Assembly (NCBI GenBank): GCA_964534465.1
Contig: CAZHOB010000001.1
Coordinates: 33,870-97,869, forward strand
Length of the DNA: 64,000 nt
Direction of reading: 5' to 3'
From: an uncultured Candidatus Saccharibacteria bacterium
GTDB taxonomy: Bacteria; Patescibacteriota; Minisyncoccia; Phycocordibacterales; UBA2100
The notes under the pieces were generated by a model, which did no database searches, was not told where the DNA came from, and saw nothing but the letters and a program-made list of their open reading frames with translations. The translations under genes and the position numbers were made by a program. Within the stretch, counting starts at the first letter, position 1. The number at the start of each line of letters is the position of its first letter. Shown here piece by piece: positions 1 through 64,000 of this stretch.

Positions 1-383
1 CTTTTTGCGCGGCCGTCGTCGGTGGACTCCTCGCATTTTTATGGTTCAACGTACCGCCCGCGCGTTACTACATGAGCGATACCGGCACGATGGGCCTCAC
101 GCTCGCGCTCGCCGTCGTTGCGTTCATGACGGACAATTTGGGTGGAGGAGTAGGCATCGCTGTCTTACCTGTCATCGGGGCCCTGCTCGTCATCACGGTC
201 GCATCCAACATCGCGCAGATGATATCCAAAACTCTCTTCGGTAAGAAACTCTTCCGTATCGCGCCGTTGCATCATCATTTCGAATCGCTCGGCTGGCCCG
301 GCTACAAAGTCGCCATGCGTTACTGGATTCTCTCCGTCATGTTCGCATTCACGGGCGTCATTCTCGCGCTTTCGGTTCTCTAA
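1..383 (+). CDS. mraY: Phospho-N-acetylmuramoyl-pentapeptide transferase, C-terminal part (5' end outside window)
   Basis: C-terminal MraY signature ...KKLFRIAPLHHHFESLGWPGYKVAMRYWI...; polytopic membrane; followed by ftsW and murG in a division/cell-wall gene cluster. Confidence 0.8.
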   Translation, partial: FCAAVVGGLLAFLWFNVPPARYYMSDTGTMGLTLALAVVAFMTDNLGGGVGIAVLPVIGALLVITVASNIAQMISKTLFGKKLFRIAPLHHHFESLGWPGYKVAMRYWILSVMFAFTGVILALSVL

Positions 384-389
384 AAAAGC

Positions 390-1493
390 ATGGGAAAGGG
401 AAGACATGTAGATACAACTCTCTCAATACTCCTCGCCTTGCTCGTCATAGCCGGACTATTCATTTTTTCGTCCGCAGCCTTCGGATTTCTCGGTCGTGGC
501 GCGAGCAACATCTCTTCGATCGCGTTCAATCATCTCGTACTCGGCGTGGGAGTAGGGCTTGTGCTGCTTGTGGCCATGGTTGCTATTGATTACCATGTGT
601 GGCGTGTGGGAGCGCCGTATATTTTTGTGGCGGCCATCCTTTTCACTTCGTTCGTTTTCATTCCACACATTGGCATGGAGCATGGCGGGGGGCGACGCTG
701 GCTCTCGCTGCTCGGTATCACGGTACAGCCATCAGAAGGATTGAAGCTCGCCGTCATACTCATGGCCTCGGCGTATTTTGCGACTATCAAACACAAAGTG
801 GAGACCATCCAATTCGGCCTCCTTGGATTCATTGCGCTCATCGCATTTCCCGCGTTCATTCTGATCGCCCAGCCTGATCTCGGCACGCTCGGCGTTATCG
901 TACTCTCCGCGGGTGCGGTATTTTTTTGCTCCGGTGCACGCGTGCGCGATATCGCTGTGGCGTTTTGCATCGCCGTTCTCGCGCTTGGCGTCATGGCGAT
1001 AGCGAAGCCCTACGTGCGTGATCGGGTCATGACATTCCTCGATCCCGCCAAGGGTCAGAACGCGGAAAGTTATCAGATACGCCAATCACTCATCGCCATC
1101 GGCTCCGGCGGCTTTTTCGGCAGGGGATTCGGACAGGGGATACAAAAGTTCACCTATTTGCCCGAGCCGATGGGTGATTCCATCTTTGCCGTCGCCGGCG
1201 AAGAGCTCGGATTCGTCGGCTCCGCGACGCTCATCCTGCTTTTTCTTGCTTTTGGTCTTCGCGGTTTTGCCATCGCATCAAGTGCCCCTGATGCCTTCGG
1301 CTTCTTGATGGCCGTCGGTATTTCCACCTACCTCACTGCCGAGGCCTTCATCAATATAGCCGCCATGCTCGGGCTCGCTCCGCTCACCGGCATTCCGCTC
1401 ACATTCATTTCCCAAGGCGGCTCCGCCGTGCTCGTCTCCCTCGCGAGCGCAGGAATACTTCTCAATATTTCGAGATATCGGATAAAGCGGTAA
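390..1493 (+). CDS. ftsW: SEDS family peptidoglycan polymerase FtsW/RodA
   Basis: 367 aa polytopic membrane protein with FtsW/RodA-like sequence, located between mraY and murG. Confidence 0.85.
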   Translation: MGKGRHVDTTLSILLALLVIAGLFIFSSAAFGFLGRGASNISSIAFNHLVLGVGVGLVLLVAMVAIDYHVWRVGAPYIFVAAILFTSFVFIPHIGMEHGGGRRWLSLLGITVQPSEGLKLAVILMASAYFATIKHKVETIQFGLLGFIALIAFPAFILIAQPDLGTLGVIVLSAGAVFFCSGARVRDIAVAFCIAVLALGVMAIAKPYVRDRVMTFLDPAKGQNAESYQIRQSLIAIGSGGFFGRGFGQGIQKFTYLPEPMGDSIFAVAGEELGFVGSATLILLFLAFGLRGFAIASSAPDAFGFLMAVGISTYLTAEAFINIAAMLGLAPLTGIPLTFISQGGSAVLVSLASAGILLNISRYRIKR

Positions 1494-1892
1494 TATTGAC
1501 ATGTAATGGAATACGTGTTAAATAAGTTATAGGTATTAGGTGGGGGGGTGGCGATGTTCAGCCAAGCCGGACCGGGGTTTCGAATCTACTGTGACACTAA
1601 GGCTCGCGTTCTGCGAGTGGCAACGAACACGTTCGCGTCTGTTCCGGGTCTTAAGCCGCAGTGGGACGAAAGCGAGGAGTTTACCACCGAAGAAGCATGG
1701 CACAATAGCGCTTTCTCAAACCGCGTTACCGATGAAGCGGTGCGCGAGACCATCGACTGGTTTTGGATCGACATGTCACAAACTTCAGGATAACGAGGCT
1801 CATCTTTGCGGGTGGGTCTCTACTTTTTTGCACCCGCCACCTACTGGCGCAGGGCACTGCACTCGCCTCCGCTCGTTTGATACAATAGTGAA

Positions 1893-3014
1893 ATGCGCAT
1901 CGTGTTCACCGGCGGCGGGACGGGCGGGCATTTTTACCCACTTATTGCGGTCGCTGAGGCTATAGAGGACATCTGCAAAGAGCGCACCCTCATCGAGCCG
2001 GAGCTCTTCTACACCGGCTCCGCCCCCTTCGACCCGCAGGCGCTGCAGGAGCACGATATTACGCACCTTTCGAGCTCGTCGGGGAAATCCGATGTGTTCG
2101 GTTTTTTCAAAAATCTGTGGGGTATTTATCGCGCCACGATCCAGCTTTTCGGGCTGTACCCGGATGTCATCTTCAGCACGGGCGGGTATGCTGCGTTTCC
2201 TACCCTTTATGCGGCCCGCTTATTGCACATTCCCGTGGTTATTTACGACGCCGACGCGGCGCCCGGCAAGGTATCGCTTTGGTCATCGAGTTTTGCCAAA
2301 TGGATAGCCGTGGCACACCCCGATGCCGCAAAAAAATTCTCCGCCAAGGTGCGCAACAGGATCGCGCGCACCGGCCATCCCATCCGAAAAGAAATAGAAC
2401 ATCCCGCCAAAGAAGGCGGTTATGAATTCTTGAAATTAGATGACACTGTGCCCGTCATCTTCATTATGGGCGGCTCGCAAGGTGCCAGAGCGATCAACGA
2501 AGTCGTCATCGACGCTCTGCCCGACCTCGTTACGAGGTACGATGTCGTCCATCAGGTCGGCGCTGCCAATCTGAAGGGTATGACAGGTCTCGCATCGGTC
2601 GTGCTCAAAGATTCGCAATTCAAAGAGCGCTACAGGGTTTTCGGCCTGCTCAACACGCTCGCGCTGCGTATGACGGCCGGCATCGCATCACTCGTTATTT
2701 CGCGCGCCGGCAGCGGCACGATCTTTGAGATAGCAAGCTGGGGGGTGCCGGCGATCCTGGTTCCCATCCCCAAGGACGTCTCTCACGACCAGATAGAGAA
2801 TGCATTCTCGTACGCGCGCGCCGGAGGCGCGGTGGTCATCGAGCAGGAAAACCTCACGCCGCACATTCTCGCGGCCGAGATCGATCGCCTGCTTGCCAAC
2901 ACGGACATGAAAGAGAAGATGGTCGAATCGGGCAAAATGTTTGCACGCCCCGATGCATCACGTAAAATTGCCGAGATACTGCTCGAGGTCAGCATTTCGC
3001 ACGAACCGCAATGA
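1893..3014 (+). CDS. murG: UDP-GlcNAc:lipid I N-acetylglucosaminyltransferase MurG
   Basis: N-terminal GGTGGH motif (MRIVFTGGGTGGHFYPLIAVAEAI), MurG-like C-terminal Rossmann half. Confidence 0.9.
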   Translation: MRIVFTGGGTGGHFYPLIAVAEAIEDICKERTLIEPELFYTGSAPFDPQALQEHDITHLSSSSGKSDVFGFFKNLWGIYRATIQLFGLYPDVIFSTGGYAAFPTLYAARLLHIPVVIYDADAAPGKVSLWSSSFAKWIAVAHPDAAKKFSAKVRNRIARTGHPIRKEIEHPAKEGGYEFLKLDDTVPVIFIMGGSQGARAINEVVIDALPDLVTRYDVVHQVGAANLKGMTGLASVVLKDSQFKERYRVFGLLNTLALRMTAGIASLVISRAGSGTIFEIASWGVPAILVPIPKDVSHDQIENAFSYARAGGAVVIEQENLTPHILAAEIDRLLANTDMKEKMVESGKMFARPDASRKIAEILLEVSISHEPQ

Positions 3015-3024
3015 TATCTTTTGT

Positions 3025-4365
3025 ATGAACGTCATTACACGATTCCCCCCATCGCCGACAGGCTTTTTTCATATAGGCAGTGCTCGCACCGCGCTCTTCA
3101 ATTATCTGTTCGCCGCTCATCACGGCGGCACCATGTCCATGCGGTTCGAAGACACCGACACTGCGCGGAGCAAAAGGGAATTCGAGGACGATATTTTGGC
3201 GGGTCTCAAATGGCTCGGCATCGAGTATGAAATGCCAAAAGTCTTCCGCCAATCCGAAAAGACACATGACTATCGTAAATATCTGAAACAGCTGATCGAC
3301 TCCGGTCACGCATACGAAGCTGAGGCCGGCAAAGATGACCCCACCAAAAAAGTGATACGTTTCAAAAATCCCGATCTTCTGCTCGTATTTCACGATCTTA
3401 TCCGCGGCGAGATCTCTGTCGAAACAAAAGACCTCAGCGATTTCGTCATTGCCCGCAACATCGACGACCCACTCTACCATCTTTCCGTCGTAATAGACGA
3501 CCACGAAACAGGTGTCACGCATGTGATCCGCGGCGAAGACCATATATCAAACACGCCGCGCCAGATACTCATCCTCGAGGCCCTCGGCTTTCAGCGACCG
3601 CTCTACGCGCACATTCCACTCATTCTTGCGCCGGATCGCTCCAAGCTTTCCAAACGCCACGGTGCCGTCTCTATTAATGAGTATCGTGAGCAAGGTTTTC
3701 TGCCGCAGGCACTCGTCAATTACATCGCTCTTCTCGGGTGGAATTCGGGAGGAGAGAAGGAGCTCTTTTCCATGCAGGAGCTCATCCAGTCCTTCGACCT
3801 CGAGCAGGTCCAAAAAGGAGGTGCCATTTTCGATATCGAGAAGCTGAAGTGGTTCAATAAGGAGTATTTCAAAAAAATGCCGGAGCAGGAATTCGACGAG
3901 CAAGCGCTCGGTATCCTCAAAGACGCATGCACGAAAAGGAGCGGCTCTTTCAATGACGACGTCGCCAAAAAACTTCTTCCGATCATTCGCGAACGCATTT
4001 CCCTCTGGGGCGACATAAAGACCATGGTGGAGAATGGTGAACTGGATTATTTCTTTTACGATCCCCATCCCACTGCTGCCGAAATCCCGCAGAAGGGGAG
4101 TACCAAGGAGATCGCTTCCCTGCACCTCAAGGCAGCCCTCCAGCTGCTTGCTGAGATCGACTTTGCCGACGCTGAAACGATCAAAAAAACCCTGTGGGAT
4201 TACGCCACGGAAAAAGGGCGAGGAGAGGTGCTTTGGCCTCTTCGCTATTCACTTTCCGGCAAAGATCGCTCACCTGATCCATTCGTCATCGCCTCGATAA
4301 TAGGCAAGGAGGCCAGTCTCCGGCGCATCAGCGCGGCACTCATTAAATTGGCCTCCGGTGCATGA
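3025..4365 (+). CDS. gltX: Glutamyl-tRNA synthetase
   Basis: Class I aaRS motifs PPSPTGFFHIGSARTALFNY (HIGH) and KLSKRHG (KMSKS). Start moved to ATG 3025 to avoid overlapping murG. Confidence 0.9.
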   Translation: MNVITRFPPSPTGFFHIGSARTALFNYLFAAHHGGTMSMRFEDTDTARSKREFEDDILAGLKWLGIEYEMPKVFRQSEKTHDYRKYLKQLIDSGHAYEAEAGKDDPTKKVIRFKNPDLLLVFHDLIRGEISVETKDLSDFVIARNIDDPLYHLSVVIDDHETGVTHVIRGEDHISNTPRQILILEALGFQRPLYAHIPLILAPDRSKLSKRHGAVSINEYREQGFLPQALVNYIALLGWNSGGEKELFSMQELIQSFDLEQVQKGGAIFDIEKLKWFNKEYFKKMPEQEFDEQALGILKDACTKRSGSFNDDVAKKLLPIIRERISLWGDIKTMVENGELDYFFYDPHPTAAEIPQKGSTKEIASLHLKAALQLLAEIDFADAETIKKTLWDYATEKGRGEVLWPLRYSLSGKDRSPDPFVIASIIGKEASLRRISAALIKLASGA

Positions 4366-5645
4366 ACAGGTGGCTGACATACCCGGCCATCTTTGCCGTC
4401 TTGATAGCTCCGGCAATATCGTATTCGCAACAAGCGACATCGACCGTCGCGCAGTTGCAGCAGCAGATCGATGACCAGAGTACACAGATAAAGCAGCTTG
4501 ATGACGAGATCGCACAATACCAGGTCCAGCTAGATGAAACTTCAAGCAAAAAGCAAACGCTGCAGAACACCGTTACGCAATTGGCGCTTTCCATAAAAAA
4601 GACGACCGCTCAGGTAACCAAGACCAAGAGTCAGATCAAGACTACACAGCTTCAGATACAGGAACTTTCTCACAACATCGAAGGGAAGCAGGATTCCATC
4701 GATACCAATACTGATGCGCTCAAGGAGAGTGTTCGCAGGCTCGATGAAGTGGAATCAAAACCCCTCGCACAGTCGATGCTCTCGTCAGGTCGCATATCGG
4801 AGGCATGGGAGGACGCGGAAAATATCAGTACACTGCAAGCCGCCGTGCGCGACCATATCACTCAATTGTCCAAAGAAAAACAATCACTCGATGATACGAA
4901 GAAGGCTACGGAGGACAAAAAAACTCAACTCGTGCACCAGCAAAATACGCTGCTCGCACAACAAGGCTCGCTCAGCGCCACGAAAAATGCACAAACCGAT
5001 CTTCTCAAAGAGACCAAGAATCAGGAGTCCAACTTCCAATCCATACTTGAGCAAAAACGCGCGGCAAAAGCAGCCTTCGAACAAGCGCTCAACAATCTTC
5101 AGTCAAAGTTGCAGTACGCAGTGGATCTTTCGAAGGTTACGCCAGCCGGAAAGGGTGTTTTGCAATGGCCGCTTGATGTAGTGCGCATTACGCAGTATTT
5201 CGGCAACACGCCTTTCGCCCAATCCGGTGCGTACAATGGCAAGGGCCACAACGGTATCGATCTTGCGGCATCTATTGGCACGCCGGTCAAAGCGGCGCTC
5301 ACGGGCCAAGTGATAGGTACCGGCAACACCGATACCGCACGCGGCTGCTACTCGTTCGGCAAATGGGTCATGGTCAAACACGGCAATGGACTCAACACGA
5401 TGTACGCGCACCTCTCACAAATAAACGTAACGAGCGGCCAGATCGTCGGGACCGGCGAGGTCATCGGCTACAGCGGCGAAACCGGTTACGCGACCGGTCC
5501 GCACCTGCACTTCGGTGTCTACGTCTCGGCCGCCACGCAAATTTTGCGACTAGGGGATGCGACAGCCTCAAAAACACCCTGCGCTGACGCAGTCATGCCC
5601 GTAGTTCCGCTTTCAGGATACTTGAACCCAATGAGCTACTTGTAA
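4362..5645 (+). CDS. M23 family metallopeptidase with N-terminal coiled coil (EnvC-like murein hydrolase activator)
   Basis: Long Q/K/E-rich coiled coil followed by a C-terminal M23 domain (GIDLAA...HGNGLNTMYAHL...GETGYATGPHLHFGV). ATGA overlap with the gltX stop. Confidence 0.8.
   Translation: MNRWLTYPAIFAVLIAPAISYSQQATSTVAQLQQQIDDQSTQIKQLDDEIAQYQVQLDETSSKKQTLQNTVTQLALSIKKTTAQVTKTKSQIKTTQLQIQELSHNIEGKQDSIDTNTDALKESVRRLDEVESKPLAQSMLSSGRISEAWEDAENISTLQAAVRDHITQLSKEKQSLDDTKKATEDKKTQLVHQQNTLLAQQGSLSATKNAQTDLLKETKNQESNFQSILEQKRAAKAAFEQALNNLQSKLQYAVDLSKVTPAGKGVLQWPLDVVRITQYFGNTPFAQSGAYNGKGHNGIDLAASIGTPVKAALTGQVIGTGNTDTARGCYSFGKWVMVKHGNGLNTMYAHLSQINVTSGQIVGTGEVIGYSGETGYATGPHLHFGVYVSAATQILRLGDATASKTPCADAVMPVVPLSGYLNPMSYL
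5607..5638. repeat. 32-bp perfect direct repeat, copy 1 (3' end of the M23 peptidase gene); ~43 bp with 4 mismatches when extended to 5601-5643
   Basis: ccgctttcaggatacttgaacccaatgagcta is identical to 6921-6952. Confidence 0.9.
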
Positions 5646-5806
5646 AGACACCAACTCCCCCGAAATTAGCAAAAAATGTGGGCGAGACAGGCGACACGGC
5701 ACCCTTTAGCCGACAAATAAGCTCGCTCAATAGCGCACACGCGTCTTGTAAAACATGCAACATGTTGTATTCTGGCTTTGGTCTCGTTCTTTTGAAAGGA
5801 ACAATC

Positions 5807-6328
5807 ATGCCGCAGATCAAAGCTAGTGCCGGTACACCAAAAGTCCTCTCCACGAATCCTTTTCCCACAGATCCCGATCGTGCGGCCATCTGGACCATGC
5901 TCGTCGAGCGTGATATCGCGGCCTACGTGGCAGCGGATTGGTCGATGGTCGAGGATGACTTCATCGCCGATGAATTCATGGGCATCAGCGGCAATCGCGC
6001 CGACGATCCCGACAAATGGACCATCAGCTTTCCCTCGCTCGATGCATATCGCGACCTTTGGCTCGATGCAGCGCATGCGGGTCGGGGTGTCAGTTATGCC
6101 GAAGATTGGGAAGCCGGCATCCACCGGGCAACGAGCCTCACAGAGATCGAGATCGCCGGCGATCGTGCCATTGCGCATAAGAAGTTTAATGGTGAGATCA
6201 AGCGCTTTGATGGTGGCGTAGACAGGCTCAATTGGCAGACGCTGTATTTCTGCCGCAAGGTCGGCGGGCAATGGAAGCTGACGGGATTTGTGGGTTTTCT
6301 TCCGTATCCCATGGGCACGCAAGAATAA
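5807..6328 (+). CDS. SnoaL/NTF2-like fold hypothetical protein
   Basis: 173 aa from an ATG preceded by aaagga; W/D-rich pattern typical of NTF2-like/DUF4440 proteins; the call is tentative. Confidence 0.45.
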   Translation: MPQIKASAGTPKVLSTNPFPTDPDRAAIWTMLVERDIAAYVAADWSMVEDDFIADEFMGISGNRADDPDKWTISFPSLDAYRDLWLDAAHAGRGVSYAEDWEAGIHRATSLTEIEIAGDRAIAHKKFNGEIKRFDGGVDRLNWQTLYFCRKVGGQWKLTGFVGFLPYPMGTQE

Positions 6329-6421
6329 GTCAGTGTAAAAGGTATTTGGCTCCCATTACTCGGGAGCTTTCTTTTTTACGGCACATGCGTATAGTGACTG
6401 CAGCGAAATGGAGAATTAAAA

Positions 6422-6874
6422 ATGAAAATGAACTGGCTTATCCAGAGCTCTCTGAGCGTACCGTTGCTCATGATCGCATGGTTGTCGATCCGGTTTTTTC
6501 AGAAAAATCTTGGTGTTCCTGCGCCGGTTTTCCTGTTTTGGTATCTGGTCGGCGGCGCAATTATAGTGGGCCTGTATGTGCGATGGGTCGGTGAATCGCT
6601 TGCGCCATCGTGGGGAATGGTGGCCGCACTTTTGGTCATTGGCCTCACACTTTGCGGAGTAATAAACTTGCTCACCTTCACCGCAGCAGCGAACGCACCC
6701 AATCCGGGACTGCCGGTGGCAATTCAGAACACGACAAGCATATGCACATTTTTGATGGCCATCCTGCTCGCGTGGCTTGTGCCGGCCTACTTCACCGCTA
6801 CCCCGTTCGGCTGGAAAGATTTTGCGGGCATAGTATTTGTTGTCATCGGTGCCAGCTTGATCGCTGTACGTTAG
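6422..6874 (+). CDS. Small 4-TM membrane protein (EamA/DMT-like half transporter)
   Basis: 150 aa, four hydrophobic helices, no antisense gene with better support. Confidence 0.5.
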   Translation: MKMNWLIQSSLSVPLLMIAWLSIRFFQKNLGVPAPVFLFWYLVGGAIIVGLYVRWVGESLAPSWGMVAALLVIGLTLCGVINLLTFTAAANAPNPGLPVAIQNTTSICTFLMAILLAWLVPAYFTATPFGWKDFAGIVFVVIGASLIAVR

Positions 6875-6920
6875 GATATCTGGCTCCGCTTTATTGCGGA
6901 GCTTTTTGTTATGTTGATCA

Positions 6921-6952
6921 TGGCGTCGTCCCGCTTTCAGGATACTTGAACC
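6921..6952. repeat. 32-bp perfect direct repeat, copy 2, lying in an intergenic region
   Basis: Identical to 5607-5638. Re-creates the codons VPLSGYLNPMSYL of the M23 gene C-terminus outside any real gene. Confidence 0.9.
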
Positions 6953-7040
6953 CAATGAGCTATTTATGGAGCAGATTGATTCTGGACGCGACCTGTGGCA
7001 TAACGAATACAGTTCTTTAACATTGCGATAAGGTGAAACA

Positions 7041-7649
7041 ATGCGAAAAGTCACACTGACACTCGACTACAAGCCCCTTGAGAAGCTTGTTGAACTTATA
7101 GACGAACCCAACAGGTCTGCCTGTCACAAACTCTTGCGAGATAATCGGGCGCTTTTCGAAAGTACCCGTGGCTCGACATACAACCATCAGATATGGCCGG
7201 GGGGTTACATCGACCACATCACGGACGGCATGAATTATGCGGATCATTTATACGACTTCGATGCGTCCTTCGGCCGACCGCTGCCATTTTCCAAATCCGA
7301 CGCGCTGCTGGCATTCTTCTTGCATGATCTCGAAAAACCCTGGGCGTTCGGGGTAAATGAGAAAGGCGAGCCCATACGACTACCGGGATTTGACACAAAG
7401 CCCGCCATGCAAGAATTTCGCGAAGAGAAAATTGCGGCCTATGGCTTCGAGCTGACCCCGTATCAGGAGAACGGATATAAATACGCCGAGGGCGAACTCA
7501 ACGACTATTCGCCCAAACGTCGCGTCATGAATGAACTGGCGTCATTTGTACACAAAATTGACAATTGGTCCGCCCGCGGATGGTACAACTACCCAAAGGC
7601 AGAAGGCGATGAGTGGATCGGTGCTAAAAGATTTCGCAGCTCTGATTGA
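7041..7649 (+). CDS. HD-domain phosphohydrolase
   Basis: H...HD motif (HQIWPGGYIDH ... LLAFFLHDLEKP). Confidence 0.6.
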   Translation: MRKVTLTLDYKPLEKLVELIDEPNRSACHKLLRDNRALFESTRGSTYNHQIWPGGYIDHITDGMNYADHLYDFDASFGRPLPFSKSDALLAFFLHDLEKPWAFGVNEKGEPIRLPGFDTKPAMQEFREEKIAAYGFELTPYQENGYKYAEGELNDYSPKRRVMNELASFVHKIDNWSARGWYNYPKAEGDEWIGAKRFRSSD

Positions 7650-7656
7650 AGTACTG

Positions 7657-7690
7657 GCCCCGGAGACCAACTCTGGGGCTTTTATATATT
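7657..7690 (+). terminator. Rho-independent terminator after the HD-domain gene
   Basis: GCCCCGGAG-ACCAA-CTCTGGGGC followed by TTTTATATATT. Confidence 0.6.
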
Positions 7691-7761
7691 CATGGAGGGT
7701 CTGTCTCCCCCGAATGGCCGTAAAAATCGGGGAGTTACGAGCCGAGATAGGGCGTAAATAC

Positions 7762-7790
7762 AAGCCGAGCTGCCGAGCTCGGATTTTTTT
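7762..7790 (+). terminator. Second hairpin plus T-tract (CCGAGCT-GCCG-AGCTCGG ATTTTTTTT)
   Basis: 7-bp stem followed by T8; lies about 100 nt downstream of the first terminator with no annotated gene between them. Confidence 0.5.
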
Positions 7791-7881
7791 TGAGCGACAA
7801 ATATTTTGGGGAGACGAGCCACGCGCAGCGGGGAGGCATCCTAGAAGGTGAAGGTGTCGCACACCGATAAGTCTCCAGCGG

Positions 7882-7926
7882 CCTTAGATTGTGCGAAGAC
7901 CAATGAGGGCTTTGCACAATCTAAGG
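7882..7926. repeat. 45-nt near-perfect palindrome (16-17 bp stem)
   Basis: CCTTAGATTGTGCGAAG-ACCAATGAGGG-CTTTGCACAATCTAAGG. Confidence 0.8.
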
Positions 7927-7927
7927 G

Positions 7928-7967
7928 ATCTTTTGCGACATTTTGCATGGCATGATGTCGCAAAAGA
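7928..7967. repeat. 40-nt perfect palindrome (14 bp stem)
   Basis: ATCTTTTGCGACAT-TTTGCATGGCATG-ATGTCGCAAAAGAT, immediately adjacent to the previous palindrome. Confidence 0.8.
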
Positions 7968-8168
7968 TATATTGTGCGACGATACGTAATATTACAACAT
8001 GAAGTTATCCACATATCATCTCGCCACGCCGACACACATTGTCAAGTCCTCTACGGCTCTTGCTTCTGACGTATGAAATATTTTTCCGGCGCTTGTTTTT
8101 TTATGTCGTGTGAAAGTCGGTTCGCCGTCTCTCTTCCCCTGCCCCACGAGGGGTATACCCTAAAAAAG

Positions 8169-8774
8169 CTACTTCACTTTCCAAGGAATTTCGTATTGCT
8201 GAAATTCCGGCAACAATTTTCTTCCGTACAAAAGCCTTGAAATAACTTCCGCATGCGAGAGCGCGCCGGTCATAGCATTGTGTGGAGACGGTTCCTTTGG
8301 GATACCGGTGTAGTTGAGAACGGCATCGAGATTGAGAGCCGACCGACGATGCGATACAGGGGGCTGGATGCCGTGATTGACCATATGCATATAGCAGAGC
8401 GTGTGCGTGTCGATGGTGCGATGCGCGAACGGCCAATCGGTGTGCTTAGCCCTTTCCGCCGCCGCTTTCAAAAAATCTCTGTCAAACGATACGTTCTGGC
8501 CGGCGAATGTGCGCTCCTCTACCCCCTCGCTCCATTGTAGGAAAAGGTGAGTCAGTTCTCCTTCTGAAATTTTCCTCGGATCTGTGATCTCCTCTTTCGT
8601 GAAGCCATTGACTTCCATTGCTTCGTCCATTATGTGCGCACCATCCCAGATATGACACTCTTCATAAAAGCGGTTGGAAGGATCGGCAAAATCGAGCGCT
8701 CCCACGCTCACGATGGAGTGCTTGGAATACTCCGTGCCCGAAGCTTCTACATCAAGGACGATCATAGGGCACAT
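8169..8774 (-). CDS. DEDDh 3'-5' exonuclease (DnaQ/oligoribonuclease-like)
   Basis: Exo motifs IVLDVEASG ... [13 protein letters not shown] ... [12 protein letters not shown]. Start set at Met101 of the 301-aa ORF because the upstream part is antisense to rpmA. Confidence 0.6.
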
Positions 8775-8853
8775 TGTAGCCTCGATAGGCGGCCCTACCA
8801 AGCCCCAAAACAGATGCTTGCAGCACTTTCCCAAATACTGTATAGTGTCGCCC

Positions 8854-9132
8854 ATGGCAACAACGAAAGCCGGCGGGTCAGCTAAAAACCTCAACGATTC
8901 AAATCCGAAGTACCTCGGCGTGAAGCGTGCCGACGGACAAAAGGTGGAGATCGGGGAGATCATCGTGCGCCAGCGCGGCACGCTCATCATGCCGGGTCGC
9001 AATATCGGCGTCGGTAAAGACCACACACTTTTTGCGCGCATCGCAGGCAAGGTCAGATTCCGCTCTGTTCGCAAATCAGATTTCGACGGTCGGTCAAATC
9101 GCCGCCGCCTCGTGGAAGTCTTGAAAGCTTAA
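8854..9132 (+). CDS. rpmA: 50S ribosomal protein L27
   Basis: [12 protein letters not shown]...[23 protein letters not shown]...[14 protein letters not shown] matches the L27 consensus. Confidence 0.85.
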
Positions 9133-9140
9133 GTGCTTAT

Positions 9141-9587
9141 CTAAGCCGCCTCTATAGAAACCGTTACGGTTGCTTCGGCCTCATCGCTGAGCAGGCGAAA
9201 TTTGTATTCTCCGACGTCTTTGATGGCATCGCTCTCACCCACAATAAACTCCGGCCGTATCGCGCTGCCGGCATCTCGCTGAAGCGCCACCGCTATCTCT
9301 TCCCTTTGGATGCCCTTGAACAAGTGGCCCTTTTCGTTGGCACGCACGCGGATGGTGATCTTTTTTCCGTCCAATTTTTTCAATGCCTCGTTCGACTCTT
9401 TTGCATTTGCGACCTTCAATGTCGACTCATGTTTTAGTTTCTTCTGGAGTGAGTTCAGCTTCTCCGGTGTGGCCTGCACGGCGAAGCCGTTGGGGATCAG
9501 GTGATTGAGCGCGTAGCCGTCAGCTACTTCTTTGACCGTATCCCGCTGCCCTACCCCGCGCACATCTCTGATAAGAACAACTTTCAT
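9141..9587 (-). CDS. rplI: 50S ribosomal protein L9
   Basis: MKVVLIRDVRGVGQRDTVKEVADGYALNHLIPNGFAV N-terminal domain. Confidence 0.8.
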   Translation of the reverse strand: MKVVLIRDVRGVGQRDTVKEVADGYALNHLIPNGFAVQATPEKLNSLQKKLKHESTLKVANAKESNEALKKLDGKKITIRVRANEKGHLFKGIQREEIAVALQRDAGSAIRPEFIVGESDAIKDVGEYKFRLLSDEAEATVTVSIEAA

Positions 9588-9588
9588 A

Positions 9589-10887
9589 TTATTGATTCTT
9601 CAAAATACTGACGGCTTTGTCCAACTGTGGATCTTTACCCGCCTTGTGCTCGTCGTCAGATATTTCGACTTTTACCGTGGGAGCAATACCCTCGCGCGGG
9701 ATCTGTATGCCATCAGGACCAAGCCAACGTGCTACCGTTATCTTGAGCGAGGTTTCCGGCGTTATGTCGACAAGCTCCTGTACAGAGCCCTTTCCGAACG
9801 TATTGACGCCCACAAGTTTGGCTACGCCATAGTACCGCAGTGCGTCTGCGAGGATTTCAGACGCCGACGCCGAACCCTTGTCGACAAGTATCACCATTTT
9901 CAGATTTTTATTGAACACATTGTAGCCGAGCGAGCGGTGCACGATGTTCTGGTCGTGACCAGCATAATCCTCCGTAACGACGGGCGAGCCGGTGGGCAAG
10001 AACCAACTCGCCATGTCGACTGCAGCTTCAAGATAGCCGCCAGGATTGCCACGAAGGTCCAGGATGAGTTTTGTATCGCCCGATTCGACGAATTCGCGGA
10101 GTGCGGAACGGAAGAGCTCGGGTGAATTTGACGTAAATGTCAGCACTTGAATATCAAAAATACCGTCGGGGCGCGCCGTCGTGGACACCGTCGGAATATT
10201 GATGACGTCACGCGTTACCTTTATCTCTTTGACCGCGGTCCACCCTTCACGATAAACAGTGAATGTCACCTTGCTTCCTTTTGGGCCGCGGATCTTCTTC
10301 ACAGCCTCACTCGCATCCATCCCTTTGGTATCCACACCATCTATCTTGAGCAAAGCATCACCGGCCTTAAGCCCCGATTTCTCTGCGGGCGTACCTTTGA
10401 GCGGCGAGACGACCGTAAGCACTTGATCTTTGACTGCGATCTCCATGCCTACTCCCTCAAATGCACCGCTCATGTCGGCATTGAATTGTTCGTTCTCGAC
10501 GGGCGGCAGGAAATAGGTGTAAGGGTCGTTGAGAGAAGCAGCGAGACCTTCGATCATCCCCCACACGCGCTGTTGATCGGCATCCTTTGTAGAAGTGGCC
10601 ATCTTGGTTGATGTGGCCACGGCAGCAGGGACGAACTTTTCATCAATAATATGCCACGCTTTCCAGACTGGCGAGAGATCGACGTTTTGCGGGACGCTCG
10701 TATCGCCGGAGAAGGCTCCCATCGGCTTCGTAGCTGAATAGCCCGCCACATAGGCGCCAATTACCAAAATAATGCCGGCAATGATTGCGCGGCGCAGCGG
10801 TATAGTTTTTTCGCGCTTTTCCGGGAACATCGGAGAGATTATCTCACGCTCGTTATCGTCCCGCAAAAGAGCCCCGTTTTGATGCAT
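9589..10887 (-). CDS. ctp: Carboxyl-terminal processing protease (S41 family, PDZ domain)
   Basis: N-terminal TM anchor, PDZ domain, S41 core (GNPGGYLEAAVDMASWF...). Confidence 0.85.
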   Translation of the reverse strand: MHQNGALLRDDNEREIISPMFPEKREKTIPLRRAIIAGIILVIGAYVAGYSATKPMGAFSGDTSVPQNVDLSPVWKAWHIIDEKFVPAAVATSTKMATSTKDADQQRVWGMIEGLAASLNDPYTYFLPPVENEQFNADMSGAFEGVGMEIAVKDQVLTVVSPLKGTPAEKSGLKAGDALLKIDGVDTKGMDASEAVKKIRGPKGSKVTFTVYREGWTAVKEIKVTRDVINIPTVSTTARPDGIFDIQVLTFTSNSPELFRSALREFVESGDTKLILDLRGNPGGYLEAAVDMASWFLPTGSPVVTEDYAGHDQNIVHRSLGYNVFNKNLKMVILVDKGSASASEILADALRYYGVAKLVGVNTFGKGSVQELVDITPETSLKITVARWLGPDGIQIPREGIAPTVKVEISDDEHKAGKDPQLDKAVSILKNQ

Positions 10888-10921
10888 ACGACAGTATACC
10901 CTGCCTGCGACACCCTTCTCA

Positions 10922-11857
10922 ATGAAGACACGTTATACTGGTAGTATGCAGGCACGCTATGAGCACAAAGGGCTCACGTGGGTGGATCTGGACACGCCAA
11001 CACGGGAGGAGATCAATGCCATCGCCACGGAGTTCAACATCTCGCCCCTTGTGGCGGAAGAATTGCTCATGCCGGTTACCAAACCCCGCGCAGAATTACA
11101 TGACAATTTCATGTATCTTGTCATGCATTTCCCTGCCCTGAAACACTCCCACCATTCTCGGGAGCAGGAAATCGATTTTGTGGTCGGGCCACACTATGTG
11201 ATCACGGCGCGCTACGACACCATCGACCCGCTTCACAAATTTTCTAAGGTTTTCGAGGTACATTCCGTCTTGGACAGAAGTTCAATCGGGGATCATGCGG
11301 GCTACCTCTTCTTTTACATGCTGAAGAAACTCTACAAATCCGTTGAGCACGAAATAGAATTCATCCGCCGCGAGCTCGAAGTCATCGACGAAAAGCTTTT
11401 TTCAGAGCAGGAGGTGCAGCTCGTGTCGGCGCTCTCGAAATGCGCGCGCGATCTACTCAACATCCGCCAGACCATCGAGCCGCATCGCGAGGTGCTACGA
11501 AGTCTTGAAGAACTCAGTCCGAAATTGTTCGGGCCTGAGTTTGCGCCATACGCTCGTTCCCTCTCCAATGAATACTACCGCGTACACAATCACGTCATGC
11601 GTCATACCGAATCGCTCCACGAGCTTCGCGAGACCAACAATTCACTGTTGGAGACCAAACAGAACGAAACGATGAAAATATTCACCATCCTCGCGTTCGT
11701 CACCTTCCCTCTTTCTCTCATTGCCGCCATCTTCAGCATGGATACCGTCAACAACCCGTTCATCGGATCACGATTCGATTTCTGGATAGTCATCGGCATT
11801 ATGGCGGGCATCGCTGCGATGATGTTCTGGTACTTCAAACGCAAAAAATGGCTCTAA
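10922..11857 (+). CDS. corA: CorA-family divalent cation transporter with a non-canonical signature (SMD in place of GMN)
   Basis: Cytoplasmic domain plus two C-terminal TM helices; the GMN position reads IFSMDTVNNP. Confidence 0.65.
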   Translation: MKTRYTGSMQARYEHKGLTWVDLDTPTREEINAIATEFNISPLVAEELLMPVTKPRAELHDNFMYLVMHFPALKHSHHSREQEIDFVVGPHYVITARYDTIDPLHKFSKVFEVHSVLDRSSIGDHAGYLFFYMLKKLYKSVEHEIEFIRRELEVIDEKLFSEQEVQLVSALSKCARDLLNIRQTIEPHREVLRSLEELSPKLFGPEFAPYARSLSNEYYRVHNHVMRHTESLHELRETNNSLLETKQNETMKIFTILAFVTFPLSLIAAIFSMDTVNNPFIGSRFDFWIVIGIMAGIAAMMFWYFKRKKWL

Positions 11858-11858
11858 T

Positions 11859-13325
11859 ATGGGTGTCTTCGATTGGTTCACACGTACGGGTGAGAAGCGT
11901 TCACCGCTGTATCTTTTCAACACGTTAGGCGGTAAGAAGGAAAAATTCGTGCCCGTACACGACAGTGAGGTGCGCATGTACAACTGCGGCCCTACCGTGT
12001 ACGGTCGCCAGCACATCGGCAATCTTTCTATGTTCGTTTTTACGGACATTGTGAGACGAACACTTATAAGGAGTGGCTACTCGGTAAAGCAAGTCATCAA
12101 TTTCACCGATTTCGGTCATCTCACGTCGGACGCCGATTCCGGCGAGGACAAGATGACCAAGGGTCTCAAGAGCGAGGGTCTCGCGCTCACTATGGAAAAC
12201 ATGCGTGCGCTCGGCGAAAAATACGCCAATCTTTTTCTCGAAGATCTCCGCGCGCTCAATTGCGACATCGACGGCATCATTTTCCCCCGTGCGAGCGACT
12301 ACGTGCAGGCACAGATCGCGATGATAGAGACACTCGTCGAGAAGGGTTTCGCCTATCAGGGCAAACATGGCGTCTATTTTGAGACTTCCAAATTTCCGCG
12401 CTACGGAAAGCTCGGAAATATCAATCTCGAAGAATTACGCGCTGGCGCGCGCGTCTCTTTCGATAAAGAGAAGCGCGGTCAACTCGATTTTTTACTCTGG
12501 AAGTCTGATCCGCACATGGGTTGGGATTCACCATGGGGCAAGGGCTTTCCGGGATGGCACATCGAGTGCTCGGCGATGATACGCGAGACGCTCGGCGAGC
12601 AGATAGACATCCATACCGGCGGCATCGAACACATACCCGTGCACCACAACAACGAGATAGCGCAGTCGGAGAGCGCGACAGGCAAACATCCGTTCTCTAA
12701 ATACTGGCTCCACCGCGCACATATTCAGCTCGAGGGCGGCAAGATAGCCAAATCAGTGGGTAATGTCGTGTACATGTTCGATGTTACCGAACGCGGCTGC
12801 CACCCACTATCACTCCGCTATCTATTCCTGAGTGCGCACTATCGCACACCGATGAACTTCACGTGGGAGGCTCTCTCTGCCGCCCAGACGGCGTATTCCA
12901 AACTGCTGGCAATGCGATTTGCGCACAAACCCTCATTTCCCGTCCGAAAGTGGACTGAAAAATTCAACAAACACGTCAACGACGATTTCGATACTCCGAA
13001 AGCGATTGCCGTCCTCTGGGAAATGACGAAGGATACTTCACTTACCGAGGGCGAAAAAGTCGCAACCATGATAGAGATGGACAAAGTGCTCGGTCTCAAT
13101 TTCGCCGAACCCGATGCAGCTGCAAGGGAGCTCGCACGCAAAGAGCTCCGCACGGCCATACCTAAGGAGAAAATAGACGCCAAGATCAAGGAGCTGCTCT
13201 TGGAGAGGCAACGCGCCCGTGAAAATAAAGACTACGCCCGCGCTGACGCCATTCGAACTCGTATCGAAGACCAGGGCTTTGAACTCGACGACTCCCCTTC
13301 CGGACCCGTACTCTACACCCGCTAA
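11859..13325 (+). CDS. cysS: Cysteinyl-tRNA synthetase
   Basis: MYNCGPTVYGRQHIGN (HIGH), zinc ligands, KIAKSVGN (KMSKS). Confidence 0.9.
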   Translation: MGVFDWFTRTGEKRSPLYLFNTLGGKKEKFVPVHDSEVRMYNCGPTVYGRQHIGNLSMFVFTDIVRRTLIRSGYSVKQVINFTDFGHLTSDADSGEDKMTKGLKSEGLALTMENMRALGEKYANLFLEDLRALNCDIDGIIFPRASDYVQAQIAMIETLVEKGFAYQGKHGVYFETSKFPRYGKLGNINLEELRAGARVSFDKEKRGQLDFLLWKSDPHMGWDSPWGKGFPGWHIECSAMIRETLGEQIDIHTGGIEHIPVHHNNEIAQSESATGKHPFSKYWLHRAHIQLEGGKIAKSVGNVVYMFDVTERGCHPLSLRYLFLSAHYRTPMNFTWEALSAAQTAYSKLLAMRFAHKPSFPVRKWTEKFNKHVNDDFDTPKAIAVLWEMTKDTSLTEGEKVATMIEMDKVLGLNFAEPDAAARELARKELRTAIPKEKIDAKIKELLLERQRARENKDYARADAIRTRIEDQGFELDDSPSGPVLYTR

Positions 13326-16300
13326 GCGCCTACAACGAAATTGACGAGACGGCCCGGCACGACGATCGTGCGAGCTATTTTTTGCCCCTCAAGACGCGCG
13401 GATACAGCTTCGCGCGCCGCCGCTTCGATAGCAGCCTTGTCGGAATCTTTTGAGACATCCACAGTGGCGCGGGTCTTGCCGTCGATCTGCACAGCGATAG
13501 TGATCGTATTTTCTACCAATTGCGAAATGTCGAATTCCGGCCATTTTTCGAGGTGGATGGACTTCTTTTTGCCCCATAATTCTTCGGCCACATGAGGGGC
13601 GAACGGCGAGAGGATCTTGAGAAAAGTTGACCACTCGTCGGGCGAAATTGCCTTCGCTTTTTCTATCGCGTTGAGCAGTATCATCATCTGACTGATGGCG
13701 GTATTGAATTTCATCTGTTCGATGTCCTTCCCCACTTTCTGTACCGTCTTGTGGAGTGCAGAACCGATGCTTGGCGCGTTTTTTGAGACGAGTTCCTGCA
13801 CGCGGCACACACGCTCCAAAAATCGACGCACACCGACCACGCCATCCGGATTCCACGGATAACTGGACACTTCGTGATACGGGCCGATAAAGGCCAAATA
13901 CATGCGTACGGTGTCAGCTCCGAGTCTCTCCACCACCTCATCAGGATCGATGACATTGCCGCGCGATTTGCTCATTTTTTGGCCATCTGGACCTAGAATG
14001 AGCGAACGATTTATTCTCCGCGCGTAGGGCTCTTCGTTCTCTACAAGTCCGAGATCGAAAAGAGCCTTTTGCCAGAACCGCGAATACAGAAGGTGCATCG
14101 TGGTGTGCTCGGCACCGCCTGAATAGAGGCTAACCGGCATCCAGTTCTGAATGCTTTTCTTGGCGGCGAATTCTTTTTTATTTTTGGGATCGGTGTAGCG
14201 CAAGAAATACCACGAGGAATCGACGAAGGTGTCGAGTGTATCAGTCTCACGTTTCGCGACACCTTTGCACAGCGGGCATTTTACATTGACCCACTTCGTG
14301 GCTTTCGCCAGCGGCGATTTGCCGCTGCCTTCGGGCAGATAATCCTTCACGGCAGGCAACTCGACAGGCAGATCTTTATCCGGCACTGGCTGCGCGCCAC
14401 ATTCAGGACAATGAATGATCGGTATCGGCACACCCCAGTATCTTTGGCGCGACACGATCCAATCGCGGAGTCTGAAGGTGGTCTTTTTGCGTCCGAATAC
14501 GTCGGTAATCGCTGCATTGGCTTCGGCGGAAGTCTTGCCGTCGTAAAGACCGGAGTTGATGAGAAAGCCGTCGCCGGTGTAGCTGTAATGGGGGTCTTGA
14601 ATGACGGAAGCGATGAACTCGCCCTCGAAAACGGTGAAGAATTCCATTAACTTATTTTTCTTGACCCAGACCACCTCGTGAAGTGATGCCTCCTTTTCAT
14701 CCACCGCATCCTTCTCGTCATTCTCGAGCTCAAAAAAGACGAAGTGGAAATGAGCGTGACGATTCTGCTTTTTGACACGGTGATAGAAGAAGGTGTTTAT
14801 TGTCCACTTGTGATTTTCGACATGGCGAAGATTTTTGTACCCTGTCTCCTCGTGAATTTCTCGGCGGGCAGTTTCGATGATGTCGTCATCTCCCTCGATG
14901 CCGCCGGTCACAAGACCGTGCATGTGGACGCCTCTCCATTTAATTGCGAGATAGGTGTCGTCCTTGGGATTGCGCACAACGGCGCATATGGCTTCCCTTT
15001 TGATGAATGGCTCGCCTTCTTTGATGGCATTTTCGCGGGTTCCGTTCGCTTTGAAGATCGGTTCGATGACATGCTTGATCGGCAGGCCAAATTTGCGGGC
15101 AAAGGCGTGATCGCGCTCGTCGTGCGCGGGCACTGCCATGATGGCCCCGGTGCCGTAGGAGGCGAGCACATAATCCGCTACATACATGGGGATTTTCTCA
15201 CCCGTCGCGGGATTGACGGCATCCACGCCCTCAAGCCGCACGCCGGTCTTGTCTTTTTGGTCGGTCATGCGTTCGAGCTCGGTCTTCTTAGTGGCCTGCG
15301 TGACATACGCAGAGACATGCTGCTCATTAGGCAAAAGACTTTTGTGACCGAGTGCCGCTTTTAACCACGGATGTTCGGGCGATAGGACAAGGTAAGTGGC
15401 ACCGAAGAGCGTATCGGGGCGCGTCGTGAAAACGCGGATAGTGGCGCGCAGCCACATCAAGACATCGGGCTCTGTGTCGCCCGTAAAGTGCGGCTTATTG
15501 GATATGCCGCGATGCGCTTTGATGCCGAGGAGCTTCTCGAGATCCGCGACTTGCCTCTCCGATATCGCATGGTCGCATGGATCATGAAGTAGCTGAATTA
15601 CCGGAGCGGTGGCGTGGATTTTTTTCGCATCGAACTCCCATTTGAAATCCTTCGCGAAATCACGCGGCCCGTCTTTGAAATGAGGGTCAGCAAAGCCTCC
15701 CACAAGGACAAGGCGGCTTATCTGTGACTTGAGACGCTCGACGACTTTCATTGCGACTACAGCGCCCAGACTATGTCCCATAAGGACAGTGTTTTCGTCG
15801 TAATCAGTGGCTTGAAGTGCTGCTTCGACCTGTTCTACTTCCGTGGGATTGTCAGTATTTGGCAGGGTGGGAATAATGACCTCATTGCCCATTTTTTCAA
15901 GCTCACTCTTTATCCAATTCCAGCGTGGAGTGTCGGGCTTACCGCCATAACCGTGCAAAATGACGTATTTGTTTTTTTTGCCAAAATCGAGAGGAAAATC
16001 AATTTCAGCCCCCTCCGAACGGCCGATCCAGTTACGCTGCGATTCTTTGATCTGTTCAGGCCAATCGAGAGTTGTGAGGTCGTCTATAAGGCGATCGGCG
16101 TAGCTGGTGATCATTACGTTCCATTGCAACATCATTCTTTGCTCAACAACCGAGCCGCAACGTTCGCAGCGGCCATCCACCACCTGCTCATTGGCAAGCA
16201 CTGTCTTGTCTTTCGGACACCAATTCACTGCAGTTTCCTTTTGATACGCCAAACCTTTTTTGAAAAGCTGAAGGAATTGCCACTGCGTCCATTTGTAGTA

Positions 16301-16711
16301 AGCGGGGTCGGCGGTAATGACCTCGCGCGACCAATCGAACGAGGTGCCCATCGACTCGATCTGCTTTTTCATGTACGCGATGTTGCCGAAGGTCCACTTT
16401 TTGGGATCCAATTTATTCTTTATCGCGGCATTCTCTGCGGGCAATCCAAATGCATCGAATCCCATGGGATAGAGCACATTTTTGCCGTCCATCCGTTTCT
16501 TGCGCGCGAGAATATCCGGCACTGCGAAAGCGTACCAGTGTCCTACGTGCAAATTGCCCGACGGATATGGGAACTCGACGAGCAGGTAGAAATTGTCCTT
16601 GCCTTTTACGCTGTCGGGAGTCTTGTGCAAACCGTCCTTTTTCCATTTGGCCTGCCATTTTTTCTCGATTTTCTTGTGGTCGTATCCGTGCATCAAGACA
16701 GCGTAGCACAA
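13322..16711 (-). CDS. leuS: Leucyl-tRNA synthetase carrying two inserted hydrolase domains (alpha/beta serine hydrolase and Nudix)
   Basis: HIGH motif (PYPSGNLHVGHWYAF), WIGRSEGAEIDF, TTRPDT editing motif, GTGAIMAVPAHDERD, KMSKS (GQKMSKSRGNV). Single uninterrupted 1129-aa frame, roughly 270 aa longer than a typical bacterial LeuRS. Confidence 0.9.
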   Translation of the reverse strand: MCYAVLMHGYDHKKIEKKWQAKWKKDGLHKTPDSVKGKDNFYLLVEFPYPSGNLHVGHWYAFAVPDILARKKRMDGKNVLYPMGFDAFGLPAENAAIKNKLDPKKWTFGNIAYMKKQIESMGTSFDWSREVITADPAYYKWTQWQFLQLFKKGLAYQKETAVNWCPKDKTVLANEQVVDGRCERCGSVVEQRMMLQWNVMITSYADRLIDDLTTLDWPEQIKESQRNWIGRSEGAEIDFPLDFGKKNKYVILHGYGGKPDTPRWNWIKSELEKMGNEVIIPTLPNTDNPTEVEQVEAALQATDYDENTVLMGHSLGAVVAMKVVERLKSQISRLVLVGGFADPHFKDGPRDFAKDFKWEFDAKKIHATAPVIQLLHDPCDHAISERQVADLEKLLGIKAHRGISNKPHFTGDTEPDVLMWLRATIRVFTTRPDTLFGATYLVLSPEHPWLKAALGHKSLLPNEQHVSAYVTQATKKTELERMTDQKDKTGVRLEGVDAVNPATGEKIPMYVADYVLASYGTGAIMAVPAHDERDHAFARKFGLPIKHVIEPIFKANGTRENAIKEGEPFIKREAICAVVRNPKDDTYLAIKWRGVHMHGLVTGGIEGDDDIIETARREIHEETGYKNLRHVENHKWTINTFFYHRVKKQNRHAHFHFVFFELENDEKDAVDEKEASLHEVVWVKKNKLMEFFTVFEGEFIASVIQDPHYSYTGDGFLINSGLYDGKTSAEANAAITDVFGRKKTTFRLRDWIVSRQRYWGVPIPIIHCPECGAQPVPDKDLPVELPAVKDYLPEGSGKSPLAKATKWVNVKCPLCKGVAKRETDTLDTFVDSSWYFLRYTDPKNKKEFAAKKSIQNWMPVSLYSGGAEHTTMHLLYSRFWQKALFDLGLVENEEPYARRINRSLILGPDGQKMSKSRGNVIDPDEVVERLGADTVRMYLAFIGPYHEVSSYPWNPDGVVGVRRFLERVCRVQELVSKNAPSIGSALHKTVQKVGKDIEQMKFNTAISQMMILLNAIEKAKAISPDEWSTFLKILSPFAPHVAEELWGKKKSIHLEKWPEFDISQLVENTITIAVQIDGKTRATVDVSKDSDKAAIEAAAREAVSARLEGQKIARTIVVPGRLVNFVVGA

Positions 16712-16743
16712 GCTAAGCTGTCAGAAAATGGCTCATTAATTGC

Positions 16744-17730
16744 CTATTGTTTGACCGGTATGGGCGTCGGGATGCCGGAAGTCTTCGGGAATGGAGGATA
16801 ACGCTGAGGATCAATCCCGCGACTGAAGCACTGTTCCCCTGCCACGTGGTACCAAGTCTCATTTTGCGCGAGTTTATCGCCCACCGGCGCTGCGATGGGC
16901 CCTGAGAGGCCGTTGACAGTATCGGCCTGATTGGGATTGGTCTCGAGATTGAAGGTGGCGCAAAGCTTGAACGAATATTGGCCGGTAACGCTATACGAGT
17001 ACTCGTTGCCGCTCTGCGGGTCCTTCGGCATGTAATTATTTGATATCGGGTCGTAGAGATCGGAGATTGCGGCCGGCAACTTTTCCTTCTGCTGCCAGTA
17101 ATTGACGATCTGATACTGGATATTTTGGAGGTCGCTTATCTTTTGGTCGTCGAAGCGATACAAGCGTATCTGGCCGGGCGTACCCATGATGAGGAATCCC
17201 GCGACTATAGTGGCGAGTACAACTGCTCCCGCACCCCAGCCTACATAGCGAGCGCGTTCGGGAAATTTGAGCCAGAAGCCTTTGATGTCGGCAAGGAAGT
17301 GAAGGAATGCCGCGCCGGTGACCAGCAATACGATAAGTACTTTGAGAATGAAGTGCATGGTGATATCGCCGCCGAGGAAATAATTGATGAGCGTGATGAG
17401 GTCAACGACGACCGTGAGTCCCGCGGCAAAAACAGTGAAATACAACGCCCAGCGACGGATCCATATCTCCTGCCGCGTGACATCGCGCACCATGTCCTTG
17501 CGGATGAAACGCATGAGTACGAGGAAGAGCGGGAACATCACAAAAAGGATTGCCATCTGGTAGCGCATGGCGCTGCCATATGGGTCGATGTAGCGATTGA
17601 GAGCGTCGGGGAAGGAGTAGTCGATATAGCTGAAAAAGAGCGCAATAAGGGCAAAAACGCTCGAATAAAGGGCGATCATTGCCATGACCCAGAGGAAGAA
17701 ATCCTTGGGGCTTACCTTTGGTTTATCCAT
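16744..17730 (-). CDS. Hypothetical polytopic membrane protein with a C-terminal extracytoplasmic domain
   Basis: 328 aa with about 6 TM helices; no recognised motif. Confidence 0.5.
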   Translation of the reverse strand: MDKPKVSPKDFFLWVMAMIALYSSVFALIALFFSYIDYSFPDALNRYIDPYGSAMRYQMAILFVMFPLFLVLMRFIRKDMVRDVTRQEIWIRRWALYFTVFAAGLTVVVDLITLINYFLGGDITMHFILKVLIVLLVTGAAFLHFLADIKGFWLKFPERARYVGWGAGAVVLATIVAGFLIMGTPGQIRLYRFDDQKISDLQNIQYQIVNYWQQKEKLPAAISDLYDPISNNYMPKDPQSGNEYSYSVTGQYSFKLCATFNLETNPNQADTVNGLSGPIAAPVGDKLAQNETWYHVAGEQCFSRGIDPQRYPPFPKTSGIPTPIPVKQ

Positions 17731-17944
17731 GCATGTACGCTACCATTGTGCAAGAACATCTCCAAGGGGAGCGTAATGATATCTCCTTCGACTTCACTGC
17801 GAATTAATCTTTCCATATTGAAAGCATGGCGTGAGCAAGGAATGCCGTGGCATATCACGCCCGCCGGCTGGCGACACTACTGCAGTCTCAAACACAAACG
17901 AATTCGCGCTTCATTACATGCGCATCCCGAAGCCCCGTGTAAAC

Positions 17945-17983
17945 AAAAGCGAAAACGTAAAACTGCCCTATGATGGGCAGTTT
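17945..17983 (-). terminator. Rho-independent terminator downstream of ychF
   Basis: On the minus strand AAACTGCCC-ATCATA-GGGCAGTTT followed by TACGTTTTCGCTTTTG. Confidence 0.55.
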
Positions 17984-17986
17984 GTT

Positions 17987-19087
17987 TTAAGAGTGGAGAA
18001 ATTCCATCACGTCGCCGTCTTGCACCACGTATTCCTTGCCTTCAGTGCGGATGAGGCCTTGCTCGCGAGCTTTTGCAAATGAGCCAGCCTGCAGAAGTTT
18101 TTCCCAATAGATGACCTCCGCGCGGATGAATTTGTCGCGAAAATCAGTGTGAATAGCCGCACCGGCGTCGGGGCCTTTGGCGCCGCGCTTGATGGTCCAC
18201 GCGCGGCTCTCCTTCTCCCCTGTCGTAAAAAATGAGATCAGATCGAGCAGCGAATATCCGGCTTTAATGAGCGCGTCGAGACCGTCTTCGGCCACGCCGA
18301 GCTCGCGGCGAAAATCTGCCTTCTCATCCGAATGCACATCGCCGAGCTCGTTCTCGACGCCCGCGTCGACGACTATATACCTTGCATCGGTTCGTTCAAA
18401 ATAATCGAGCAATTCTCTCCAGCGCGGCCCGTTTTCGGCATCGATGTTGACCGTGCCTGCCTTGCGATTGAGCACGTAGAGAATTGGCTTCATCGTGAGC
18501 AAGTGCAGTGGCAACGCAAATTCCTGTTCTTTTTCATCCAGGACGACGGTGCGTGCGGGCTTCCCTGCCTGCAATACGGGCACTATTTTGCGCAGCACGT
18601 CGCGTTCGGCAATTATGTCTTTATCATTACCTTTGGCGTCGCGCTCCAGCCTATCGAGCTTCTTTTCGGCCATTTGCCTGTCTGCCTGAATGAGTTCGAG
18701 GTCAATTATCTCAATGTCGTACCGTGGATCGACATTACCCGCGACGTGATGCACGTCTTCGTCGTCAAAAATGCGCACGACTTCAGCTATCGCATCCACT
18801 TCGCGAATGTGCTGCAAGAATTGATTGCCGAGCCCCTCACCTTCTGAGGCACCCTTGACCAAACCCGCAATATCGACGAATTCCACCGCCGCCGGCACTT
18901 TCTTGACCGACTTGGACATCTCACTCAATCTATCCAACCGAAAATCAGGCACCGCCACGACCCCTACCGACGGGTCGATCGTAGCAAAAGGATAATTGGC
19001 AATAAGCACCCCCTTCCGCGTCAGCGCATTAAAAAGAGTACTCTTCCCCACGTTCGGGAGTCCAACAATTCCAATGCTTAATCCCAT
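17987..19087 (-). CDS. ychF: Ribosome-binding ATPase YchF (Obg family, TGS domain)
   Basis: [19 protein letters not shown]-loop and a C-terminal TGS domain. Confidence 0.9.
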
Positions 19088-19169
19088 ATTTTGGCCATTT
19101 TAAGCCGTAATTTGCTTTAAGTCCATCCGTGTGCCTTTCGTGCTTGCTCTCTCATGCTAGGATTCCGCC

Positions 19170-20417
19170 ATGAACAAAGCCACGGCGTGGGATGTTGCGG
19201 TCATCGGCGGCGGACCGGCTGGGATGATGGCCGCGGGGCGGGCTGCTGAGAAGGGGGCTTCGGTCATACTCTTGGAGAAAAATCCGGCACTCGGCAAAAA
19301 ACTACTCATCACCGGCGGCGGACGCTGCAATGTAGCCAACGCCGAATTTGATACCAGAAAGTTGCTCGCCAAGTACGGCAAAGCAGGCAAATACCTCGCT
19401 TCCCCATTTGCCGAATGGGCCGCCAAAGAGAGCGTTGCTTTTTTTGAGCAGTGCGGCATGCCCACCAAAGTGGAAGCGGAAAATCGCGTCTTCCCCTTGA
19501 GCAACAAGGCGCAGTCGGTGCACGACGTTCTCACCGCTTATCTCAAACAGGGCGCGGTCACTATTCGCACCAAAGCCGCTGTGAAAGGTTTCAATCTTAA
19601 AGACGGTCACATCGAGAGCGTGAAGGTGGGCAATGAAGAAATATTCGCCAAATCATTCGTCCTCGCGACCGGCGGAAAATCACGGCCGGAAACGGGCTCG
19701 ACCGGCGATGCATTTGAATGGCTCGCCGAGCTCGGCCACAAGATATCCACCTCCAACGCTGCGCTCGTACCTATCTCGGTGCACGATGTTTGGGTACAAC
19801 GAGTCGCCGGTGTGAGCCTGACCAATGCGAAAGTTACGCTGTTCCAAAACAACATCAAGCAGGAAAATATCATCGGCAAAATACTTTTCACTCACGAGGG
19901 CCTGAGCGGTCCCGCCATTCTCAACCTCAGTGCAGACATTGGCGAACTATTGGAATATGGCGACACAACGCTTGAGATAGATCTCTTGCCCACTTCCGGC
20001 TACGAGAAGGTCAACGAACAATTGCAATTCATTCTCAAAGAAAATCACGTCAAAAAGGTGAAAAACAGTTTGAAAATAATTATCCCTTCGGCCCTGGTAC
20101 CGATAGTGCTCGAACTCGCCGATATTAACGCCGAAAAATCCTGCAACGCCGTCACGCGCCCCGAGCGCATCCGCCTGATGAAGCTCGTGAAGCATCTGCC
20201 GCTGCGCGTAAAAGGATTGCTCGGCCTCGACAAAGCCGTCGTGACCTCCGGCGGCGTAACTCTCGACGAAGTGGACACTCGCACGATGCGTTCCCGCATC
20301 CACAGCAACCTCTATCTCATAGGCGACGTCCTCGACATCAACCGCCCCTCGGGCGGCTACTCTCTCCAGCTCTGCTGGACCACCGGATACATTGCTGGTA
20401 ACAACATTATCCTGTGA
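19170..20417 (+). CDS. HI0933-like FAD-dependent flavoprotein (BaiN/YhiN family)
   Basis: VAVIGGGPAGMMAA dinucleotide fold followed by LITGGGRCNVAN. Confidence 0.8.
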   Translation: MNKATAWDVAVIGGGPAGMMAAGRAAEKGASVILLEKNPALGKKLLITGGGRCNVANAEFDTRKLLAKYGKAGKYLASPFAEWAAKESVAFFEQCGMPTKVEAENRVFPLSNKAQSVHDVLTAYLKQGAVTIRTKAAVKGFNLKDGHIESVKVGNEEIFAKSFVLATGGKSRPETGSTGDAFEWLAELGHKISTSNAALVPISVHDVWVQRVAGVSLTNAKVTLFQNNIKQENIIGKILFTHEGLSGPAILNLSADIGELLEYGDTTLEIDLLPTSGYEKVNEQLQFILKENHVKKVKNSLKIIIPSALVPIVLELADINAEKSCNAVTRPERIRLMKLVKHLPLRVKGLLGLDKAVVTSGGVTLDEVDTRTMRSRIHSNLYLIGDVLDINRPSGGYSLQLCWTTGYIAGNNIIL

Positions 20418-20420
20418 TTT

Positions 20421-21173
20421 CTAAAACGGTATCGCCTCTTCTAGGTCAGGGTCCTTGGGCGAGAGATAGTGCTCAAGCGAGAATATCCAATCGCCCTCTC
20501 CTTCTGCGTCCTTCTTTTTCTCGCGCAAAAGCCATTCAAGATAGCGCCGGTCTGCGCGCGCGATATCTTCCAAACGTTTGCCGTTGTATTTGCCAAAGCG
20601 CAGGGTCGTAAAGAGCATCGGCCTATTGGAGATCGCCAGCATGTGCGCGAGCGCCGCCTCTTCCGAGCCTGTTTGCTCGATCAGCCTCCCGAGCAAATGC
20701 TCAAAGACGCCTTCGAGCACGAGCACGTCGCCAAAGGCGTCGTGCGCGTTGGCATCGATATCGATGCCGAAAAAATAGCGCAGATACTGCAATTTATATT
20801 GCTCGAACTCCTCGGCGGAGTCGATAGCGCGAGCGACTTTGTATGTGCAGATGACATTGCGCGGCTTCACCCCCTCGCGGGCAAGCATGCCGATATCAAA
20901 CGAGGCGTTGTGCGCGACAGCGACCGTCTCGTGATGCTCAAAGAGATCCTTGATGGCCGGGTATTCTTCGGCGAGAGAAAAGCTCGGCCGGCCCTCGAGC
21001 ATTTTCTCGGTAATGTGATGGATCGACATCGCGATAAGCGATATCGGCAACGGCGGCTTGTAAGTGGCGTTGAGCAAAGGCTCGTCCACACCGCGCTCCT
21101 TGATGGCCAACTGACAAAGCCGGTCCTTGGCCCCATTCCCCGTAGTCTCCGTATCAAAAAATATAATGTTCAC
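20421..21173 (-). CDS. DEDDh 3'-5' exonuclease (DNA polymerase III epsilon-like)
   Basis: Exo I IIFFDTETTG, Exo II VAHNASFDIGML, with a C-terminal extension. Confidence 0.7.
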   Translation of the reverse strand: MNIIFFDTETTGNGAKDRLCQLAIKERGVDEPLLNATYKPPLPISLIAMSIHHITEKMLEGRPSFSLAEEYPAIKDLFEHHETVAVAHNASFDIGMLAREGVKPRNVICTYKVARAIDSAEEFEQYKLQYLRYFFGIDIDANAHDAFGDVLVLEGVFEHLLGRLIEQTGSEEAALAHMLAISNRPMLFTTLRFGKYNGKRLEDIARADRRYLEWLLREKKKDAEGEGDWIFSLEHYLSPKDPDLEEAIPF

Positions 21174-21247
21174 CGTAGTATTCTACCGCAATCTGCCCCG
21201 ATATCTCGCTGTGCCGCGGCAAGTCATGGCTTGCGTAATGTATTTCT

Positions 21248-22708
21248 CTATTTCGCTAAGTCGAGGGTTTCGTCGATTCGGATCTTGGCGACGAATTCGG
21301 GGACGTGGGAGACGAGGATCATGGCGCCTTTGTATTCGTTGAGGGCTTCGGCGATGACGGGAATGTGGCGGAAGTTGATGTGATTGGTGGGCTCGTCGAG
21401 GATGAGCAGCCCCGGCTGCAGCAAAACGAGCCGCGCAAAAGCGACCAGTCCCTTCTGCCCTTCCGAAAGGTGCCCGATCTTGGTGCCGATGAGATCGTCT
21501 CGGATAAGAAATCCGGCAGCTACCACACGCATCTGCTCTTCCATCGGCTTGTCCATGGCGGCGAAGAGTTCCTCACGGACGGTGCGCTCAAAATCGAGAT
21601 TGGAAAAGTCCTGCCGGTAGTAGCCCACCTTGACGCCAGGCGTGATGGTCGCGCCTTCGGCGGTGCCCGAAGCGAGCGCTTCGAGGAGAGTGGATTTGCC
21701 GATGCCGTTGGGACCTTTGAGTAAGAGGTGCTGATTTTTGCGCAGCGAAATGGTTTTTTTCTTCATTACGACCTTGTGTTCGCGGATGGTTTTGTACGAG
21801 GTGATATGCAGCATTTCGCCGGTGAGATTTTCGGGGCACGGAATGGTGAACTTTTTTATCGTCTTGTCTTCGCGGCGCACGTCCACCATCGCCTCTTCGG
21901 CTTCTTCGGCCTTCGCGCGCATGCGCTTGGCGACGAGGCGCAGCTGACCGCCTTTCATCGCGAAGAAGTTGGCCTTCTCCTTATTTGCGATAGCCGTTTT
22001 CTTGAGTTGCGCGTTGGCCATGTTCTCTTTCTCGATACGCGCGCTTATCTGCTTCACCACATCAAAATAATTGCCCGCGTACTGCTCCACTTTGTGCGTA
22101 TGCACATCGAGATAGAGCACGCCCTGCGTGAAAGCATTGAGAAAGTCCGCGTCGTGAGAAATGACGATGCATGTCTTGGAATAGTCGATAAGGAATTGCG
22201 TAAGATGCGCGATGCCCTCTTTGTCGAGATTGTTGGTCGGCTCGTCCAAGAGAAGAAGGTCGGGGTCTTGGATGAGCGCCGAGGCGAGCAGGAGCCGCGC
22301 CTGCTGTCCGCCGGAAAAAGATTTCACAATGCGTTCGTGAAATTTGGCATGACCCTTGAGATTGACTATCTCGAGCACTTCATCGATGCGCGGGTCGATG
22401 TCATACATTTTTTTGTCAAAACACTTTTGGAAAAATTCGCGCACCGTGAGATGCATTTCGTCGCGCGGGATGACCTGCCGTGCGATGGCGATAGAGAGGC
22501 TATTTTCGATATGAATGTCGCCCTGGTCCGGCTCGAGCTTGCCGGTAATAAGTGCGAATATCGTGCTCTTACCGGCGCCATTTTGGCCCATGAGCGTGTA
22601 CTTCACGTTGCGTCGCACGGGAAAAGACACCTCATCGAGGATGGGCTTGTTGGGGCCGTGCTCGTACGAGACGTCCTCGAATTTTACTATTGCATCCTCG
22701 CGAGCCAT
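21248..22708 (-). CDS. ABC-F family ATPase (two ABC domains; translation-factor type)
   Basis: Two Walker A/signature/Walker B sets and no TMD. Start placed at MAREDAIVKF. Confidence 0.85.
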   Translation of the reverse strand: MAREDAIVKFEDVSYEHGPNKPILDEVSFPVRRNVKYTLMGQNGAGKSTIFALITGKLEPDQGDIHIENSLSIAIARQVIPRDEMHLTVREFFQKCFDKKMYDIDPRIDEVLEIVNLKGHAKFHERIVKSFSGGQQARLLLASALIQDPDLLLLDEPTNNLDKEGIAHLTQFLIDYSKTCIVISHDADFLNAFTQGVLYLDVHTHKVEQYAGNYFDVVKQISARIEKENMANAQLKKTAIANKEKANFFAMKGGQLRLVAKRMRAKAEEAEEAMVDVRREDKTIKKFTIPCPENLTGEMLHITSYKTIREHKVVMKKKTISLRKNQHLLLKGPNGIGKSTLLEALASGTAEGATITPGVKVGYYRQDFSNLDFERTVREELFAAMDKPMEEQMRVVAAGFLIRDDLIGTKIGHLSEGQKGLVAFARLVLLQPGLLILDEPTNHINFRHIPVIAEALNEYKGAMILVSHVPEFVAKIRIDETLDLAK

Positions 22709-22756
22709 GAAGAGGCAGTATATAGGGATGCGGGAGAAATGCACCGTCTCGCAAAA

Positions 22757-23347
22757 CTAAATGCCGCGGCGGCCGAGGTCGCGGGCTTTGTTGCACCATG
22801 CGGTGCATTGGGCTTCAGGGACGTTCTCGGCGGGACCGAGCCATGTAGAGCGCACAGAGAAGCCGGCAAACCAGAGTATCCCCCATTTGAGCTGCGCATT
22901 CACATTGCCCGGAAGCAGGCGTACGAGCCACGGCGGCGTGCCGCTTGTGAGCATGGTGCGGGCAGTCTTCCCGCGGTAGAGGCGATGCCAGAACATCGAA
23001 CGCTTGCCATTGGGCATTTTCATGTAGCGGAATGCTGAGCCCGGAAGCCATGCGCGGTCGAAGAGGCCCTTGAGAATGGCAGGCATGCCCACCCACCATA
23101 CCGGATAAATAATGACGATGTGATCGCACCACCCGACGAGTTCCTGGAATTTCTTGAGGTCGGACTCCATTTCTTGAATGGCGCGATAGCCGAGGTGCAA
23201 AATGGGATCGAATTGCATCTCGCCGATGTTGAGGCGCTGCACTTCGTGCCCACCCTCGCGCGCGCCTGCCTCATACGCGTCGGCAAGATTGCCGCACATA
23301 CCGCGCTTGTCTGAATGACCTAATAGTATGAAAATTTTCTTTGTCAC
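22757..23347 (-). CDS. Flavodoxin-like NAD(P)H-dependent oxidoreductase (Flavodoxin_2 / MdaB-KefF family)
   Basis: KKIFILLGHSDKRG ... IVIIYPVWWVGMPAILKGLFDR. Confidence 0.7.
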   Translation of the reverse strand: MTKKIFILLGHSDKRGMCGNLADAYEAGAREGGHEVQRLNIGEMQFDPILHLGYRAIQEMESDLKKFQELVGWCDHIVIIYPVWWVGMPAILKGLFDRAWLPGSAFRYMKMPNGKRSMFWHRLYRGKTARTMLTSGTPPWLVRLLPGNVNAQLKWGILWFAGFSVRSTWLGPAENVPEAQCTAWCNKARDLGRRGI

Positions 23348-23349
23348 GG

Positions 23350-23922
23350 TTATTCTTCCCCCATCATTGGCTCGCGTTTGTTCTCATCGATATCTATTTC
23401 GTCGTCTTCGTATGGCAGGTTTTTGTCGCTCATCGTCATCGGCTCCTGCTTGTCGAGCACGGTCGCCGAGCCATCACTCTCTATATTTTCCTCTTGGATG
23501 ACTTCCCGCTCGATCTCTTCGTCGGGTCTGCCGACGTCATGTAAAATCATAGCACGCAAAGTTTTCATGCTGAAATAAAACGCGAAAAGGAAAAGTAATG
23601 CGATAGCGACGCGCAACACGAATGTGGTCATCGAGCTCGCCGGATAACCGAAAAGTCCCCAGAGACCGTAGATGGCGGCCAGAGCACCCGTGATCGCGGA
23701 ATTGATCACGAAAATAGAGCGCCTACGCGGATTGGTGATAGCGGCAAGACCCACGACAATGATCGCACCAAAGACGATGAACGGTATTTGGGCGGAATAC
23801 GAGTTGACATACATGGGCGAGGCGATGAGCATGAGGGCGACACCCGCAAGCATCAGCTGACGCACATAATCGCCGTGGTAATGAGGTATTTTCTCAATTA
23901 CTGTATCTGTAAGCGGTGGCAT
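23350..23922 (-). CDS. Hypothetical 4-TM membrane protein with an acidic C-terminal tail
   Basis: Hydrophobic helices followed by a D/E-rich tail. Confidence 0.4.
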   Translation of the reverse strand: MPPLTDTVIEKIPHYHGDYVRQLMLAGVALMLIASPMYVNSYSAQIPFIVFGAIIVVGLAAITNPRRRSIFVINSAITGALAAIYGLWGLFGYPASSMTTFVLRVAIALLFLFAFYFSMKTLRAMILHDVGRPDEEIEREVIQEENIESDGSATVLDKQEPMTMSDKNLPYEDDEIDIDENKREPMMGEE

Positions 23923-23957
23923 AGATAAATAGTGGCACGACCGAGCGGAATTTCAAA

Positions 23958-24281
23958 TTAGGCGTGGTTGACCGAGGCACTGCGTGCGAGCGCGATAATG
24001 GCTTCGGGACTGTCTTTTTCTGACACGTCCACGCGTCGCACTTCTCCGCAACGGATGCACGAATGAACGATGCGGTAGTGAGGCGTCGTACCCTCCACGT
24101 TAATGGGCCTCATCATACCGGAACACGCCTCCGCTCTGTCGCCCGGATGCACATCTACGTGCTTGCTCCAAAGGCACACGGGGCAGTGATTGGTGTAGCC
24201 GGTGCCCACTACCTTCGCGCCACAGTGCTCACAGTCGAAATCCTCGACTTTTTTTTGGAATTTTTTGGACGGCATGATCAC
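23958..24281 (-). CDS. RNHCP-domain zinc-ribbon protein
   Basis: YTNHCPVCLWSKH motif plus additional Cys pairs. Confidence 0.55.
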   Translation of the reverse strand: MIMPSKKFQKKVEDFDCEHCGAKVVGTGYTNHCPVCLWSKHVDVHPGDRAEACSGMMRPINVEGTTPHYRIVHSCIRCGEVRRVDVSEKDSPEAIIALARSASVNHA

Positions 24282-25720
24282 TGGAGCGACAGCGTCGTCG
24301 TTTGCGTTACTGTATCACCTTTCAGCGACTTGCACTGAAGCGTGAACATGAGCGAGCTAGATGCGGCACCGGTCGTGGGCACGAGCTGCGTCCCTTCGTT
24401 AGCTTGCGCTATGAGCTGTGATGTGTCGATGAACAACCGGCATTTGTCGTCGTTCTTCATGCCGACGCTCGTCCATGAGACGAGCACTGAATCGCCGCGA
24501 CGTATGGCTATGGGCTGCGTGATGATGGTCGCCGCCGAGAGTGACGTGGACGGCGCGACGTAGCCGGTGTTGACGCTTTGAGTCGGGCCAATCGTACTGT
24601 AATTCCCACTGCTACCCGCATACGTCTGCAATTGTTCCAGTGCGGAGGTGTAGGAGATGGGCGATGTATTCGCGCTCGTCGGGCTCGTCTGCTGCCCGTA
24701 TGCGGCCATCTGCTGATTGAATGCTGCCGAGTAATCGGTAGGTGTATAAGAATATCCCGTCGATGTTTGACCGATAGAACTTGGATTAAATGACATACCA
24801 TACGGACTTCCTACCGAGGTCGGAGAACCGATGGAATATGGAGATGTCGAGGGAGGGGTAATGCCGCCAAATGGCGACATACCAAATGAACTCATGGGTT
24901 GCTGCGGCGGAAGATAGGCGCCTCCCATGAGACTCGTCGGAGGATACGACCAACTACTGGGATACGCCTGAACGGCATTCGCACTATAGCTTCCGGTCAT
25001 GCTCTCGTTGAGCAGCTGACCTACATTGGAGGGAGCGGGCACTCGAGCACCTCCACCCGCCATAGCTAAGCCCTGCTTTAGTTCGTTTGGATCATACGGA
25101 AGCGAACCCGCTTCGTAGCAGGACATTGCAAGGGCAAGACGTCCCATGAGGTCGACGTCATTGGGATCGAAAACCTCATTGACGGGGATGCCCGCCGCCC
25201 TAGAAACGAAATCGGCATACGCGGGCACGTCGCCTGAGATGCCCGTCCATTGCTGCACGACACTTCCTATAGTGCAGCGACCACGCTCTCCGCAGTACCG
25301 TCTCAAAAGTTCGATGTGCGCGGCAAATCCATAGGAAACGGCTGGGAATATGGCGGTGTTGTTGTTGGGATGACAGCCGATGGAATTCCACCGGCTCGCG
25401 GTGGGTCCGCAGACTTGCGCGCCCGTATTGCGCGTACGACAAGACAAAGTGCATGTATCCCTACTGCACGGGGACATGCTTTTTATCTTTGCGTACCATT
25501 GATCGAAATCCTGTCCGATGCCGAGTATGGCGGTGTCTTTTGGACATGTCTCAAAAGCGACGGGAATGCCGCGATCAGTCAACTGTTTCGCTTCATCCGC
25601 GGTCGTGTAATGACAACCCGGACCAAGAGGCATATCGGAGGGTGGTAAGTCGGCCATAACAGCAAGGGGTATGGCAGCTGCAATGATGCAGCTCGCCAAT
25701 AATGCTACGCGCGAACTCAT
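24278..25720 (-). CDS. Secreted Cys-rich protein with a long S/Y/G/P/T-rich low-complexity linker and a C-terminal beta domain
   Basis: Signal peptide MSSRVALLASCIIAAAIPLAVMA, Cys-rich N-domain, then roughly 200 aa of low complexity. Start trimmed to avoid overlapping atpC. Confidence 0.55.
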   Translation of the reverse strand: MSSRVALLASCIIAAAIPLAVMADLPPSDMPLGPGCHYTTADEAKQLTDRGIPVAFETCPKDTAILGIGQDFDQWYAKIKSMSPCSRDTCTLSCRTRNTGAQVCGPTASRWNSIGCHPNNNTAIFPAVSYGFAAHIELLRRYCGERGRCTIGSVVQQWTGISGDVPAYADFVSRAAGIPVNEVFDPNDVDLMGRLALAMSCYEAGSLPYDPNELKQGLAMAGGGARVPAPSNVGQLLNESMTGSYSANAVQAYPSSWSYPPTSLMGGAYLPPQQPMSSFGMSPFGGITPPSTSPYSIGSPTSVGSPYGMSFNPSSIGQTSTGYSYTPTDYSAAFNQQMAAYGQQTSPTSANTSPISYTSALEQLQTYAGSSGNYSTIGPTQSVNTGYVAPSTSLSAATIITQPIAIRRGDSVLVSWTSVGMKNDDKCRLFIDTSQLIAQANEGTQLVPTTGAASSSLMFTLQCKSLKGDTVTQTTTLSLQ

Positions 25721-25772
25721 TGCCCTATTATAATGGGAAAAATCGAAGGAGCGGGAAGAAATGTTGAAAAGA

Positions 25773-26021
25773 CTAGAGCAACACGACGGCGCGGTTGTTG
25801 GAGCATTCAACGACGCCGCTGTCGACTTCGAATTGCTCGGGTTCTTTGCCTTCGGTGCGCACGGTGATGTGGCCATGCTTTAGCGTGGTAACTATAGGTT
25901 CGTGATGAGCGAGGACGGTGAACTCGCCGGCCTCTCCGGGGAGAGTCGCGGAAACGACAGGGCCGTCGAATCGCGTTTCCCCTACTGAAGCGATGACCAA
26001 ATGGAAGGTCGGGTGCGCCAT
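25773..26021 (-). CDS. atpC: F1 ATP synthase epsilon subunit (N-terminal beta-sandwich only)
   Basis: FHLVIASVGETRFDGPVVSATLPGEAGEFTVLAHHEPIVTTLKHGHITV. Confidence 0.75.
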   Translation of the reverse strand: MAHPTFHLVIASVGETRFDGPVVSATLPGEAGEFTVLAHHEPIVTTLKHGHITVRTEGKEPEQFEVDSGVVECSNNRAVVLL

Positions 26022-26023
26022 AG

Positions 26024-28018
<1,995 letters not shown>

Positions 28019-28022
<4 letters not shown>

Positions 28023-28363
28023 TCAGCGAAAAGCGGTGGATGGCGCAAATTAAGGTCCAACTTCTTGAGGAACGCACTGATAATGCTGTGTTTTTGCTCT
28101 TCAGAGATCTTAAGTTTCTTTACGGCAAGCGAGGCAGCTTCTCGAGCGCTATGCAGCAATTCTTGGCGTTCTGCCGTCTGATCTCCGGAAATACTGTTCT
28201 CGATCGCATCGCGCACTTCATTGCGTTGTTCGATGCTTACATAATTGGTCTCGAGCGCGCTACGCATCGCGCCCTTGACGACAAAAAGCACCTTGCCGAC
28301 TTCTGCGGCACGGTTTTTTTCTACACTGAACATCTTGTTGATGTCGGGTTTCTCCATCGACAT
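28019..28363 (-). CDS. Hypothetical protein embedded in the atp operon
   Basis: 114 aa helical protein, 4-nt overlaps with both neighbours. Confidence 0.4.
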
Positions 28364-28364
28364 A

Positions 28365-29282
28365 TTATTTCATGGCCTCGATGCCGGATGTGATCTCGGA
28401 GACTTCTCGGGTGATGACAGCTTGGCGTACTTTGTTGAACACGCGGGTAAGTGAGTGCGCCATGTCGCGCGCTTTGTCGGTCGCGCTTTTCATCGCGACC
28501 ATGCGTGCGGAGTGCTCGGATGCTTTGCCCTCGAGCACGGCGTGGAAGATCGCCATATTGAGAAGGCGTGGCAAAAGCACTGCAAGCACGCTATCGGTGT
28601 CAGGCTCGACTGTGTATGCAGCAGGCGCATGTCCATTTTCATCTTTGCGCGGGGCGTAGCGGCCGCGCGCAGGGCGGATGCCGTCGACCATTTCTTTCAT
28701 CATTGCGGGAGTGATAGGGATTATCTGACGCACGGTCGGCTGCTGCTCGAAGGTGGATATGAAATTTTGGTAGAACACGAGACACGCACCTACTTCCCCT
28801 TTTTTGTGCCACTCTACGACCTTGTCGGTAACTTTGCGCAACTCTTGCTCGAGCACGGCGTCGCCCATGTTTTCGTGGCGCTCACGCACATCGTATCCGC
28901 GATTGGCGAAGAAATCCCCGCCACGACGGCCGATTGTGATCATGATGATGTCTTTTTGATGCAATGCGCGCACTGTGATCTCGTGTTCGACGCGACGAAT
29001 GACGCCCGAATTGAGCGCGCCCGCGAGGCCCTTGTCACTCGTAACGACGATAATGCATGTCTTGCCGCTACCTTCTTGCATAAGCGGGTGGCGGGAAATA
29101 TCGGCAGTACCGGCGAGGCGCTCGAGCGTCGAGAGACCTGCTGCCGCGTACGCGCGGCCCGCGAGCGCACGCTCCTGCGCCTTGCGCATCTTCACGGCAG
29201 AGACGGCCTCCATGGCATGTGTCACGGTGCCGGTCTTTTTGTATGAAAGAATTTTGTGCTTTATGTTCTTGAGGCTGGCCAT
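28365..29282 (-). CDS. atpG: F1 ATP synthase gamma subunit
   Basis: MASLKNIKHKILSYKKTGTVTHAMEAVSAVKMRKAQ... gamma signature. Confidence 0.85.
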   Translation of the reverse strand: MASLKNIKHKILSYKKTGTVTHAMEAVSAVKMRKAQERALAGRAYAAAGLSTLERLAGTADISRHPLMQEGSGKTCIIVVTSDKGLAGALNSGVIRRVEHEITVRALHQKDIIMITIGRRGGDFFANRGYDVRERHENMGDAVLEQELRKVTDKVVEWHKKGEVGACLVFYQNFISTFEQQPTVRQIIPITPAMMKEMVDGIRPARGRYAPRKDENGHAPAAYTVEPDTDSVLAVLLPRLLNMAIFHAVLEGKASEHSARMVAMKSATDKARDMAHSLTRVFNKVRQAVITREVSEITSGIEAMK

Positions 29283-29315
29283 AGGAATACCACGAAGGTT
29301 AATTCAAATGCTTTT

Positions 29316-29645
29316 TCATTTCCTGCTCGAGTTCGGATGTTGCTGCTGCGACTGATCCAGCTCGGCGGCCTGTTTGTTCAACGCCTGTTCGAGCTCCAAC
29401 ATTTCGTCTTCCAAGTCTTCGATGCGTTCCGAGAGCAGAAGTCCCGCTGCGCTTTTGCGATCCACCTCTTTATACTCCTTGGTGAGCTTTTCGTATTCCG
29501 CTATCAAAGTCTGTAGATGCTCCGCCATACCTGCATACGCCTCATTGTTGCCGCGCAGGACATTGCCTGCGGCTTCTTTTTGCGCGTAGACTTCTTCCGC
29601 CTTGGTGTGCACGTGTTCCTGTCGCCTCTCGAGACCACCTTCCAT
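29316..29645 (-). CDS. Hypothetical coiled-coil protein between atpA and atpG
   Basis: 109 aa starting at MEGGLERRQEHVH directly after the atpA stop; E/K-rich heptads. Confidence 0.35.
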   Translation of the reverse strand: MEGGLERRQEHVHTKAEEVYAQKEAAGNVLRGNNEAYAGMAEHLQTLIAEYEKLTKEYKEVDRKSAAGLLLSERIEDLEDEMLELEQALNKQAAELDQSQQQHPNSSRK

Positions 29646-29646
29646 A

Positions 29647-31218
29647 TTATTTTGCCGTTGCGAACAATTCGCTATGGGCCAAGCGGAATTCTTCGAGCTT
29701 GCGATCGAGCTTCGCCTTAAGGTCGTCGGAAAGCACACCGGAAAACTTGATGTCTTTGAGAATATCGGCAGCTTGACCGTCGAGGAAGGCGGCGAGCTTA
29801 GCTTCCGCCGCAGTCACTTTGTTGACCGGCACATCTGCGAAAAGCTGTTTGCCGGCGGCATAGAGTACCGCGACCTGCATTTCCATCGGTATCGGTGCGC
29901 CGTTCTTTTGCTTCAGTACCTCCACCATGCGCTGACCCGATGCGATGCGATCGGCGGTAGCTTTGTCGAGGTCTTGAGCGAATTGCATAAAGGCTTCGAG
30001 CTCACGGAACTGCGCGAGCTCGAGCTTGAGACCGCCCGCCACGGATTTCATCGCCTTGGTCTGCGCACTGGAGCCGACGCGCGAGACGGAGATACCTACA
30101 TCAATCGCGGGACGGATGCCTTTGTTGAAAAGCTCCGAAATGAGGAATATCTGACCGTCGGTGATGGAGATGACATTTGTCGGAATGTAGCCGGAGACAT
30201 CACCGTCCTGCGTTTCGATGATGGGAAGCGCCGTGATGGAGCCGCCACCTTTTTCTTTGCTCAGACAGGCGGCGCGCTCGAGCAAACGAGAGTGGAGATA
30301 GAAAATGTCACCGGGATACGCTTCGCGGCCCGGCGGACGGCGCAGGAGCAGAGAGAGCTCACGGTATGCGACGGCTTGCTTGGAGAGGTCGTCGTAGATG
30401 ATGAGCACATCGCGGCCGCGGTCCATGAAATATTCGCCCATGGCCACACCGGCAAACGGCGCGAGGTATTGGAGCGCGGCAGGCGCAGAGGCCGGAGCGT
30501 CGACAATGATGGTGTACTCGAGGGCACGTTCCGCGCGAAGCTGTGCGACGATGCGTGCGGTCTTACTTTCCTTCTGGCCGATAGCTACGTAGATGCAGAT
30601 AGGGCGCTTTTCGGCTGGCTCATGACGCTGGTTGATTATCGTATCGATAGCGACGGTGGTCTTGCCGGTGCCGCGATCGCCGATGATGAGCTCGCGCTGA
30701 CCGCGGCCAATAGGGATCATGGCGTCGATAGCTTTGATACCCGTAGCCATCGGCACGGAGACCGATCTGCGGGCAATAACGCCATACGCTTCGCGCTCGA
30801 GCGGCATCATCGTCACGTCTTTGAACGGTCCTTTGCCGTCTATCGGCGCACCGAGCGTATTGACCACGCGGCCGAGCAACTCTTCGCCCGAGGGCACCGA
30901 GAGGATTTTGCCGGTCGATCTGACCGTCATACCTTCGGCTACACGGGCTGTGTCGCCCAAAATAGTAGCGCGCACGCCGTCCTCTTCGAGATTCAAAATA
31001 AGACCGTAGATCTCGTCCTGTACTTCCATCGCGTGTGACAATTTCTTGCCCTTAGTCTCCTCAAAGACGATGATCTCGCTCATCACGGCTTTGGAGAGGC
31101 CGTCGATAGAGACGACACCATCGCCGACGGCAGTAACGCGCCCGACGTGTTCACCTTCGGCTTTCGGCGTGTACTGTTCGATCTCTTTGATTATTTTCTC
31201 AACGATGGTGTTGTCCAT
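29647..31218 (-). CDS. atpA: F1 ATP synthase alpha subunit
   Basis: [19 protein letters not shown]-loop; full-length alpha. Confidence 0.9.
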
Positions 31219-31271
31219 AAAATATTACTCTTTGGTTGACCGATTATATATTGAAAGCAGGTGTTTCCGAT

Positions 31272-31318
31272 AGTCCCGACGCCTACTGGGTCGGGATCCC
31301 GACCGAAGCGTCGGGACT
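31272..31318. repeat. Compound palindromic element, copy B (overlaps the atpH 3' end)
   Basis: AGTCCCGACGC-CTACTG-GGTCGGGATCCCGACC-GAA-GCGTCGGGACT. Shares the CGACGC / GGTCGGGA / CCCGACC / GCGTCG blocks with 36378-36416. Confidence 0.8.
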
Positions 31319-31708
31319 CTCATCAGTTACGTTTTTATAAAGTCTGAGGAGGTGCCGAACGTATGTATTGTCAACCAGGTATTCCCCACCCTCCAAACGC
31401 CATCCGCCGATAAGATTTTCGTCGATATGCACTTCGAGATTCTTCACATCGAGCTTGAGCTGCTCCATCACCTTTTTGGCTTCGGCCTTGGCGTGATGCT
31501 CGTCAGAATGACGGGCGATGCTGAGGGTCATCTTCGTGCGCAAGAGCTCGCGCTGCGCGAGGCGCTCAAACGCCTTGGAGATGCGTGGTAGAAGAATTTC
31601 CCTGCCGTGTTTCTTGAGCAGAGTCCGCAAACCATCCACGGCCTCATGGGCCGTCTTTCCCTTCTCGGAAACCATTCTCCAGAGTGCTTGTGCGTAAATG
31701 TTCTCCAT
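31283..31708 (-). CDS. atpH: F1 ATP synthase delta (OSCP) subunit, short form
   Basis: IGGWRLEGGEYLVDNTYVRHL C-terminal delta signature. The last ~13 codons (DESPDASVGIPTQ) are encoded by the palindromic element. Confidence 0.7.
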   Translation of the reverse strand: MENIYAQALWRMVSEKGKTAHEAVDGLRTLLKKHGREILLPRISKAFERLAQRELLRTKMTLSIARHSDEHHAKAEAKKVMEQLKLDVKNLEVHIDENLIGGWRLEGGEYLVDNTYVRHLLRLYKNVTDESPDASVGIPTQ

Positions 31709-31711
31709 AAT

Positions 31712-32161
31712 TTAGGCCGATCTCTGGCGCATGACCTTTTCCGCGGCAAGCATGGCTGCGCGCGCGATCTCTTTCTCACTCTCCTTGATGGTCAAACGTT
31801 TGGCTTCTTCGGCGCGATCGGCTGCGTCTTTGAGCGTCGCGGCTGCGCGAGCTTCCGCGGCTTTGACCATCTCCGCGGCACTCTCCGATGCGCGGTGGCG
31901 AGCTGAAGCGACGAGCCCTTCGGCCTCGCGGGCAGCTGCGCCTACCATTTCTTGGCTTTTCTCTTTTGCCTCGGCGAGTTTGCCTTCGGCAGCTTCCGCC
32001 ACGCGCACGCCTTCGGCGATCTTCTTTTGTCGTTCGTCGATGATACGAAGTATCGGCTTGTACAGGAAGTATGAAAGGACTATCAGCAACGCGCCGAAAT
32101 TGAACGCCTGTATGAGCAGGAGTTTCCAATTAACGCCGAAGACTGCGAAGAGATCGCTCAT
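31712..32161 (-). CDS. atpF: Fo ATP synthase b subunit
   Basis: N-terminal TM helix plus a long A/E/K-rich helix. Confidence 0.75.
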   Translation of the reverse strand: MSDLFAVFGVNWKLLLIQAFNFGALLIVLSYFLYKPILRIIDERQKKIAEGVRVAEAAEGKLAEAKEKSQEMVGAAAREAEGLVASARHRASESAAEMVKAAEARAAATLKDAADRAEEAKRLTIKESEKEIARAAMLAAEKVMRQRSA

Positions 32162-32182
32162 AAATAACGCTAGAATTCACCC

Positions 32183-32428
<246 letters not shown>

Positions 32429-32478
32429 TTAGTAATGTTGCTTTCGACCGAACTATCCTATCACAAAACGGCTCAGCT

Positions 32479-33222
32479 TCAATGTGCTTCCTCGTGTTCT
32501 GTGATTGCCAGTTTGATATAGAACAACGCGAGAAGCATAAAAATAGCCGCCTGCAGGAAGCCGATGAAAAGCTCGAACATCATGAGCGGCACCGGCCCAA
32601 AATACGGCGCGAAGTACGTGGCTACGATAATAAGCACTTCGCCGGCCAAAATGTTGCCAAAAAGACGAAAGCTTAGCGATATGAGTCGCACGAACTCGCC
32701 TATCAGTTCCACCACCCCGACCGCGCCGCCGATAAATGAGTGTACGTTGATGAACTTTTTGGAATATTTGACCGCGCCGAGCATGGAGATGCCCGTGATC
32801 TCCACGACGGCAAAAACGATGATCGCCAAAGCCTCGGTTACATTGAGATCGGTATTGACGCTGCGCAAGAGCGGCGAGAATTCCTCGCCCCTGAACCACC
32901 CCACCGAGCCGATACCCGGCGTGAATTCGAGAAGATTGGCCGTGAATATAAAAAGGAAGATGGTGATGAGGAATGGAAAGTACCGACGCGCGAGCGCCTT
33001 GCTTTCAAGCACCTCTCCCACATAGTCGTACACGTATTCAAAAGCCCACTCGAGCGTCGCCTGGAATTTGGACGGGATGAGCGTAATGCGGCGATTGACG
33101 AGGATGGCGACAAGGATGAGCACGGCCATCACGACCCAGCTCGTGATGAGCGTGTTGGTGATGGGTATGCCCGCGAATGTCGTAATGAGGTCGGGCTTGA
33201 GCTCCACATGAATGCCGTTCAT
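32479..33222 (-). CDS. atpB: Fo ATP synthase a subunit
   Basis: SLSFRLFGNILAGE motif. Confidence 0.85.
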   Translation of the reverse strand: MNGIHVELKPDLITTFAGIPITNTLITSWVVMAVLILVAILVNRRITLIPSKFQATLEWAFEYVYDYVGEVLESKALARRYFPFLITIFLFIFTANLLEFTPGIGSVGWFRGEEFSPLLRSVNTDLNVTEALAIIVFAVVEITGISMLGAVKYSKKFINVHSFIGGAVGVVELIGEFVRLISLSFRLFGNILAGEVLIIVATYFAPYFGPVPLMMFELFIGFLQAAIFMLLALFYIKLAITEHEEAH

Positions 33223-33289
33223 TGCGGGCTATACTAGCATATTTTAAGCGTAAAAAAGAGAGGGTCGGCCAGAAAAGGCCGACCTAAAA

Positions 33290-33871
33290 TCAGATACCGT
33301 ATACCCAATATCCCAAAATGGGGTACCGAGAAAAGCCCATCGTACCGGCAGTGCCGTCGAGCCAAAGTTCCATATTCGCGCGGATCTCGAGCCGCTTATC
33401 CTTGCGAAAGTCGCGGAAATGCTTGGGCAGCTTTGGCCGCCAATATTCCCACTTCCGCCGCGCGAACGGGATGGTGATGCGCGTGCACCAATCGCTCTTT
33501 TTTGCATAACGGATGAGCGCACCGACCAAAAGTTCGCTCCAGCGCATCCTCTGATCGTGAAGGTCCATGGTTTCTGTCGCATGCACCCTCTTGATGTGGA
33601 TCGAGTCCGTCGAGACTTCCATCTGCACAAAAGCTATCGGACGGTTGAGATGAAGCAGAACGAGCTCGTCATTGCGGAACGCCAGTGTGTAATCCTTGAA
33701 GAGCACGGCGTGGTCGTGGAGACTGATAGGATGTCTCGCATACGCACTTGCGGCTTCGCGGAACCTCTCGCCCGCATACTTTTCTGAAAACGCTGACTTG
33801 ATGCGACTCATGCGCTCGTCGAGCTCCGCGCTCTTTGCGAGCGCATATGCGACTCCTAACGTTCCGGGCAC
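33290..33871 (-). CDS. Hypothetical protein upstream of atpB
   Basis: 193 aa with no recognised motif. Confidence 0.4.
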   Translation of the reverse strand: MPGTLGVAYALAKSAELDERMSRIKSAFSEKYAGERFREAASAYARHPISLHDHAVLFKDYTLAFRNDELVLLHLNRPIAFVQMEVSTDSIHIKRVHATETMDLHDQRMRWSELLVGALIRYAKKSDWCTRITIPFARRKWEYWRPKLPKHFRDFRKDKRLEIRANMELWLDGTAGTMGFSRYPILGYWVYGI

Positions 33872-33932
33872 GGGTGTATCCTTTCCCTAGTTGCTTATTC
33901 CACTGTGCCATAGCGGCACCGACATGCAAGTC

Positions 33933-34060
33933 TAGAGTTTGCTGAAAATCGATGAGATGCAAGGCGCGGGAAAGCTGCGATTCGAGCAGTACAAAAGTAC
34001 TGTGAGAAGCGCAAAAAGGGCTCCCGCAACGCAGCAGCTCGCGATTTTCAGCAAACTCTA
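33933..34060. repeat. 19-bp perfect inverted repeat pair flanking a 90-nt spacer
   Basis: TAGAGTTTGCTGAAAATCG (33933-33951) and CGATTTTCAGCAAACTCTA (34042-34060); the spacer contains the nested palindrome CAGTACAAAAGTACTG. Confidence 0.8.
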
Positions 34061-34669
34061 CTGCAGGGGCGGTAGGAGCACGCTGTTGATGAGATATACG
34101 ATGCCGTTGCTGGCTTTGTAAGTCTTGATGATAGCGGCTGAATTGATACGCACGCTTTGATCCGCAAGCACCTGGAAATTGATGGGGTCTTTGGAGAGTG
34201 CCGTAACGCTACCTGCGACGATGGCATCAGGATCAACGGCACGACCGATGACCACGTGGTATTCCACCATGCGCTTACGCTGTGCGGCCGTCATGTTTGC
34301 GGTGGCTCCCCAGCCGTATGCGGTATTGATGGGAATGAATATGGTGAATGGACCTTTGCCCGTGATGAGCGATGATACGCCGGTGGACGAAAGCAATCCT
34401 GCGAACTTCGAGGCCGAAGAGAGGCTTTCTGCCGTAGAGACGACGCCGGAGGACGTCTTAACCTCGGGCGCGGTCGTTACTTTGGTGGGAAGGGATACAG
34501 AAGTGATCTTGGTCGTCGTTTTTGCCGGCGTGGTGGGTGTGGTTCCTTCAGTAGCTGGCGCTGGTGCGGGCTGCCATGCCGCGAGGAACCAAATGACAAT
34601 GATGACCACAACTGCAAAGCCGATGAGGCCGATAGGGAGCGCGGAGCTTTTACCGTGCATGCGATTCAT
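34058..34669 (-). CDS. Fasciclin (FAS1) domain protein with a membrane anchor and T/P-rich linker
   Basis: GPFTIFIPINTAY ... NGIVYLINSVLLPP FAS1 motifs. Confidence 0.7.
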   Translation of the reverse strand: MNRMHGKSSALPIGLIGFAVVVIIVIWFLAAWQPAPAPATEGTTPTTPAKTTTKITSVSLPTKVTTAPEVKTSSGVVSTAESLSSASKFAGLLSSTGVSSLITGKGPFTIFIPINTAYGWGATANMTAAQRKRMVEYHVVIGRAVDPDAIVAGSVTALSKDPINFQVLADQSVRINSAAIIKTYKASNGIVYLINSVLLPPLQ

Positions 34670-34726
34670 GAGAAGTTATCATCATTGTGCTGCCTCCAGA
34701 TTGGAGCGCAAACGAGTTATACACAC

Positions 34727-35590
34727 CTAGAGAATTCGGTCTTTGATGAGCCTCGCCACATCCTTTTCCTTGCCCTTGAAACTATGCTTCACCCTCTCGA
34801 CGATATGTACGTAGTGCGGGGCATTAATGTGGGCATCAAACCACGCCGCGATCTCTTTGACGGGTCTGTCGGCGTACTGGTCTTTGCCCGCCCAGACGAC
34901 CGTGGTCGGAATTTTTATAGATGAGAGGATTTTCGCTCGCTTGCCCGCTTGTTCGTATGGGAACAACGTTTCTACGCTGTCGTGTGTATAGAGGCTCAAA
35001 AAACGTTGTGCGTCGTTGACTGACCACGGCGTAAGGAATTTTTGCGGCATGAGTTCATGCCCGTGCCCACTTTTGACGAGCTTGCGCGCATGCGCAACGG
35101 CTTTCGCTAGAATGCCTTTTTTGTCTGTTTTGAGCGCAGCAGAATAGTCGCTGACCGGAGCAAGGAGAATGAGCCCGTTCACGAACGGCTGTTTGCGGAA
35201 CTTGTGCGCGTACCAAACGGCCTTTTGGCAGCCGGTGGAATGACCTGCGATGTATATCTCCTTTGCGCCCCGCTTCTTGGCAAAAAGGACCGCGCCGCGG
35301 AGGTCGTCGGCGGAATCGCTGAATACCTCGTGCGCTCCGCCCGCGAGAACCGCGCGTTTGCCGCTCAAGACCTTGGTCACGATATCATGGCCGCGATTGT
35401 TAAACGTGAGCACCGCCGTATCATTGCCTATCAAATACTGCGGTAATTCCCTGCTCACGCTGTTGAACATCGTGGAGCAGAGCCCGTGCACAACGATAAC
35501 GGCTCGCTTCGGTTTTCGCGGGCCATACCAAAGTCCATAGAGCACCACCTTCTTCGGCGTAACTATCTCCGCGAGATGAGTTGAACGCAT
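34727..35590 (-). CDS. Alpha/beta hydrolase
   Basis: AVIVVHGLCS ... IYIAGHSTGC nucleophile elbow. Confidence 0.7.
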   Translation of the reverse strand: MRSTHLAEIVTPKKVVLYGLWYGPRKPKRAVIVVHGLCSTMFNSVSRELPQYLIGNDTAVLTFNNRGHDIVTKVLSGKRAVLAGGAHEVFSDSADDLRGAVLFAKKRGAKEIYIAGHSTGCQKAVWYAHKFRKQPFVNGLILLAPVSDYSAALKTDKKGILAKAVAHARKLVKSGHGHELMPQKFLTPWSVNDAQRFLSLYTHDSVETLFPYEQAGKRAKILSSIKIPTTVVWAGKDQYADRPVKEIAAWFDAHINAPHYVHIVERVKHSFKGKEKDVARLIKDRIL

Positions 35591-35647
35591 AGTCAGATAG
35601 TACTATTGTTCGGCAAAAAGAACATGTTCGACCTCGAAGGTCGACCA

Positions 35648-36253
35648 TTATTTATTGATAGCAAGCTCGGCGGTATCGCGACCGAGCGCGAGCTGCAGCT
35701 CCTTTTGCGTCTTCGGCATATGGTCGAGATCAATATGACCTACGACCCGGATTTTTACGTTGTTGCACCAGCCGATCGCTACGGCGGCATTGAGCGTGTA
35801 TTTGCCAAATGTGACGCGCTGCTTGCGGCCAAACTGGATATCGACATGCTTTTTATGACGCGCAGCCATCGTGTCGGTGATAACACGGTATTGGATGTAG
35901 TCCTCCACGGCCGGCAGTTCACACCCTCCCGTTGCGTACTCCGCTGCTCCGGGTGAGAGCTCAATGACCGTGCCGTAAGGCAAGTGGCCGGCAATAAGAT
36001 CGCGAGAGGCGGCAGCTCCTACTTCCGGGTTTACCGGGAGGCCGATGGAGGTAATGTGGGGGGTATCGTCGGTCTGTTCCGGCACATCGTTATAGCCCGT
36101 CATGGAAACGGTGTAAGTCGGATATGTGGGCTCCTCAATAACGGGTGCTTGTTCCTTTGCCCAGTCCGAAGTAGGTACGGTGGACGTGGCGGCATTGGCC
36201 AAAAGAAACAGCCCCATAAGGGCCGTACTAATACTTGGTGTCATTTGATGCAA
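35648..36253 (-). CDS. Secreted hypothetical protein (possible 3D/RlpA-like domain)
   Basis: Signal peptide followed by a beta-rich C-terminal domain; the family assignment is weak. Confidence 0.4.
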   Translation of the reverse strand: MHQMTPSISTALMGLFLLANAATSTVPTSDWAKEQAPVIEEPTYPTYTVSMTGYNDVPEQTDDTPHITSIGLPVNPEVGAAASRDLIAGHLPYGTVIELSPGAAEYATGGCELPAVEDYIQYRVITDTMAARHKKHVDIQFGRKQRVTFGKYTLNAAVAIGWCNNVKIRVVGHIDLDHMPKTQKELQLALGRDTAELAINK

Positions 36254-36377
36254 GTCAGTTGTCCTTGCACTGATAATACTAGCAAATTTGCACTACTGTG
36301 TCAAGCAATTTTATGGCTCTATTGAGCCATAAAATGGTAATAGATATGAATGGCTCTGTATTCTTATGTCCCCTCTC

Positions 36378-36416
36378 CCGACGCATTAGGTCGGGACCCC
36401 GACCTAATGCGTCGGG
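36378..36416. repeat. Palindromic element, copy A (18-bp perfect arms), flanked by 13-bp direct repeats at 36365-36377 and 36428-36440
   Basis: CCCGACGCATTAGGTCGG-GACC-CCGACCTAATGCGTCGGG. The flanks TTATGTCCCCTCT duplicate the last codons plus stop of ahcY. Confidence 0.8.
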
Positions 36417-36427
36417 GCTGCCTTGGA

Positions 36428-37693
<1,266 letters not shown>

Positions 37694-37704
37694 TTACCAC
37701 AATA

Positions 37705-37742
37705 ATTAAAAAGAATCAGCCGCCCCGAGCATACGGGGCGGC
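37705..37742 (-). terminator. Rho-independent terminator (GCCGCCCCG-hairpin followed by TGATTCTTTTT on the minus strand)
   Basis: 9-bp GC stem followed by a T-tract, directly downstream of the gene at 37750-38379. Confidence 0.65.
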
Positions 37743-37749
37743 TGCATTG

Positions 37750-38379
37750 TCATTTCGGGTACAACCCTGCCGGATCGCAATCGCTGAGCGTGCCGTCGAG
37801 GCGAAACCAGCGCATCGCGAGTGTATCTCCGCCGCCGTTGTCGCCCTCACCATAGAGATATTGCACGTGATACATACTCTCTGTATCACGGAACAACGTT
37901 CTCCACAGAAAAAGACTGTTGGCGCCGAATACTTCGCGGAAGACGGCGGCTCCCAGCTTTTGAATGGCGACGCCGTCCGCGGTCGAAAGACAGTACTGCA
38001 GCTTGTCCTTTTCGATGAGCTGCTCATGTATATAACGAGCGCTCACGTCCCTTCCCAGCTTTTGACCGGGTGCACGCCACAAGCGTACTTTTGCGAGGTC
38101 GTAGCGAGCAGGGCGATCGGGCGCGCAATGATGATGCTCCGAACACATCACCCATGAAGGAGGGCGGGGAGGCAGGACATTTCGAGTATCCACTATGCGT
38201 TCTGCGGGCGGCGGCCGTTCGCTGACAACGAGTTCCCCGCGCTTGACGCGAAGAAGTTTCGCGAACGTATTGCCCTCGCAGGCCTCATCGACGTCCTTGT
38301 GCGTCCAGCCCCCTCGGGCCAAGGCATTGTCTACCTTGCCCCAGAGTCCAAAACCGGCACCGAGCGTAAATTCGCTCAT
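37750..38379 (-). CDS. Hypothetical protein
   Basis: 209 aa with no recognised motif. Confidence 0.4.
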   Translation of the reverse strand: MSEFTLGAGFGLWGKVDNALARGGWTHKDVDEACEGNTFAKLLRVKRGELVVSERPPPAERIVDTRNVLPPRPPSWVMCSEHHHCAPDRPARYDLAKVRLWRAPGQKLGRDVSARYIHEQLIEKDKLQYCLSTADGVAIQKLGAAVFREVFGANSLFLWRTLFRDTESMYHVQYLYGEGDNGGGDTLAMRWFRLDGTLSDCDPAGLYPK

Positions 38380-38484
38380 AGCGAATCTCCTTTTTGACAG
38401 ATCGTCCGGATAGAACGACAGTCATCACCAGAGGGCTCCTTCGGAATGAAGGCTACCGTGGTCTGCGCATGTTGTACCACAAAT

Positions 38485-38521
38485 ATCAAAAAGAATCAGC
38501 CGCCGCGTCAGACGCGGCGGC
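38485..38521 (-). terminator. Rho-independent terminator (GCCGCCGCGTC-hairpin followed by TGATTCTTTTT on the minus strand)
   Basis: Same tail as the terminator at 37705-37742; downstream of the small gene ending at 38528. Confidence 0.6.
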
Positions 38522-38527
38522 CGTCAA

Positions 38528-38794
38528 CTACTCTTTCGTAATGACCTTGAGGTCTCCATATCGCTTGATGGCACGGGATATTGTTCGCCGCGCCAGTTTG
38601 CCATGCATCGGACGGTCATAATCGGAGTCCTTTACGCGGCTCATGTCGTCCGCAAAGTCACCGCACGGCCTATCGCCGAACACCGCGATGGCGTGGTAGA
38701 ACTCGGGGTCGGCATAGACCTTGAGCCCTTCGAGGAGAATGCCGCAGAGTCGCTGATACCGCTCCAGTGTCCTGTCGCGCTTTTGTTTCGACAC
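38528..38794 (-). CDS. Small hypothetical protein (GTG start)
   Basis: 88-aa C-terminal portion of the 193-aa ORF; GTG preceded by AAAGGGA; the upstream part of that ORF is covered by a better-supported out-of-frame secreted-protein gene. Confidence 0.3.
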   Translation of the reverse strand: MSKQKRDRTLERYQRLCGILLEGLKVYADPEFYHAIAVFGDRPCGDFADDMSRVKDSDYDRPMHGKLARRTISRAIKRYGDLKVITKE

Positions 38795-38808
38795 GCTAAT
38801 TCCCTTTC

Positions 38809-39207
38809 TTACTTTTCGCTTTCGTTGTCGCTGTCTTCGCGGAAGAGCGGGTGGCACATCAGTGCCTTTGGCGCTGGCCCCCAGCGCTTCGCCATCCAGT
38901 CCTGTTTTTCGGCTTCGCTCATTTTCTCCCAGCCACCGGATTCGTATAATGGGATGAATTCCGCGTCGTGCAACGCTCCGCGCGCCCGCGCCACCTCCAT
39001 CTCCCTCTCCTTGCGTGCGCAACCTTGCAGGATCTCGAGTGCACGCAGGTCTTCGTGGAGTGTAAAGTAACTGACCGACAGATCCAAAAGGCACCCGTGC
39101 GTCGTACACTGCGCGACCCGCGCCTTGAACGCCTCTTCGTCCGTTTCGGCGTATGCCAAAGATGTGGCTAGAAGCATAGCTGCAATGGCTGCGAACACTC
39201 GCCTCAT
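38809..39207 (-). CDS. Small secreted Cys-containing hypothetical protein
   Basis: Strong SD (AGGAGG) 6 nt upstream and signal peptide MRRVFAAIAAMLLATSLAYA. Confidence 0.5.
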   Translation of the reverse strand: MRRVFAAIAAMLLATSLAYAETDEEAFKARVAQCTTHGCLLDLSVSYFTLHEDLRALEILQGCARKEREMEVARARGALHDAEFIPLYESGGWEKMSEAEKQDWMAKRWGPAPKALMCHPLFREDSDNESEK

Positions 39208-39369
39208 GGCATCCTCCTGTGTTGTATGCTCTGGTGCTACCCTACTACAATCGGTTACAACTTCAAATCCTCGTTGTTCGATTTTATGTGACGCGCCTCG
39301 GTTTCCCCGAAAGATTGCCAAAGACGCATTTCTCTGGTTAAATCGGGCTCGGCAATAGAGGAGATACCG

Positions 39370-40299
39370 ATGCGAAAAGCGTGGAAGCTGCTACTTATCC
39401 CTGTCTTGTTTCCACTGTGGCTTTGCTTCTCGCGAGCGATATGCTACGTGGGCTTCAAGTTCATGCGCAACAGACGTGGCGCGCTCGAGCTGCCGGTCGT
39501 CTACTTCGAGAACGACGCGGGCAGATCGATCATCGTGATCAATGTCATCCACTTTGCGGACGCGCAGTATTACGCGACGCTGCAGAAGCTCATCGACTCG
39601 CTTGAGGGCTACGCAGTGCTCTTTGAGGGCACGGGCACACTGACACCCGAGCAGAAGGAATCGCTTTCGCCAAGCGAAAAGGTCGTCTCGGGGGAATTCG
39701 ACAAGCTCTTCGAGGTGCTGAAGGTCTTGAGTGGCATTCTCGAACTGAAGGGTCAGAAGGAGGGGCTGACATACCCGAGCACGTGGGTGCGCACCGACAT
39801 GCCTATACGCGAGCTCATACGGCGATTTGCCGCGGAAGACCTGCACATCGTGTCGAACGATATGCCAAGCATCACGAAGCTTCTGAATTCCGAAGGCGAT
39901 CGCAAAATCGTTCGCTGGTTCGTCAACAGGATGTTCGCGAAGTTTCCCGCGCACGCCGTTCTTCTCGGAGCATTCGCTCTCTTTTCCAAAAAGAAACGGG
40001 CGATGAAGCGGATCATCCTCGACGAGCGCAATACATTCGCGTTCGAGGGTATCCAGGAACAGAGCGGCAACGTTGTCACTATCTGGGGTGCGGCTCATTT
40101 CCGCGGCATCGAAAAGCACCTCAAGAGGGCCGGCTTCAGGGCGATACGCAAGGATTGGTATCCTGCGTATCGCGTTCGCAAGTACGGCATCCTTGGTGAA
40201 CTGCAAAGCATCGGCAAAGAGCTCAAACAGCGGCGTGAGCTTGAGGCAGTCCTCAAGCAGCTCAAAGAGCGCGGCGCACTGAAAGACGACATCGAGTGA
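39370..40299 (+). CDS. TraB/GumN (Tiki-like) family protein
   Basis: N-terminal TM segment plus VINVIHFADAQYY ... VVTIWGAAHFRGI motifs; SD GAGGAG. Confidence 0.5.
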   Translation: MRKAWKLLLIPVLFPLWLCFSRAICYVGFKFMRNRRGALELPVVYFENDAGRSIIVINVIHFADAQYYATLQKLIDSLEGYAVLFEGTGTLTPEQKESLSPSEKVVSGEFDKLFEVLKVLSGILELKGQKEGLTYPSTWVRTDMPIRELIRRFAAEDLHIVSNDMPSITKLLNSEGDRKIVRWFVNRMFAKFPAHAVLLGAFALFSKKKRAMKRIILDERNTFAFEGIQEQSGNVVTIWGAAHFRGIEKHLKRAGFRAIRKDWYPAYRVRKYGILGELQSIGKELKQRRELEAVLKQLKERGALKDDIE

Positions 40300-40332
40300 C
40301 GCAAAAGCCCCGGCGCAGGTCGGGGCTTTTTT

Positions 40333-41271
40333 CTATAATTTCAGATCCTCGTTGTACGACTTCTTGTATCGCTCCTTGACCTGATCCATTGTGAATTTGT
40401 GGTTTTGGGTGCCGTAGACCTCTACACAGTACGAGGCGATGACACTGCCGAGCTTGGCGCATCTATCATTGGGAAATCCGGCGAGCAAACCTTTCATATA
40501 ACCTGCGCGGAAGGAATCGCCCGCGCCGGTGGGATCGACAACCTTTTCCGCGAATGCCGCCGGCACGGTGACTTGCCCATCCTTGGTGCGCACGCGCGAA
40601 CCTTGCGCGCCAAATGTGACTACGAGCGTCGGCACATGTTCCATGATGGCGTCCTCTGTCCATCCGGTCTTTTGGGCGATGAGCCCTATCTCATAATCAG
40701 AAGCAAAAAGTATCTCCGCGCCGGAGATGCCGTCTTTGAGAGCATCGGGGCTGAGCGCGACGGTCTGTTGGCCGGGGTCGAAGAAATATTTAAAATTGCT
40801 GCGACGATATTGCTTGGGCAATTCGGTCATGTCCTCTATGCAGCCGGGGCCGACGATGGCGAATGCCTTGCCCTCCGTCATGACCGGCGTGTCATACGGC
40901 AAAGCGCCCGCGCCCGCATGGAATGCGGCGATCTGATTGTCGCCCTTGTCGGTGAACACATACGCCGAAGAGGTCATCACGCCTTCGAGTTGGCGGATAG
41001 TGGTGGCTTCGATACCGGCAAGCAGCAGGTGTGATTTGTACGAACCGAAATCCTGACCCGCGGTCGCCACTATCTCGGGCCGCTCGCCGATGAGCGCGAG
41101 ATTGTACGCGATGTTGCCGGCGGTACCACCGAATTCGACGGACAATTTATCCACCTGAAAGCTGAGATTGATGCTGTGCGTTTTTTCGGGAAGAATGTGT
41201 TCGGCAAAAAGACCTGCGTAGTCCATGATGCGGTCGTATGCGAGCGAACCGGAGACGATGATGCGCGACAT
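40333..41271 (-). CDS. PfkB-family carbohydrate/nucleoside kinase (ribokinase/adenosine kinase-like)
   Basis: FGGTAGNIAYNLALIG ... DPTGAGDSFRAGYMKGLLAG. Confidence 0.8.
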   Translation of the reverse strand: MSRIIVSGSLAYDRIMDYAGLFAEHILPEKTHSINLSFQVDKLSVEFGGTAGNIAYNLALIGERPEIVATAGQDFGSYKSHLLLAGIEATTIRQLEGVMTSSAYVFTDKGDNQIAAFHAGAGALPYDTPVMTEGKAFAIVGPGCIEDMTELPKQYRRSNFKYFFDPGQQTVALSPDALKDGISGAEILFASDYEIGLIAQKTGWTEDAIMEHVPTLVVTFGAQGSRVRTKDGQVTVPAAFAEKVVDPTGAGDSFRAGYMKGLLAGFPNDRCAKLGSVIASYCVEVYGTQNHKFTMDQVKERYKKSYNEDLKL

Positions 41272-41292
41272 GTGGCTGCCATTGTATCACCT

Positions 41293-41871
41293 TTAATTGG
41301 GAGTCGAACAGCCGCCGAAGTTGAGCACGAATACATAATCATCACCGGCACCCGTCGGATATATTATCCCCGGCACCATCGTGGAATTGAGTCCGTTATT
41401 GAAAGTGCCCCACCCCTCCCAGATGCCGTTTTGCCCTGCCGACAGGACGACATCATATCGACATTGTTCCGCAGGATTTTGGCCTTCGTTCTCATCGAGC
41501 AAATAGGGCCTTTTCCATGGATCCATAGGCGATGAATTGAACCCGAGTGTCTGCCATGAGGCATTGAGTGAAGCGAGTGCGGCGATCTGTGAATTGACTG
41601 ACGCGGTCGTATTGAACGCGCACGCGCTGCAGCTGTTGCCGGTGAGCGCAAGCACCGTATTGGTGCGCGCGATATTGACGCTGCTCATGACGTTGTGCGC
41701 ATCCACCTTCATCCTCGCGAGCTGACCTCGCAGACGTGCCGTCTTGATAGCAAAAAGCATTATGCTCGCCATAAAACCGATGATGGAGATGACCACGAGA
41801 AGTTCTATGAGCGTGAATCCGCGCTGCGAATTTTTCATACGATATAGCAAATAATACACGGTCTTTGTCAT
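41293..41871 (-). CDS. Type IV pilin/pseudopilin with a prepilin leader
   Basis: MKNSQRG|FTLIELLVVISIIG N-methylation motif; ATGA overlap with the upstream membrane gene. The alternative start is 41838. Confidence 0.75.
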   Translation of the reverse strand: MTKTVYYLLYRMKNSQRGFTLIELLVVISIIGFMASIMLFAIKTARLRGQLARMKVDAHNVMSSVNIARTNTVLALTGNSCSACAFNTTASVNSQIAALASLNASWQTLGFNSSPMDPWKRPYLLDENEGQNPAEQCRYDVVLSAGQNGIWEGWGTFNNGLNSTMVPGIIYPTGAGDDYVFVLNFGGCSTPN

Positions 41872-42668
41872 TGAGCTCTTACCAGCCTCTCCTGCGCGCG
41901 GCGCAGTGAAAAATGCACGACGAGAATGATAACTGCGAGCACGCCAACTGCCCACGCGAACGTAGCGGGCTGATGCCACACCGTTACCAGATTTTGCTGC
42001 CAGTTGAGCGTCACCAAAAGCAGAAAGACAACCATGAGAGTTATTTTTACCGACGAATGCGTGGTGCGCAGATGCTTTACCCGCGCGGCGTACCACACGC
42101 CGAGCTGCACTGAAAAAATGTACACAACCGTAATACACAGCGGCAGAGCGGGCGTGCTCAAATGCGTGGCGACCCAATGTATCATCGGCGCGCCCACGCT
42201 TTTGGGCAATGCAAAAAGTACCGCTGTAAAAAGCGCGAACCACGACACCGTGCACACGGTCGCGACACCGGAAATATATGCGGCCACATACGTCTCCGTG
42301 GGCGGCAGCGCGAGCATGCCGGCCCTCGCCTCCTCATGCTTGCGCACGAGGTAAGCAAAAAGTGTCCCGAGCGTTCCTCCCACGCCGCCCGAAGCGAGAA
42401 TAAAAACCAGTGCCCATTGCGAGCCAAGAGACACATGCATCCAACTATCCAAACCAAAAGCAGCCACACCTGTCGCCACTACAAGCCCAACGAGCGCAAA
42501 AACCATCGAACGCAGCATCGAATTAGTATAACTGACCGCTGGTGACCCGACAGGTTGGCTTTCCGAACTCGTTACTGAGCACGAATACGTTACTCGAGGC
42601 ATTACCGATCTCACACAGATTCTCTTTGCATCTTGAAGTTGGTGTGTAGTTTCGTATTTTGAGGGCAC
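41868..42668 (-). CDS. Hypothetical polytopic membrane protein
   Basis: About 7 TM helices; start uncertain. Confidence 0.45.
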   Translation of the reverse strand: MPSKYETTHQLQDAKRICVRSVMPRVTYSCSVTSSESQPVGSPAVSYTNSMLRSMVFALVGLVVATGVAAFGLDSWMHVSLGSQWALVFILASGGVGGTLGTLFAYLVRKHEEARAGMLALPPTETYVAAYISGVATVCTVSWFALFTAVLFALPKSVGAPMIHWVATHLSTPALPLCITVVYIFSVQLGVWYAARVKHLRTTHSSVKITLMVVFLLLVTLNWQQNLVTVWHQPATFAWAVGVLAVIILVVHFSLRRAQERLVRAQ

Positions 42669-42710
42669 TGTGGTAATCTAGCGCCAGTTGTACAAGGAGG
42701 AGTTAGACGA

Positions 42711-43022
42711 ATGAAGGTCCTGTCATTGATGACGATGCTTGCGGCTCTACCGCTTTGCACTTGTCCGGTCTTGGGCCAGACCGAAAATGATTCTGTGATA
42801 AAGGGCTGTACATCAAAAGCCATGGCAGTTGATTTTGTCACCACGTACAATACTGCAGCTGCCAAAAGTTTCGCACGATCTGGCCTGCGGCCTATGCCGA
42901 CAAAGGAAGAAATGGATGAAATCATCGTGAAGGACCTCGAGGATATGTCACGCTACTATCGCATTGTTGACCGACTCGAGGACTGTCCCGGCGGGAAGTT
43001 CGTAGCCCCTCAAAAAAGGTAA
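42711..43022 (+). CDS. Small secreted hypothetical protein
   Basis: Strong SD (AAGGAGG) and signal peptide MKVLSLMTMLAALPLCTC. Confidence 0.5.
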   Translation: MKVLSLMTMLAALPLCTCPVLGQTENDSVIKGCTSKAMAVDFVTTYNTAAAKSFARSGLRPMPTKEEMDEIIVKDLEDMSRYYRIVDRLEDCPGGKFVAPQKR

Positions 43023-43038
43023 AGAAGTGTAATCACCG

Positions 43039-43068
43039 GCCCCACAGAAATGTGGGGCTGTCTTTTTT
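43039..43068 (+). terminator. Rho-independent terminator
   Basis: GCCCCACA-GAAA-TGTGGGGC followed by TGTCTTTTTT. Confidence 0.65.
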
Positions 43069-43108
43069 GATAACAATGAGTGCCACCCGTCTGATGTGCG
43101 GGGTGATT

Positions 43109-43139
43109 TTGCCAATGTGGCAAAAAATGTGACCCTACG
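43109..43139. repeat. Direct repeat copy X: small hairpin, A-run and a tRNA-Glu 3'-end fragment
   Basis: GCCAATGTGGCAAAAAATGTGACCCTACGG, compared with 44552-44587 GCCAATTTGGCAAAAAATCGAGCCATGACCCTACGG. Confidence 0.75.
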
Positions 43140-43362
43140 GCTCGGCTTTCCGAATCCATTAGCGAAGGGACGATGGAAAGCGTTGTCGCTCTTTGTAGAA
43201 TACTCCTCGCCATCAAGCAACGCACGGCTGGGTAATTTGCCGAATCGGCATAAAGGTACCTGACACCATTCTGCTATTTCACCCGAAGAGAAACCGCTCT
43301 CCGCGTCCCAGCTTGTCTTTGAAATACATGATCGTGCCAAGTTGGCACGATACTTGCCTCCG

Positions 43363-44532
43363 CTAGTTCGAGAATTTCATCGGCACCCGCTCGACACCCT
43401 TGCTCATTGGATAAAACTGCTGCGAATTCTGGCCAGTACTATCAATGATCCACGTCCCGGGGTTCTGTAATTTTGGAATACCGATGTCATAGAGGATCCA
43501 TGCACCATCCGGCGCCCACACAGGGTTGTCCGCCGCAATGCAATCGGTTGGACCGAGCGCGTCGAATTGCGTCTGCGTCGTCACAGGATTGCACGATGTC
43601 ACCGTGCGCCGTGCCCCGCCGGCAACAGGAATAACCGCTATATTGCGGTGACCCCAGGTGAGCGGAGATTGCGTAATTCCGGCAGCGCCATAATCCGCCT
43701 CCTGACCGCTGAACATCGCAATTGTGGTCTCGTCAGGCGAGATACTGGACGCGTTAGCATCCGGATAGTCCGGATCGCTGGAAAAAGTAAGCTGCGTGAG
43801 TCCGCTGCCATCTGTGTTGATACGCCATATCTCACGGTGATAAGGATTGACCGTTTCGGATGTAAACGAGATCCATCTGCCCGATTGGGCAAGCGAGGGT
43901 ACCGCAGGGCGCATGGTACTCCCGACTAGTTGTTTGAGCTGCGAACCGTCGCTCTGCATCGACCAAATTATGTTGCCTTCCTGCGTTCCCGGAGTCGCAC
44001 TGGCAGATATCGTCTGGAACACAATGAGTCCGTTGCGCGCCTGCTGCGCCATGACAGGCGCGCCCGTGCTGCTATCAAGCTGACCTATCTGATGAGCATT
44101 ATTTCCATTCTCGTCCATAATCCATATCTGCGCAGAGCCGCTGCGCGACGAAGTAAATATTATCTTGCCGTCGGGCGTCCATGACGGTGCGCCGCCGGAA
44201 TTTGTTAACAATGTTTTGACGCTGCCGTCACCGCGCACTTTATAGATAGAATCATGATCATTTATCAGCAGGAGTCCGTGTTGCCGTACATACGCGATCG
44301 AGTCGGTCGTGTTTCTTATATTCTGAACTTGGGAATCGGATTTGCCGTCAACAGCCGTCTCATACATCAATTGAGGCGCGTTTTGAAGAAAAGTAGTCGC
44401 TATGCTTATCGCTTGACCGGCAATCTGTATAGCCTGGTCGCGCGTCGCCTGAGGAACGCCTGGACCTTGAGCCAAAACGAGAAGCAAGAGAGCAGCTTTC
44501 AGAAGCGCGATGACAGACCCGAACATTTCCAA
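43363..44532 (-). CDS. TolB-like periplasmic beta-propeller protein
   Basis: Signal peptide plus repeated PD40/WD40-like blades (SWTPDGKIIFTS, IWIMDENG ...). Confidence 0.7.
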   Translation of the reverse strand: MEMFGSVIALLKAALLLLVLAQGPGVPQATRDQAIQIAGQAISIATTFLQNAPQLMYETAVDGKSDSQVQNIRNTTDSIAYVRQHGLLLINDHDSIYKVRGDGSVKTLLTNSGGAPSWTPDGKIIFTSSRSGSAQIWIMDENGNNAHQIGQLDSSTGAPVMAQQARNGLIVFQTISASATPGTQEGNIIWSMQSDGSQLKQLVGSTMRPAVPSLAQSGRWISFTSETVNPYHREIWRINTDGSGLTQLTFSSDPDYPDANASSISPDETTIAMFSGQEADYGAAGITQSPLTWGHRNIAVIPVAGGARRTVTSCNPVTTQTQFDALGPTDCIAADNPVWAPDGAWILYDIGIPKLQNPGTWIIDSTGQNSQQFYPMSKGVERVPMKFSN

Positions 44533-44551
44533 ATTCTATCACTGAAAATGT

Positions 44552-44587
44552 GCCAATTTGGCAAAAAATCGAGCCATGACCCTACGG
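44552..44587. repeat. Direct repeat copy Y (includes the genuine tRNA-Glu 3' end)
   Basis: See the copy at 43109-43139. Confidence 0.75.
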
Positions 44588-44648
44588 GGAATCGAACCCC
44601 GGTTTTAGCCTTGAGAAGGCCACGTCCTAGCCGCTAGACGATAGGGCC
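44577..44648 (-). tRNA. tRNA-Glu (anticodon CUC)
   Basis: Hand-folded cloverleaf: acceptor GGCCCTA/TAGGGTC, D-stem GTCT/GGAC, anticodon stem TGGCC/GGCTA with loop TTCTCAA, T-arm CGGGG-TTCGATT-CCCCG, discriminator A, no encoded CCA. Confidence 0.8.
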
Positions 44649-44698
44649 GTCTGCGAAAGTGTACCGAATAACATGCAACATTTCCACCCCCTTTCAGA

Positions 44699-44730
44699 TA
44701 CTCTCACATTCTTAAGAATATGAGAGTGTT
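44699..44730. promoter_or_regulatory. 30-bp palindrome downstream of the ArsR-family gene (1 mismatch)
   Basis: ACTCTCACATTCTTAAGAATATGAGAGTG. Confidence 0.6.
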
Positions 44731-45036
44731 CTACTCGGCATTTGAGAAGGAGTGGATAAAGGCATAAAAGATGCAGCCGTAAGGAGTCAGTCGGTGGCGC
44801 ACTTCCCTTCCCGCGTAAGCTTTCTCTACAAGTCCGGCCAACGTGAGGCGCCGCACATGCTCGGATGTCGTCTTAAAATTGGTATTCGCGGCATCTGCGA
44901 TATCAAATAGACCGATGTCCGGATTTTTTGCGATCAGGATAAGCATTTGGATGCGACGGTGATTCGCAACGCCTTTGAAATGCCTCTCCAACTTCTTCGG
45001 GCCTTTAACTTTTTTCTCCGACTCCATCATCGCCAC
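44731..45036 (-). CDS. ArsR/SmtB-family HTH transcriptional regulator
   Basis: HFKGVANHRRIQMLILIAKNPDIGLFDIA ... SEHVRRLTLAGLV wHTH; GTG start. Confidence 0.75.
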   Translation of the reverse strand: MAMMESEKKVKGPKKLERHFKGVANHRRIQMLILIAKNPDIGLFDIADAANTNFKTTSEHVRRLTLAGLVEKAYAGREVRHRLTPYGCIFYAFIHSFSNAE

Positions 45037-45068
45037 ATACTCTCACATTCTTAAGAATGTGAGAGTGT
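45037..45068. promoter_or_regulatory. 30-bp perfect palindrome immediately upstream of the ArsR-family gene (putative operator)
   Basis: ACACTCTCACATTCTTAAGAATGTGAGAGTGT. Confidence 0.65.
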
Positions 45069-45124
45069 TTTTCATGGTGTAATACTGTTCGGTATTTTAC
45101 GCCAATTGATGGGGGGTGGGGATG

Positions 45125-46417
45125 TTACCGGTCTTTCCACTCGGGGTCTTGGCGGACGAGGAGTTCGGGGGCGTGGAGCGGGTCGGCCATTATTTCTTCT
45201 ACCGTGCGCTCCATACGCATTGATTGCGACCCCTTAATAAGTACGATGTCACCCTTTTGTAATTCAGATTCAAGCTCCTTCCCTGCCCGCGCGGCTTCAT
45301 TATGTTCGTACTGGCGGATAGAGATATCGGGCATGCCCTGATCGAGCGCGGCCTGCGCACTTGCACGCGAGCGAAAGCCCACCGTGATGAGCGTGTCGGC
45401 CACCTCCGCTGCACGTGCGCCCAGCTGCTTGTGCGCATCGGAAGAATATTTGCCGAGCTCGAGCATGTCTGCGAGGACGGCGATCTTTCGCTTCCTCGTC
45501 TTTATCTCTTTGAGTGTGTCGAGGGCTGAAAGCGCTGCGACCGGTGAAGAATTGTACGTATCGTCGATAATGATAGAACCACGAAGGCCCTTCAGGATAC
45601 GCATTCTTCCCGGCGGAGGTGCCCACTTTGCGAGCGCCGCGACCGCTTGATCGATCTCTACGCCAACGATCTTACCCACTGCGATCGCCGCGAGCGCCGC
45701 ATACACACGCGGCGTGCCGAGCGCTCCTTCCGTCAAGACGGGACGCGAGGTGCGTTCGTGCATAAGATCGAATTGCATGCCGGTGGGTTTGCCCCCCTCG
45801 GAAAGAATGTGTACATTGGACGCCGCGTAATCATTGAAGGGCTCAGTGCCGTATTTTACGCAGCTGTCTTTGAATTCCGCCGCGATGCGCTGCATGCGCA
45901 GATCATCGCCATTGAGCACAATGCGACCGCCCGGCCGCAGGTATTCTGCGAGCGCTCTTTTTTCGCGCACTACCTCGCCCGGCGAATTGAAAAATTCCAC
46001 GTGCACCGGTATTTCCGGCACTCCGGTGATGATGGCTATTTCGGGTCTTAGCCACCGCGCGAGTGAACGGATGTCTCCCGGGCGATCAGCGCCCACCTCG
46101 AGCACGAGCCAGTCCGGATACGGCCCTTTGCCGAGTGCGAGCAAAAGGCCGCGAACGATATTCACGACCCAGCCAAATACATTTCGCCACGCATTTTCCA
46201 ATCCTAATATCGCAAGCGGCACACCTATGTCGCTGTTCATGCTTTTTTCGCTCTTGCGCACATACACGCGCGAGGAAAGCACTGAGTAGATAGCGTCCTT
46301 GGTCGTCGTTTTGCCGACACTGCCTGTGACGGCTACAATATGCGGACGATAGCGACGCAATACCATACGCGCCTCCCACGTCAGGATCGTAACTATAATG
46401 AATTTGAACGGGTTCAT
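45125..46417 (-). CDS. murF: UDP-MurNAc-tripeptide--D-Ala-D-Ala ligase (Mur ligase family)
   Basis: VAVTGSVGKTTTKD P-loop and Mur ligase middle and C-terminal domains. Confidence 0.8.
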   Translation of the reverse strand: MNPFKFIIVTILTWEARMVLRRYRPHIVAVTGSVGKTTTKDAIYSVLSSRVYVRKSEKSMNSDIGVPLAILGLENAWRNVFGWVVNIVRGLLLALGKGPYPDWLVLEVGADRPGDIRSLARWLRPEIAIITGVPEIPVHVEFFNSPGEVVREKRALAEYLRPGGRIVLNGDDLRMQRIAAEFKDSCVKYGTEPFNDYAASNVHILSEGGKPTGMQFDLMHERTSRPVLTEGALGTPRVYAALAAIAVGKIVGVEIDQAVAALAKWAPPPGRMRILKGLRGSIIIDDTYNSSPVAALSALDTLKEIKTRKRKIAVLADMLELGKYSSDAHKQLGARAAEVADTLITVGFRSRASAQAALDQGMPDISIRQYEHNEAARAGKELESELQKGDIVLIKGSQSMRMERTVEEIMADPLHAPELLVRQDPEWKDR

Positions 46418-46426
46418 ATTCGAAAT

Positions 46427-48145
46427 TTATCTATCGGGCGGTATATCGTAATAATTGATGAGAAACTTCGCAATGTCCATGAAGGGATGTGCGAGCGTGG
46501 CCGAGGCGTATTGCTGCCCGTGCGGCTTGTAAGCAAAAAGAAAGACGATGAATTTTGGATCATGCGCAGGAAAATATCCAAAAAATGAGTGCAGATAGGT
46601 GCCTGCCGGATAATATCCACCGCCCGGCATCGGTATTTGCGCCGTGCCGGTCTTCGCGGCTATGGTGTAGTGCTCCTGCTTCAAGTCGCCATGTAGAAGT
46701 CCTTTGTCAAAAACGGTGATGAGCATATTGGTGACGGTATCCACAGTGGCCGGTTTCAATGCCTGCGTCCCCGGAATGAGGGGCACATCACGCGTGATAC
46801 CGCTTTCGTACTTTATACCTGTCACGACGTGCGGATTCGGTAAAGTGCCCTGATTGGCGAGCGCGGAGAGCGCCTTGATCATTTCTATAGGGGAAACTGA
46901 TATACCCTGCCCGAACGCAGCGGTGTCGTAATTGACCGCAGCACTCTGCCCGGTGCCGAGCGTGCTTAGATCTCCTCCGACCTCATTGGGCAGATCAATG
47001 GCTGTTTTGTCACCGAGCCCGAGGGCATGCATGTAGGCGGTGAAAACCGGATAGCCCATCTTGGTGGCGAGGTGTGCTGCGCCGAGATTGAGCGATTGGC
47101 TCAAAATTTCCTGCATCGGTATCACGCCACGAGCCTTTTGGTCGAAATTGCACACTTTATAGGTGCTGACAGTAATGCAGCCCGTGTCATTGTACGTGCT
47201 CTCTCTCGTAACGGCGCCGGAATCTATCGCTGAGGCCATGGTGAGCGGTTTCATGATGGAGCCGAGCTCGAAACGGCCCTCGACGAGCGCGTCGGCATAG
47301 AGTTTCGGATCAGTAACAGTGTTGTATGTATTGGGGTCAAAAGAGGGCCGCATCGCGAGCGCGTATATCTCCCCCGTGTGCGGATCCATCACAATGCCGC
47401 CGGAAAAATCAGGCGTATATTCCTCTTGCACTTTATCGAGTGTGTCTTCAAGCTGCTGCTCCACCTTGGGTTCAATGGACGTAACGATACTGCCGGAGCT
47501 GCCCGCGGGGTCGCTCGAAAGCAGCGCATGCACATTGGAGAAAAGTTCCGCGAACGGATTTACAAAGAGGCCCGCGGAGTGGATAGCGAGCGTGTCTTGA
47601 TAAAAACGCTCGAGACCGTAGACGCCGGTTTTGGTATCACCCTGATACGCGACGAATCCTATCGCTTGCGAAGCGAGCGTATGGGCAGGATAGAAACGCC
47701 ACTGGTCCTGTACGAGCAAGACGCCCGGTATTTTGAGAGCGCGTATCTTCTCCGCAGCGTCGTCACTGACTCGGAACGCCACCTCTTCATAAGGATCGCT
47801 TTTCTTGGATGCGTTGGTCAAAAAACGTGCCTGATCTATCGGCGTGATGGCGCTCAGTGTCGTGTATAAGTTCTCGGGAGAGACGATGTCCTTCGGCGTG
47901 ATGGCAATGCGCCACCCAGAGCGCATCACCGCGCCCGCCACGAGCTCATTATCCTTGGTCGTAAAGTAGATAGTGCCGCGATCGCCCGTGTCGGGCGTGG
48001 GTTCCACATACTGTGCTTTCGCATCATTGCGATAGTCGGTCCCATGCACGACCTGCACCAAATAGAGACGCCCCACGAGGAGGAGCGCCCCCACAATGAA
48101 TACGCCGCACAAAAAGCGTGCTCGTACGACCAAATTCGTTCGCAT
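46427..48145 (-). CDS. ftsI: Penicillin-binding protein (FtsI-type transpeptidase)
   Basis: N-terminal TM anchor, dimerisation domain, transpeptidase with a SIMK (SxxK) motif. Confidence 0.85.
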   Translation of the reverse strand: MRTNLVVRARFLCGVFIVGALLLVGRLYLVQVVHGTDYRNDAKAQYVEPTPDTGDRGTIYFTTKDNELVAGAVMRSGWRIAITPKDIVSPENLYTTLSAITPIDQARFLTNASKKSDPYEEVAFRVSDDAAEKIRALKIPGVLLVQDQWRFYPAHTLASQAIGFVAYQGDTKTGVYGLERFYQDTLAIHSAGLFVNPFAELFSNVHALLSSDPAGSSGSIVTSIEPKVEQQLEDTLDKVQEEYTPDFSGGIVMDPHTGEIYALAMRPSFDPNTYNTVTDPKLYADALVEGRFELGSIMKPLTMASAIDSGAVTRESTYNDTGCITVSTYKVCNFDQKARGVIPMQEILSQSLNLGAAHLATKMGYPVFTAYMHALGLGDKTAIDLPNEVGGDLSTLGTGQSAAVNYDTAAFGQGISVSPIEMIKALSALANQGTLPNPHVVTGIKYESGITRDVPLIPGTQALKPATVDTVTNMLITVFDKGLLHGDLKQEHYTIAAKTGTAQIPMPGGGYYPAGTYLHSFFGYFPAHDPKFIVFLFAYKPHGQQYASATLAHPFMDIAKFLINYYDIPPDR

Positions 48146-48151
48146 TACTTT

Positions 48152-48547
48152 CTATTGTAACGCAGCCTCTTGCGCGAGAGCGGTATCTCCAAGGCGCTTC
48201 ACGTAGCTTGGGTCCTGCACGGGCACGAGCCCGAGCGTCGCGCCCACTTGCGGTGTGAGCGTCTGTGCAAGCGCGAAGTAGTCCTGTTCCATCGCCGAAA
48301 TTCCCGTCTGCAAACGAGCGGTCTTCCCGAGCGCTTCCTGACGCGCGATCACATTAAGTACCGAGGATGAAATGAAGAAGAGATACGCGCAGACGAAGAA
48401 TGCGAGTACGGCGAGCACCGATCGCAAAATGAGCTGCTCCGCCGGATGTTCGATAGTGAAGGAGACCGAGCGTGCGCCGGCAAAATCCAAAGACCCCTGA
48501 AATACCGAGGGGATGTGTTTGCTTATTCTTAATGCTGTTTTTGACAT
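48152..48547 (-). CDS. ftsL: FtsL-like small bitopic division protein
   Basis: 131 aa with a single TM, located between rsmH and ftsI. Confidence 0.5.
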   Translation of the reverse strand: MSKTALRISKHIPSVFQGSLDFAGARSVSFTIEHPAEQLILRSVLAVLAFFVCAYLFFISSSVLNVIARQEALGKTARLQTGISAMEQDYFALAQTLTPQVGATLGLVPVQDPSYVKRLGDTALAQEAALQ

Positions 48548-48549
48548 AT

Positions 48550-49479
48550 TTAAATTTTGGAAATTACCCGAAGCTTTGCGCTGCGTGCGCGGGGATTTTC
48601 ATGCAATTCTTTTTCCGATGCGATAAGCGGTTTTTTCGTGATGCGCGTGCCGAAACCATTATTTTCCCAGATCATGAATTGCTGCTTCACGAGCCGATCT
48701 TCGACGCTGTGGAAGGTAATGACCGCGATGCGGCCGCCGTGCGAGAGTATGTGCCACGCTCCCTGCAAGCCGTCTTTGAGAGCGCCGAGTTCGTCGTTGA
48801 CCGCGATGCGAAGCGCTTGAAATGTGCGTGTGGCGGGATGAATGCGACCGTGACGATAGGAGGGCGGCACTGCACTTTTGATGCACTCCGCCAATTCGAC
48901 CGATGTATCAAAAGGCTTTTGTTTGCGCTGAAAGACGATGGCTTTTGCGATGCGGCGCGAGTATCTCTCTTCGCCCCACCCGTAAATGACATCGGCGATG
49001 CTTTCTTCTTCCCATTCGTTGACGATCTGCCGCGCTGTCAGTGCCTTTTCATCCATGCTGTAGGTCATGAGCAGTGGTTCGTCGCTCTGGAATGAGAATC
49101 CGCGACCGTCTGAGAGCTGATAGCTGCTCCAACCAAGGTCGAAAAGCGCTCTGTCGATACTCGTGATCTGCCGCATCTGCAGTTCCCGCTTGATATTGCG
49201 GAAATTGCCTTCTATGAGGTGAGTCGCGGGTTGCGCGCTGGAAAGTGCATCTTTTCCCCGAGCTATTGCCCGAGCGTCGAGATCAAAGCCGATAAGTACG
49301 CCTTTGTCGGTGAGCTTATGAGCGAGCGCTTTCGCGTGCCCTGCTCCACCGAGCGTCGCATCAACAACCGTGTCGGTCGGTTGAATTGCAAGATTTTCTA
49401 TTGCTTCGTGTAAAAGAACAGACTGGTGACCACTTGGTGGCACCAGGTCGCTGGAAGATTGTGAGCGTCGCGTGCGCAT
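48550..49479 (-). CDS. rsmH: 16S rRNA m4C1402 methyltransferase RsmH (MraW)
   Basis: HQSVLLHEAIENL ... VVDATLGGAGHA SAM-binding motifs. Confidence 0.9.
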   Translation of the reverse strand: MRTRRSQSSSDLVPPSGHQSVLLHEAIENLAIQPTDTVVDATLGGAGHAKALAHKLTDKGVLIGFDLDARAIARGKDALSSAQPATHLIEGNFRNIKRELQMRQITSIDRALFDLGWSSYQLSDGRGFSFQSDEPLLMTYSMDEKALTARQIVNEWEEESIADVIYGWGEERYSRRIAKAIVFQRKQKPFDTSVELAECIKSAVPPSYRHGRIHPATRTFQALRIAVNDELGALKDGLQGAWHILSHGGRIAVITFHSVEDRLVKQQFMIWENNGFGTRITKKPLIASEKELHENPRARSAKLRVISKI

Positions 49480-49528
49480 GACGTTTTTATCCTCCAGCTA
49501 CCTCGTGCAGCCAAAGGGATGAAGGGGA

Positions 49529-49969
49529 CTACAGGGCACCAATTTCTCCGAGTTTCTCGGCCATCGCATCGGCCTGCTTCTCAATGCGAGCTTTGTAGCT
49601 CTTCCACTGAGCTGCATCCCAGATCTCGACCCGATCCGAAACTCCGGCAAATACGACATCTTTTTTCAATCCCGCGAAATCTTTCTGATGATCCGGTATC
49701 AATATCCGTCCCGCTCCGTCGGTATCCACTTCCACCGCGCCGGAGAGAATGAAGCGATTGAATCCGCGAGTATCGGCTTGAACAAATGAAAGTGATTGCA
49801 GTTTGGCTGCAACTTTTTCCCAGTTACCGCGCGGATACACGAAGAGACAATTATCCAAACCGCGCGTCATCACCATTTTTTTGCCAAGCGCTCCACGAAA
49901 TGCCTTCGGGAGTGAAACCCGTTTTTTTTCGTCGAGCGTATGTTCGTATTCACCTATGAACATGGTCAT
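49529..49969 (-). CDS. mraZ: Transcriptional regulator MraZ
   Basis: Duplicated DEKKRVSLP/DxxGR-type motif. Confidence 0.9.
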   Translation of the reverse strand: MTMFIGEYEHTLDEKKRVSLPKAFRGALGKKMVMTRGLDNCLFVYPRGNWEKVAAKLQSLSFVQADTRGFNRFILSGAVEVDTDGAGRILIPDHQKDFAGLKKDVVFAGVSDRVEIWDAAQWKSYKARIEKQADAMAEKLGEIGAL

Positions 49970-50099
49970 TCCCTATTTCCCACTTTCTCCCACTGCAATA
50001 GAGTATAACTCACTATAACCCACACCAAGGCATTTTAATACCACTTCTGTGGATTACTCTCCCTAGCAGTGGGTTACAAAGGGTAACCCTTTGTACCCG

Positions 50100-50657
50100 C
50101 TATTTTGGCTTAGAGAAGCCAAATTCTTCCTGTTGCTGGAGCGGTAATGTCTCTATGATCTCGTGACAAAGTCCGAACTCCTTGGCTTCGCTTGCCTGCA
50201 TGATCTTGGAGCGACGGAGCATGTTGGCCACCATTTCGGTGTCGTTGCTCGTCTCGCGCGCGATGATGTAGATCATTTCGTGCAATTCGCGCTTGAAGAC
50301 CGAAATCGCCTCTTCGTGCGCGTGCACCGGGGCTGTCGCATCCTGTACCGTGTATCGACCCTCGTGAAAAAAGAACTGGCTCTCTCGCACGGCGAGCCGT
50401 TTTTTGCCGGCAAGAAAAATGAGCGTCGCCGCCGCGTCCACGCCGCCAAAACCGATCGTCTCCACATTGATCGGCAGCGCTTTGAGATATGCGTACATAT
50501 TAATGCCGGCGTCAATCTCGCCGCCGCTCGAGGCGAGCAGGAATCGCATATTATCCACGGGCTTAGAATATATGTCGTCGTTGATAGTGCGTATCGCCTC
50601 CTGCACGCTCTTTTTGTCCACCTGACCCGTGATGGTATACCAGATCTCCATAGACAA
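50100..50657 (-). CDS. ClpP-like protein with a substituted catalytic triad (Ser->Ala, Asp->His), N-terminally truncated
   Basis: Aligns with ClpP across SSGGEIDAGINMYAYL...GFGGVDAAATLIFLAG...FFFHEG...EAKEFGLCHEI; lacks the axial N-terminal loop. Confidence 0.6.
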   Translation of the reverse strand: MSMEIWYTITGQVDKKSVQEAIRTINDDIYSKPVDNMRFLLASSGGEIDAGINMYAYLKALPINVETIGFGGVDAAATLIFLAGKKRLAVRESQFFFHEGRYTVQDATAPVHAHEEAISVFKRELHEMIYIIARETSNDTEMVANMLRRSKIMQASEAKEFGLCHEIIETLPLQQQEEFGFSKPK

Positions 50658-50737
50658 TATGTATCAAACTGCTGTGAAGCAGCAGTTAAGGCATTGGAAA
50701 GAAAGGCCCATGGCGAGCCTTCCTTTCCCCTTTATTG

Positions 50738-50860
50738 TTACGACCTGCGGCTCCTGCCGCCGTGTGAAGCCCTGCCACCCATCGCCGCGATCCTTCGCTG
50801 TTTGGCGGGATCCATCGCCGCAAAACCCCGTCTGCTTTTGCCTGTGCTGTTTCGTGCCAT
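50738..50860 (-). CDS. Small KGG-repeat stress-induced protein (YciG-like)
   Basis: MARNSTGKSRRGFAAMDPAKQRRIAAMGGRASHGG; no convincing RBS. Confidence 0.35.
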   Translation of the reverse strand: MARNSTGKSRRGFAAMDPAKQRRIAAMGGRASHGGRSRRS

Positions 50861-50967
50861 ATTCTTTGTGTGTGAATTGCTCCTAATCGTCGACCATCTG
50901 GGCGCAGCGTAGCGCACCCTGCATGAATCAAAGGTTAAGCATTGCAAAAAACACGCAAAGACGGCCC

Positions 50968-51762
50968 CTAAAGCACGTGCACGGTTTTCTCTTGCAGCGC
51001 TTGCTCGGCGCGACTGACGATGCGTTCCATGATCGTAACGACTTCGAGTGGGAATTTTCCGAGCGCGCTTTCTTCTGAAAGCATCACGGCGTCGGCACCG
51101 GAAACTATTGCATACGCGACATCGGTAACTTCAGCGCGCGTGGGTTGCCTTTTTTCCGTCATCGATAACATCATTTGTGTTGCCACGATCACCGGCTTGC
51201 CGGCAGCTTTTGTGCGCTCTATCAGGTCACGTTCGACGAACGGAATATCTTCAATCGGGATGGCGAGACCCAGATCGCCGCGCGCGATCATGATGGCATC
51301 GGCGGCGGCAAGGATCCTATCGAAATCCTCTATCGCTTCACGGCGTTCTATCTTGGCGATTATCGGTACCTTGGAATTACGTTTTTCGATCTCCGCACGC
51401 ATCGCGACCACATCTTCCGCCCTGCCCACGTATGACTGTGCGACGTACTCAATGCCTTCGCCAAGACAAAAATCGAGGTCCGCGAGATCTTTTTCTGTAA
51501 TTTGCGCGCTCGCGGAGTCGAAGGCATGGCCGCCTTCGGTATGCTCGCGCGGGCCGGCCATGTCGAGAATGACGGGTACTTTTTTGCCGACTGCTTGCGC
51601 TGCCGCGCGAATAGCCCGCATATAGCCGCCATTGCTCTCATGCGTGCCGTGCGAAAAATTGATGCGCCCGACATCCATGCCGGCCTTCATCATTTCTTCC
51701 AAAAGTTTTTGCTCTCCGGAGCAGGGGCCGATGGTCGCGACGATCTGCGCGCGGGAATTCAT
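50968..51762 (-). CDS. pyk: Minimal pyruvate kinase (TIM-barrel A domain only; B lid and C allosteric domains absent)
   Basis: KIERREAIEDFDRIL, IARGDLGLAIPIEDIPFVERDLIERTKAAGKPVIVATQMM, MLSEESALGKFP PK signatures; 264 aa. Confidence 0.75.
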   Translation of the reverse strand: MNSRAQIVATIGPCSGEQKLLEEMMKAGMDVGRINFSHGTHESNGGYMRAIRAAAQAVGKKVPVILDMAGPREHTEGGHAFDSASAQITEKDLADLDFCLGEGIEYVAQSYVGRAEDVVAMRAEIEKRNSKVPIIAKIERREAIEDFDRILAAADAIMIARGDLGLAIPIEDIPFVERDLIERTKAAGKPVIVATQMMLSMTEKRQPTRAEVTDVAYAIVSGADAVMLSEESALGKFPLEVVTIMERIVSRAEQALQEKTVHVL

Positions 51763-52967
51763 GCGCTAATTGTAGCAAGACGTTCGTATTTGACGCGCCT
51801 CTCTTGCTTGCGCAGCGCCCCCGCTTTGAGACCGAAAGCACCGGTCGCGTGCGCGAGGTCGGCGATAAAATCGTCCATCGTCTCGCCGCTGCGATGACTG
51901 ATGATGCAGTCGATACCGCGTTCGCGCGCGAGTTTCATCGTGTCGAATACTTCAGTAAGTGTGCCGATCTGATTGGGCTTGATGATGATCGCGCTGATGC
52001 TGCCGAGTTGTATCGCTCGGGAAAGTCGCTCTACATTGGTCGTCGTCAGATCATCACCCACGACGCGTGCCGCGATTTTTTTCTGGAGTTCAGCAAAATC
52101 CTCGAACGATTCCTCGAAGAACGGGTCTTCGATGGAAAGTATCGGGAAATTCGCGCAAAGCTCTGTATAGAGTTCCATGAGCTCGCCACTTGAGAACAAA
52201 TGATTCCCTATTTTATATGCGCCGTCGGTATAAAAAGACGATGCGGCCACGTCGGTGGCTATCTTGACCGTATCCGCGTGCCCGCTCGTGCGAATGGCGG
52301 CCAAAAGCAGCTCGAACGGCACGCGCGGGTCGTGCTCGGGTATGACATACCCGCCTTCGTCGCCCATCTGCGATGCGACGACGGTGCCATACCGTATGCG
52401 AATGATCTCCTCGAGCGCCTGCGCCACCTTTTCTACCATCTCTATGGCCTCGGAGACGGACGCTGTGTCGGGCACGAGCATGTGCTCTTGGAACGCGACC
52501 GGTGAATGGGCGTGTTTGCCGCCGTTGATGTAATTGCAATAGAGGAACGGTGTCGTGCGTGAGGGCTTGAAATTGACGAGTGTACGAAGGTGCTCGTAGG
52601 TCTGGATATTTCGTGTCGCTGCCGCAGCTTTGGCTGCGGCGATGCTGACCCCGATCATCGCATTGCCACCGAGTCGCGACTTATCCGGCGTTCCATCGAG
52701 CTCGCGCAGTATCCTGTCTATCTCGGGTTGTTTTTCCACGTGATGTCCGACGAGCGCGGGCCTGATGATGCCGTGCACGCGCTCTATCGCGGGTCCCACG
52801 TGCCCCTCTTTGTCGCGCAGTTCCTTCGCTTCATGCGAGCCGGTCGATGCGCCCGAAGGCACATGGAACGTGCCGTTGCCGAATTTGGTCATCACGGTCA
52901 CGGAAATGGTCGGATTCTTCCGTGAATCCCGCACTTCTTCAGCGAGTATTTCGAGTATTTCGGTCAT
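51759..52967 (-). CDS. eno: Enolase
   Basis: Full-length enolase (SHRSGETED-like motif ISHRSGETMDDFIADLAHATG). Confidence 0.9.
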   Translation of the reverse strand: MTEILEILAEEVRDSRKNPTISVTVMTKFGNGTFHVPSGASTGSHEAKELRDKEGHVGPAIERVHGIIRPALVGHHVEKQPEIDRILRELDGTPDKSRLGGNAMIGVSIAAAKAAAATRNIQTYEHLRTLVNFKPSRTTPFLYCNYINGGKHAHSPVAFQEHMLVPDTASVSEAIEMVEKVAQALEEIIRIRYGTVVASQMGDEGGYVIPEHDPRVPFELLLAAIRTSGHADTVKIATDVAASSFYTDGAYKIGNHLFSSGELMELYTELCANFPILSIEDPFFEESFEDFAELQKKIAARVVGDDLTTTNVERLSRAIQLGSISAIIIKPNQIGTLTEVFDTMKLARERGIDCIISHRSGETMDDFIADLAHATGAFGLKAGALRKQERRVKYERLATISA

Positions 52968-54250
52968 GGTCGTTTGCGGAGCACAAAATAGAGATCGGAA
53001 ACATTGGAATCGGTAGGGCCGGTGAAAATAAGGTCGCCCGAGTTCTGGAAATAACCGTACGCGTCGAAACTGTCGAGCCGCGCTTCTATTTGCACAAGCG
53101 TTTCCCTGCCCTTGCGCAACGTGTCCTGATCGACGATAGCGCCGGCAGCGTCACAATTATCTCTTCCATCGGACGCAAAAGCAACGAACACGTCGCCCTG
53201 CCCGATCCTCCGTAGCGCTTCGAGTCCCATATACAGGCAGCGGCCGCCTGTGCCGCCCTTACGCGTAACTTTCAGCCGCACCTCGCCACCGACAATGACA
53301 GCGGTCGCGCTGCCGAGCTGTTTTACCATCGTTTCGACGAGTTCCATCGCCTCGATGAGCTCAACGAGCTGATCGTAGTGTGCCGCGCCGGCATCGTGCA
53401 CCGCATAGCCGCGTTTTTGCGCTTCGTCCCGCATAGCGGCGAGTGCCGCCATGTTCGAAACCATGCCCACATTGTGAACATTTTCAAAACGTGAGCGGTC
53501 TTTGGGCGTTTCTTGGAGCGTGTATCCCTCGAAACCGTATGCATCAATAATGGCTTTTGCATCGCTGACCGTGCTTTCGTCTAAATATGTGGGACCGGAT
53601 GCGACGTCTTGAAACCTATCGCCTGGCACGTCGCAAAAAATGAGCCCGATGATGGTGGCGGGATGAAAAAGCGCTGCGAGCCCGCCGCCCTTGACGCCGG
53701 AGATGTGTCGCCGGATAGTATTTACCTCTTCGATGGTCGCACCAACACGCCTTGCATCTTCGTATAATTTTACGCCCTGATCACACTCGCCTTGCGGCCA
53801 GCACAGGAGCGATGAGCCGCCACCCGAAACGACGACAATAACGAGATCCTCCGGTGAAGTGTCCTTGGCCATGTCGACTACTCTTGAAGATGCGTCCACA
53901 TTGATCTGCGAAGGCATGGGATGCGTGCCCTGTGTGACGTCGACTATTTCGCAGGTGCCCGGCCGCACATCGATGGCTATCCCGTCGGTGAGATGCGCAC
54001 GGATGATGCGCTCCACGGTCTCGACCGCCTTGCACGAGGCTTTGCCGAAGCCGAGGAGTCGCACTCTTTTATATGAGGCAAGATCGTATGCGCGACCGTC
54101 GATACTGAGCGTGGTGCCACTCAAAGAAAGTTTCGAGCGAACGACGTATTCGGTATCTATGGCACGGTAGGCGGCCTCCATTATTGCGAGCGCGTCAGAG
54201 CGCATCGCGCTCGTGTTCAACTCATCGAAATTGCGTATCTTGTGCGTCAC
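52964..54250 (-). CDS. Glycerate 2-kinase (MOFRL family)
   Basis: DUF4147 plus MOFRL architecture, VVSGGGSSLL and GGEVRLKVTRKGGTGGR motifs. Confidence 0.8.
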   Translation of the reverse strand: MTHKIRNFDELNTSAMRSDALAIMEAAYRAIDTEYVVRSKLSLSGTTLSIDGRAYDLASYKRVRLLGFGKASCKAVETVERIIRAHLTDGIAIDVRPGTCEIVDVTQGTHPMPSQINVDASSRVVDMAKDTSPEDLVIVVVSGGGSSLLCWPQGECDQGVKLYEDARRVGATIEEVNTIRRHISGVKGGGLAALFHPATIIGLIFCDVPGDRFQDVASGPTYLDESTVSDAKAIIDAYGFEGYTLQETPKDRSRFENVHNVGMVSNMAALAAMRDEAQKRGYAVHDAGAAHYDQLVELIEAMELVETMVKQLGSATAVIVGGEVRLKVTRKGGTGGRCLYMGLEALRRIGQGDVFVAFASDGRDNCDAAGAIVDQDTLRKGRETLVQIEARLDSFDAYGYFQNSGDLIFTGPTDSNVSDLYFVLRKRP

Positions 54251-55245
54251 ACATGTATCGCATTAGACGGATTTCCGCTCAAAAAATTCTTGACGTTGTT
54301 CATGCTCGTCGTGAGGATCTCGCGATAGGCTTCGCGCGAGAAAAATGCGATGTGCGGCGTGATGATGACGTTCGGCATATCCATGAGAATGTGGTTCTGA
54401 AGCAGTGCCTTCAGGTCTTGGATGGATTCGGAGCCTTGCACGAGCTCCATTTCGTCCTTGAGCATGCGCTCGTCTTCGAGCACATCCAATCCCGCGCCAG
54501 AGACAGTACCGCTCTTCAGCGCCTCGAGGAGCGCCTGCGTATCCACGAGCTCGCCGCGCGCGGTATTGATGAGCAACGCGCCTTTTTTCATTTTCGAGAA
54601 CGCCTCCGCGTTCAGTATGTGCTTATTCTCCGGAATATACGGCACGTGTACCGTAACGATATCCGCGCCGGCGAGCAATTCATCGAGCGGCACGTATTTT
54701 GCATTTTCATTTTCGAGTTTGGCATCGGGAAATTTGTCCATCATTAATACCTTCATGCCGAATCCCTGCGCGATGAGAGCGACATTGCGGCCGATGGCAC
54801 CGGTGCCGAGCACGCCGAGCGTTTTACCGAAGAGGTCGAAACCTTCGAGCGCCTCGGTCTTGAACGAGCCCTTCTCGCGTACTTGAAATGCCGCGTTGAA
54901 AATGTGGCGCGTGAGCGAAAGCATGAGCGCAAAGGTAAATTCTGCCACCGTGCGTGCGCCATAGCGCGGCACATTGCAAACTACGATCCCCTTCTGTGCG
55001 GCATACGCCACGTCGATATGATCCACTCCCGTGGAACGCGCAACTATCAGTTTGAGTTTCGGAAGCGCATCAATAAGCTCTTTGCTCATGCCGGAAGAAA
55101 CGAATACTGAAATAATTTCAGCCTCCGCGTACTGCGAAATAGTCGCCGCAGAGACGGGCGCTTCCACATAGGTAATGGCGTCATCCTGTATCCCGCCAAA
55201 AACCTCTTTGCACGGCGCGTCGGCATCGAATACTACGATATGCAT
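54247..55245 (-). CDS. D-isomer-specific 2-hydroxyacid dehydrogenase (hydroxypyruvate/glycerate dehydrogenase-like)
   Basis: LGVLGTGAIGRNVA NAD-binding fold and catalytic R/E/H positions. Confidence 0.85.
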   Translation of the reverse strand: MHIVVFDADAPCKEVFGGIQDDAITYVEAPVSAATISQYAEAEIISVFVSSGMSKELIDALPKLKLIVARSTGVDHIDVAYAAQKGIVVCNVPRYGARTVAEFTFALMLSLTRHIFNAAFQVREKGSFKTEALEGFDLFGKTLGVLGTGAIGRNVALIAQGFGMKVLMMDKFPDAKLENENAKYVPLDELLAGADIVTVHVPYIPENKHILNAEAFSKMKKGALLINTARGELVDTQALLEALKSGTVSGAGLDVLEDERMLKDEMELVQGSESIQDLKALLQNHILMDMPNVIITPHIAFFSREAYREILTTSMNNVKNFLSGNPSNAIHV

Positions 55246-55309
55246 GGCTGCTATTGTAGCATCACTCGTTCCATGCTTTCATCCTACACAGTGGATCAGG
55301 GAGTAAACG

Positions 55310-57085
55310 ATGCATCCCGTACTTCAGCGTTCAGCGGAACTCTACGCGCGCGCAAAAAAAAGTTATCGACAAAAGCGCTTTTTGACCTACGTAAAACGGA
55401 TCGACAATGTGATCTCGAATAATTGGTCGGATCGCCAAGCATTCTTCAGCGAAGCGCAGCAATTGCGCGCAAAAGCCGATCCAAAGGCACTGCGGCATCT
55501 CTGGATATTTTCCCACTCATCGCTCGCGGTGTTCGAGGAATTCATCCTCGATGCGCTTATGAGGAAAACATTTGCCGATGTCCTCGACATGGTGGAGGAG
55601 CCGCGGCTCTTTCATCCGGCCATCGAGTTCTCTCTGCAACTCTTCGGAAGAAATGTGACAAAGAGAGCGAGCAATCCGGATCTTTTGCCCGAGAACAAGT
55701 GGGCCGATACGGCCAATTACTTTTTCGGCAAATATGAGAATCTCCTTCGAAGAAGAGACCTGAAGTACTTCGTCGAAAAAGAGAGCGTCGTAGAGCTCGT
55801 TCCGATGCCGCAGATGGATGAAGAATCCGCTGCGCGGCTCATACCCGCAAAGAAGCGCGAGTTCGCGCCGCAGCACTTCAAACTCCACGCGTACTCGATG
55901 CCCTTTCGCGTTCTCCACTCAGGGCTAATGCTCTCAGATTTCATCGATGCAATAGCAGAGCGCATCGATGTGGTCATCAAAGATGTCGAGTGGAAAGATC
56001 AGCCCGCTGATTGGCGCTCGGTCGACCGCCTCTCCTACTTTCTGATGCAAGCCGCTGAGAAGGGCTACTGGCCGCTTTTCCGCGAAGTTCCGCGTGAAGT
56101 GATGTCGGCAAAACGCATCACCATGTGTTACAACGGCTGCCAGCCCTCTGTCATCAAGGAGGTCTTCGAATCCCGCATTGGCGACACAGTGGACTGGGAA
56201 AAAAGCCTGCGACGCACGATGAACGGCAGATTGCCCGTCGGACTCAAGCTTCACTTCACAAAACCGACGAACCTGCAGGAGGTATTCAAGCACTCGATGT
56301 TCAAGCTGGAAGGTGCCGCGAATACGGTGATCCTACCGCCACTGGGCAGTATTGAGGTTGTAGCGGAGATACTTGAACGGATCGAAAAAATGTGGGGCCA
56401 GCCTATCCTCGGCAATCCCGACGTGCAGATACAGGTATGCAGTGGAGTCGAGCTCGATCAACGATACGCGGCACTGCTCGGTATTTGTTTTTACCTCGGC
56501 TCCGACAAGATCCGCCGATATCGCAGTGGCGATTTCGTGACATCGCACTCCGAAACGGGCGGACGGCTCGTGGTCTACGGCGTGCCCGGCATGATCGAGC
56601 GTGAGTTTGCATGGTGGGACAAAGACCACAAAGGTAAGCTCGTCTCGACGGACATTCCGTATTCGATCACACGTCGCACCGACGTGCTCACCTGCACGAG
56701 CCTGCTCGATATCGACAACGTAAATCTCATCTCTACATTGCTCGGACACTCGCAGCACAACGGATTTTGGGGAGACATGGGTCGGCGCTTTGCCGTCGAC
56801 GTCGAGAATCTGCTCAAAGAGCATGACCTCTCGGGCTTGCTCGCCGTAGACTGGATATTCCGCAATGAAGCGGCCGTCGATAAACGCGATCGCGACGGCA
56901 CGCTTTTCTTCGACATGTTCAGCGAGCTCATGGAGTATGCGTTCGCCGAATATGAGAGAATAGAAGAAGCCAAAAAGCGCGGTGATACTGCAGCGGCAGA
57001 GAACGGTATCTTACTGCAGATGCAAAATCTTCTGCAGAAGTACCGTGCCGAGCACAGAGCACTCGCACAAAAGGAGCAACCATGA
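55310..57085 (+). CDS. Large hypothetical protein (591 aa), no recognisable domain
   Basis: Long uninterrupted ORF transcribed divergently from the glycolytic operon. Confidence 0.6.
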   Translation: MHPVLQRSAELYARAKKSYRQKRFLTYVKRIDNVISNNWSDRQAFFSEAQQLRAKADPKALRHLWIFSHSSLAVFEEFILDALMRKTFADVLDMVEEPRLFHPAIEFSLQLFGRNVTKRASNPDLLPENKWADTANYFFGKYENLLRRRDLKYFVEKESVVELVPMPQMDEESAARLIPAKKREFAPQHFKLHAYSMPFRVLHSGLMLSDFIDAIAERIDVVIKDVEWKDQPADWRSVDRLSYFLMQAAEKGYWPLFREVPREVMSAKRITMCYNGCQPSVIKEVFESRIGDTVDWEKSLRRTMNGRLPVGLKLHFTKPTNLQEVFKHSMFKLEGAANTVILPPLGSIEVVAEILERIEKMWGQPILGNPDVQIQVCSGVELDQRYAALLGICFYLGSDKIRRYRSGDFVTSHSETGGRLVVYGVPGMIEREFAWWDKDHKGKLVSTDIPYSITRRTDVLTCTSLLDIDNVNLISTLLGHSQHNGFWGDMGRRFAVDVENLLKEHDLSGLLAVDWIFRNEAAVDKRDRDGTLFFDMFSELMEYAFAEYERIEEAKKRGDTAAAENGILLQMQNLLQKYRAEHRALAQKEQP

Positions 57086-57258
57086 GTACGATGCATCAGC
57101 CGGGCGCGAAGCCCTTTGAGGTCCCCGAAACGGTACCGAATCCTGCCGTCCCGCAGGTGGTGCCGCAGGAACCCCAAAAAGCCCCCGCAAAAAAAGAGCC
57201 GGTCAAGGTACCGGAGAAGGTCAGTGCCGCCCCCGAAGGGCGGCATTTCTTTTTTTAA
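57082..57258 (+). CDS. Small proline-rich protein (58 aa), translationally coupled
   Basis: ATGA overlap with the upstream stop; AAGGAG SD 6 nt upstream; ends inside a terminator hairpin. Confidence 0.45.
   Translation: MSTMHQPGAKPFEVPETVPNPAVPQVVPQEPQKAPAKKEPVKVPEKVSAAPEGRHFFF
57227..57258 (+). terminator. Rho-independent terminator
   Basis: GCCGCCC-CCGAA-GGGCGGC followed by ATTTCTTTTTTT. Confidence 0.7.
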
Positions 57259-57267
57259 TATGTTCTA

Positions 57268-57300
57268 AAAAAGAAAGACCGCCGAGTAGCTCGGCGGTCG
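57268..57300 (-). terminator. Rho-independent terminator (minus strand) for the gene at 57313-57948
   Basis: GACCGCCGAG-TAGC-TCGGCGGTC followed by TTTCTTTTTT on the minus strand. Confidence 0.65.
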
Positions 57301-57312
57301 ATGCATTAAAGA

Positions 57313-57948
57313 TTACCATTCCCATTTTTCGTCGCGGCCGACGAAGGCGAAGAAGAGCAGAGCGAGCCCTATGCCGGCGATCAGCGCTGTAAAGAACCAA
57401 CTTAGGAGAAGATCATGTCTCTCACGAGCTTCTTTTGCGCCCTCGATCTCTTGTGCGCTGGTCGTGAAGGAGTTGGCACCAGCGTCGAAAGTCGTCCGAC
57501 AGCGATAGAACTCCGCGCACGTGAAGGGAATTTCTTCACTCGCAATGAGGTAGACATCCGTTCCCGGTTTCTTGACGAGATAGTAGATCTGCCACGGCTC
57601 CACCTCTTCATCTGCGCCGTCAGCCATTTTGTTCTTCTGCCATCCCGCCCAATACGATGCCACATAGGGCGCGTTCGCCGCATGAATTTTGAATTCGTCC
57701 ATACTAACGACCGTATATGGCGCGCCAAAAACGATAGGCTCCTCCCGCGCGACCACCTGCACCTGCGGTGTCTGCCACATGGTGAATGTGATCGGCTCCG
57801 GCGCGATCATCGGCCTGTAGTGCGGACCCGTGGAGGCTATCAGCGCACCAAGTCCGAGGAGCAGTGCTCCAAAGAAAGTCTGAACCGGATGGTTCTTGAG
57901 CATGGCGAGAATGCCATTCTGTCGCGTGTCTGCCGTTACAGCGTTCAT
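57313..57948 (-). CDS. Hypothetical membrane protein (2 TM)
   Basis: 211 aa with N- and C-terminal TM helices. Confidence 0.5.
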   Translation of the reverse strand: MNAVTADTRQNGILAMLKNHPVQTFFGALLLGLGALIASTGPHYRPMIAPEPITFTMWQTPQVQVVAREEPIVFGAPYTVVSMDEFKIHAANAPYVASYWAGWQKNKMADGADEEVEPWQIYYLVKKPGTDVYLIASEEIPFTCAEFYRCRTTFDAGANSFTTSAQEIEGAKEARERHDLLLSWFFTALIAGIGLALLFFAFVGRDEKWEW

Positions 57949-58124
57949 TTCCCGACTCCTTTATGCGCCCTGTTGAGGCGTTCCTGTGCGAAATATAAAC
58001 ACAGAAAAACAGGAGACGCTACCCTTGTGGGCTCCGGCGAAGGGCTATTGAACCATTACGATACCTTGACAAACGGACATTAAATGATACTATATAAACA
58101 GCATTCATCTAACGGGAGGCTTAC

Positions 58125-58520
58125 ATGAGCCATAATTACTACGTTCGTGTCGCGCAAAAAAGAACCGTTGATCCCCTCTACGAGGAGCGTCTTCCGCAGG
58201 TCGACGAGGTCCTTGCTCGCTTTCACGTCAAATTCGAAGACGAGGAGAGAAAGCAGGACTTCTTACAAGACCTACTCAACGCTCTCGATGTCGGCGATAT
58301 GCGTGTCGTGGAACGCTGCTCGGTGGAGCACCTTGGAAAATGGAGCGGCGCGGGGACATTCACCTTCGCCAAGACCGCTGCGGAGATAGAGAGCTATCCG
58401 GCGGATGCGATCGTCGATGACACGTATGGCCGGACGATGACGATGGCTCAATTTCGGCATCAGTTGAAAACGAAGGGCAAGGATTTCCGTTTCAACTCGA
58501 TCGGCAAAGAATTCTCCTGA
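58125..58520 (+). CDS. Hypothetical protein
   Basis: 131 aa with GGGAGG SD, followed by a terminator at 58536-58568 (ATGAGCTCCC-CACAA-GGGAGCTCAT T8). Confidence 0.5.
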   Translation: MSHNYYVRVAQKRTVDPLYEERLPQVDEVLARFHVKFEDEERKQDFLQDLLNALDVGDMRVVERCSVEHLGKWSGAGTFTFAKTAAEIESYPADAIVDDTYGRTMTMAQFRHQLKTKGKDFRFNSIGKEFS

Positions 58521-58848
58521 GCCGATCTCGCTTGCATGAGCTCCCCACAAGGGAGCTCATTTTTTTGTGGACTCCAGCGACATTTTTTCGAACCTCGCGC
58601 TCAGGGACCTTATACGGCTTCAGGAGATACTCGGTCAAAGAGTGGATCGGCTGAAGGCAGAGGCTGAAGCAGCGAGTCCGGCGACCATGCCCGTTGATCC
58701 GGCAAATAGCACCACTACCGCAGTAGAGTAGAACACAGCATGCGGTAGGTAGTGTGCAGCGTGCAGTGGGTCGTGTGCAGTAGGACGCAGTAGCTGGCAG
58801 AGGGTGGGGCATCGGGAAACAGGACCACCACATGCTAACCTTGTGAAT

Positions 58849-59520
58849 ATGCGCCAAAAAGAGGCTATAACGCAGAACCCAATCTTATGGTTAGCGCTTG
58901 CACTCATGATCCTATTTGTGCTTTTGACGGCGATGCAGCAACTCGTGCCGCTGCCGGGAGTCATTGCGCACTTCGTATTCATGGCAGGTACCGTCTTAGG
59001 AATGCCCTTTGGTCTGTCTCTCCTCATCTCGTTCGCTATGTTGTTTTCGTGGAGACATTACCACCATTTTTATTTGCCGTTCTTGATCAGTGCCCTCACC
59101 TTCGTCTTTCTGTATTTCACCTGGATGGTTTGGACGCCTACTCACACGTCAACGATGAACGGCGATCGGGATATGTTTTACTATCACACCGGCGTTGAGC
59201 TGCCCGGTGCGATCACAGACGTGAAAGATTTTGACGACATCGGTGGCTTTCCCGCTGATGGTGACGCAGAGCTTTCTTTCCACATGAACGCGAGCGATAT
59301 GCAGAAATGGATGCTTTCCAGCGGCCTCAAGTGGAAGAGTGGCCCGCATGATAAAAGCGGAGATGTGCTCAATACATTTACCGATAACGGATCCCTGACC
59401 TTCAAAGATAGTGCCGACATCGAATACGTTACCATCGAGCGTGAGTCACCATCCAACGTAACGACCATATTTGTGAATCAAAAAGAAGGGTGGGTGCTCG
59501 TCAGAGATCACGACATATAG
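58849..59520 (+). CDS. Hypothetical membrane protein (3 TM plus a C-terminal soluble domain)
   Basis: ATG at 58849 (MRQKEAITQNPILWLAL...). Confidence 0.5.
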   Translation: MRQKEAITQNPILWLALALMILFVLLTAMQQLVPLPGVIAHFVFMAGTVLGMPFGLSLLISFAMLFSWRHYHHFYLPFLISALTFVFLYFTWMVWTPTHTSTMNGDRDMFYYHTGVELPGAITDVKDFDDIGGFPADGDAELSFHMNASDMQKWMLSSGLKWKSGPHDKSGDVLNTFTDNGSLTFKDSADIEYVTIERESPSNVTTIFVNQKEGWVLVRDHDI

Positions 59521-59542
59521 GCCGTGCACACCGGACCGTTAG

Positions 59543-59800
59543 TTAATGGAACCAAGTCAGTGGCCACCACCACAAGTACGACCATACGCCCGCACCTACG
59601 AGTGTTGCACCGGTTAGCACGTACGCGATGAACCACTCCACCTTTGGGTGAAGCTCGATGCCGGCGCGATCGCAAATGAAGGCTATTAGTGCACGGTACG
59701 TCCAGTGCGTGATGCTGCCGATCGCTCGCATCGTCGCAGACATCGTAGCTGCGATGAGATCACCGAGCAGATCACCTATGTTGTTACCGCGACGGGCCAT
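59543..59800 (-). CDS. Small 2-TM membrane protein (or the frameshifted C-terminus of the upstream membrane gene)
   Basis: Overlaps the end of 59784-60332 in another frame; W-rich TM helices. Confidence 0.3.
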   Translation of the reverse strand: MARRGNNIGDLLGDLIAATMSATMRAIGSITHWTYRALIAFICDRAGIELHPKVEWFIAYVLTGATLVGAGVWSYLWWWPLTWFH

Positions 59801-60332
59801 TCGCTGAGAATATCGTCGGACTGCCGACGCGTCTATAACCGTCCTGACGTCTATGATCTGCACAAGGAGAGAGCACTATGGCCACTGCGAGGAAGGCCGC
59901 ACCCAGGTATAAAAGTACGTAGGTCGAAGAGAAAAAGCTCCCGTCGCCGCCGTCTGTCCCTGCCTTTTTCCATTTCTCCGGATATACGGACTCTTTCTCA
60001 TCATCGAAGATGCCGACGTCATACAACCCAAGTGCAGTCTCGATACGCACGGCGGCTTTCTGTTGCCCCTTGAAGCCAACGTGCAGATCCTGGAGATATA
60101 CGTGTCGGAGCACAATGACTGCGATGCCGATACCAATGAGATACATGAATTTTCTTTCTGGCGACAGAACGACACCGCTCTGGAGAACCCAGGCTCCGGC
60201 CGTCGCGAGGAGCCCGAGTGCCCAAATTCCGATATTCTGCACTCGCTCTCGAATTGCCTTCGTGGATGAATAGCGCTCGTTCAACGCTGCGATAAGAACA
60301 TCTGTCTTTTTTGATGAGTCGGAGTCTTTCAT
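59784..60332 (-). CDS. 3-TM membrane protein, 4 nt downstream of the nucleotidyltransferase (candidate effector)
   Basis: 182 aa; start 4 nt after the upstream gene's stop; three hydrophobic helices. Confidence 0.45.
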   Translation of the reverse strand: MKDSDSSKKTDVLIAALNERYSSTKAIRERVQNIGIWALGLLATAGAWVLQSGVVLSPERKFMYLIGIGIAVIVLRHVYLQDLHVGFKGQQKAAVRIETALGLYDVGIFDDEKESVYPEKWKKAGTDGGDGSFFSSTYVLLYLGAAFLAVAIVLSPCADHRRQDGYRRVGSPTIFSANGPSR

Positions 60333-60335
60333 GGC

Positions 60336-61220
60336 TTATTGCGTGACATGTGACCATGCCTGGAGCATAAAGTCACGCGCACGAGCTGGTGTTCGCGGTG
60401 TATTTCCCCTGAATAACCATTTAAGATCGCTCACCTCGGCGTAGTCATTCGCGACATTAGCGTTATCCATGTCGTCATAAACCTTATCCAGTACCGCGAG
60501 GGCGATGTCGCGGTATGAGCGATCCCCCGCGAAGGTATCGGGAGGAACATTCCAGATAAGACATTCGATGAAAAACGATGGCATATCCCCGCCGCGCAGA
60601 AGCCCTTTGTCCTTAAGGTCGTTGCGAAGATTTTTGAATATGCGTACCACCGACTTGAATCGGCGCGATGTGCTCTCGTTTTTGGCTATGCCGTTATCGT
60701 AATGCTGCTCCGGATAGCTATAGATCGTCTGGTTGTCGTCTGTAATGAGGCCGATGCCTTCGGCGGCAGATACACCAAATGAGCGATATCGGGTATGGGG
60801 AAAAGCAGGCACAACGTCGGCATGAACTCGTGTTGAGCTACCTCCGACACGAACGCATTTATTTTTTCTTTCGACACCACCGAACTCTTCGCGAAGAACG
60901 TTATACACTTCGGCCTTGAACTGAGGGAAGGTGTATGTAGCGGGACTCGAGACACTCTTATGCAGCTCCTTGTCCGCCGGCGTCAACGCAGAAATGTCCG
61001 GAAAATAAGTCGCATCGTGAATGACTGCGAGGTCCACATCGCTATCGAGACGGATGTTCGTGCGGTTGTGATGCGATCCCTGGCGGATGAAGGAAATGCG
61101 GTCGCCGAAGTGTGATCGGAGCGCCTCGCTGATATCGCTTATGGCATTAGTGCATCTTTCGCTCTCCGTCTCGCTCGGAGGGTTTGCCCATCTTGTTATT
61201 TGGTCGTTGTTTATACTCAT
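60336..61220 (-). CDS. cGAS/DncV-like nucleotidyltransferase (CD-NTase / SMODS-like)
   Basis: SFIRQGSHHNRTNIRLDSDVDLAVI (GS ... [DE]h[DE]h) plus third acidic motif VHADVVPAF; 294 aa with a helical C-terminal domain. Confidence 0.65.
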   Translation of the reverse strand: MSINNDQITRWANPPSETESERCTNAISDISEALRSHFGDRISFIRQGSHHNRTNIRLDSDVDLAVIHDATYFPDISALTPADKELHKSVSSPATYTFPQFKAEVYNVLREEFGGVERKNKCVRVGGSSTRVHADVVPAFPHTRYRSFGVSAAEGIGLITDDNQTIYSYPEQHYDNGIAKNESTSRRFKSVVRIFKNLRNDLKDKGLLRGGDMPSFFIECLIWNVPPDTFAGDRSYRDIALAVLDKVYDDMDNANVANDYAEVSDLKWLFRGNTPRTPARARDFMLQAWSHVTQ

Positions 61221-61232
61221 GACGCGCCGTTT

Positions 61233-61415
61233 TCATGGCACGTTCATCTTGACAAAACGGTAGTGGAAAGCAACCGGCATGAAAATACCCCCGGCCGCTT
61301 TCGCAGCCGAGGGCATAACGCGCACATACACTAATTCCTGAGAGCTCCACCAATAGATCGCGGCGGCAAGGAGCAGGCCGATCGCGAAGAAGAACAAGCG
61401 CCAGTGCCATCTCAT
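61233..61415 (-). CDS. Small 60-aa single/double-TM protein
   Basis: MRWHWRLFFFAIGLLLAAAIYWW; ATGA-coupled to the upstream gene. Confidence 0.3.
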   Translation of the reverse strand: MRWHWRLFFFAIGLLLAAAIYWWSSQELVYVRVMPSAAKAAGGIFMPVAFHYRFVKMNVP

Positions 61416-61969
61416 AGGGCAAAGGATTTGATTGCCTCAGACGCTTCCTGCTTCGTCATATCGCTGACCGACGATGCGTAGTTCTCGCGGTCTGCCTCGC
61501 TCAGATGGAGAGAAGCAAGCTGCAAGAGGTATTCCCGTTGCTTCGGCGTAATCGGCTCGTAATCATGTGCCGGTGCTGCGCTCTCGACATTTCGGATGCT
61601 GTCATACACCTTGGCGGCCTTAACAACACTGTCAGAAATTGCGCCGTTGAAAGCACTGTAGATCGCACGGCTGACGTAGCGGTTGTTGCTCGGGTTGATG
61701 ATCGCACTGCCGCGGCCTTCGGATATGACCTCGCCATTCTTCGTGAGCGTGCAGAGGAATGCGACAACGCCATCGCGCTTCATGGCATCGATAGTCGCCA
61801 CATCTTCTACAACCTTGGCTGTAAGAGTGTGACTACCGACGCATTTCTCTATGAGAGCGCGTATCGGATTTTCCTTATGATTAATGTTGGACGCTATCTT
61901 GCGCACCTCTGCCACTGAACGCGGCTTGGGCTGATACGGGGACGGATAGCGAGTTGTTACGTTTTTCAT
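61412..61969 (-). CDS. Hypothetical protein (185 aa)
   Basis: No recognised motif; start uncertain (overlaps the 3' end of the SymE-like ORF). Confidence 0.4.
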   Translation of the reverse strand: MKNVTTRYPSPYQPKPRSVAEVRKIASNINHKENPIRALIEKCVGSHTLTAKVVEDVATIDAMKRDGVVAFLCTLTKNGEVISEGRGSAIINPSNNRYVSRAIYSAFNGAISDSVVKAAKVYDSIRNVESAAPAHDYEPITPKQREYLLQLASLHLSEADRENYASSVSDMTKQEASEAIKSFAL

Positions 61970-62153
61970 GTTCTTTTATTTTTCTAACGGTAATAAGACC
62001 CCTCGTGTAATAGACCTCTATTTCGGTCCCCACGGCGAATCCCATGTTTTCGAGCTGGCGATTGGCCACTTTCAACATAGGAGTTGTGTCAGTCCCTGGA
62101 GCGCGGGATATGACCATTCTTTTGGAGAGCAGAATACTCTTTATGTGTTCCAT
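61881..62153 (-). CDS. SymE-like (AbrB-fold) toxin-family protein
   Basis: VISRAPGTDTTPMLKVANRQLENMGFAVGTEIEVYYTRGLITVRKI parallels the SymE swapped-hairpin core. Confidence 0.45.
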   Translation of the reverse strand: MEHIKSILLSKRMVISRAPGTDTTPMLKVANRQLENMGFAVGTEIEVYYTRGLITVRKIKEHEKRNNSLSVPVSAQAAFSGRGAQDSVQH

Positions 62154-62364
62154 CGGATGCGTGCATGACTAAACAGCACGCGCTACGACCATGTGCGCGT
62201 AAAAGGTGTGATGCTTTGCTATTAATTAATTCCTTTCACCCATTGAAGTCGTACTGAGCGAACAGCGGGGGTGGAGGGGGGGGTATTTCGGTTGGGACTC
62301 CCACGACATAAGGAACCATGGAGTAGGTCACCCGCACGGACCGCCGAGTGCTAAAATACGTCGT

Positions 62365-62634
62365 ATGTCGGGCTATTTTTGGATACTCGCATTCACTATC
62401 GCCAGCATCATATTCGGGGGGCGGTTAGCCTTTGACGAAAAATTCGTACGAAGGATCTCCAGGGACGAAAAGAGATGGGAAGGTTACCCCGAAGCAAGAA
62501 AATTTTGGACTCCCGAAGCTTATTACCACTACGTCAGATATGGCATTGGCCTGAGCACATTTTGCGGAGGAGTATATGTGCTCGCGGTGGTCTTATACAA
62601 GATGTACACGGTATACTACCTTGGCCAACCATGA
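62365..62634 (+). CDS. Small 2-TM membrane protein
   Basis: 89 aa, ATGA-coupled to the next gene. Confidence 0.4.
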   Translation: MSGYFWILAFTIASIIFGGRLAFDEKFVRRISRDEKRWEGYPEARKFWTPEAYYHYVRYGIGLSTFCGGVYVLAVVLYKMYTVYYLGQP

Positions 62635-63050
62635 ATGAATCGACGTTCACATCACTCGAAAAAGAGGGGGTGAAGTACCTCATAGAGTTCAGCGACTTGT
62701 CTGATGAATCTAAAGAGGTGCTTCGCAAGCAGTTCGAGACGGCAGAGCTCGAAAAAAGGGATGTTGATGGTGCGGGGTTTTTTACATACTTTACTATTCC
62801 CGCCGACGTTCCGCGTTTAGATAAAAAAGAAAGAATTGTATTGGACGCCGTTTCCGTGGATGTAAATGGTGTCGCCAACGCGGGTGCACTTCTTCTTTTT
62901 GTAGATGAAGGGGTCATACATATACTGGAGGGCTTCACGCAGGCCGTCACAGAATGGTCTCCGTACGAGGGCGAGCCATACAAACTCAAACGCATCATAT
63001 GGGAGAAGAAGGAGGATGGCTCAAAGACCGGCGAATCAGTCGACATTTGA
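62631..63050 (+). CDS. Hypothetical protein (139 aa)
   Basis: ATG at 62631 overlapping the upstream stop; no motif. Confidence 0.45.
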   Translation: MNESTFTSLEKEGVKYLIEFSDLSDESKEVLRKQFETAELEKRDVDGAGFFTYFTIPADVPRLDKKERIVLDAVSVDVNGVANAGALLLFVDEGVIHILEGFTQAVTEWSPYEGEPYKLKRIIWEKKEDGSKTGESVDI

Positions 63051-63077
63051 TCACCTGAACTCTAATAGACTGGTGGT

Positions 63078-63443
63078 ATGGCATGGAAACCACCGCTGAA
63101 GCACCTGAAAAGAAAAGAATTGTTAGACAGGGAGCGCTTCTTCCTAATGCTTTCGAAACATAACAATTACATGGATCCGGTGGCGCTGGGGCACGTGTAT
63201 CTATGTATCGTGACCGCAATCATGGAGGATCTGCGCAAGCACAAATTCGTTCGGCTCCCTGTATTGGGTGATCTCGCATTGATACGACAAAAGGCGCGGC
63301 CAGCGTGGGTCGGGAAGGCTCATTGCGTCATCGATGGCCGCGAAGTATTGAAATTCTACCCAAACGAAAGTCTCAGACGGCAGATGAATGCGCGGCAGCC
63401 GATCGTATTCCTCGCACATATGCCTCCACCGCCGATAAAATAG
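63078..63443 (+). CDS. HU/IHF-like (DNABII) DNA-binding protein, putative
   Basis: VRLPVLGDLALIRQKARPAWVGK...VIDGREVLKF resembles the HU beta-arm pattern (V.L.GFG.F.V..R.AR). Confidence 0.35.
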   Translation: MAWKPPLKHLKRKELLDRERFFLMLSKHNNYMDPVALGHVYLCIVTAIMEDLRKHKFVRLPVLGDLALIRQKARPAWVGKAHCVIDGREVLKFYPNESLRRQMNARQPIVFLAHMPPPPIK

Positions 63444-63538
63444 GCGCATCCCTGTTTATCGGGATTGTGTTCAGTACTTGCGCACGGGCGGGCAAAATAT
63501 ATTCGAGCGCTTGCCCCCAAGCGTGGTAATCTTTATTT

Positions 63539-63937
63539 GTGGCAACCGTACAGAGCAAGGCAGGGGTCATTAAGGCTAGCCTGACGTTTTACATTGGTAC
63601 AAATCTTTTTTATGCCGCATTTTATATACTGCCGACATATCTCATTGCGCTCTTCTTACCGAATCTCTATGTCGGTTTTGTCCTTTTGATTTGCGCCCCC
63701 GCTGCTCTCTGGTTTACCATCCAATTCTCGGCCAAGCAGGTGCACAGTGTCTATGAGTTCGACACCCAGAAGGTTTTTCGAGCCGCCTTTGCCTTATTCA
63801 TAGTCATCAATATCGGAGTCGTCTATTACACAAAAATGGCCACTGGCGCATGGTATGTAAGTCTTGCTGACCTCATCAGCATAGCCAACATCATTGTTTA
63901 TTTCGTGGCCGCAAAAAAGTACCTGAATAGAAAATAG
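63539..63937 (+). CDS. Hypothetical 4-TM membrane protein
   Basis: 132 aa, hydrophobic. Confidence 0.45.
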   Translation: MATVQSKAGVIKASLTFYIGTNLFYAAFYILPTYLIALFLPNLYVGFVLLICAPAALWFTIQFSAKQVHSVYEFDTQKVFRAAFALFIVINIGVVYYTKMATGAWYVSLADLISIANIIVYFVAAKKYLNRK

Positions 63938-64000
63938 CGCAGAGGAGCATGGAACCACAGGGGCAAATGAAACTAATGCGACAGCCAACCTCTTACGGCA

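Follow-up and report, generated by a model that had tools for sequence, protein, structure and literature searches.

The 3′ end of an M23 peptidase gene is present twice in the DNA studied here, and the two copies bracket a pair of unrelated genes. Duplicated gene ends may be left by site-specific integration, by homologous recombination, or by an error of assembly. The question raised by this locus is which of these events produced the second copy. All positions refer to the window, that is, the whole 64-kb stretch of DNA that was analyzed. The features of the locus are collected in Table 1.

Table 1. Features between the M23 peptidase gene and the exonuclease gene, with their positions in the window.
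Feature	Position	Strand	Basis
M23 peptidase gene (coiled-coil N-terminus and M23 domain)	4362..5645	+	Pfam Peptidase_M23, E=2e-28
Repeat copy 1, functional last 16 codons of M23, VMPVVPLSGYLNPMSYL	5593..5641, core 5607-5638	+	alignment, family conservation
Intergenic leader of orfA	5646..5806	+	read from sequence; palindrome 5755-5770
orfA, 173-aa NTF2/SnoaL/ketosteroid-isomerase-fold protein	5807..6328	+	AF2 and Foldseek, homologues
T1, intrinsic terminator after orfA, stem GGCTCC...GGAGCT and T-run	6348..6368	+	z = -4.5
orfB, 150-aa four-helix membrane protein, like half-size EamA/DMT transporter	6422..6874	+	Pfam, homologues
T2, intrinsic terminator after orfB, resembles T1	6882..6903	+	z = -4.8
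Repeat copy 2, non-coding relic of the M23 3′ end	6918..6965, core 6931-6962	+	alignment with copy 1
orfC, 202-aa HD-domain-like protein	7041..7649	+	structure, homologue family
T3, intrinsic terminator after orfC	7656..7680	+	z = -3.7
RNase T/DEDD-type exonuclease gene, conserved right border of the islet	8169..8765	-	Pfam RNase_T; position kept in relatives

Extent and Reality of the Repeat

The sequence CCGCTTTCAGGATACTTGAACCCAATGAGCTA forms a perfect 32-nt direct repeat. It occurs exactly twice in the window when up to three mismatches are allowed, no match was found in 100 shuffles, and repeats of this kind are expected by chance at about 1e-10. A preliminary description of this DNA had reported such a 32-bp perfect repeat, and the repeat is real; its second copy had been placed at 6921-6952, which is wrong by 10, as the copy is located at 6931-6962. 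The starts of the two copies are separated by 1324 nt, which equals the insert plus one repeat unit. Without gaps, the match covers 42 nt with 93% identity (5600-5641 versus 6924-6965), and one 1-nt gap extends it to about 49 nt (5593-5641 versus 6918-6965). The alignment of the two copies has a score of 35, compared with a background of 10-14.5 in 45 relatives, in each of which a degenerate pattern of the M23 end occurs once. The repeat is far above chance and, relative to the genomes examined, is confined to this one. The core contains just a trivial, imperfect 6-bp palindrome, and the possibility that it is a dif-like site was rejected for this reason.

Since the contig was assembled from a metagenome, the repeat might result from a chimeric contig, in which two strains, or a chromosome and a small circle, were joined via the shared 32-mer. 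In an independent k=31 Logan contig (L001, run SRR8931233), the first base corresponds to position 6933 of the window, and this break of the graph at the core speaks for a chimera. Branching at exactly this position is required of a k=31 graph when the reads of that run contain the core with two distinct right flanks. The Logan contig shows that the two right flanks occur together in a single read set, as would be expected for the integrated form. In addition, unique sequence links the left flank of copy 2 to the terminator of orfB, and therefore this flank and the core exist downstream of orfB in real DNA. Common assemblers also finish with k above 32. We consider an origin of the repeat in the assembly very improbable.

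Comparison of the Two Copies

Copy 1 encodes the C-terminus of the M23 peptidase, which ends with VMPVVPLSGYLNPMSYL directly before the stop codon. This peptide is conserved throughout the family, which bears out the earlier assignment of the core at 5607-5638 to the end of the gene. No terminator was found 3′ of the M23 gene. The second copy lies in non-coding DNA, again as described earlier. It reads I M (1-nt deletion) V V P L S G Y L N P M S Y L, and its stop codon is changed to TGG.

Compared with copy 1, the relic has retained the same 14 codons. The shared codons differ by four substitutions, every one of them synonymous (P about 0.003). This indicates that the copies descend from two functional alleles of M23, both of which were coding before they were joined. 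The position of the differences is not random either. At wobble sites, we observed a difference at 4 of 4 sites outside the core and at none of the 9 sites inside it (P about 0.0014), exactly as predicted for a crossover confined to the tract of identity. The relic starts abruptly after the orfB terminator, with its left edge abutting the T-run of T2, and this position fits a novel joint of an imported fragment. The 1-nt deletion and the loss of the stop codon suggest that the relic has begun to decay.

A direct repeat flanking an insert can also arise by duplication in place within one genome, either as a transposon-like target-site duplication or as a tandem duplication followed by deletion, with later drift. 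Transposition produces a short, perfect target-site duplication and involves terminal inverted repeats and a transposase. In contrast, the repeat described here is 32-49 nt long and has imperfect flanks, there are no inverted termini at the ends of the insert, and no transposase gene was found among 30 large ORFs of the window. Drift in a non-coding relic would be neither restricted to synonymous changes nor absent from the core. Duplication in place is, in our estimate, extremely improbable.

Genes Located between the Copies

The insert of 1324 bp carries a gene of the NTF2/SnoaL fold, orfA, and a half-size EamA-like gene, orfB. The structure predicted for the orfA product (AF2 pLDDT 93) gave NTF2-like matches in Foldseek. 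We found 407 homologues of orfA, the best with about 78% amino acid identity (up to 81% over the aligned part), and the named ones all belong to Devosiaceae with the exception of one Pseudoxanthomonas. In a neighbour-joining tree, orfA is nested inside this Devosiaceae-dominated set. Identity to the homologues at the DNA level is 74-75% and is limited to the coding sequence. The homologue in Devosiaceae is part of a fixed chromosomal operon. The gene is of foreign origin; it comes ultimately from Devosiaceae-like Alphaproteobacteria and has since been ameliorated to the local composition. Its GC3 is 0.63, compared with 0.72-0.76 in the Devosiaceae homologues. Because this value equals that of the native genes, orfA had resided for a long time in a genome of similar composition before the insertion.

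In the leader of orfA, reading by eye revealed a promoter-like TTGTAA-N16-TATTCT, which overlaps the small palindrome at 5755-5770; a promoter consensus scan did not call this candidate. An antisense ORF of 218 aa (5666-6322) has the same length as the gene that follows M23 in relatives. This is a coincidence, as the two are not homologous.

The match of orfB to Pfam EamA (E=0.017) is below the cut-off, yet it spans the whole domain. The 135 representative homologues of orfB are about 150 aa long, and some are halves of proteins of 318-345 aa; the family is sparse. One homologue, with 43-44% amino acid identity, is encoded on a groundwater small-genome contig. We also considered whether orfB is a truncated copy of the MFS gene located 3′ of orfA in Devosiaceae, and rejected this, as there is no similarity. 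The cargo looks composite and immobile, with a Devosiaceae-derived gene next to one whose homologue is found in a groundwater small-genome contig. The gene calls of the preliminary description held at the level of fold or family for orfA, orfB, and orfC, but none of the three is a curated Pfam match. Exact-protein look-ups of M23, orfA, and orfB returned no record, and that of orfC returned only one 1.5-kb Logan contig.

Hairpins of the GGCTCC-N-GGAGCT type occur within the window only as T1 and T2, and the alignment of the two has z = 7.1. They appear to be plain terminators, composed of a GC-stem and a T-run, rather than attC sites of integron cassettes. No integrase such as IntI was found among 30 large ORFs of the window. 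A still older, third relic of M23 located 3′ of T1, which would indicate serial accretion, was rejected because its alignment score was no better than that of shuffled sequences (p = 0.8). Similar terminator pairs also flank a 209-aa gene at 37750-38379. The Rfam search of 5000-9600 returned nothing meaningful.

The Locus in Related Genomes

The M23 protein was scanned against 185,579 species-representative genomes and JGI metagenomes. The nearest relatives are about 62% identical over the full length, and two C-terminal fragments showed 68% and 76% identity. The gene order FtsW-MurG-GluRS-M23 is kept in 78 related loci. Between M23 and the exonuclease gene, relatives carry different genes over an interval of about 1 to 8.5 kb, and both flanks are syntenic. 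In this comparison, M23 forms the conserved left border of a hypervariable islet that ends at the exonuclease gene.

In 18 of the 18 closest relatives, a convergent gene of 218 aa is located directly after M23. It is missing here, which shows that the ancestral neighbour of M23 has been lost in this genome. The tblastn search of the whole window with the neighbour gene of L002 gave no match at E <= 1e-3, and the minus-strand translations of 6956-7060 are, by eye, unlike the C-termini of that gene in relatives. Near M23 of these 18 relatives, we found neither orfA, orfB, and orfC nor the relic. An empty site, with M23 followed by the HD-like gene, was not seen among the relatives, the best of which share about 62% full-length M23 identity and are not strain-level.

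Search for a Recombinase

The perfect core with diverged homologous flanks, and an M23 gene kept intact by the left copy, resemble attL and attR sites. The insert could accordingly be a non-autonomous integrative element, such as a CIME-like element or a degraded island. In that case, the core would be an attachment site for a tyrosine or serine recombinase whose gene is located elsewhere, and the element would have supplied a replacement gene end. Direct repeats flank the insert, the left one completing the M23 3′ end, and the non-random placement of the differences noted above fits a defined core. CIMEs likewise combine att-like repeats with the lack of a recombination module.

The remaining evidence argues against this reading. 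No gene for a tyrosine or serine recombinase is present inside the insert, and no integrase, transposase, or Xer gene was found there, in the neighbouring +/-5 kb, or in 30 large ORFs of the window; a tblastn search for Xer gave no recombinase either. Seven ORFs, among the largest that lie between M23 and the exonuclease gene in five relatives (L006, L007, L011, L017), likewise encode none of these. A second copy of the M23 end was found in 0 of the 78 related loci. A degenerate pattern of the core had no match in viral contigs, and the insert had no phage match. Its plasmid matches are restricted to orfA (64-68%) and fall in Rhizobiales plasmid records, mostly replicons of 1.6-2.8 Mb. No cognate autonomous element with the same att site was found in genome, metagenome, and viral collections, in which the nearest full-length M23 is about 62% identical. 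The composite cargo, with orfA from a fixed operon, and the DNA 3′ of the relic, which is not the ancestral neighbour gene, also do not agree with such an element. We regard it as unlikely. The preliminary description was right that a duplicated gene 3′ end with attL/attR-like anatomy brackets acquired DNA; site-specific integration, which it had proposed, is not supported, as no recombinase was found among the ORFs examined and no second M23 end in the 78 loci.

A more speculative possibility, which we consider quite improbable, is that some Patescibacteria use the conserved 32-nt end of M23 as a genuine attachment site. Tiny integrase-less cassettes would then be moved by a recombinase encoded elsewhere, e.g., a housekeeping Xer or an unsampled element, and the terminator pairs at orfB and at 37750-38379 would be further footprints of such movement of cassettes between short repeats.

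Proposed Origin of the Second Copy

Only recombination at the terminus of M23 offers a sensible explanation of the duplicated end. On balance, we lean towards homologous (Campbell-type) recombination as the origin of the second copy, which would be the scar left when a block of DNA from a related genome was brought in at the margin of the variable islet. In this view, the duplicated gene end is a fairly ordinary recombination footprint and not a new kind of mobile element or a working element.

The donor would be a related Patescibacteria genome with M23 followed by orfA and orfB. The imported piece would comprise the last ~16 codons of M23, orfA, orfB, and the orfB terminator, and natural transformation is its likely route of entry. 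The com genes are conserved in Patescibacteria, and Saccharibacteria take up DNA by natural transformation and integrate it by homology (PMC10633639). Gene transfer into Patescibacteria has been inferred to come mostly from other Patescibacteria (PMC12455944). The crossover of the fragment with the M23 end already present would have taken place within the 32 nt that the two alleles share, a length that is about the minimal efficient segment for RecA-dependent recombination. A duplication would arise most simply if the fragment had circularised and then integrated by one (Campbell-type) crossover; in E. coli, single crossovers of circularised molecules duplicate part of a gene end (PMC3240628). 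The M23 gene would thereby keep an intact end to the left of the insert, and a second, redundant end would be displaced to its right, where it is now decaying. At the left edge of the hypervariable islet, strong sequence conservation ends with the M23 terminus, and this may be why recombination took place there. The history is reconstructed from one sequence, with no donor, empty site, or circular junction observed, and we give it a little more credence than doubt.

Some observations do not favour homologous recombination. A homology of 32-49 nt is a poor substrate for the RecA-dependent process. A sharply bounded perfect core would be equally expected from a site-specific recombinase. If the crossover occurred in the core, the M23 protein before the insertion would carry a 17-aa read-through extension (YLWSRLILD...). 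An extension of this type is found in no relative, and the proposed crossover consequently requires that the stop codon of the relic decayed later.

The block could also have entered as a linear donor fragment, by homology-facilitated illegitimate recombination (HFIR) or in a two-step event. Homology within M23 or upstream of it would then anchor the left end, and the right end would be joined illegitimately ~16 codons before the resident stop codon. Copy 1 would be wholly donor and the relic wholly recipient DNA, and the 32-nt identity would reflect mere conservation. The relic begins abruptly after the T-run, as an illegitimate joint would, the synonymous differences fit a donor and a recipient allele, and competence is known in the phylum (PMC10633639). 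However, HFIR was expected to delete recipient DNA, and circular molecules that integrated by single crossover gave rise to the duplications in E. coli (PMC3240628). The avoidance of the core by all wobble differences is left unexplained, and using the same recipient segment twice would, in our view, be topologically awkward for strand replacement. We regard this route as a minor possibility.

Comparison with Known Systems

As in Campbell-type integration of suicide plasmids and in lacZ-end duplications (PMC3240628), direct copies of a gene end bracket the whole insert, one copy keeps the gene intact while the other is redundant, and no dedicated recombinase is needed. The copies here also represent two alleles of one gene, with 4/4 synonymous differences and 14 codons kept. 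The E. coli experiments used 109-950 bp of homology (PMC3240628), whereas the present locus has 32 nt of perfect and about 49 nt of total homology. In contrast to those experiments, this was a natural event, old enough for the relic to decay, and the circle would be a reconstructed intermediate. HFIR in natural transformation places foreign DNA beside a homologous anchor with an illegitimate far joint, which is plausible in a competent phylum; unlike the deletion expected of it (PMC3240628), the outcome here is a duplication.

Among integrative elements, SCCmec at rlmH/orfX, SGI1 at trmE, and ICESt1/ICESt3 at fda integrate in the 3′ end of a housekeeping gene and restore the gene end. The M23 locus shares with them direct repeats with an identical core, a left repeat that is the functional gene end, and unrelated accessory cargo; with CIMEs it shares the missing integrase. 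It differs from the former in that no integrase was found within reach, 78 related loci show no reuse of the site, and the insert is very small, with two genes of different origin in 1.3 kb. Replacement-type flexible genomic islets are bounded by conserved core genes and swapped by homologous recombination in the flanks. The M23-to-exonuclease interval is similar, as its genes and its length vary from relative to relative between syntenic flanks. Clean recombination in the flanks is scarless, whereas an imprecise event here left a duplicated gene end.

The locus offers a clean, dated footprint of gene gain in an ultra-small, episymbiont-type genome, with accessory genes at the edge of a variable islet between core cell-envelope and ribosomal genes. 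A very short tract of identity was apparently sufficient for recombination. The orfA gene is one more case of cross-phylum gene flow into Patescibacteria, ultimately from Devosiaceae-like Alphaproteobacteria. It is at most a weak pointer to a past physical association, because it is already ameliorated. Current concepts are unchanged, and the chief use of the locus is as an annotated example and a searchable pair of junction sequences.

The Downstream Gene orfC

The structure predicted for the orfC product (AF2 pLDDT 79) has YhaM as its best structural match (E=3.8e-4, TM 0.63). The family comprises 653 homologues, with 60-80% identity among 120 listed. Few members are named, all from Patescibacteria except one, and the genomic context varies. 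The two orfC homologues that were examined (80% and 70% identical) occur in other contexts, away from M23; we read the 80% homologue as being located after a MutY-like gene.

Direct Repeat at the End of the M23 Peptidase Gene

The window contains exactly two occurrences of the 32-mer CCGCTTTCAGGATACTTGAACCCAATGAGCTA (the core), at 5607-5638 and 6931-6962, even with up to three mismatches allowed, and no match was obtained in any of 100 shuffled sequences. The preliminary description had reported both copies and placed the first correctly; its position for the second, 6921-6952, was off by 10 nt. The repeat is the longest perfect direct repeat detected in the entire window, and the chance expectation for such repeats in 64 kb is about 1e-10. 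The ungapped match extends over 42 nt at 93% identity (5600-5641 versus 6924-6965) and, with one 1-nt gap, over 5593-5641 versus 6918-6965. The arrangement of the locus is given in the table.

Arrangement of the M23 locus and of the insert between the repeat copies
Feature	Position	Strand	Remarks
M23 peptidase gene	4362-5645	+	427 aa; Pfam E=2e-28
Leader before orfA			160 nt; inside insert
orfA (NTF2/SnoaL fold)	5807-6328	+	between copies
Terminator T1	6348-6368	+	after orfA
orfB (EamA-like)	6422-6874	+	between copies
Terminator T2	6882-6903	+	after orfB
orfC (HD-domain-like)	7041-7649	+	3' of the second copy
Terminator T3	7656-7680	+	after orfC

All three terminator hairpins folded far more strongly than their shuffles, and no terminator was found 3' of the M23 gene. 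The T1 and T2 regions (6339-6390 and 6872-6926) are alike, sharing a GGCTCC...GGAGCT stem plus flanks (alignment z = 7.1). No other hairpins of this kind occur in the 64 kb, so orfB is bracketed by similar terminators.

Copy 1 is the genuine end of the M23 gene, as had been proposed: the C-terminus ...MPVVPLSGYLNPMSYL* is kept throughout the family. Copy 2 (the relic) is non-coding, starts directly after the T-run of T2, and corresponds to I-M-(1-nt deletion)-V-V-P-L-S-G-Y-L-N-P-M-S-Y-L, with TGG in the stop position. The 14 codons common to the copies differ by four substitutions (GTA/GTC, GTT/GTC, TAC/TAT and TTG/TTA), all synonymous, as compared with 23% expected for random changes in these codons (P ~0.003). 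Wobble sites differ at 4/4 positions outside the core and at 0/9 inside it (P ~0.0014). Since the differences are only synonymous and all lie outside the core, the sequences argue that each copy stems from a different allele of a functional M23 end and that the two were fused at the identity tract. The same pattern makes a duplication that drifted in place very unlikely.

Logan contig L001 (run SRR8931233, k=31) matches the window at 100% identity from position 6933. It starts at the exact point where a k=31 graph must branch if the core has two different right flanks; therefore, the reads of this run hold both right-hand contexts. An assembly chimera is highly improbable, because unique sequence connects the left flank of the relic to the orfB terminator without a break.

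The M23 Locus in Related Genomes

Scans based on the M23 protein gave 45 loci in genomes and 33 in metagenomes, all from Paceibacteria/Kaiserbacteria-type Patescibacteria. Full-length M23 identity is only about 62% in the nearest relatives, with values of 68% and 76% for two C-terminal fragments. Gene order is conserved as FtsW-MurG-GluRS-M23-[gap]-exonuclease(-)-L27(+)-L9(-)-CtpA(-)-CorA-CysRS, in which the gap of about 1 to 8.5 kb varies in content. Neither orfA, orfB or orfC near M23 nor a second copy of the M23 end was found at any of the 78 loci. The degenerate M23-end pattern occurs once per related locus, and the M23-end alignment score is 35 in the window versus 10-14.5 in relatives.

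In all 18 close relatives (M23 identity of at least 57%, downstream sequence present), M23 is directly followed by a conserved convergent gene of ~200-235 aa without a Pfam match. In locus L002 it encodes 218 aa (11302-11958, minus strand), and its stop overlaps that of M23 by about 10 nt there and in five further loci (L003, L004, L054, L055 and L075). No trace of this gene was detected in the 64-kb window at E <= 1e-3, which implies that this genome has lost or replaced the ancestral neighbour. The locus also agrees with a replacement-type flexible islet that has core genes at its borders.

Genes of the Insert and Its Surroundings

The orfA product had no match in Pfam or NCBIfam. Its AlphaFold model (23-sequence alignment, pLDDT 93) matched NTF2/SnoaL/ketosteroid-isomerase folds with a Foldseek probability of 1.0. 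The closest of its 407 homologues shows ~78% protein identity, up to 81% across the aligned part. All named homologues belong to Devosia, Pelagibacterium or Youhaiella, plus one Pseudoxanthomonas. Those bacteria carry the gene in a fixed operon on the chromosome, GFO/IDH (divergent)-orfA-MFS transporter-MlrC-DeoR. A neighbour-joining tree nested the window orfA within this set of homologues; DNA similarity is 74-75%, limited to the coding sequence. The GC3 of orfA (0.63) equals that of native genes (0.58-0.69), versus 0.72-0.76 in the Devosiaceae homologues. This kinship combined with native-like GC3 indicates, at the sequence level, that orfA was acquired across phyla long ago and has since ameliorated.

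For orfB, a word-indexed search returned only the self-match, and an exhaustive HMMER search gave 135 representative homologues of ~150 aa (25-53% identity), some of them halves of 318-345-aa proteins. The match to EamA is full-length and weak (E=0.017). One homologue (43-44%) lies beside FtsH, NusA and H+-pyrophosphatase in a groundwater small-genome contig. The orfC family has 653 homologues in varying genomic contexts, whose few named members are nearly all Patescibacteria; identity is 60-80% among the 120 homologues listed. Its model (pLDDT 79) best matched the HD-domain exoribonuclease YhaM (E=3.8e-4, TM 0.63). The earlier labels of the three genes are thus correct at the fold or family level.

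Origin of the Duplication

The relic must stem from recombination at the M23 terminus involving two M23 alleles. That it is the scar of a recombinational import from a related genome is probable. The simplest route, which we favour by a small measure, is a single crossover: a circularised fragment carrying ~16 terminal codons of an M23 gene from the donor together with orfA, orfB and T2 would have recombined with the chromosome inside the 32-nt identity tract, leaving a duplication that brackets the insert. Events of exactly this kind have duplicated a gene end in E. coli (PMC3240628). The donor would itself be a related Patescibacteria genome, with which the amelioration of orfA and the orfB homologue in the groundwater contig agree. 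Natural competence and homologous integration have been demonstrated in Saccharibacteria, and the phylum as a whole retains the com genes (PMC10633639); most of the transfers inferred for Patescibacteria have other Patescibacteria as donors (PMC12455944). A weakness of the single-crossover model is that the pre-insertion M23 would have carried a 17-aa extension, unless the relic stop decayed later. Its main variant, a linear fragment with an illegitimate right joint, is unlikely: it leaves the core-avoiding placement of the differences unexplained. For homology-facilitated illegitimate recombination, a deletion was the expected outcome in the E. coli work (PMC3240628).

The insert is built like a Campbell-type duplication and resembles the attL/attR of islands targeting housekeeping-gene 3' ends, sharing their repeat structure; unlike such islands, it contains no mobility gene. 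No integrase or transposase was found among 30 large ORFs across the window (all housekeeping or unknown), and an Xer-type query had no match there. In the relatives' gaps, seven of the largest ORFs (L006, L007, L011 and L017) encoded a DUF5667 protein, a methyltransferase, a rhodanese-type protein and similar products; neither these nor the L002 neighbour gene was a recombinase. Viral contigs and phage genomes gave no match, and plasmid matches (64-68%, Rhizobiales replicons) were confined to orfA. A site-specific CIME-like element with an integrase acting in trans would have identical anatomy, but with no integrase detected and no site reuse seen among related loci it is rather doubtful. Of the two readings in the preliminary description, recombination at the repeat is supported by the two M23 alleles and the repeat anatomy, and site-specific integration is not supported. 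There is only a slim chance that integrase-less mini-cassettes use the M23 end as a genuine attachment site, with the terminator-pair repeats in other parts of the window as a possible echo. The footprint is of a known kind, here in a new instance from an under-studied phylum and with cargo that includes a gene of cross-phylum origin.

Other Features of the Window

A second direct-repeat pair (37696-37747 and 38476-38526; ~52 nt, ~85% identity, z = 20.8) consists of minus-strand terminator hairpins plus flank, with a compensatory stem change (CCCCG/CGGGG versus CCGCG/CGCGG). It brackets one 209-aa gene (37750-38379, minus strand) that lacks a Pfam match and lies just upstream of a gene read as SAH-hydrolase; the pair may mark another single-gene insertion flanked by short repeats. 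Between tRNA-Glu (44577-44648, minus strand) and a Mur-ligase gene, a 36-nt palindromic sequence with a ACTCTCACATTCTTAAGAATGTGAGAGT core occurs twice within 44677-45089 (339 nt apart, 94% identical); they may represent operators or the footprint of a small element.

The ~480 nt between orfC and the exonuclease gene (7690-8168) are non-coding, have no Rfam match, and contain a bidirectional terminator-like hairpin (7765-7782) and a pair of adjoining, near-perfect palindromes (7882-7926 and 7928-7968). The 301-aa 'exonuclease' ORF (8169-9074, minus strand) was rejected as an over-extension, its first ~74-100 residues being antisense to the L27 gene (8854-9132, plus strand, start ~8854); the apparent tblastn conservation of this stretch is due entirely to that of L27. 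The start of the true RNase T-type gene lies at ~8765. The 1129-aa leucyl-tRNA synthetase (13322-16711, minus strand) has an unusual architecture with apparently two inserted domains, alpha/beta-hydrolase (residues ~249-425) and NUDIX (~572-691), flanking the editing domain. A 294-aa ORF (60336-61220, minus strand) with a weak, below-cut-off match to SMODS nucleotidyltransferase (E = 4e-5) may be a defence-system fragment.

Follow-up and report, generated by a model that had tools for sequence, protein, structure and literature searches.

Predicted serine hydrolase and Nudix domains inserted in the CP1 editing region of a patescibacterial leucyl-tRNA synthetase

The leuS gene analysed here lies in a window of 64,000 nucleotides (the whole stretch of DNA that was examined) and encodes a bacterial-type leucyl-tRNA synthetase (LeuRS), probably the housekeeping one, of a Kaiserbacteria-like member of the ultra-small Patescibacteria. 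Loops at the surface of its CP1 editing domain contain two complete hydrolase domains with intact active sites: an RBBP9/YdeN-like alpha/beta serine hydrolase in the first CP1 hairpin and a Nudix hydrolase in the variable loop just past the HDxRD segment. Since the synthetic site and the CP1 editing site are both intact, the inserts would add to these activities rather than replace them. The serine hydrolase may provide extra clearance of mis-acylated aminoacyl-tRNA and/or released aminoacyl-adenylate, and the Nudix domain may remove a nucleotide by-product or contaminant, be it Ap4A (a known synthetase by-product), another ApnN or a non-canonical NTP, with Ham1 probably taking its place in some operons. 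Together, the two domains would form a built-in clean-up module in an organism that has very few separate genes for quality control. On the evidence given below, we put the probability that this LeuRS carries two catalytically competent inserts acting as such a module at roughly one half.

The leuS open reading frame (13322..16711, minus strand) contains no internal stop and spans 1129 aa when counted from an upstream TTG, the numbering used throughout. The probable start is the ATG at 16693 (Met7), and a database protein of 1123 aa (P0001) is 100% identical to the LeuRS of the window. Alignment to T. thermophilus (Tt) LeuRS (1H3N), together with Pfam, PDB and AF2-based comparisons, delimits the following features.

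13322..16693, minus strand: leuS coding sequence, bacterial-type LeuRS (TIGR00396, P0001); ATG at 16693 likely, in-frame TTG at 16711, TAG at 13322-13324
15986..16690, minus strand: N-terminal half of the catalytic domain, residues 8-242, aligning with Tt LeuRS 2-237; includes HVGH (16538-16549), ZN1 and the first CP1 strand WIGRSEGAEIDF
15443..15985, minus strand: insert 1, RBBP9/YdeN-like alpha/beta serine hydrolase, residues 243-423 (Pfam, PDB matches, AF2)
15764-15778, minus strand: GHSLG of insert 1, with Ser314 at 15770-15772; His408 at 15488-15490
15572-15574, minus strand: Asp380 of insert 1; Asp377 at 15581-15583
15629-15679, minus strand: conserved loop FKDxxRxF...FxWxxD of insert 1
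15062..15442, minus strand: core of the CP1 editing domain, residues 424-550 (PF13603), aligning with Tt 242-363; TTRPDT at 15410-15427, HDERD at 15110-15124
14588..15061, minus strand: insert 2, Nudix hydrolase domain, residues 551-708 (Pfam, conservation, AF2/Foldseek)
14837-14905, minus strand: Nudix box GGIEGDDDIIETARREIHEETGY, 23 residues, residues 603-625
13985..14587, minus strand: C-terminal part of CP1 and second half of the catalytic domain, residues 709-909, aligning with Tt 375-581; Zn-knuckle cysteines in CPEC (14399-14410) and CPLC (14267-14278), the Cys being invariant in relatives
13964..13993, minus strand: GPDG in place of the leucine-specific domain, then the KMSKS loop; residues 909-912 bridge Tt 581-637
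13325..13963, minus strand: anticodon-binding and C-terminal tRNA-binding domains, residues 917-1129 (PF08264, Tt alignment)

The whole protein scored 946.6 bits against TIGR00396 leuS_bact (cut-off 548.4), its top PDB matches were the LeuRS of T. thermophilus, N. gonorrhoeae and E. coli (E down to 1.7e-215), and Foldseek comparison of the LeuRS model with bacterial LeuRS structures returned target-normalised TM-scores mostly of 0.7-0.8. The class I signatures HVGH (residues 55-58) and KMSKS (912-916) are kept in 119-121 of 121 relatives, and TTRxDT and HDxRD of CP1 in 69-70 of 70 species, while the PF13603 match to CP1, which follows ZN1 as expected for the family, (E=9e-54) is interrupted by both inserts. 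A first, sequence-only reading of this DNA had described a single uninterrupted LeuRS frame with HVGH, TTRPDT and KMSKS in place; the frame is indeed stop-free with an architecture common to many independent assemblies, and the three motifs, as well as HDERD, were found at the coordinates checked. The AF2 model of the full-length protein has a mean pLDDT of 86, with both inserts confidently folded. In the 1H3N alignment the leucine-specific domain (Tt about 577-634) is absent from the LeuRS of the window, which has only GPDG there; M. mobile LeuRS with its GKDG is a precedent for this absence (PMC3643597). The leucine-specific domain is typical of the bacterial LeuRS family rather than universal in it.

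Insert 1, which replaces Tt 238-241 in the 1H3N alignment, matched Pfam Ser_hydrolase PF06821 at 28.7-31.2 bits (cut-off 22) and Abhydrolase_6 at 29-32 bits. Its top PDB relatives were RBBP9 (2QS9/9FCR, E=1e-8) and YdeN (1UXO, E=6e-7), in agreement with the earlier assignment of this segment to the YdeN/RBBP9 serine hydrolases, and it was modelled with a pLDDT of about 90-96. Like RBBP9 and YdeN, it has a minimal alpha/beta fold with a GxSxG elbow and a Ser-Asp-His triad. Unlike these two free-standing proteins, to which its similarity is only about 25-30%, it belongs to a LeuRS-type hydrolase clade with a FKDxxRxF...FxWxxD loop of its own, and the alpha-amine and pocket residues of RBBP9 are not conserved at the aligned positions. 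The triad had been thought retained, and Ser, Asp and His are all kept (Ser in 72/72 species, Asp or Glu at position 380 in 72/72, His in 71/72), with the qualification that the catalytic acid is more likely D380, the aligned counterpart of RBBP9 D138, than D377. In human RBBP9, the closest relative to have been characterised, hydrolysis of aminoacyl bonds depends on a free alpha-amine (PMC8866121). The alpha-amine anchors of RBBP9, Ser76, Tyr99 and Glu108, are not kept in insert 1, where they align with L315, F340 and P349; L315 is Leu in 72/72 copies. Close to these positions, D347 (60/72) and R350 (69/72) are conserved and might, speculatively, stand in for the RBBP9 anchors. A literature search on YdeN, PF06821 and DUF1234 gave no relevant papers.

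Insert 2 matched Pfam NUDIX PF00293 with E=1.9e-15 when searched alone and with E=5e-14 as part of the whole protein (52.8-57.5 bits, cut-off 21.1). Its Nudix box GGIEGDDDIIETARREIHEETGY follows G-x5-E-x7-REUxEExGU save for an Asp at position 7, where 94 of 102 close relatives have Glu, and E16, E19 and E20 of the box are present in 43/43 copies. The AF2 model of the insert has a pLDDT of 84.5 and gave Foldseek matches to Nudix structures down to E=6e-9 (TM 0.67/0.75). A Nudix domain with its catalytic Glu residues intact, as first proposed, is well founded, with bounds better set at residues 551-708 than at about 565-715. Its placement in the leucine-specific region was not borne out: insert 2 replaces Tt 364-374 in the 1H3N alignment, a position inside CP1 (Tt 224-417), as is that of insert 1. 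The insert shares the complete box and the fold of Nudix enzymes, its top matches being human Ap4A hydrolase (4IJX), E. coli RppH (including the Ap4A complex 7SP3), NudI and MutT-like proteins. In the Foldseek search of the PDB these matches are generic, with the human Ap4A hydrolase ranking third and NudI, MutT-like proteins, RppH and ADP-ribose pyrophosphatase scoring about equally; unlike all of these enzymes, the domain is embedded in a synthetase and carries no subfamily signature, and its identity to every structural hit is 14-22%. An aromatic residue (Tyr or Phe) stands 18 residues past the box, a position that may, in view of a published motif, bear on the question of the Ap4A-hydrolase subfamily. 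The closest relatives of the insert are free Nudix proteins of 154-168 aa from the same candidate phylum. Family HMMs found no other copies in the 64-kb window.

A hydrolase-bearing LeuRS is encoded in 72 species-level Patescibacteria genomes, 36 of which also carry the Nudix domain in it, a census obtained by scanning genomes with a close-family hydrolase alignment that is biased towards LeuRS-embedded copies and is therefore unfit for estimating host preferences. The closed chromosome CP066682.1 is among these genomes. Mean identity is 42-47% for the inserts versus 66-80% for the LeuRS core. Judged from the aligned sequences, all three hydrolytic sites (those of the hydrolase, the Nudix domain and CP1) are nonetheless under purifying selection. 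Across LeuRS genes, the hydrolase is found at three sites and the Nudix domain at three or more, in up to three copies, and the order of the two domains varies. Repeated gain, loss or relocation is hinted at by trees built by neighbour joining from the LeuRS core and from the hydrolase domains, which carry no support values and serve as hints only.

The hydrolase clade is strongly linked to LeuRS in the genomes, through fusions at several sites and through adjacent or operonic genes, which supports a real tie to LeuRS chemistry. Of the seven free-standing hydrolase genes of the clade, six are no more than 1.4 kb away from leuS, and five directly adjoin it or share its operon, in a neighbourhood sample of seven genes whose members are not phylogenetically independent. 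The hydrolase gene is upstream of leuS at three loci (L087, L093, L091) and downstream at a fourth (L097), and the neighbouring synthetases include both bacterial- and archaeal-type LeuRS, in differing orientations. At a further locus (L090), two hydrolase genes are followed in one operon by a YbaK-like deacylase gene, a Ham1 gene and the gene of an archaeal-type LeuRS. Other fusion partners of the hydrolase are mostly proteins that handle tRNA, namely ValRS, AlaRS, Fmt, Kae1 and a tRNA_bind domain; in AlaRS it sits between the catalytic and the editing domain, and in both the ValRS and the AlaRS relatives it adjoins the editing domain. Hydrolase-Nudix fusions also occur outside LeuRS (P0222, P0216), and one of these fusion genes lies with Ham1 and Nudix genes in a house-cleaning cluster. 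The suggestion of the sequence-only reading that the inserts add proofreading or clear by-products gains real comparative support from the recurrent fusion and adjacency to LeuRS and from the L090 operon, and loses from the missing RBBP9 amine anchors and from the occurrence of the same clade in UvrA and SecA. A broader proposal is more tentative still: the RBBP9/YdeN-like domain may represent an unrecognised, alpha/beta-hydrolase class of editing enzyme for aminoacyl-tRNA or aminoacyl-adenylate, possibly distributed over Patescibacteria and DPANN archaea and working in cis (within LeuRS, ValRS and AlaRS) or in trans (from a gene beside leuS, or fused to tRNA_bind), with Nudix or Ham1 removing the nucleotide by-product. 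If so, the orphan PF06821 family, bacterial YdeN included, would gain its first prokaryotic physiological role.

To our knowledge, no editing domain or trans-editing factor described so far has an alpha/beta-hydrolase fold, and the modules of translation fidelity are considered well catalogued (CP1, INS/YbaK, AlaX/ThrRS-N2, DTD). Like CP1, the post-transfer editing domain of class Ia synthetases (LeuRS, IleRS and ValRS), which clears wrong aminoacyl products, the inserts are hydrolytic domains inside a synthetase polypeptide, positioned within CP1 or at the CP1 hinge. CP1 itself, with a fold of its own and a Thr-rich/Asp active site, is retained here, whereas the added domain of insert 1 is a Ser-Asp-His alpha/beta hydrolase. 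The free-standing trans-editing deacylases YbaK/ProXp, AlaX and DTD are likewise small hydrolases, which back up synthetase fidelity; in Pfam and NCBIfam searches the inserts gave no matches to YbaK/INS PF04073, AlaX or DTD, to which they show no relationship in sequence or fold, and the sole tie to YbaK is the YbaK-like gene that shares the L090 operon with two hydrolase copies and LeuRS. Synthetases joined to enzyme-like domains in streamlined genomes also include an IleRS with a GNAT domain (NF040702) and the MetRS of Mycoplasma penetrans, which has ancillary domains at its N-terminus (PMC13215547). Unlike in these, the added domains of LeuRS are two unrelated hydrolases, internal to the editing domain, that recur in permuted arrangements. 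Our literature search found no published description of a LeuRS with these inserts, and the architecture, already suspected to be new on first inspection, seems undescribed. A serine hydrolase and a Nudix domain within the editing domain of an essential synthetase, shared by much of the Patescibacteria and tied to LeuRS in the genome even where unfused, would extend the catalogue of fidelity modules, would suggest how genomes of about 0.6-1 Mb pack quality control and house-cleaning into core proteins, and yield a testable hypothesis for the orphan RBBP9/YdeN family.

The domains may instead be passengers, a housekeeping aminopeptidase or esterase and a nucleotide-pool sanitiser that moonlight in permissive loops independently of LeuRS, the fusion merely securing co-expression or resistance to loss in an essential, constitutive protein of a streamlined genome. 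We regard this as fairly unlikely. UvrA and SecA, two proteins without aminoacyl chemistry, also contain a hydrolase of this clade, as does Kae1, and there are fusions of classical YdeN-like hydrolases to thioredoxin and to flavokinase. In related lineages the same region of LeuRS hosts a GNAT domain (P0230), a HAD domain (P0182), an IS200-like Y1 transposase-like domain and unidentified inserts of about 100-200 aa, which could mean no more than that the CP1 loops are tolerant of insertions; a permissive site may account for part of the insertion pattern. The far faster evolution of the inserts relative to the core, the lack of the Nudix domain in about half of the species and the free-standing relatives of the Nudix insert that lie elsewhere in the genome, one of them away from leuS, would also fit a passenger. 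Against this stand the unfused hydrolase genes that adjoin leuS in five of seven cases, in varied orientations and beside LeuRS of both types, the operon that carries a YbaK-type aminoacyl-tRNA deacylase, the enrichment of tRNA-handling proteins among the fusion partners and the recurrence of the hydrolase-Nudix pair outside LeuRS. Even as a passenger, one small hydrolase found repeatedly in LeuRS, ValRS, AlaRS, Kae1, Fmt, UvrA and SecA would represent unusual domain mobility. The tolerance of LeuRS CP1 loops for whole inserted enzymes is itself of use in protein engineering.

Patescibacteria live attached to other bacteria, and the hydrolase, with Nudix, GNAT or HAD domains in relatives, could conceivably act as an antidote that inactivates Trojan-horse aminoacyl-nucleotide inhibitors mimicking leucyl-adenylate, by cleaving the aminoacyl-nucleotide bond or degrading the nucleotide at the target enzyme itself. 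This reading, an analogy throughout with the microcin C immunity enzymes MccF and MccE2, strikes us as improbable. Known immunity enzymes that inactivate aminoacyl-nucleotide inhibitors are the serine peptidase MccF and the GNAT MccE2, with a HAD hydrolase proposed as a further one (PMC8323819); serine hydrolase, GNAT (P0230) and HAD (P0182) are the matching classes inserted in these LeuRS, the IleRS with a GNAT domain is a curated family (NF040702), and a HIT-family gene lies beside a classical YdeN-like gene. MccF and MccE2 are, however, encoded in antibiotic gene clusters rather than within the target enzyme and are not homologous to the insert, for which Pfam gave alpha/beta-hydrolase families only. 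Moreover, no inhibitor is known for these organisms, and an antidote leaves unexplained the fusion to tRNA_bind, the YbaK-like gene nearby and partners such as Fmt, UvrA and SecA.

A role in substrate supply, with an RBBP9-like aminopeptidase beside the synthetase freeing leucine, or another hydrophobic residue, from the N-terminus of scavenged peptides for an amino-acid auxotroph, has a slim chance. It would accord with the family's sole biochemistry, the aminopeptidase activity of human RBBP9 on hydrophobic and aromatic N-terminal residues (PMC8866121), with the limited biosynthetic capacity of Patescibacteria and with the links of the hydrolase to LeuRS, ValRS and AlaRS, but the RBBP9 specificity residues are not conserved, and such a role accounts neither for the fusion to tRNA_bind or the YbaK-like gene nearby nor for Kae1, Fmt and the pairing with Nudix and Ham1.

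That the architecture is artefactual (through a chimeric assembly, a pseudogene or a wrongly joined frame), for which nothing speaks beyond unusual length and the mis-starting of some homologues by gene callers, has a negligible probability, given an uninterrupted frame, catalytic motifs that are all conserved, a structure model confident over the junctions, a composition steady across them (no break was found at the insert junctions) and more than 100 protein clusters with collinear architecture (59-70% identity) from independent assemblies, in addition to the closed chromosome. For practical purposes a chimera is ruled out. An intein or mobile protein element was considered and rejected, as no intein or Hint domain was among the Pfam matches at the insert boundaries, which are ordinary linkers conserved with the family. 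Many database proteins begin at the hydrolase, as if leuS were split; for P0146, the one case checked, this was rejected, since the upstream DNA completes an unbroken ORF of 1175 aa with every domain of the architecture, and P0146, called from the hydrolase onward, is therefore a truncated gene call.

The leucyl-tRNA synthetase (LeuRS) gene and the sites discussed with it are as follows, with residues numbered from the upstream TTG:

13322-16711, minus strand: leuS, with a serine hydrolase (insert 1, residues 243-423) and a Nudix domain (insert 2, residues 551-708)
16691-16711, minus strand: start region of the frame, with the TTG at 16711 and an ATG at 16693
13964-13993, minus strand: GPDG alone before KMSKS, in place of the leucine-specific domain

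Translation of the window upheld the sequence-only reading of a single uninterrupted frame (stop-free, 1129 aa from the TTG) with canonical LeuRS motifs, as HVGH, TTRPDT, HDERD and KMSKS were each located and their coordinates verified. The ORF is a bacterial-type LeuRS: it matches TIGR00396 at 946.6 bits (cut-off 548.4) and T. thermophilus LeuRS (1H3N) at E=1.7e-215, and its full-length AlphaFold model (mean pLDDT 86.3) overlays the LeuRS of T. thermophilus, E. coli and N. gonorrhoeae with target-normalised TM-scores mostly of 0.7-0.8. Because the identical database protein (P0001) is 1123 aa long and solved LeuRS structures align from residue 8 of the ORF onwards, the true start is probably the ATG at 16693; the residue numbers of the sequence-only reading are thus 6 above those of the likely real protein.

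Both proposed domain assignments proved correct, since insert 1 matches Pfam Ser_hydrolase (PF06821) and Abhydrolase_6 over their curated cut-offs, with human RBBP9 (E=1e-8) and B. subtilis YdeN (E=6e-7) as top solved relatives, while insert 2, used as sole query, matches Pfam NUDIX (E=2e-15), contains a complete 23-residue Nudix box and, modelled alone (pLDDT 84.5), finds Nudix structures at E ~1e-8. Alignment to T. thermophilus LeuRS (Tt) places insert 1 at Tt 238-241, in the hairpin joining the first two strands of the CP1 editing domain, and insert 2 at Tt 364-374, in a variable loop past the HDxRD segment. As both fall within about residues 224-417, the span of the editing domain in 1H3N, the alignment puts both inserts inside CP1, and the earlier placement of the Nudix domain in the leucine-specific region was wrong. 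The leucine-specific domain (Tt ~577-634) is in fact missing, query residues 909-912 spanning Tt 581-637. In a family alignment of 75 sequences, at least 90% keep each of P908, D909 and G910, and all keep G907 and Q911; the GPDG resembles a tetrapeptide described in LeuRS from Mycoplasma mobile, GKDG (PMC3643597).

Relatives share the inserts. A protein search returned >100 clusters that share 59-70% identity and come from assemblies independent of one another (NCBI, JGI, ENA and Logan), with Candidatus Kaiserbacteria, Paceibacterota, Parcubacteria, Minisyncoccota and 'Patescibacteria group' as named sources; most clusters have both domains, and a subset of ~965-1004 aa has the hydrolase only. 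When one genome was scanned for each species, 72 Patescibacteria genomes proved to have a hydrolase-bearing LeuRS, among them the closed 859-kb chromosome CP066682.1.

LeuRS arrangements in the 72 genomes (A and D, the N-terminal catalytic half and the stretch from KMSKS to the C-terminus; B and C, parts of CP1; H, hydrolase; N, Nudix)
A-H-B-C-D: 33 genomes and 1 truncated
A-H-B-N-C-D, the window's own arrangement: 32 genomes
A-H-A-B-C-D, hydrolase placed earlier: 2 genomes
A-N-N-A-H-B-N-C-D, triple Nudix, longest 1735 aa: 4 genomes, 2 of them truncated

We looked for a composition break at the insert junctions in the window and found none. This smooth composition, together with recurrence in the independent assemblies, the 72 genomes and the closed chromosome, rules out an assembly artefact or chimera for practical purposes. 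The giant leuS genes at L028:4156-9360 (+) and L057:4057-8733 (+) are stop-free over 1735 and 1559 codons and encode three Nudix domains plus the hydrolase, with catalytic glutamates in every Nudix box. At the related locus L003:3167-6694 (+), the public leuS call begins at the hydrolase (897 aa), although the reading frame extends over 1175 aa and includes a complete N-terminal catalytic half; several other database proteins starting at the hydrolase may be similar mis-calls.

The catalytic residues claimed for both inserts are retained across species. In the hydrolase, Ser is kept in 72/72, His in 71/72 and Asp or Glu at 380 in 72/72; it is D380, not D377 (kept in 63/72), that aligns with the catalytic Asp138 of RBBP9. 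Among the closest sequences (121), every one has Ser314 and His408, and 120 have Asp at position 377; conservation at the Nudix-box Gly, Arg, Glu and Gly is 96-100%. Nudix E16, E19 and E20 are intact in 43/43 copies, every triple-Nudix copy included. The inserts evolve much faster than the synthetase core (mean pairwise identity 47% and 42% versus 66-80%), and such divergence around fixed catalytic residues fits accessory enzymes retained for catalysis. Given this conservation pattern and the intact CP1 editing residues (TTRxDT and HDxRD, 69-70/70), the inserts supplement CP1 rather than substitute for it.

A search of insert 1 against 1.8 billion representative proteins, with domains mapped by local HMMs and Pfam, found the LeuRS-type hydrolase clade at three LeuRS sites:

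ahead of the WIGRSEG strand
within the first hairpin of CP1
past the first CxxC of the post-CP1 zinc knuckle

Nudix domains occupy three or more LeuRS sites in varied orders and copy numbers, and free-standing hydrolase-Nudix fusions exist (P0222, P0216). The hydrolase is also embedded in ValRS (P0188), in AlaRS between the catalytic and editing domains (P0208), in a protein whose best match, under the family cut-off, is the formyltransferase Fmt (P0267), in archaeal-type Kae1 (P0176), in UvrA (P0187) and in SecA (P0165), an unusual spread of one small domain through many essential proteins in ultra-small prokaryotes. Fusion partners of classical YdeN-like hydrolases are a MetRS-C-type tRNA-binding domain, thioredoxin and flavokinase; the tRNA-binding fusion is set in conserved RuvX-tRNA_bind-VTT-PilM synteny, from which the hydrolase is absent in another genome. 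LeuRS of related lineages also have, near CP1, a GNAT acetyltransferase (P0230, residues 306-388), a HAD hydrolase (P0182, residues 428-583) or, in P0186 (residues 269-374), an IS200-like Y1 transposase-like domain. Further inserts of ~100-200 aa lie at the hydrolase/CP1 boundary (L040:5146-8973 (+)), at the boundary of CP1 and the second catalytic half (L035:5263-8559 and L065:5266-8559 (+)) and within the zinc-knuckle region (L051:5215-8673 (+)). From these sequences, the CP1 region appears to be an insertion hot-spot and the hydrolase a promiscuous insert, so that independent passenger enzymes are a serious rival explanation, to which we give a minor share of the probability.

A pure passenger is hard to reconcile with the linkage of unfused hydrolase genes to leuS, seen among seven free-standing members of the clade whose genomic context we looked up:

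Neighbourhoods of free-standing hydrolase genes
P0138 (L087): 7 nt upstream of leuS without insert
P0153 (L093): 37 nt upstream of leuS without insert
P0149 (L091): 25 nt upstream of leuS with Nudix insert only
P0175 (L097): 3 nt downstream of leuS, Sua5 next, Ham1 upstream
P0151 (L090): operon of hydrolase, hydrolase, YbaK-like deacylase, Ham1 and archaeal-type LeuRS
P0174 (L096): leuS 1.3 kb away
P0157 (L094): 3-kb contig, aminoacyl-tRNA synthetase (aaRS) absent nearby

The linkage holds without fusion, in several orientations and with both LeuRS types, in a sample that is small and phylogenetically non-independent. The L090 LeuRS matches TIGR00395 over the cut-off (784 bits); the deacylase gene matches Pfam tRNA_edit, with YbaK/EbsC as best NCBIfam, under the family cut-off. 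A classical YdeN-like gene, taken as control, adjoins a HIT-family gene, not an aaRS, and one free-standing hydrolase-Nudix fusion lies within a Ham1-Nudix-Nudix cluster adjoining Sua5. At L097 the gene row is Ham1...leuS-hydrolase-Sua5, with a RelB/ParE-type toxin-antitoxin pair (1045-1568 (+)) directly upstream of leuS.

Aminoacyl-tRNA esters and aminoacyl-adenylates have an aminoacyl group in common, and its alpha-amine is free. RBBP9, the closest characterised relative of insert 1, hydrolyses aminoacyl bonds and requires a free alpha-amine (PMC8866121). Because of this chemistry and the partner spectrum (LeuRS, ValRS, AlaRS, Fmt, tRNA_bind and the YbaK-like neighbour), we propose that insert 1 would be a Ser314-dependent hydrolase of aminoacyl compounds produced by LeuRS. 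The Nudix domain would clear a nucleotide by-product or contaminant, with Ham1 taking its place in some operons; Ap4A would be the obvious candidate, since synthetases produce it and the Nudix model has Ap4A hydrolase and RppH near the top of its structural matches. We put such coupling of the inserts to LeuRS chemistry at roughly 0.5. The proofreading or by-product clearance suggested by the sequence-only reading thus gains from leuS linkage and partner spectrum and loses in that the alpha-amine-binding residues of RBBP9 are not conserved at the aligned positions of the clade, which has its own conserved loop (F345-K-D347-x-x-R350-x-F352...F356-x-W358-x-x-D361); nor does aminoacyl clearance account for the copies embedded in UvrA and SecA. 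More tentatively, the hydrolase may represent a new class of editing factor. By analogy with MccF and MccE2 (PMC8323819), an antidote against aminoacyl-nucleotide inhibitors is conceivable and improbable, and an aminopeptidase supplying amino acids is very improbable.

Synthetases carrying extra domains are already known (CP1 itself, IleRS with GNAT (NF040702), M. penetrans MetRS), but LeuRS with hydrolase and Nudix inserts is apparently new. As the sequence-only reading had supposed, full-text literature searches, with subscription journals mostly outside them and a description elsewhere possible, returned no LeuRS or other aaRS with Nudix or alpha/beta-hydrolase inserts; Nudix and hydrolase are absent from the main text of the AARS Online database paper, which includes a catalogue of aaRS domain superfamilies, and likewise of another aaRS-focused paper. 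Public for years, these sequences bear automatic names such as 'class I tRNA ligase family protein', 'alpha/beta fold hydrolase' and 'NUDIX domain-containing protein'. The architecture is widespread, conserved and apparently undescribed, and permits a clear, cheap experimental test.

Around leuS, the window holds:

11859-13325, plus strand: 488-aa ORF whose translation looks like cysteinyl-tRNA synthetase, convergent with leuS, 3' ends overlapping by 4 nt
16744-17730, minus strand: DUF5671 protein gene directly upstream of leuS, its translation looking membrane-spanning
24281-25879, minus strand, and 55307-57082, plus strand: stop-free frames of 533 and 592 codons, without a Pfam match at E<=1e-5

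In about a dozen related genomes, leuS is preceded at 1.5-3 kb, on its own strand, by a class I synthetase-like ORF of ~500 aa, an arrangement unlike the convergent pair of the window. The other neighbours are ordinary housekeeping genes (S41 peptidase, CorA, HI0933-like flavoprotein, ATP synthase subunit, PBP and, from its translation, a YchF-like GTPase).
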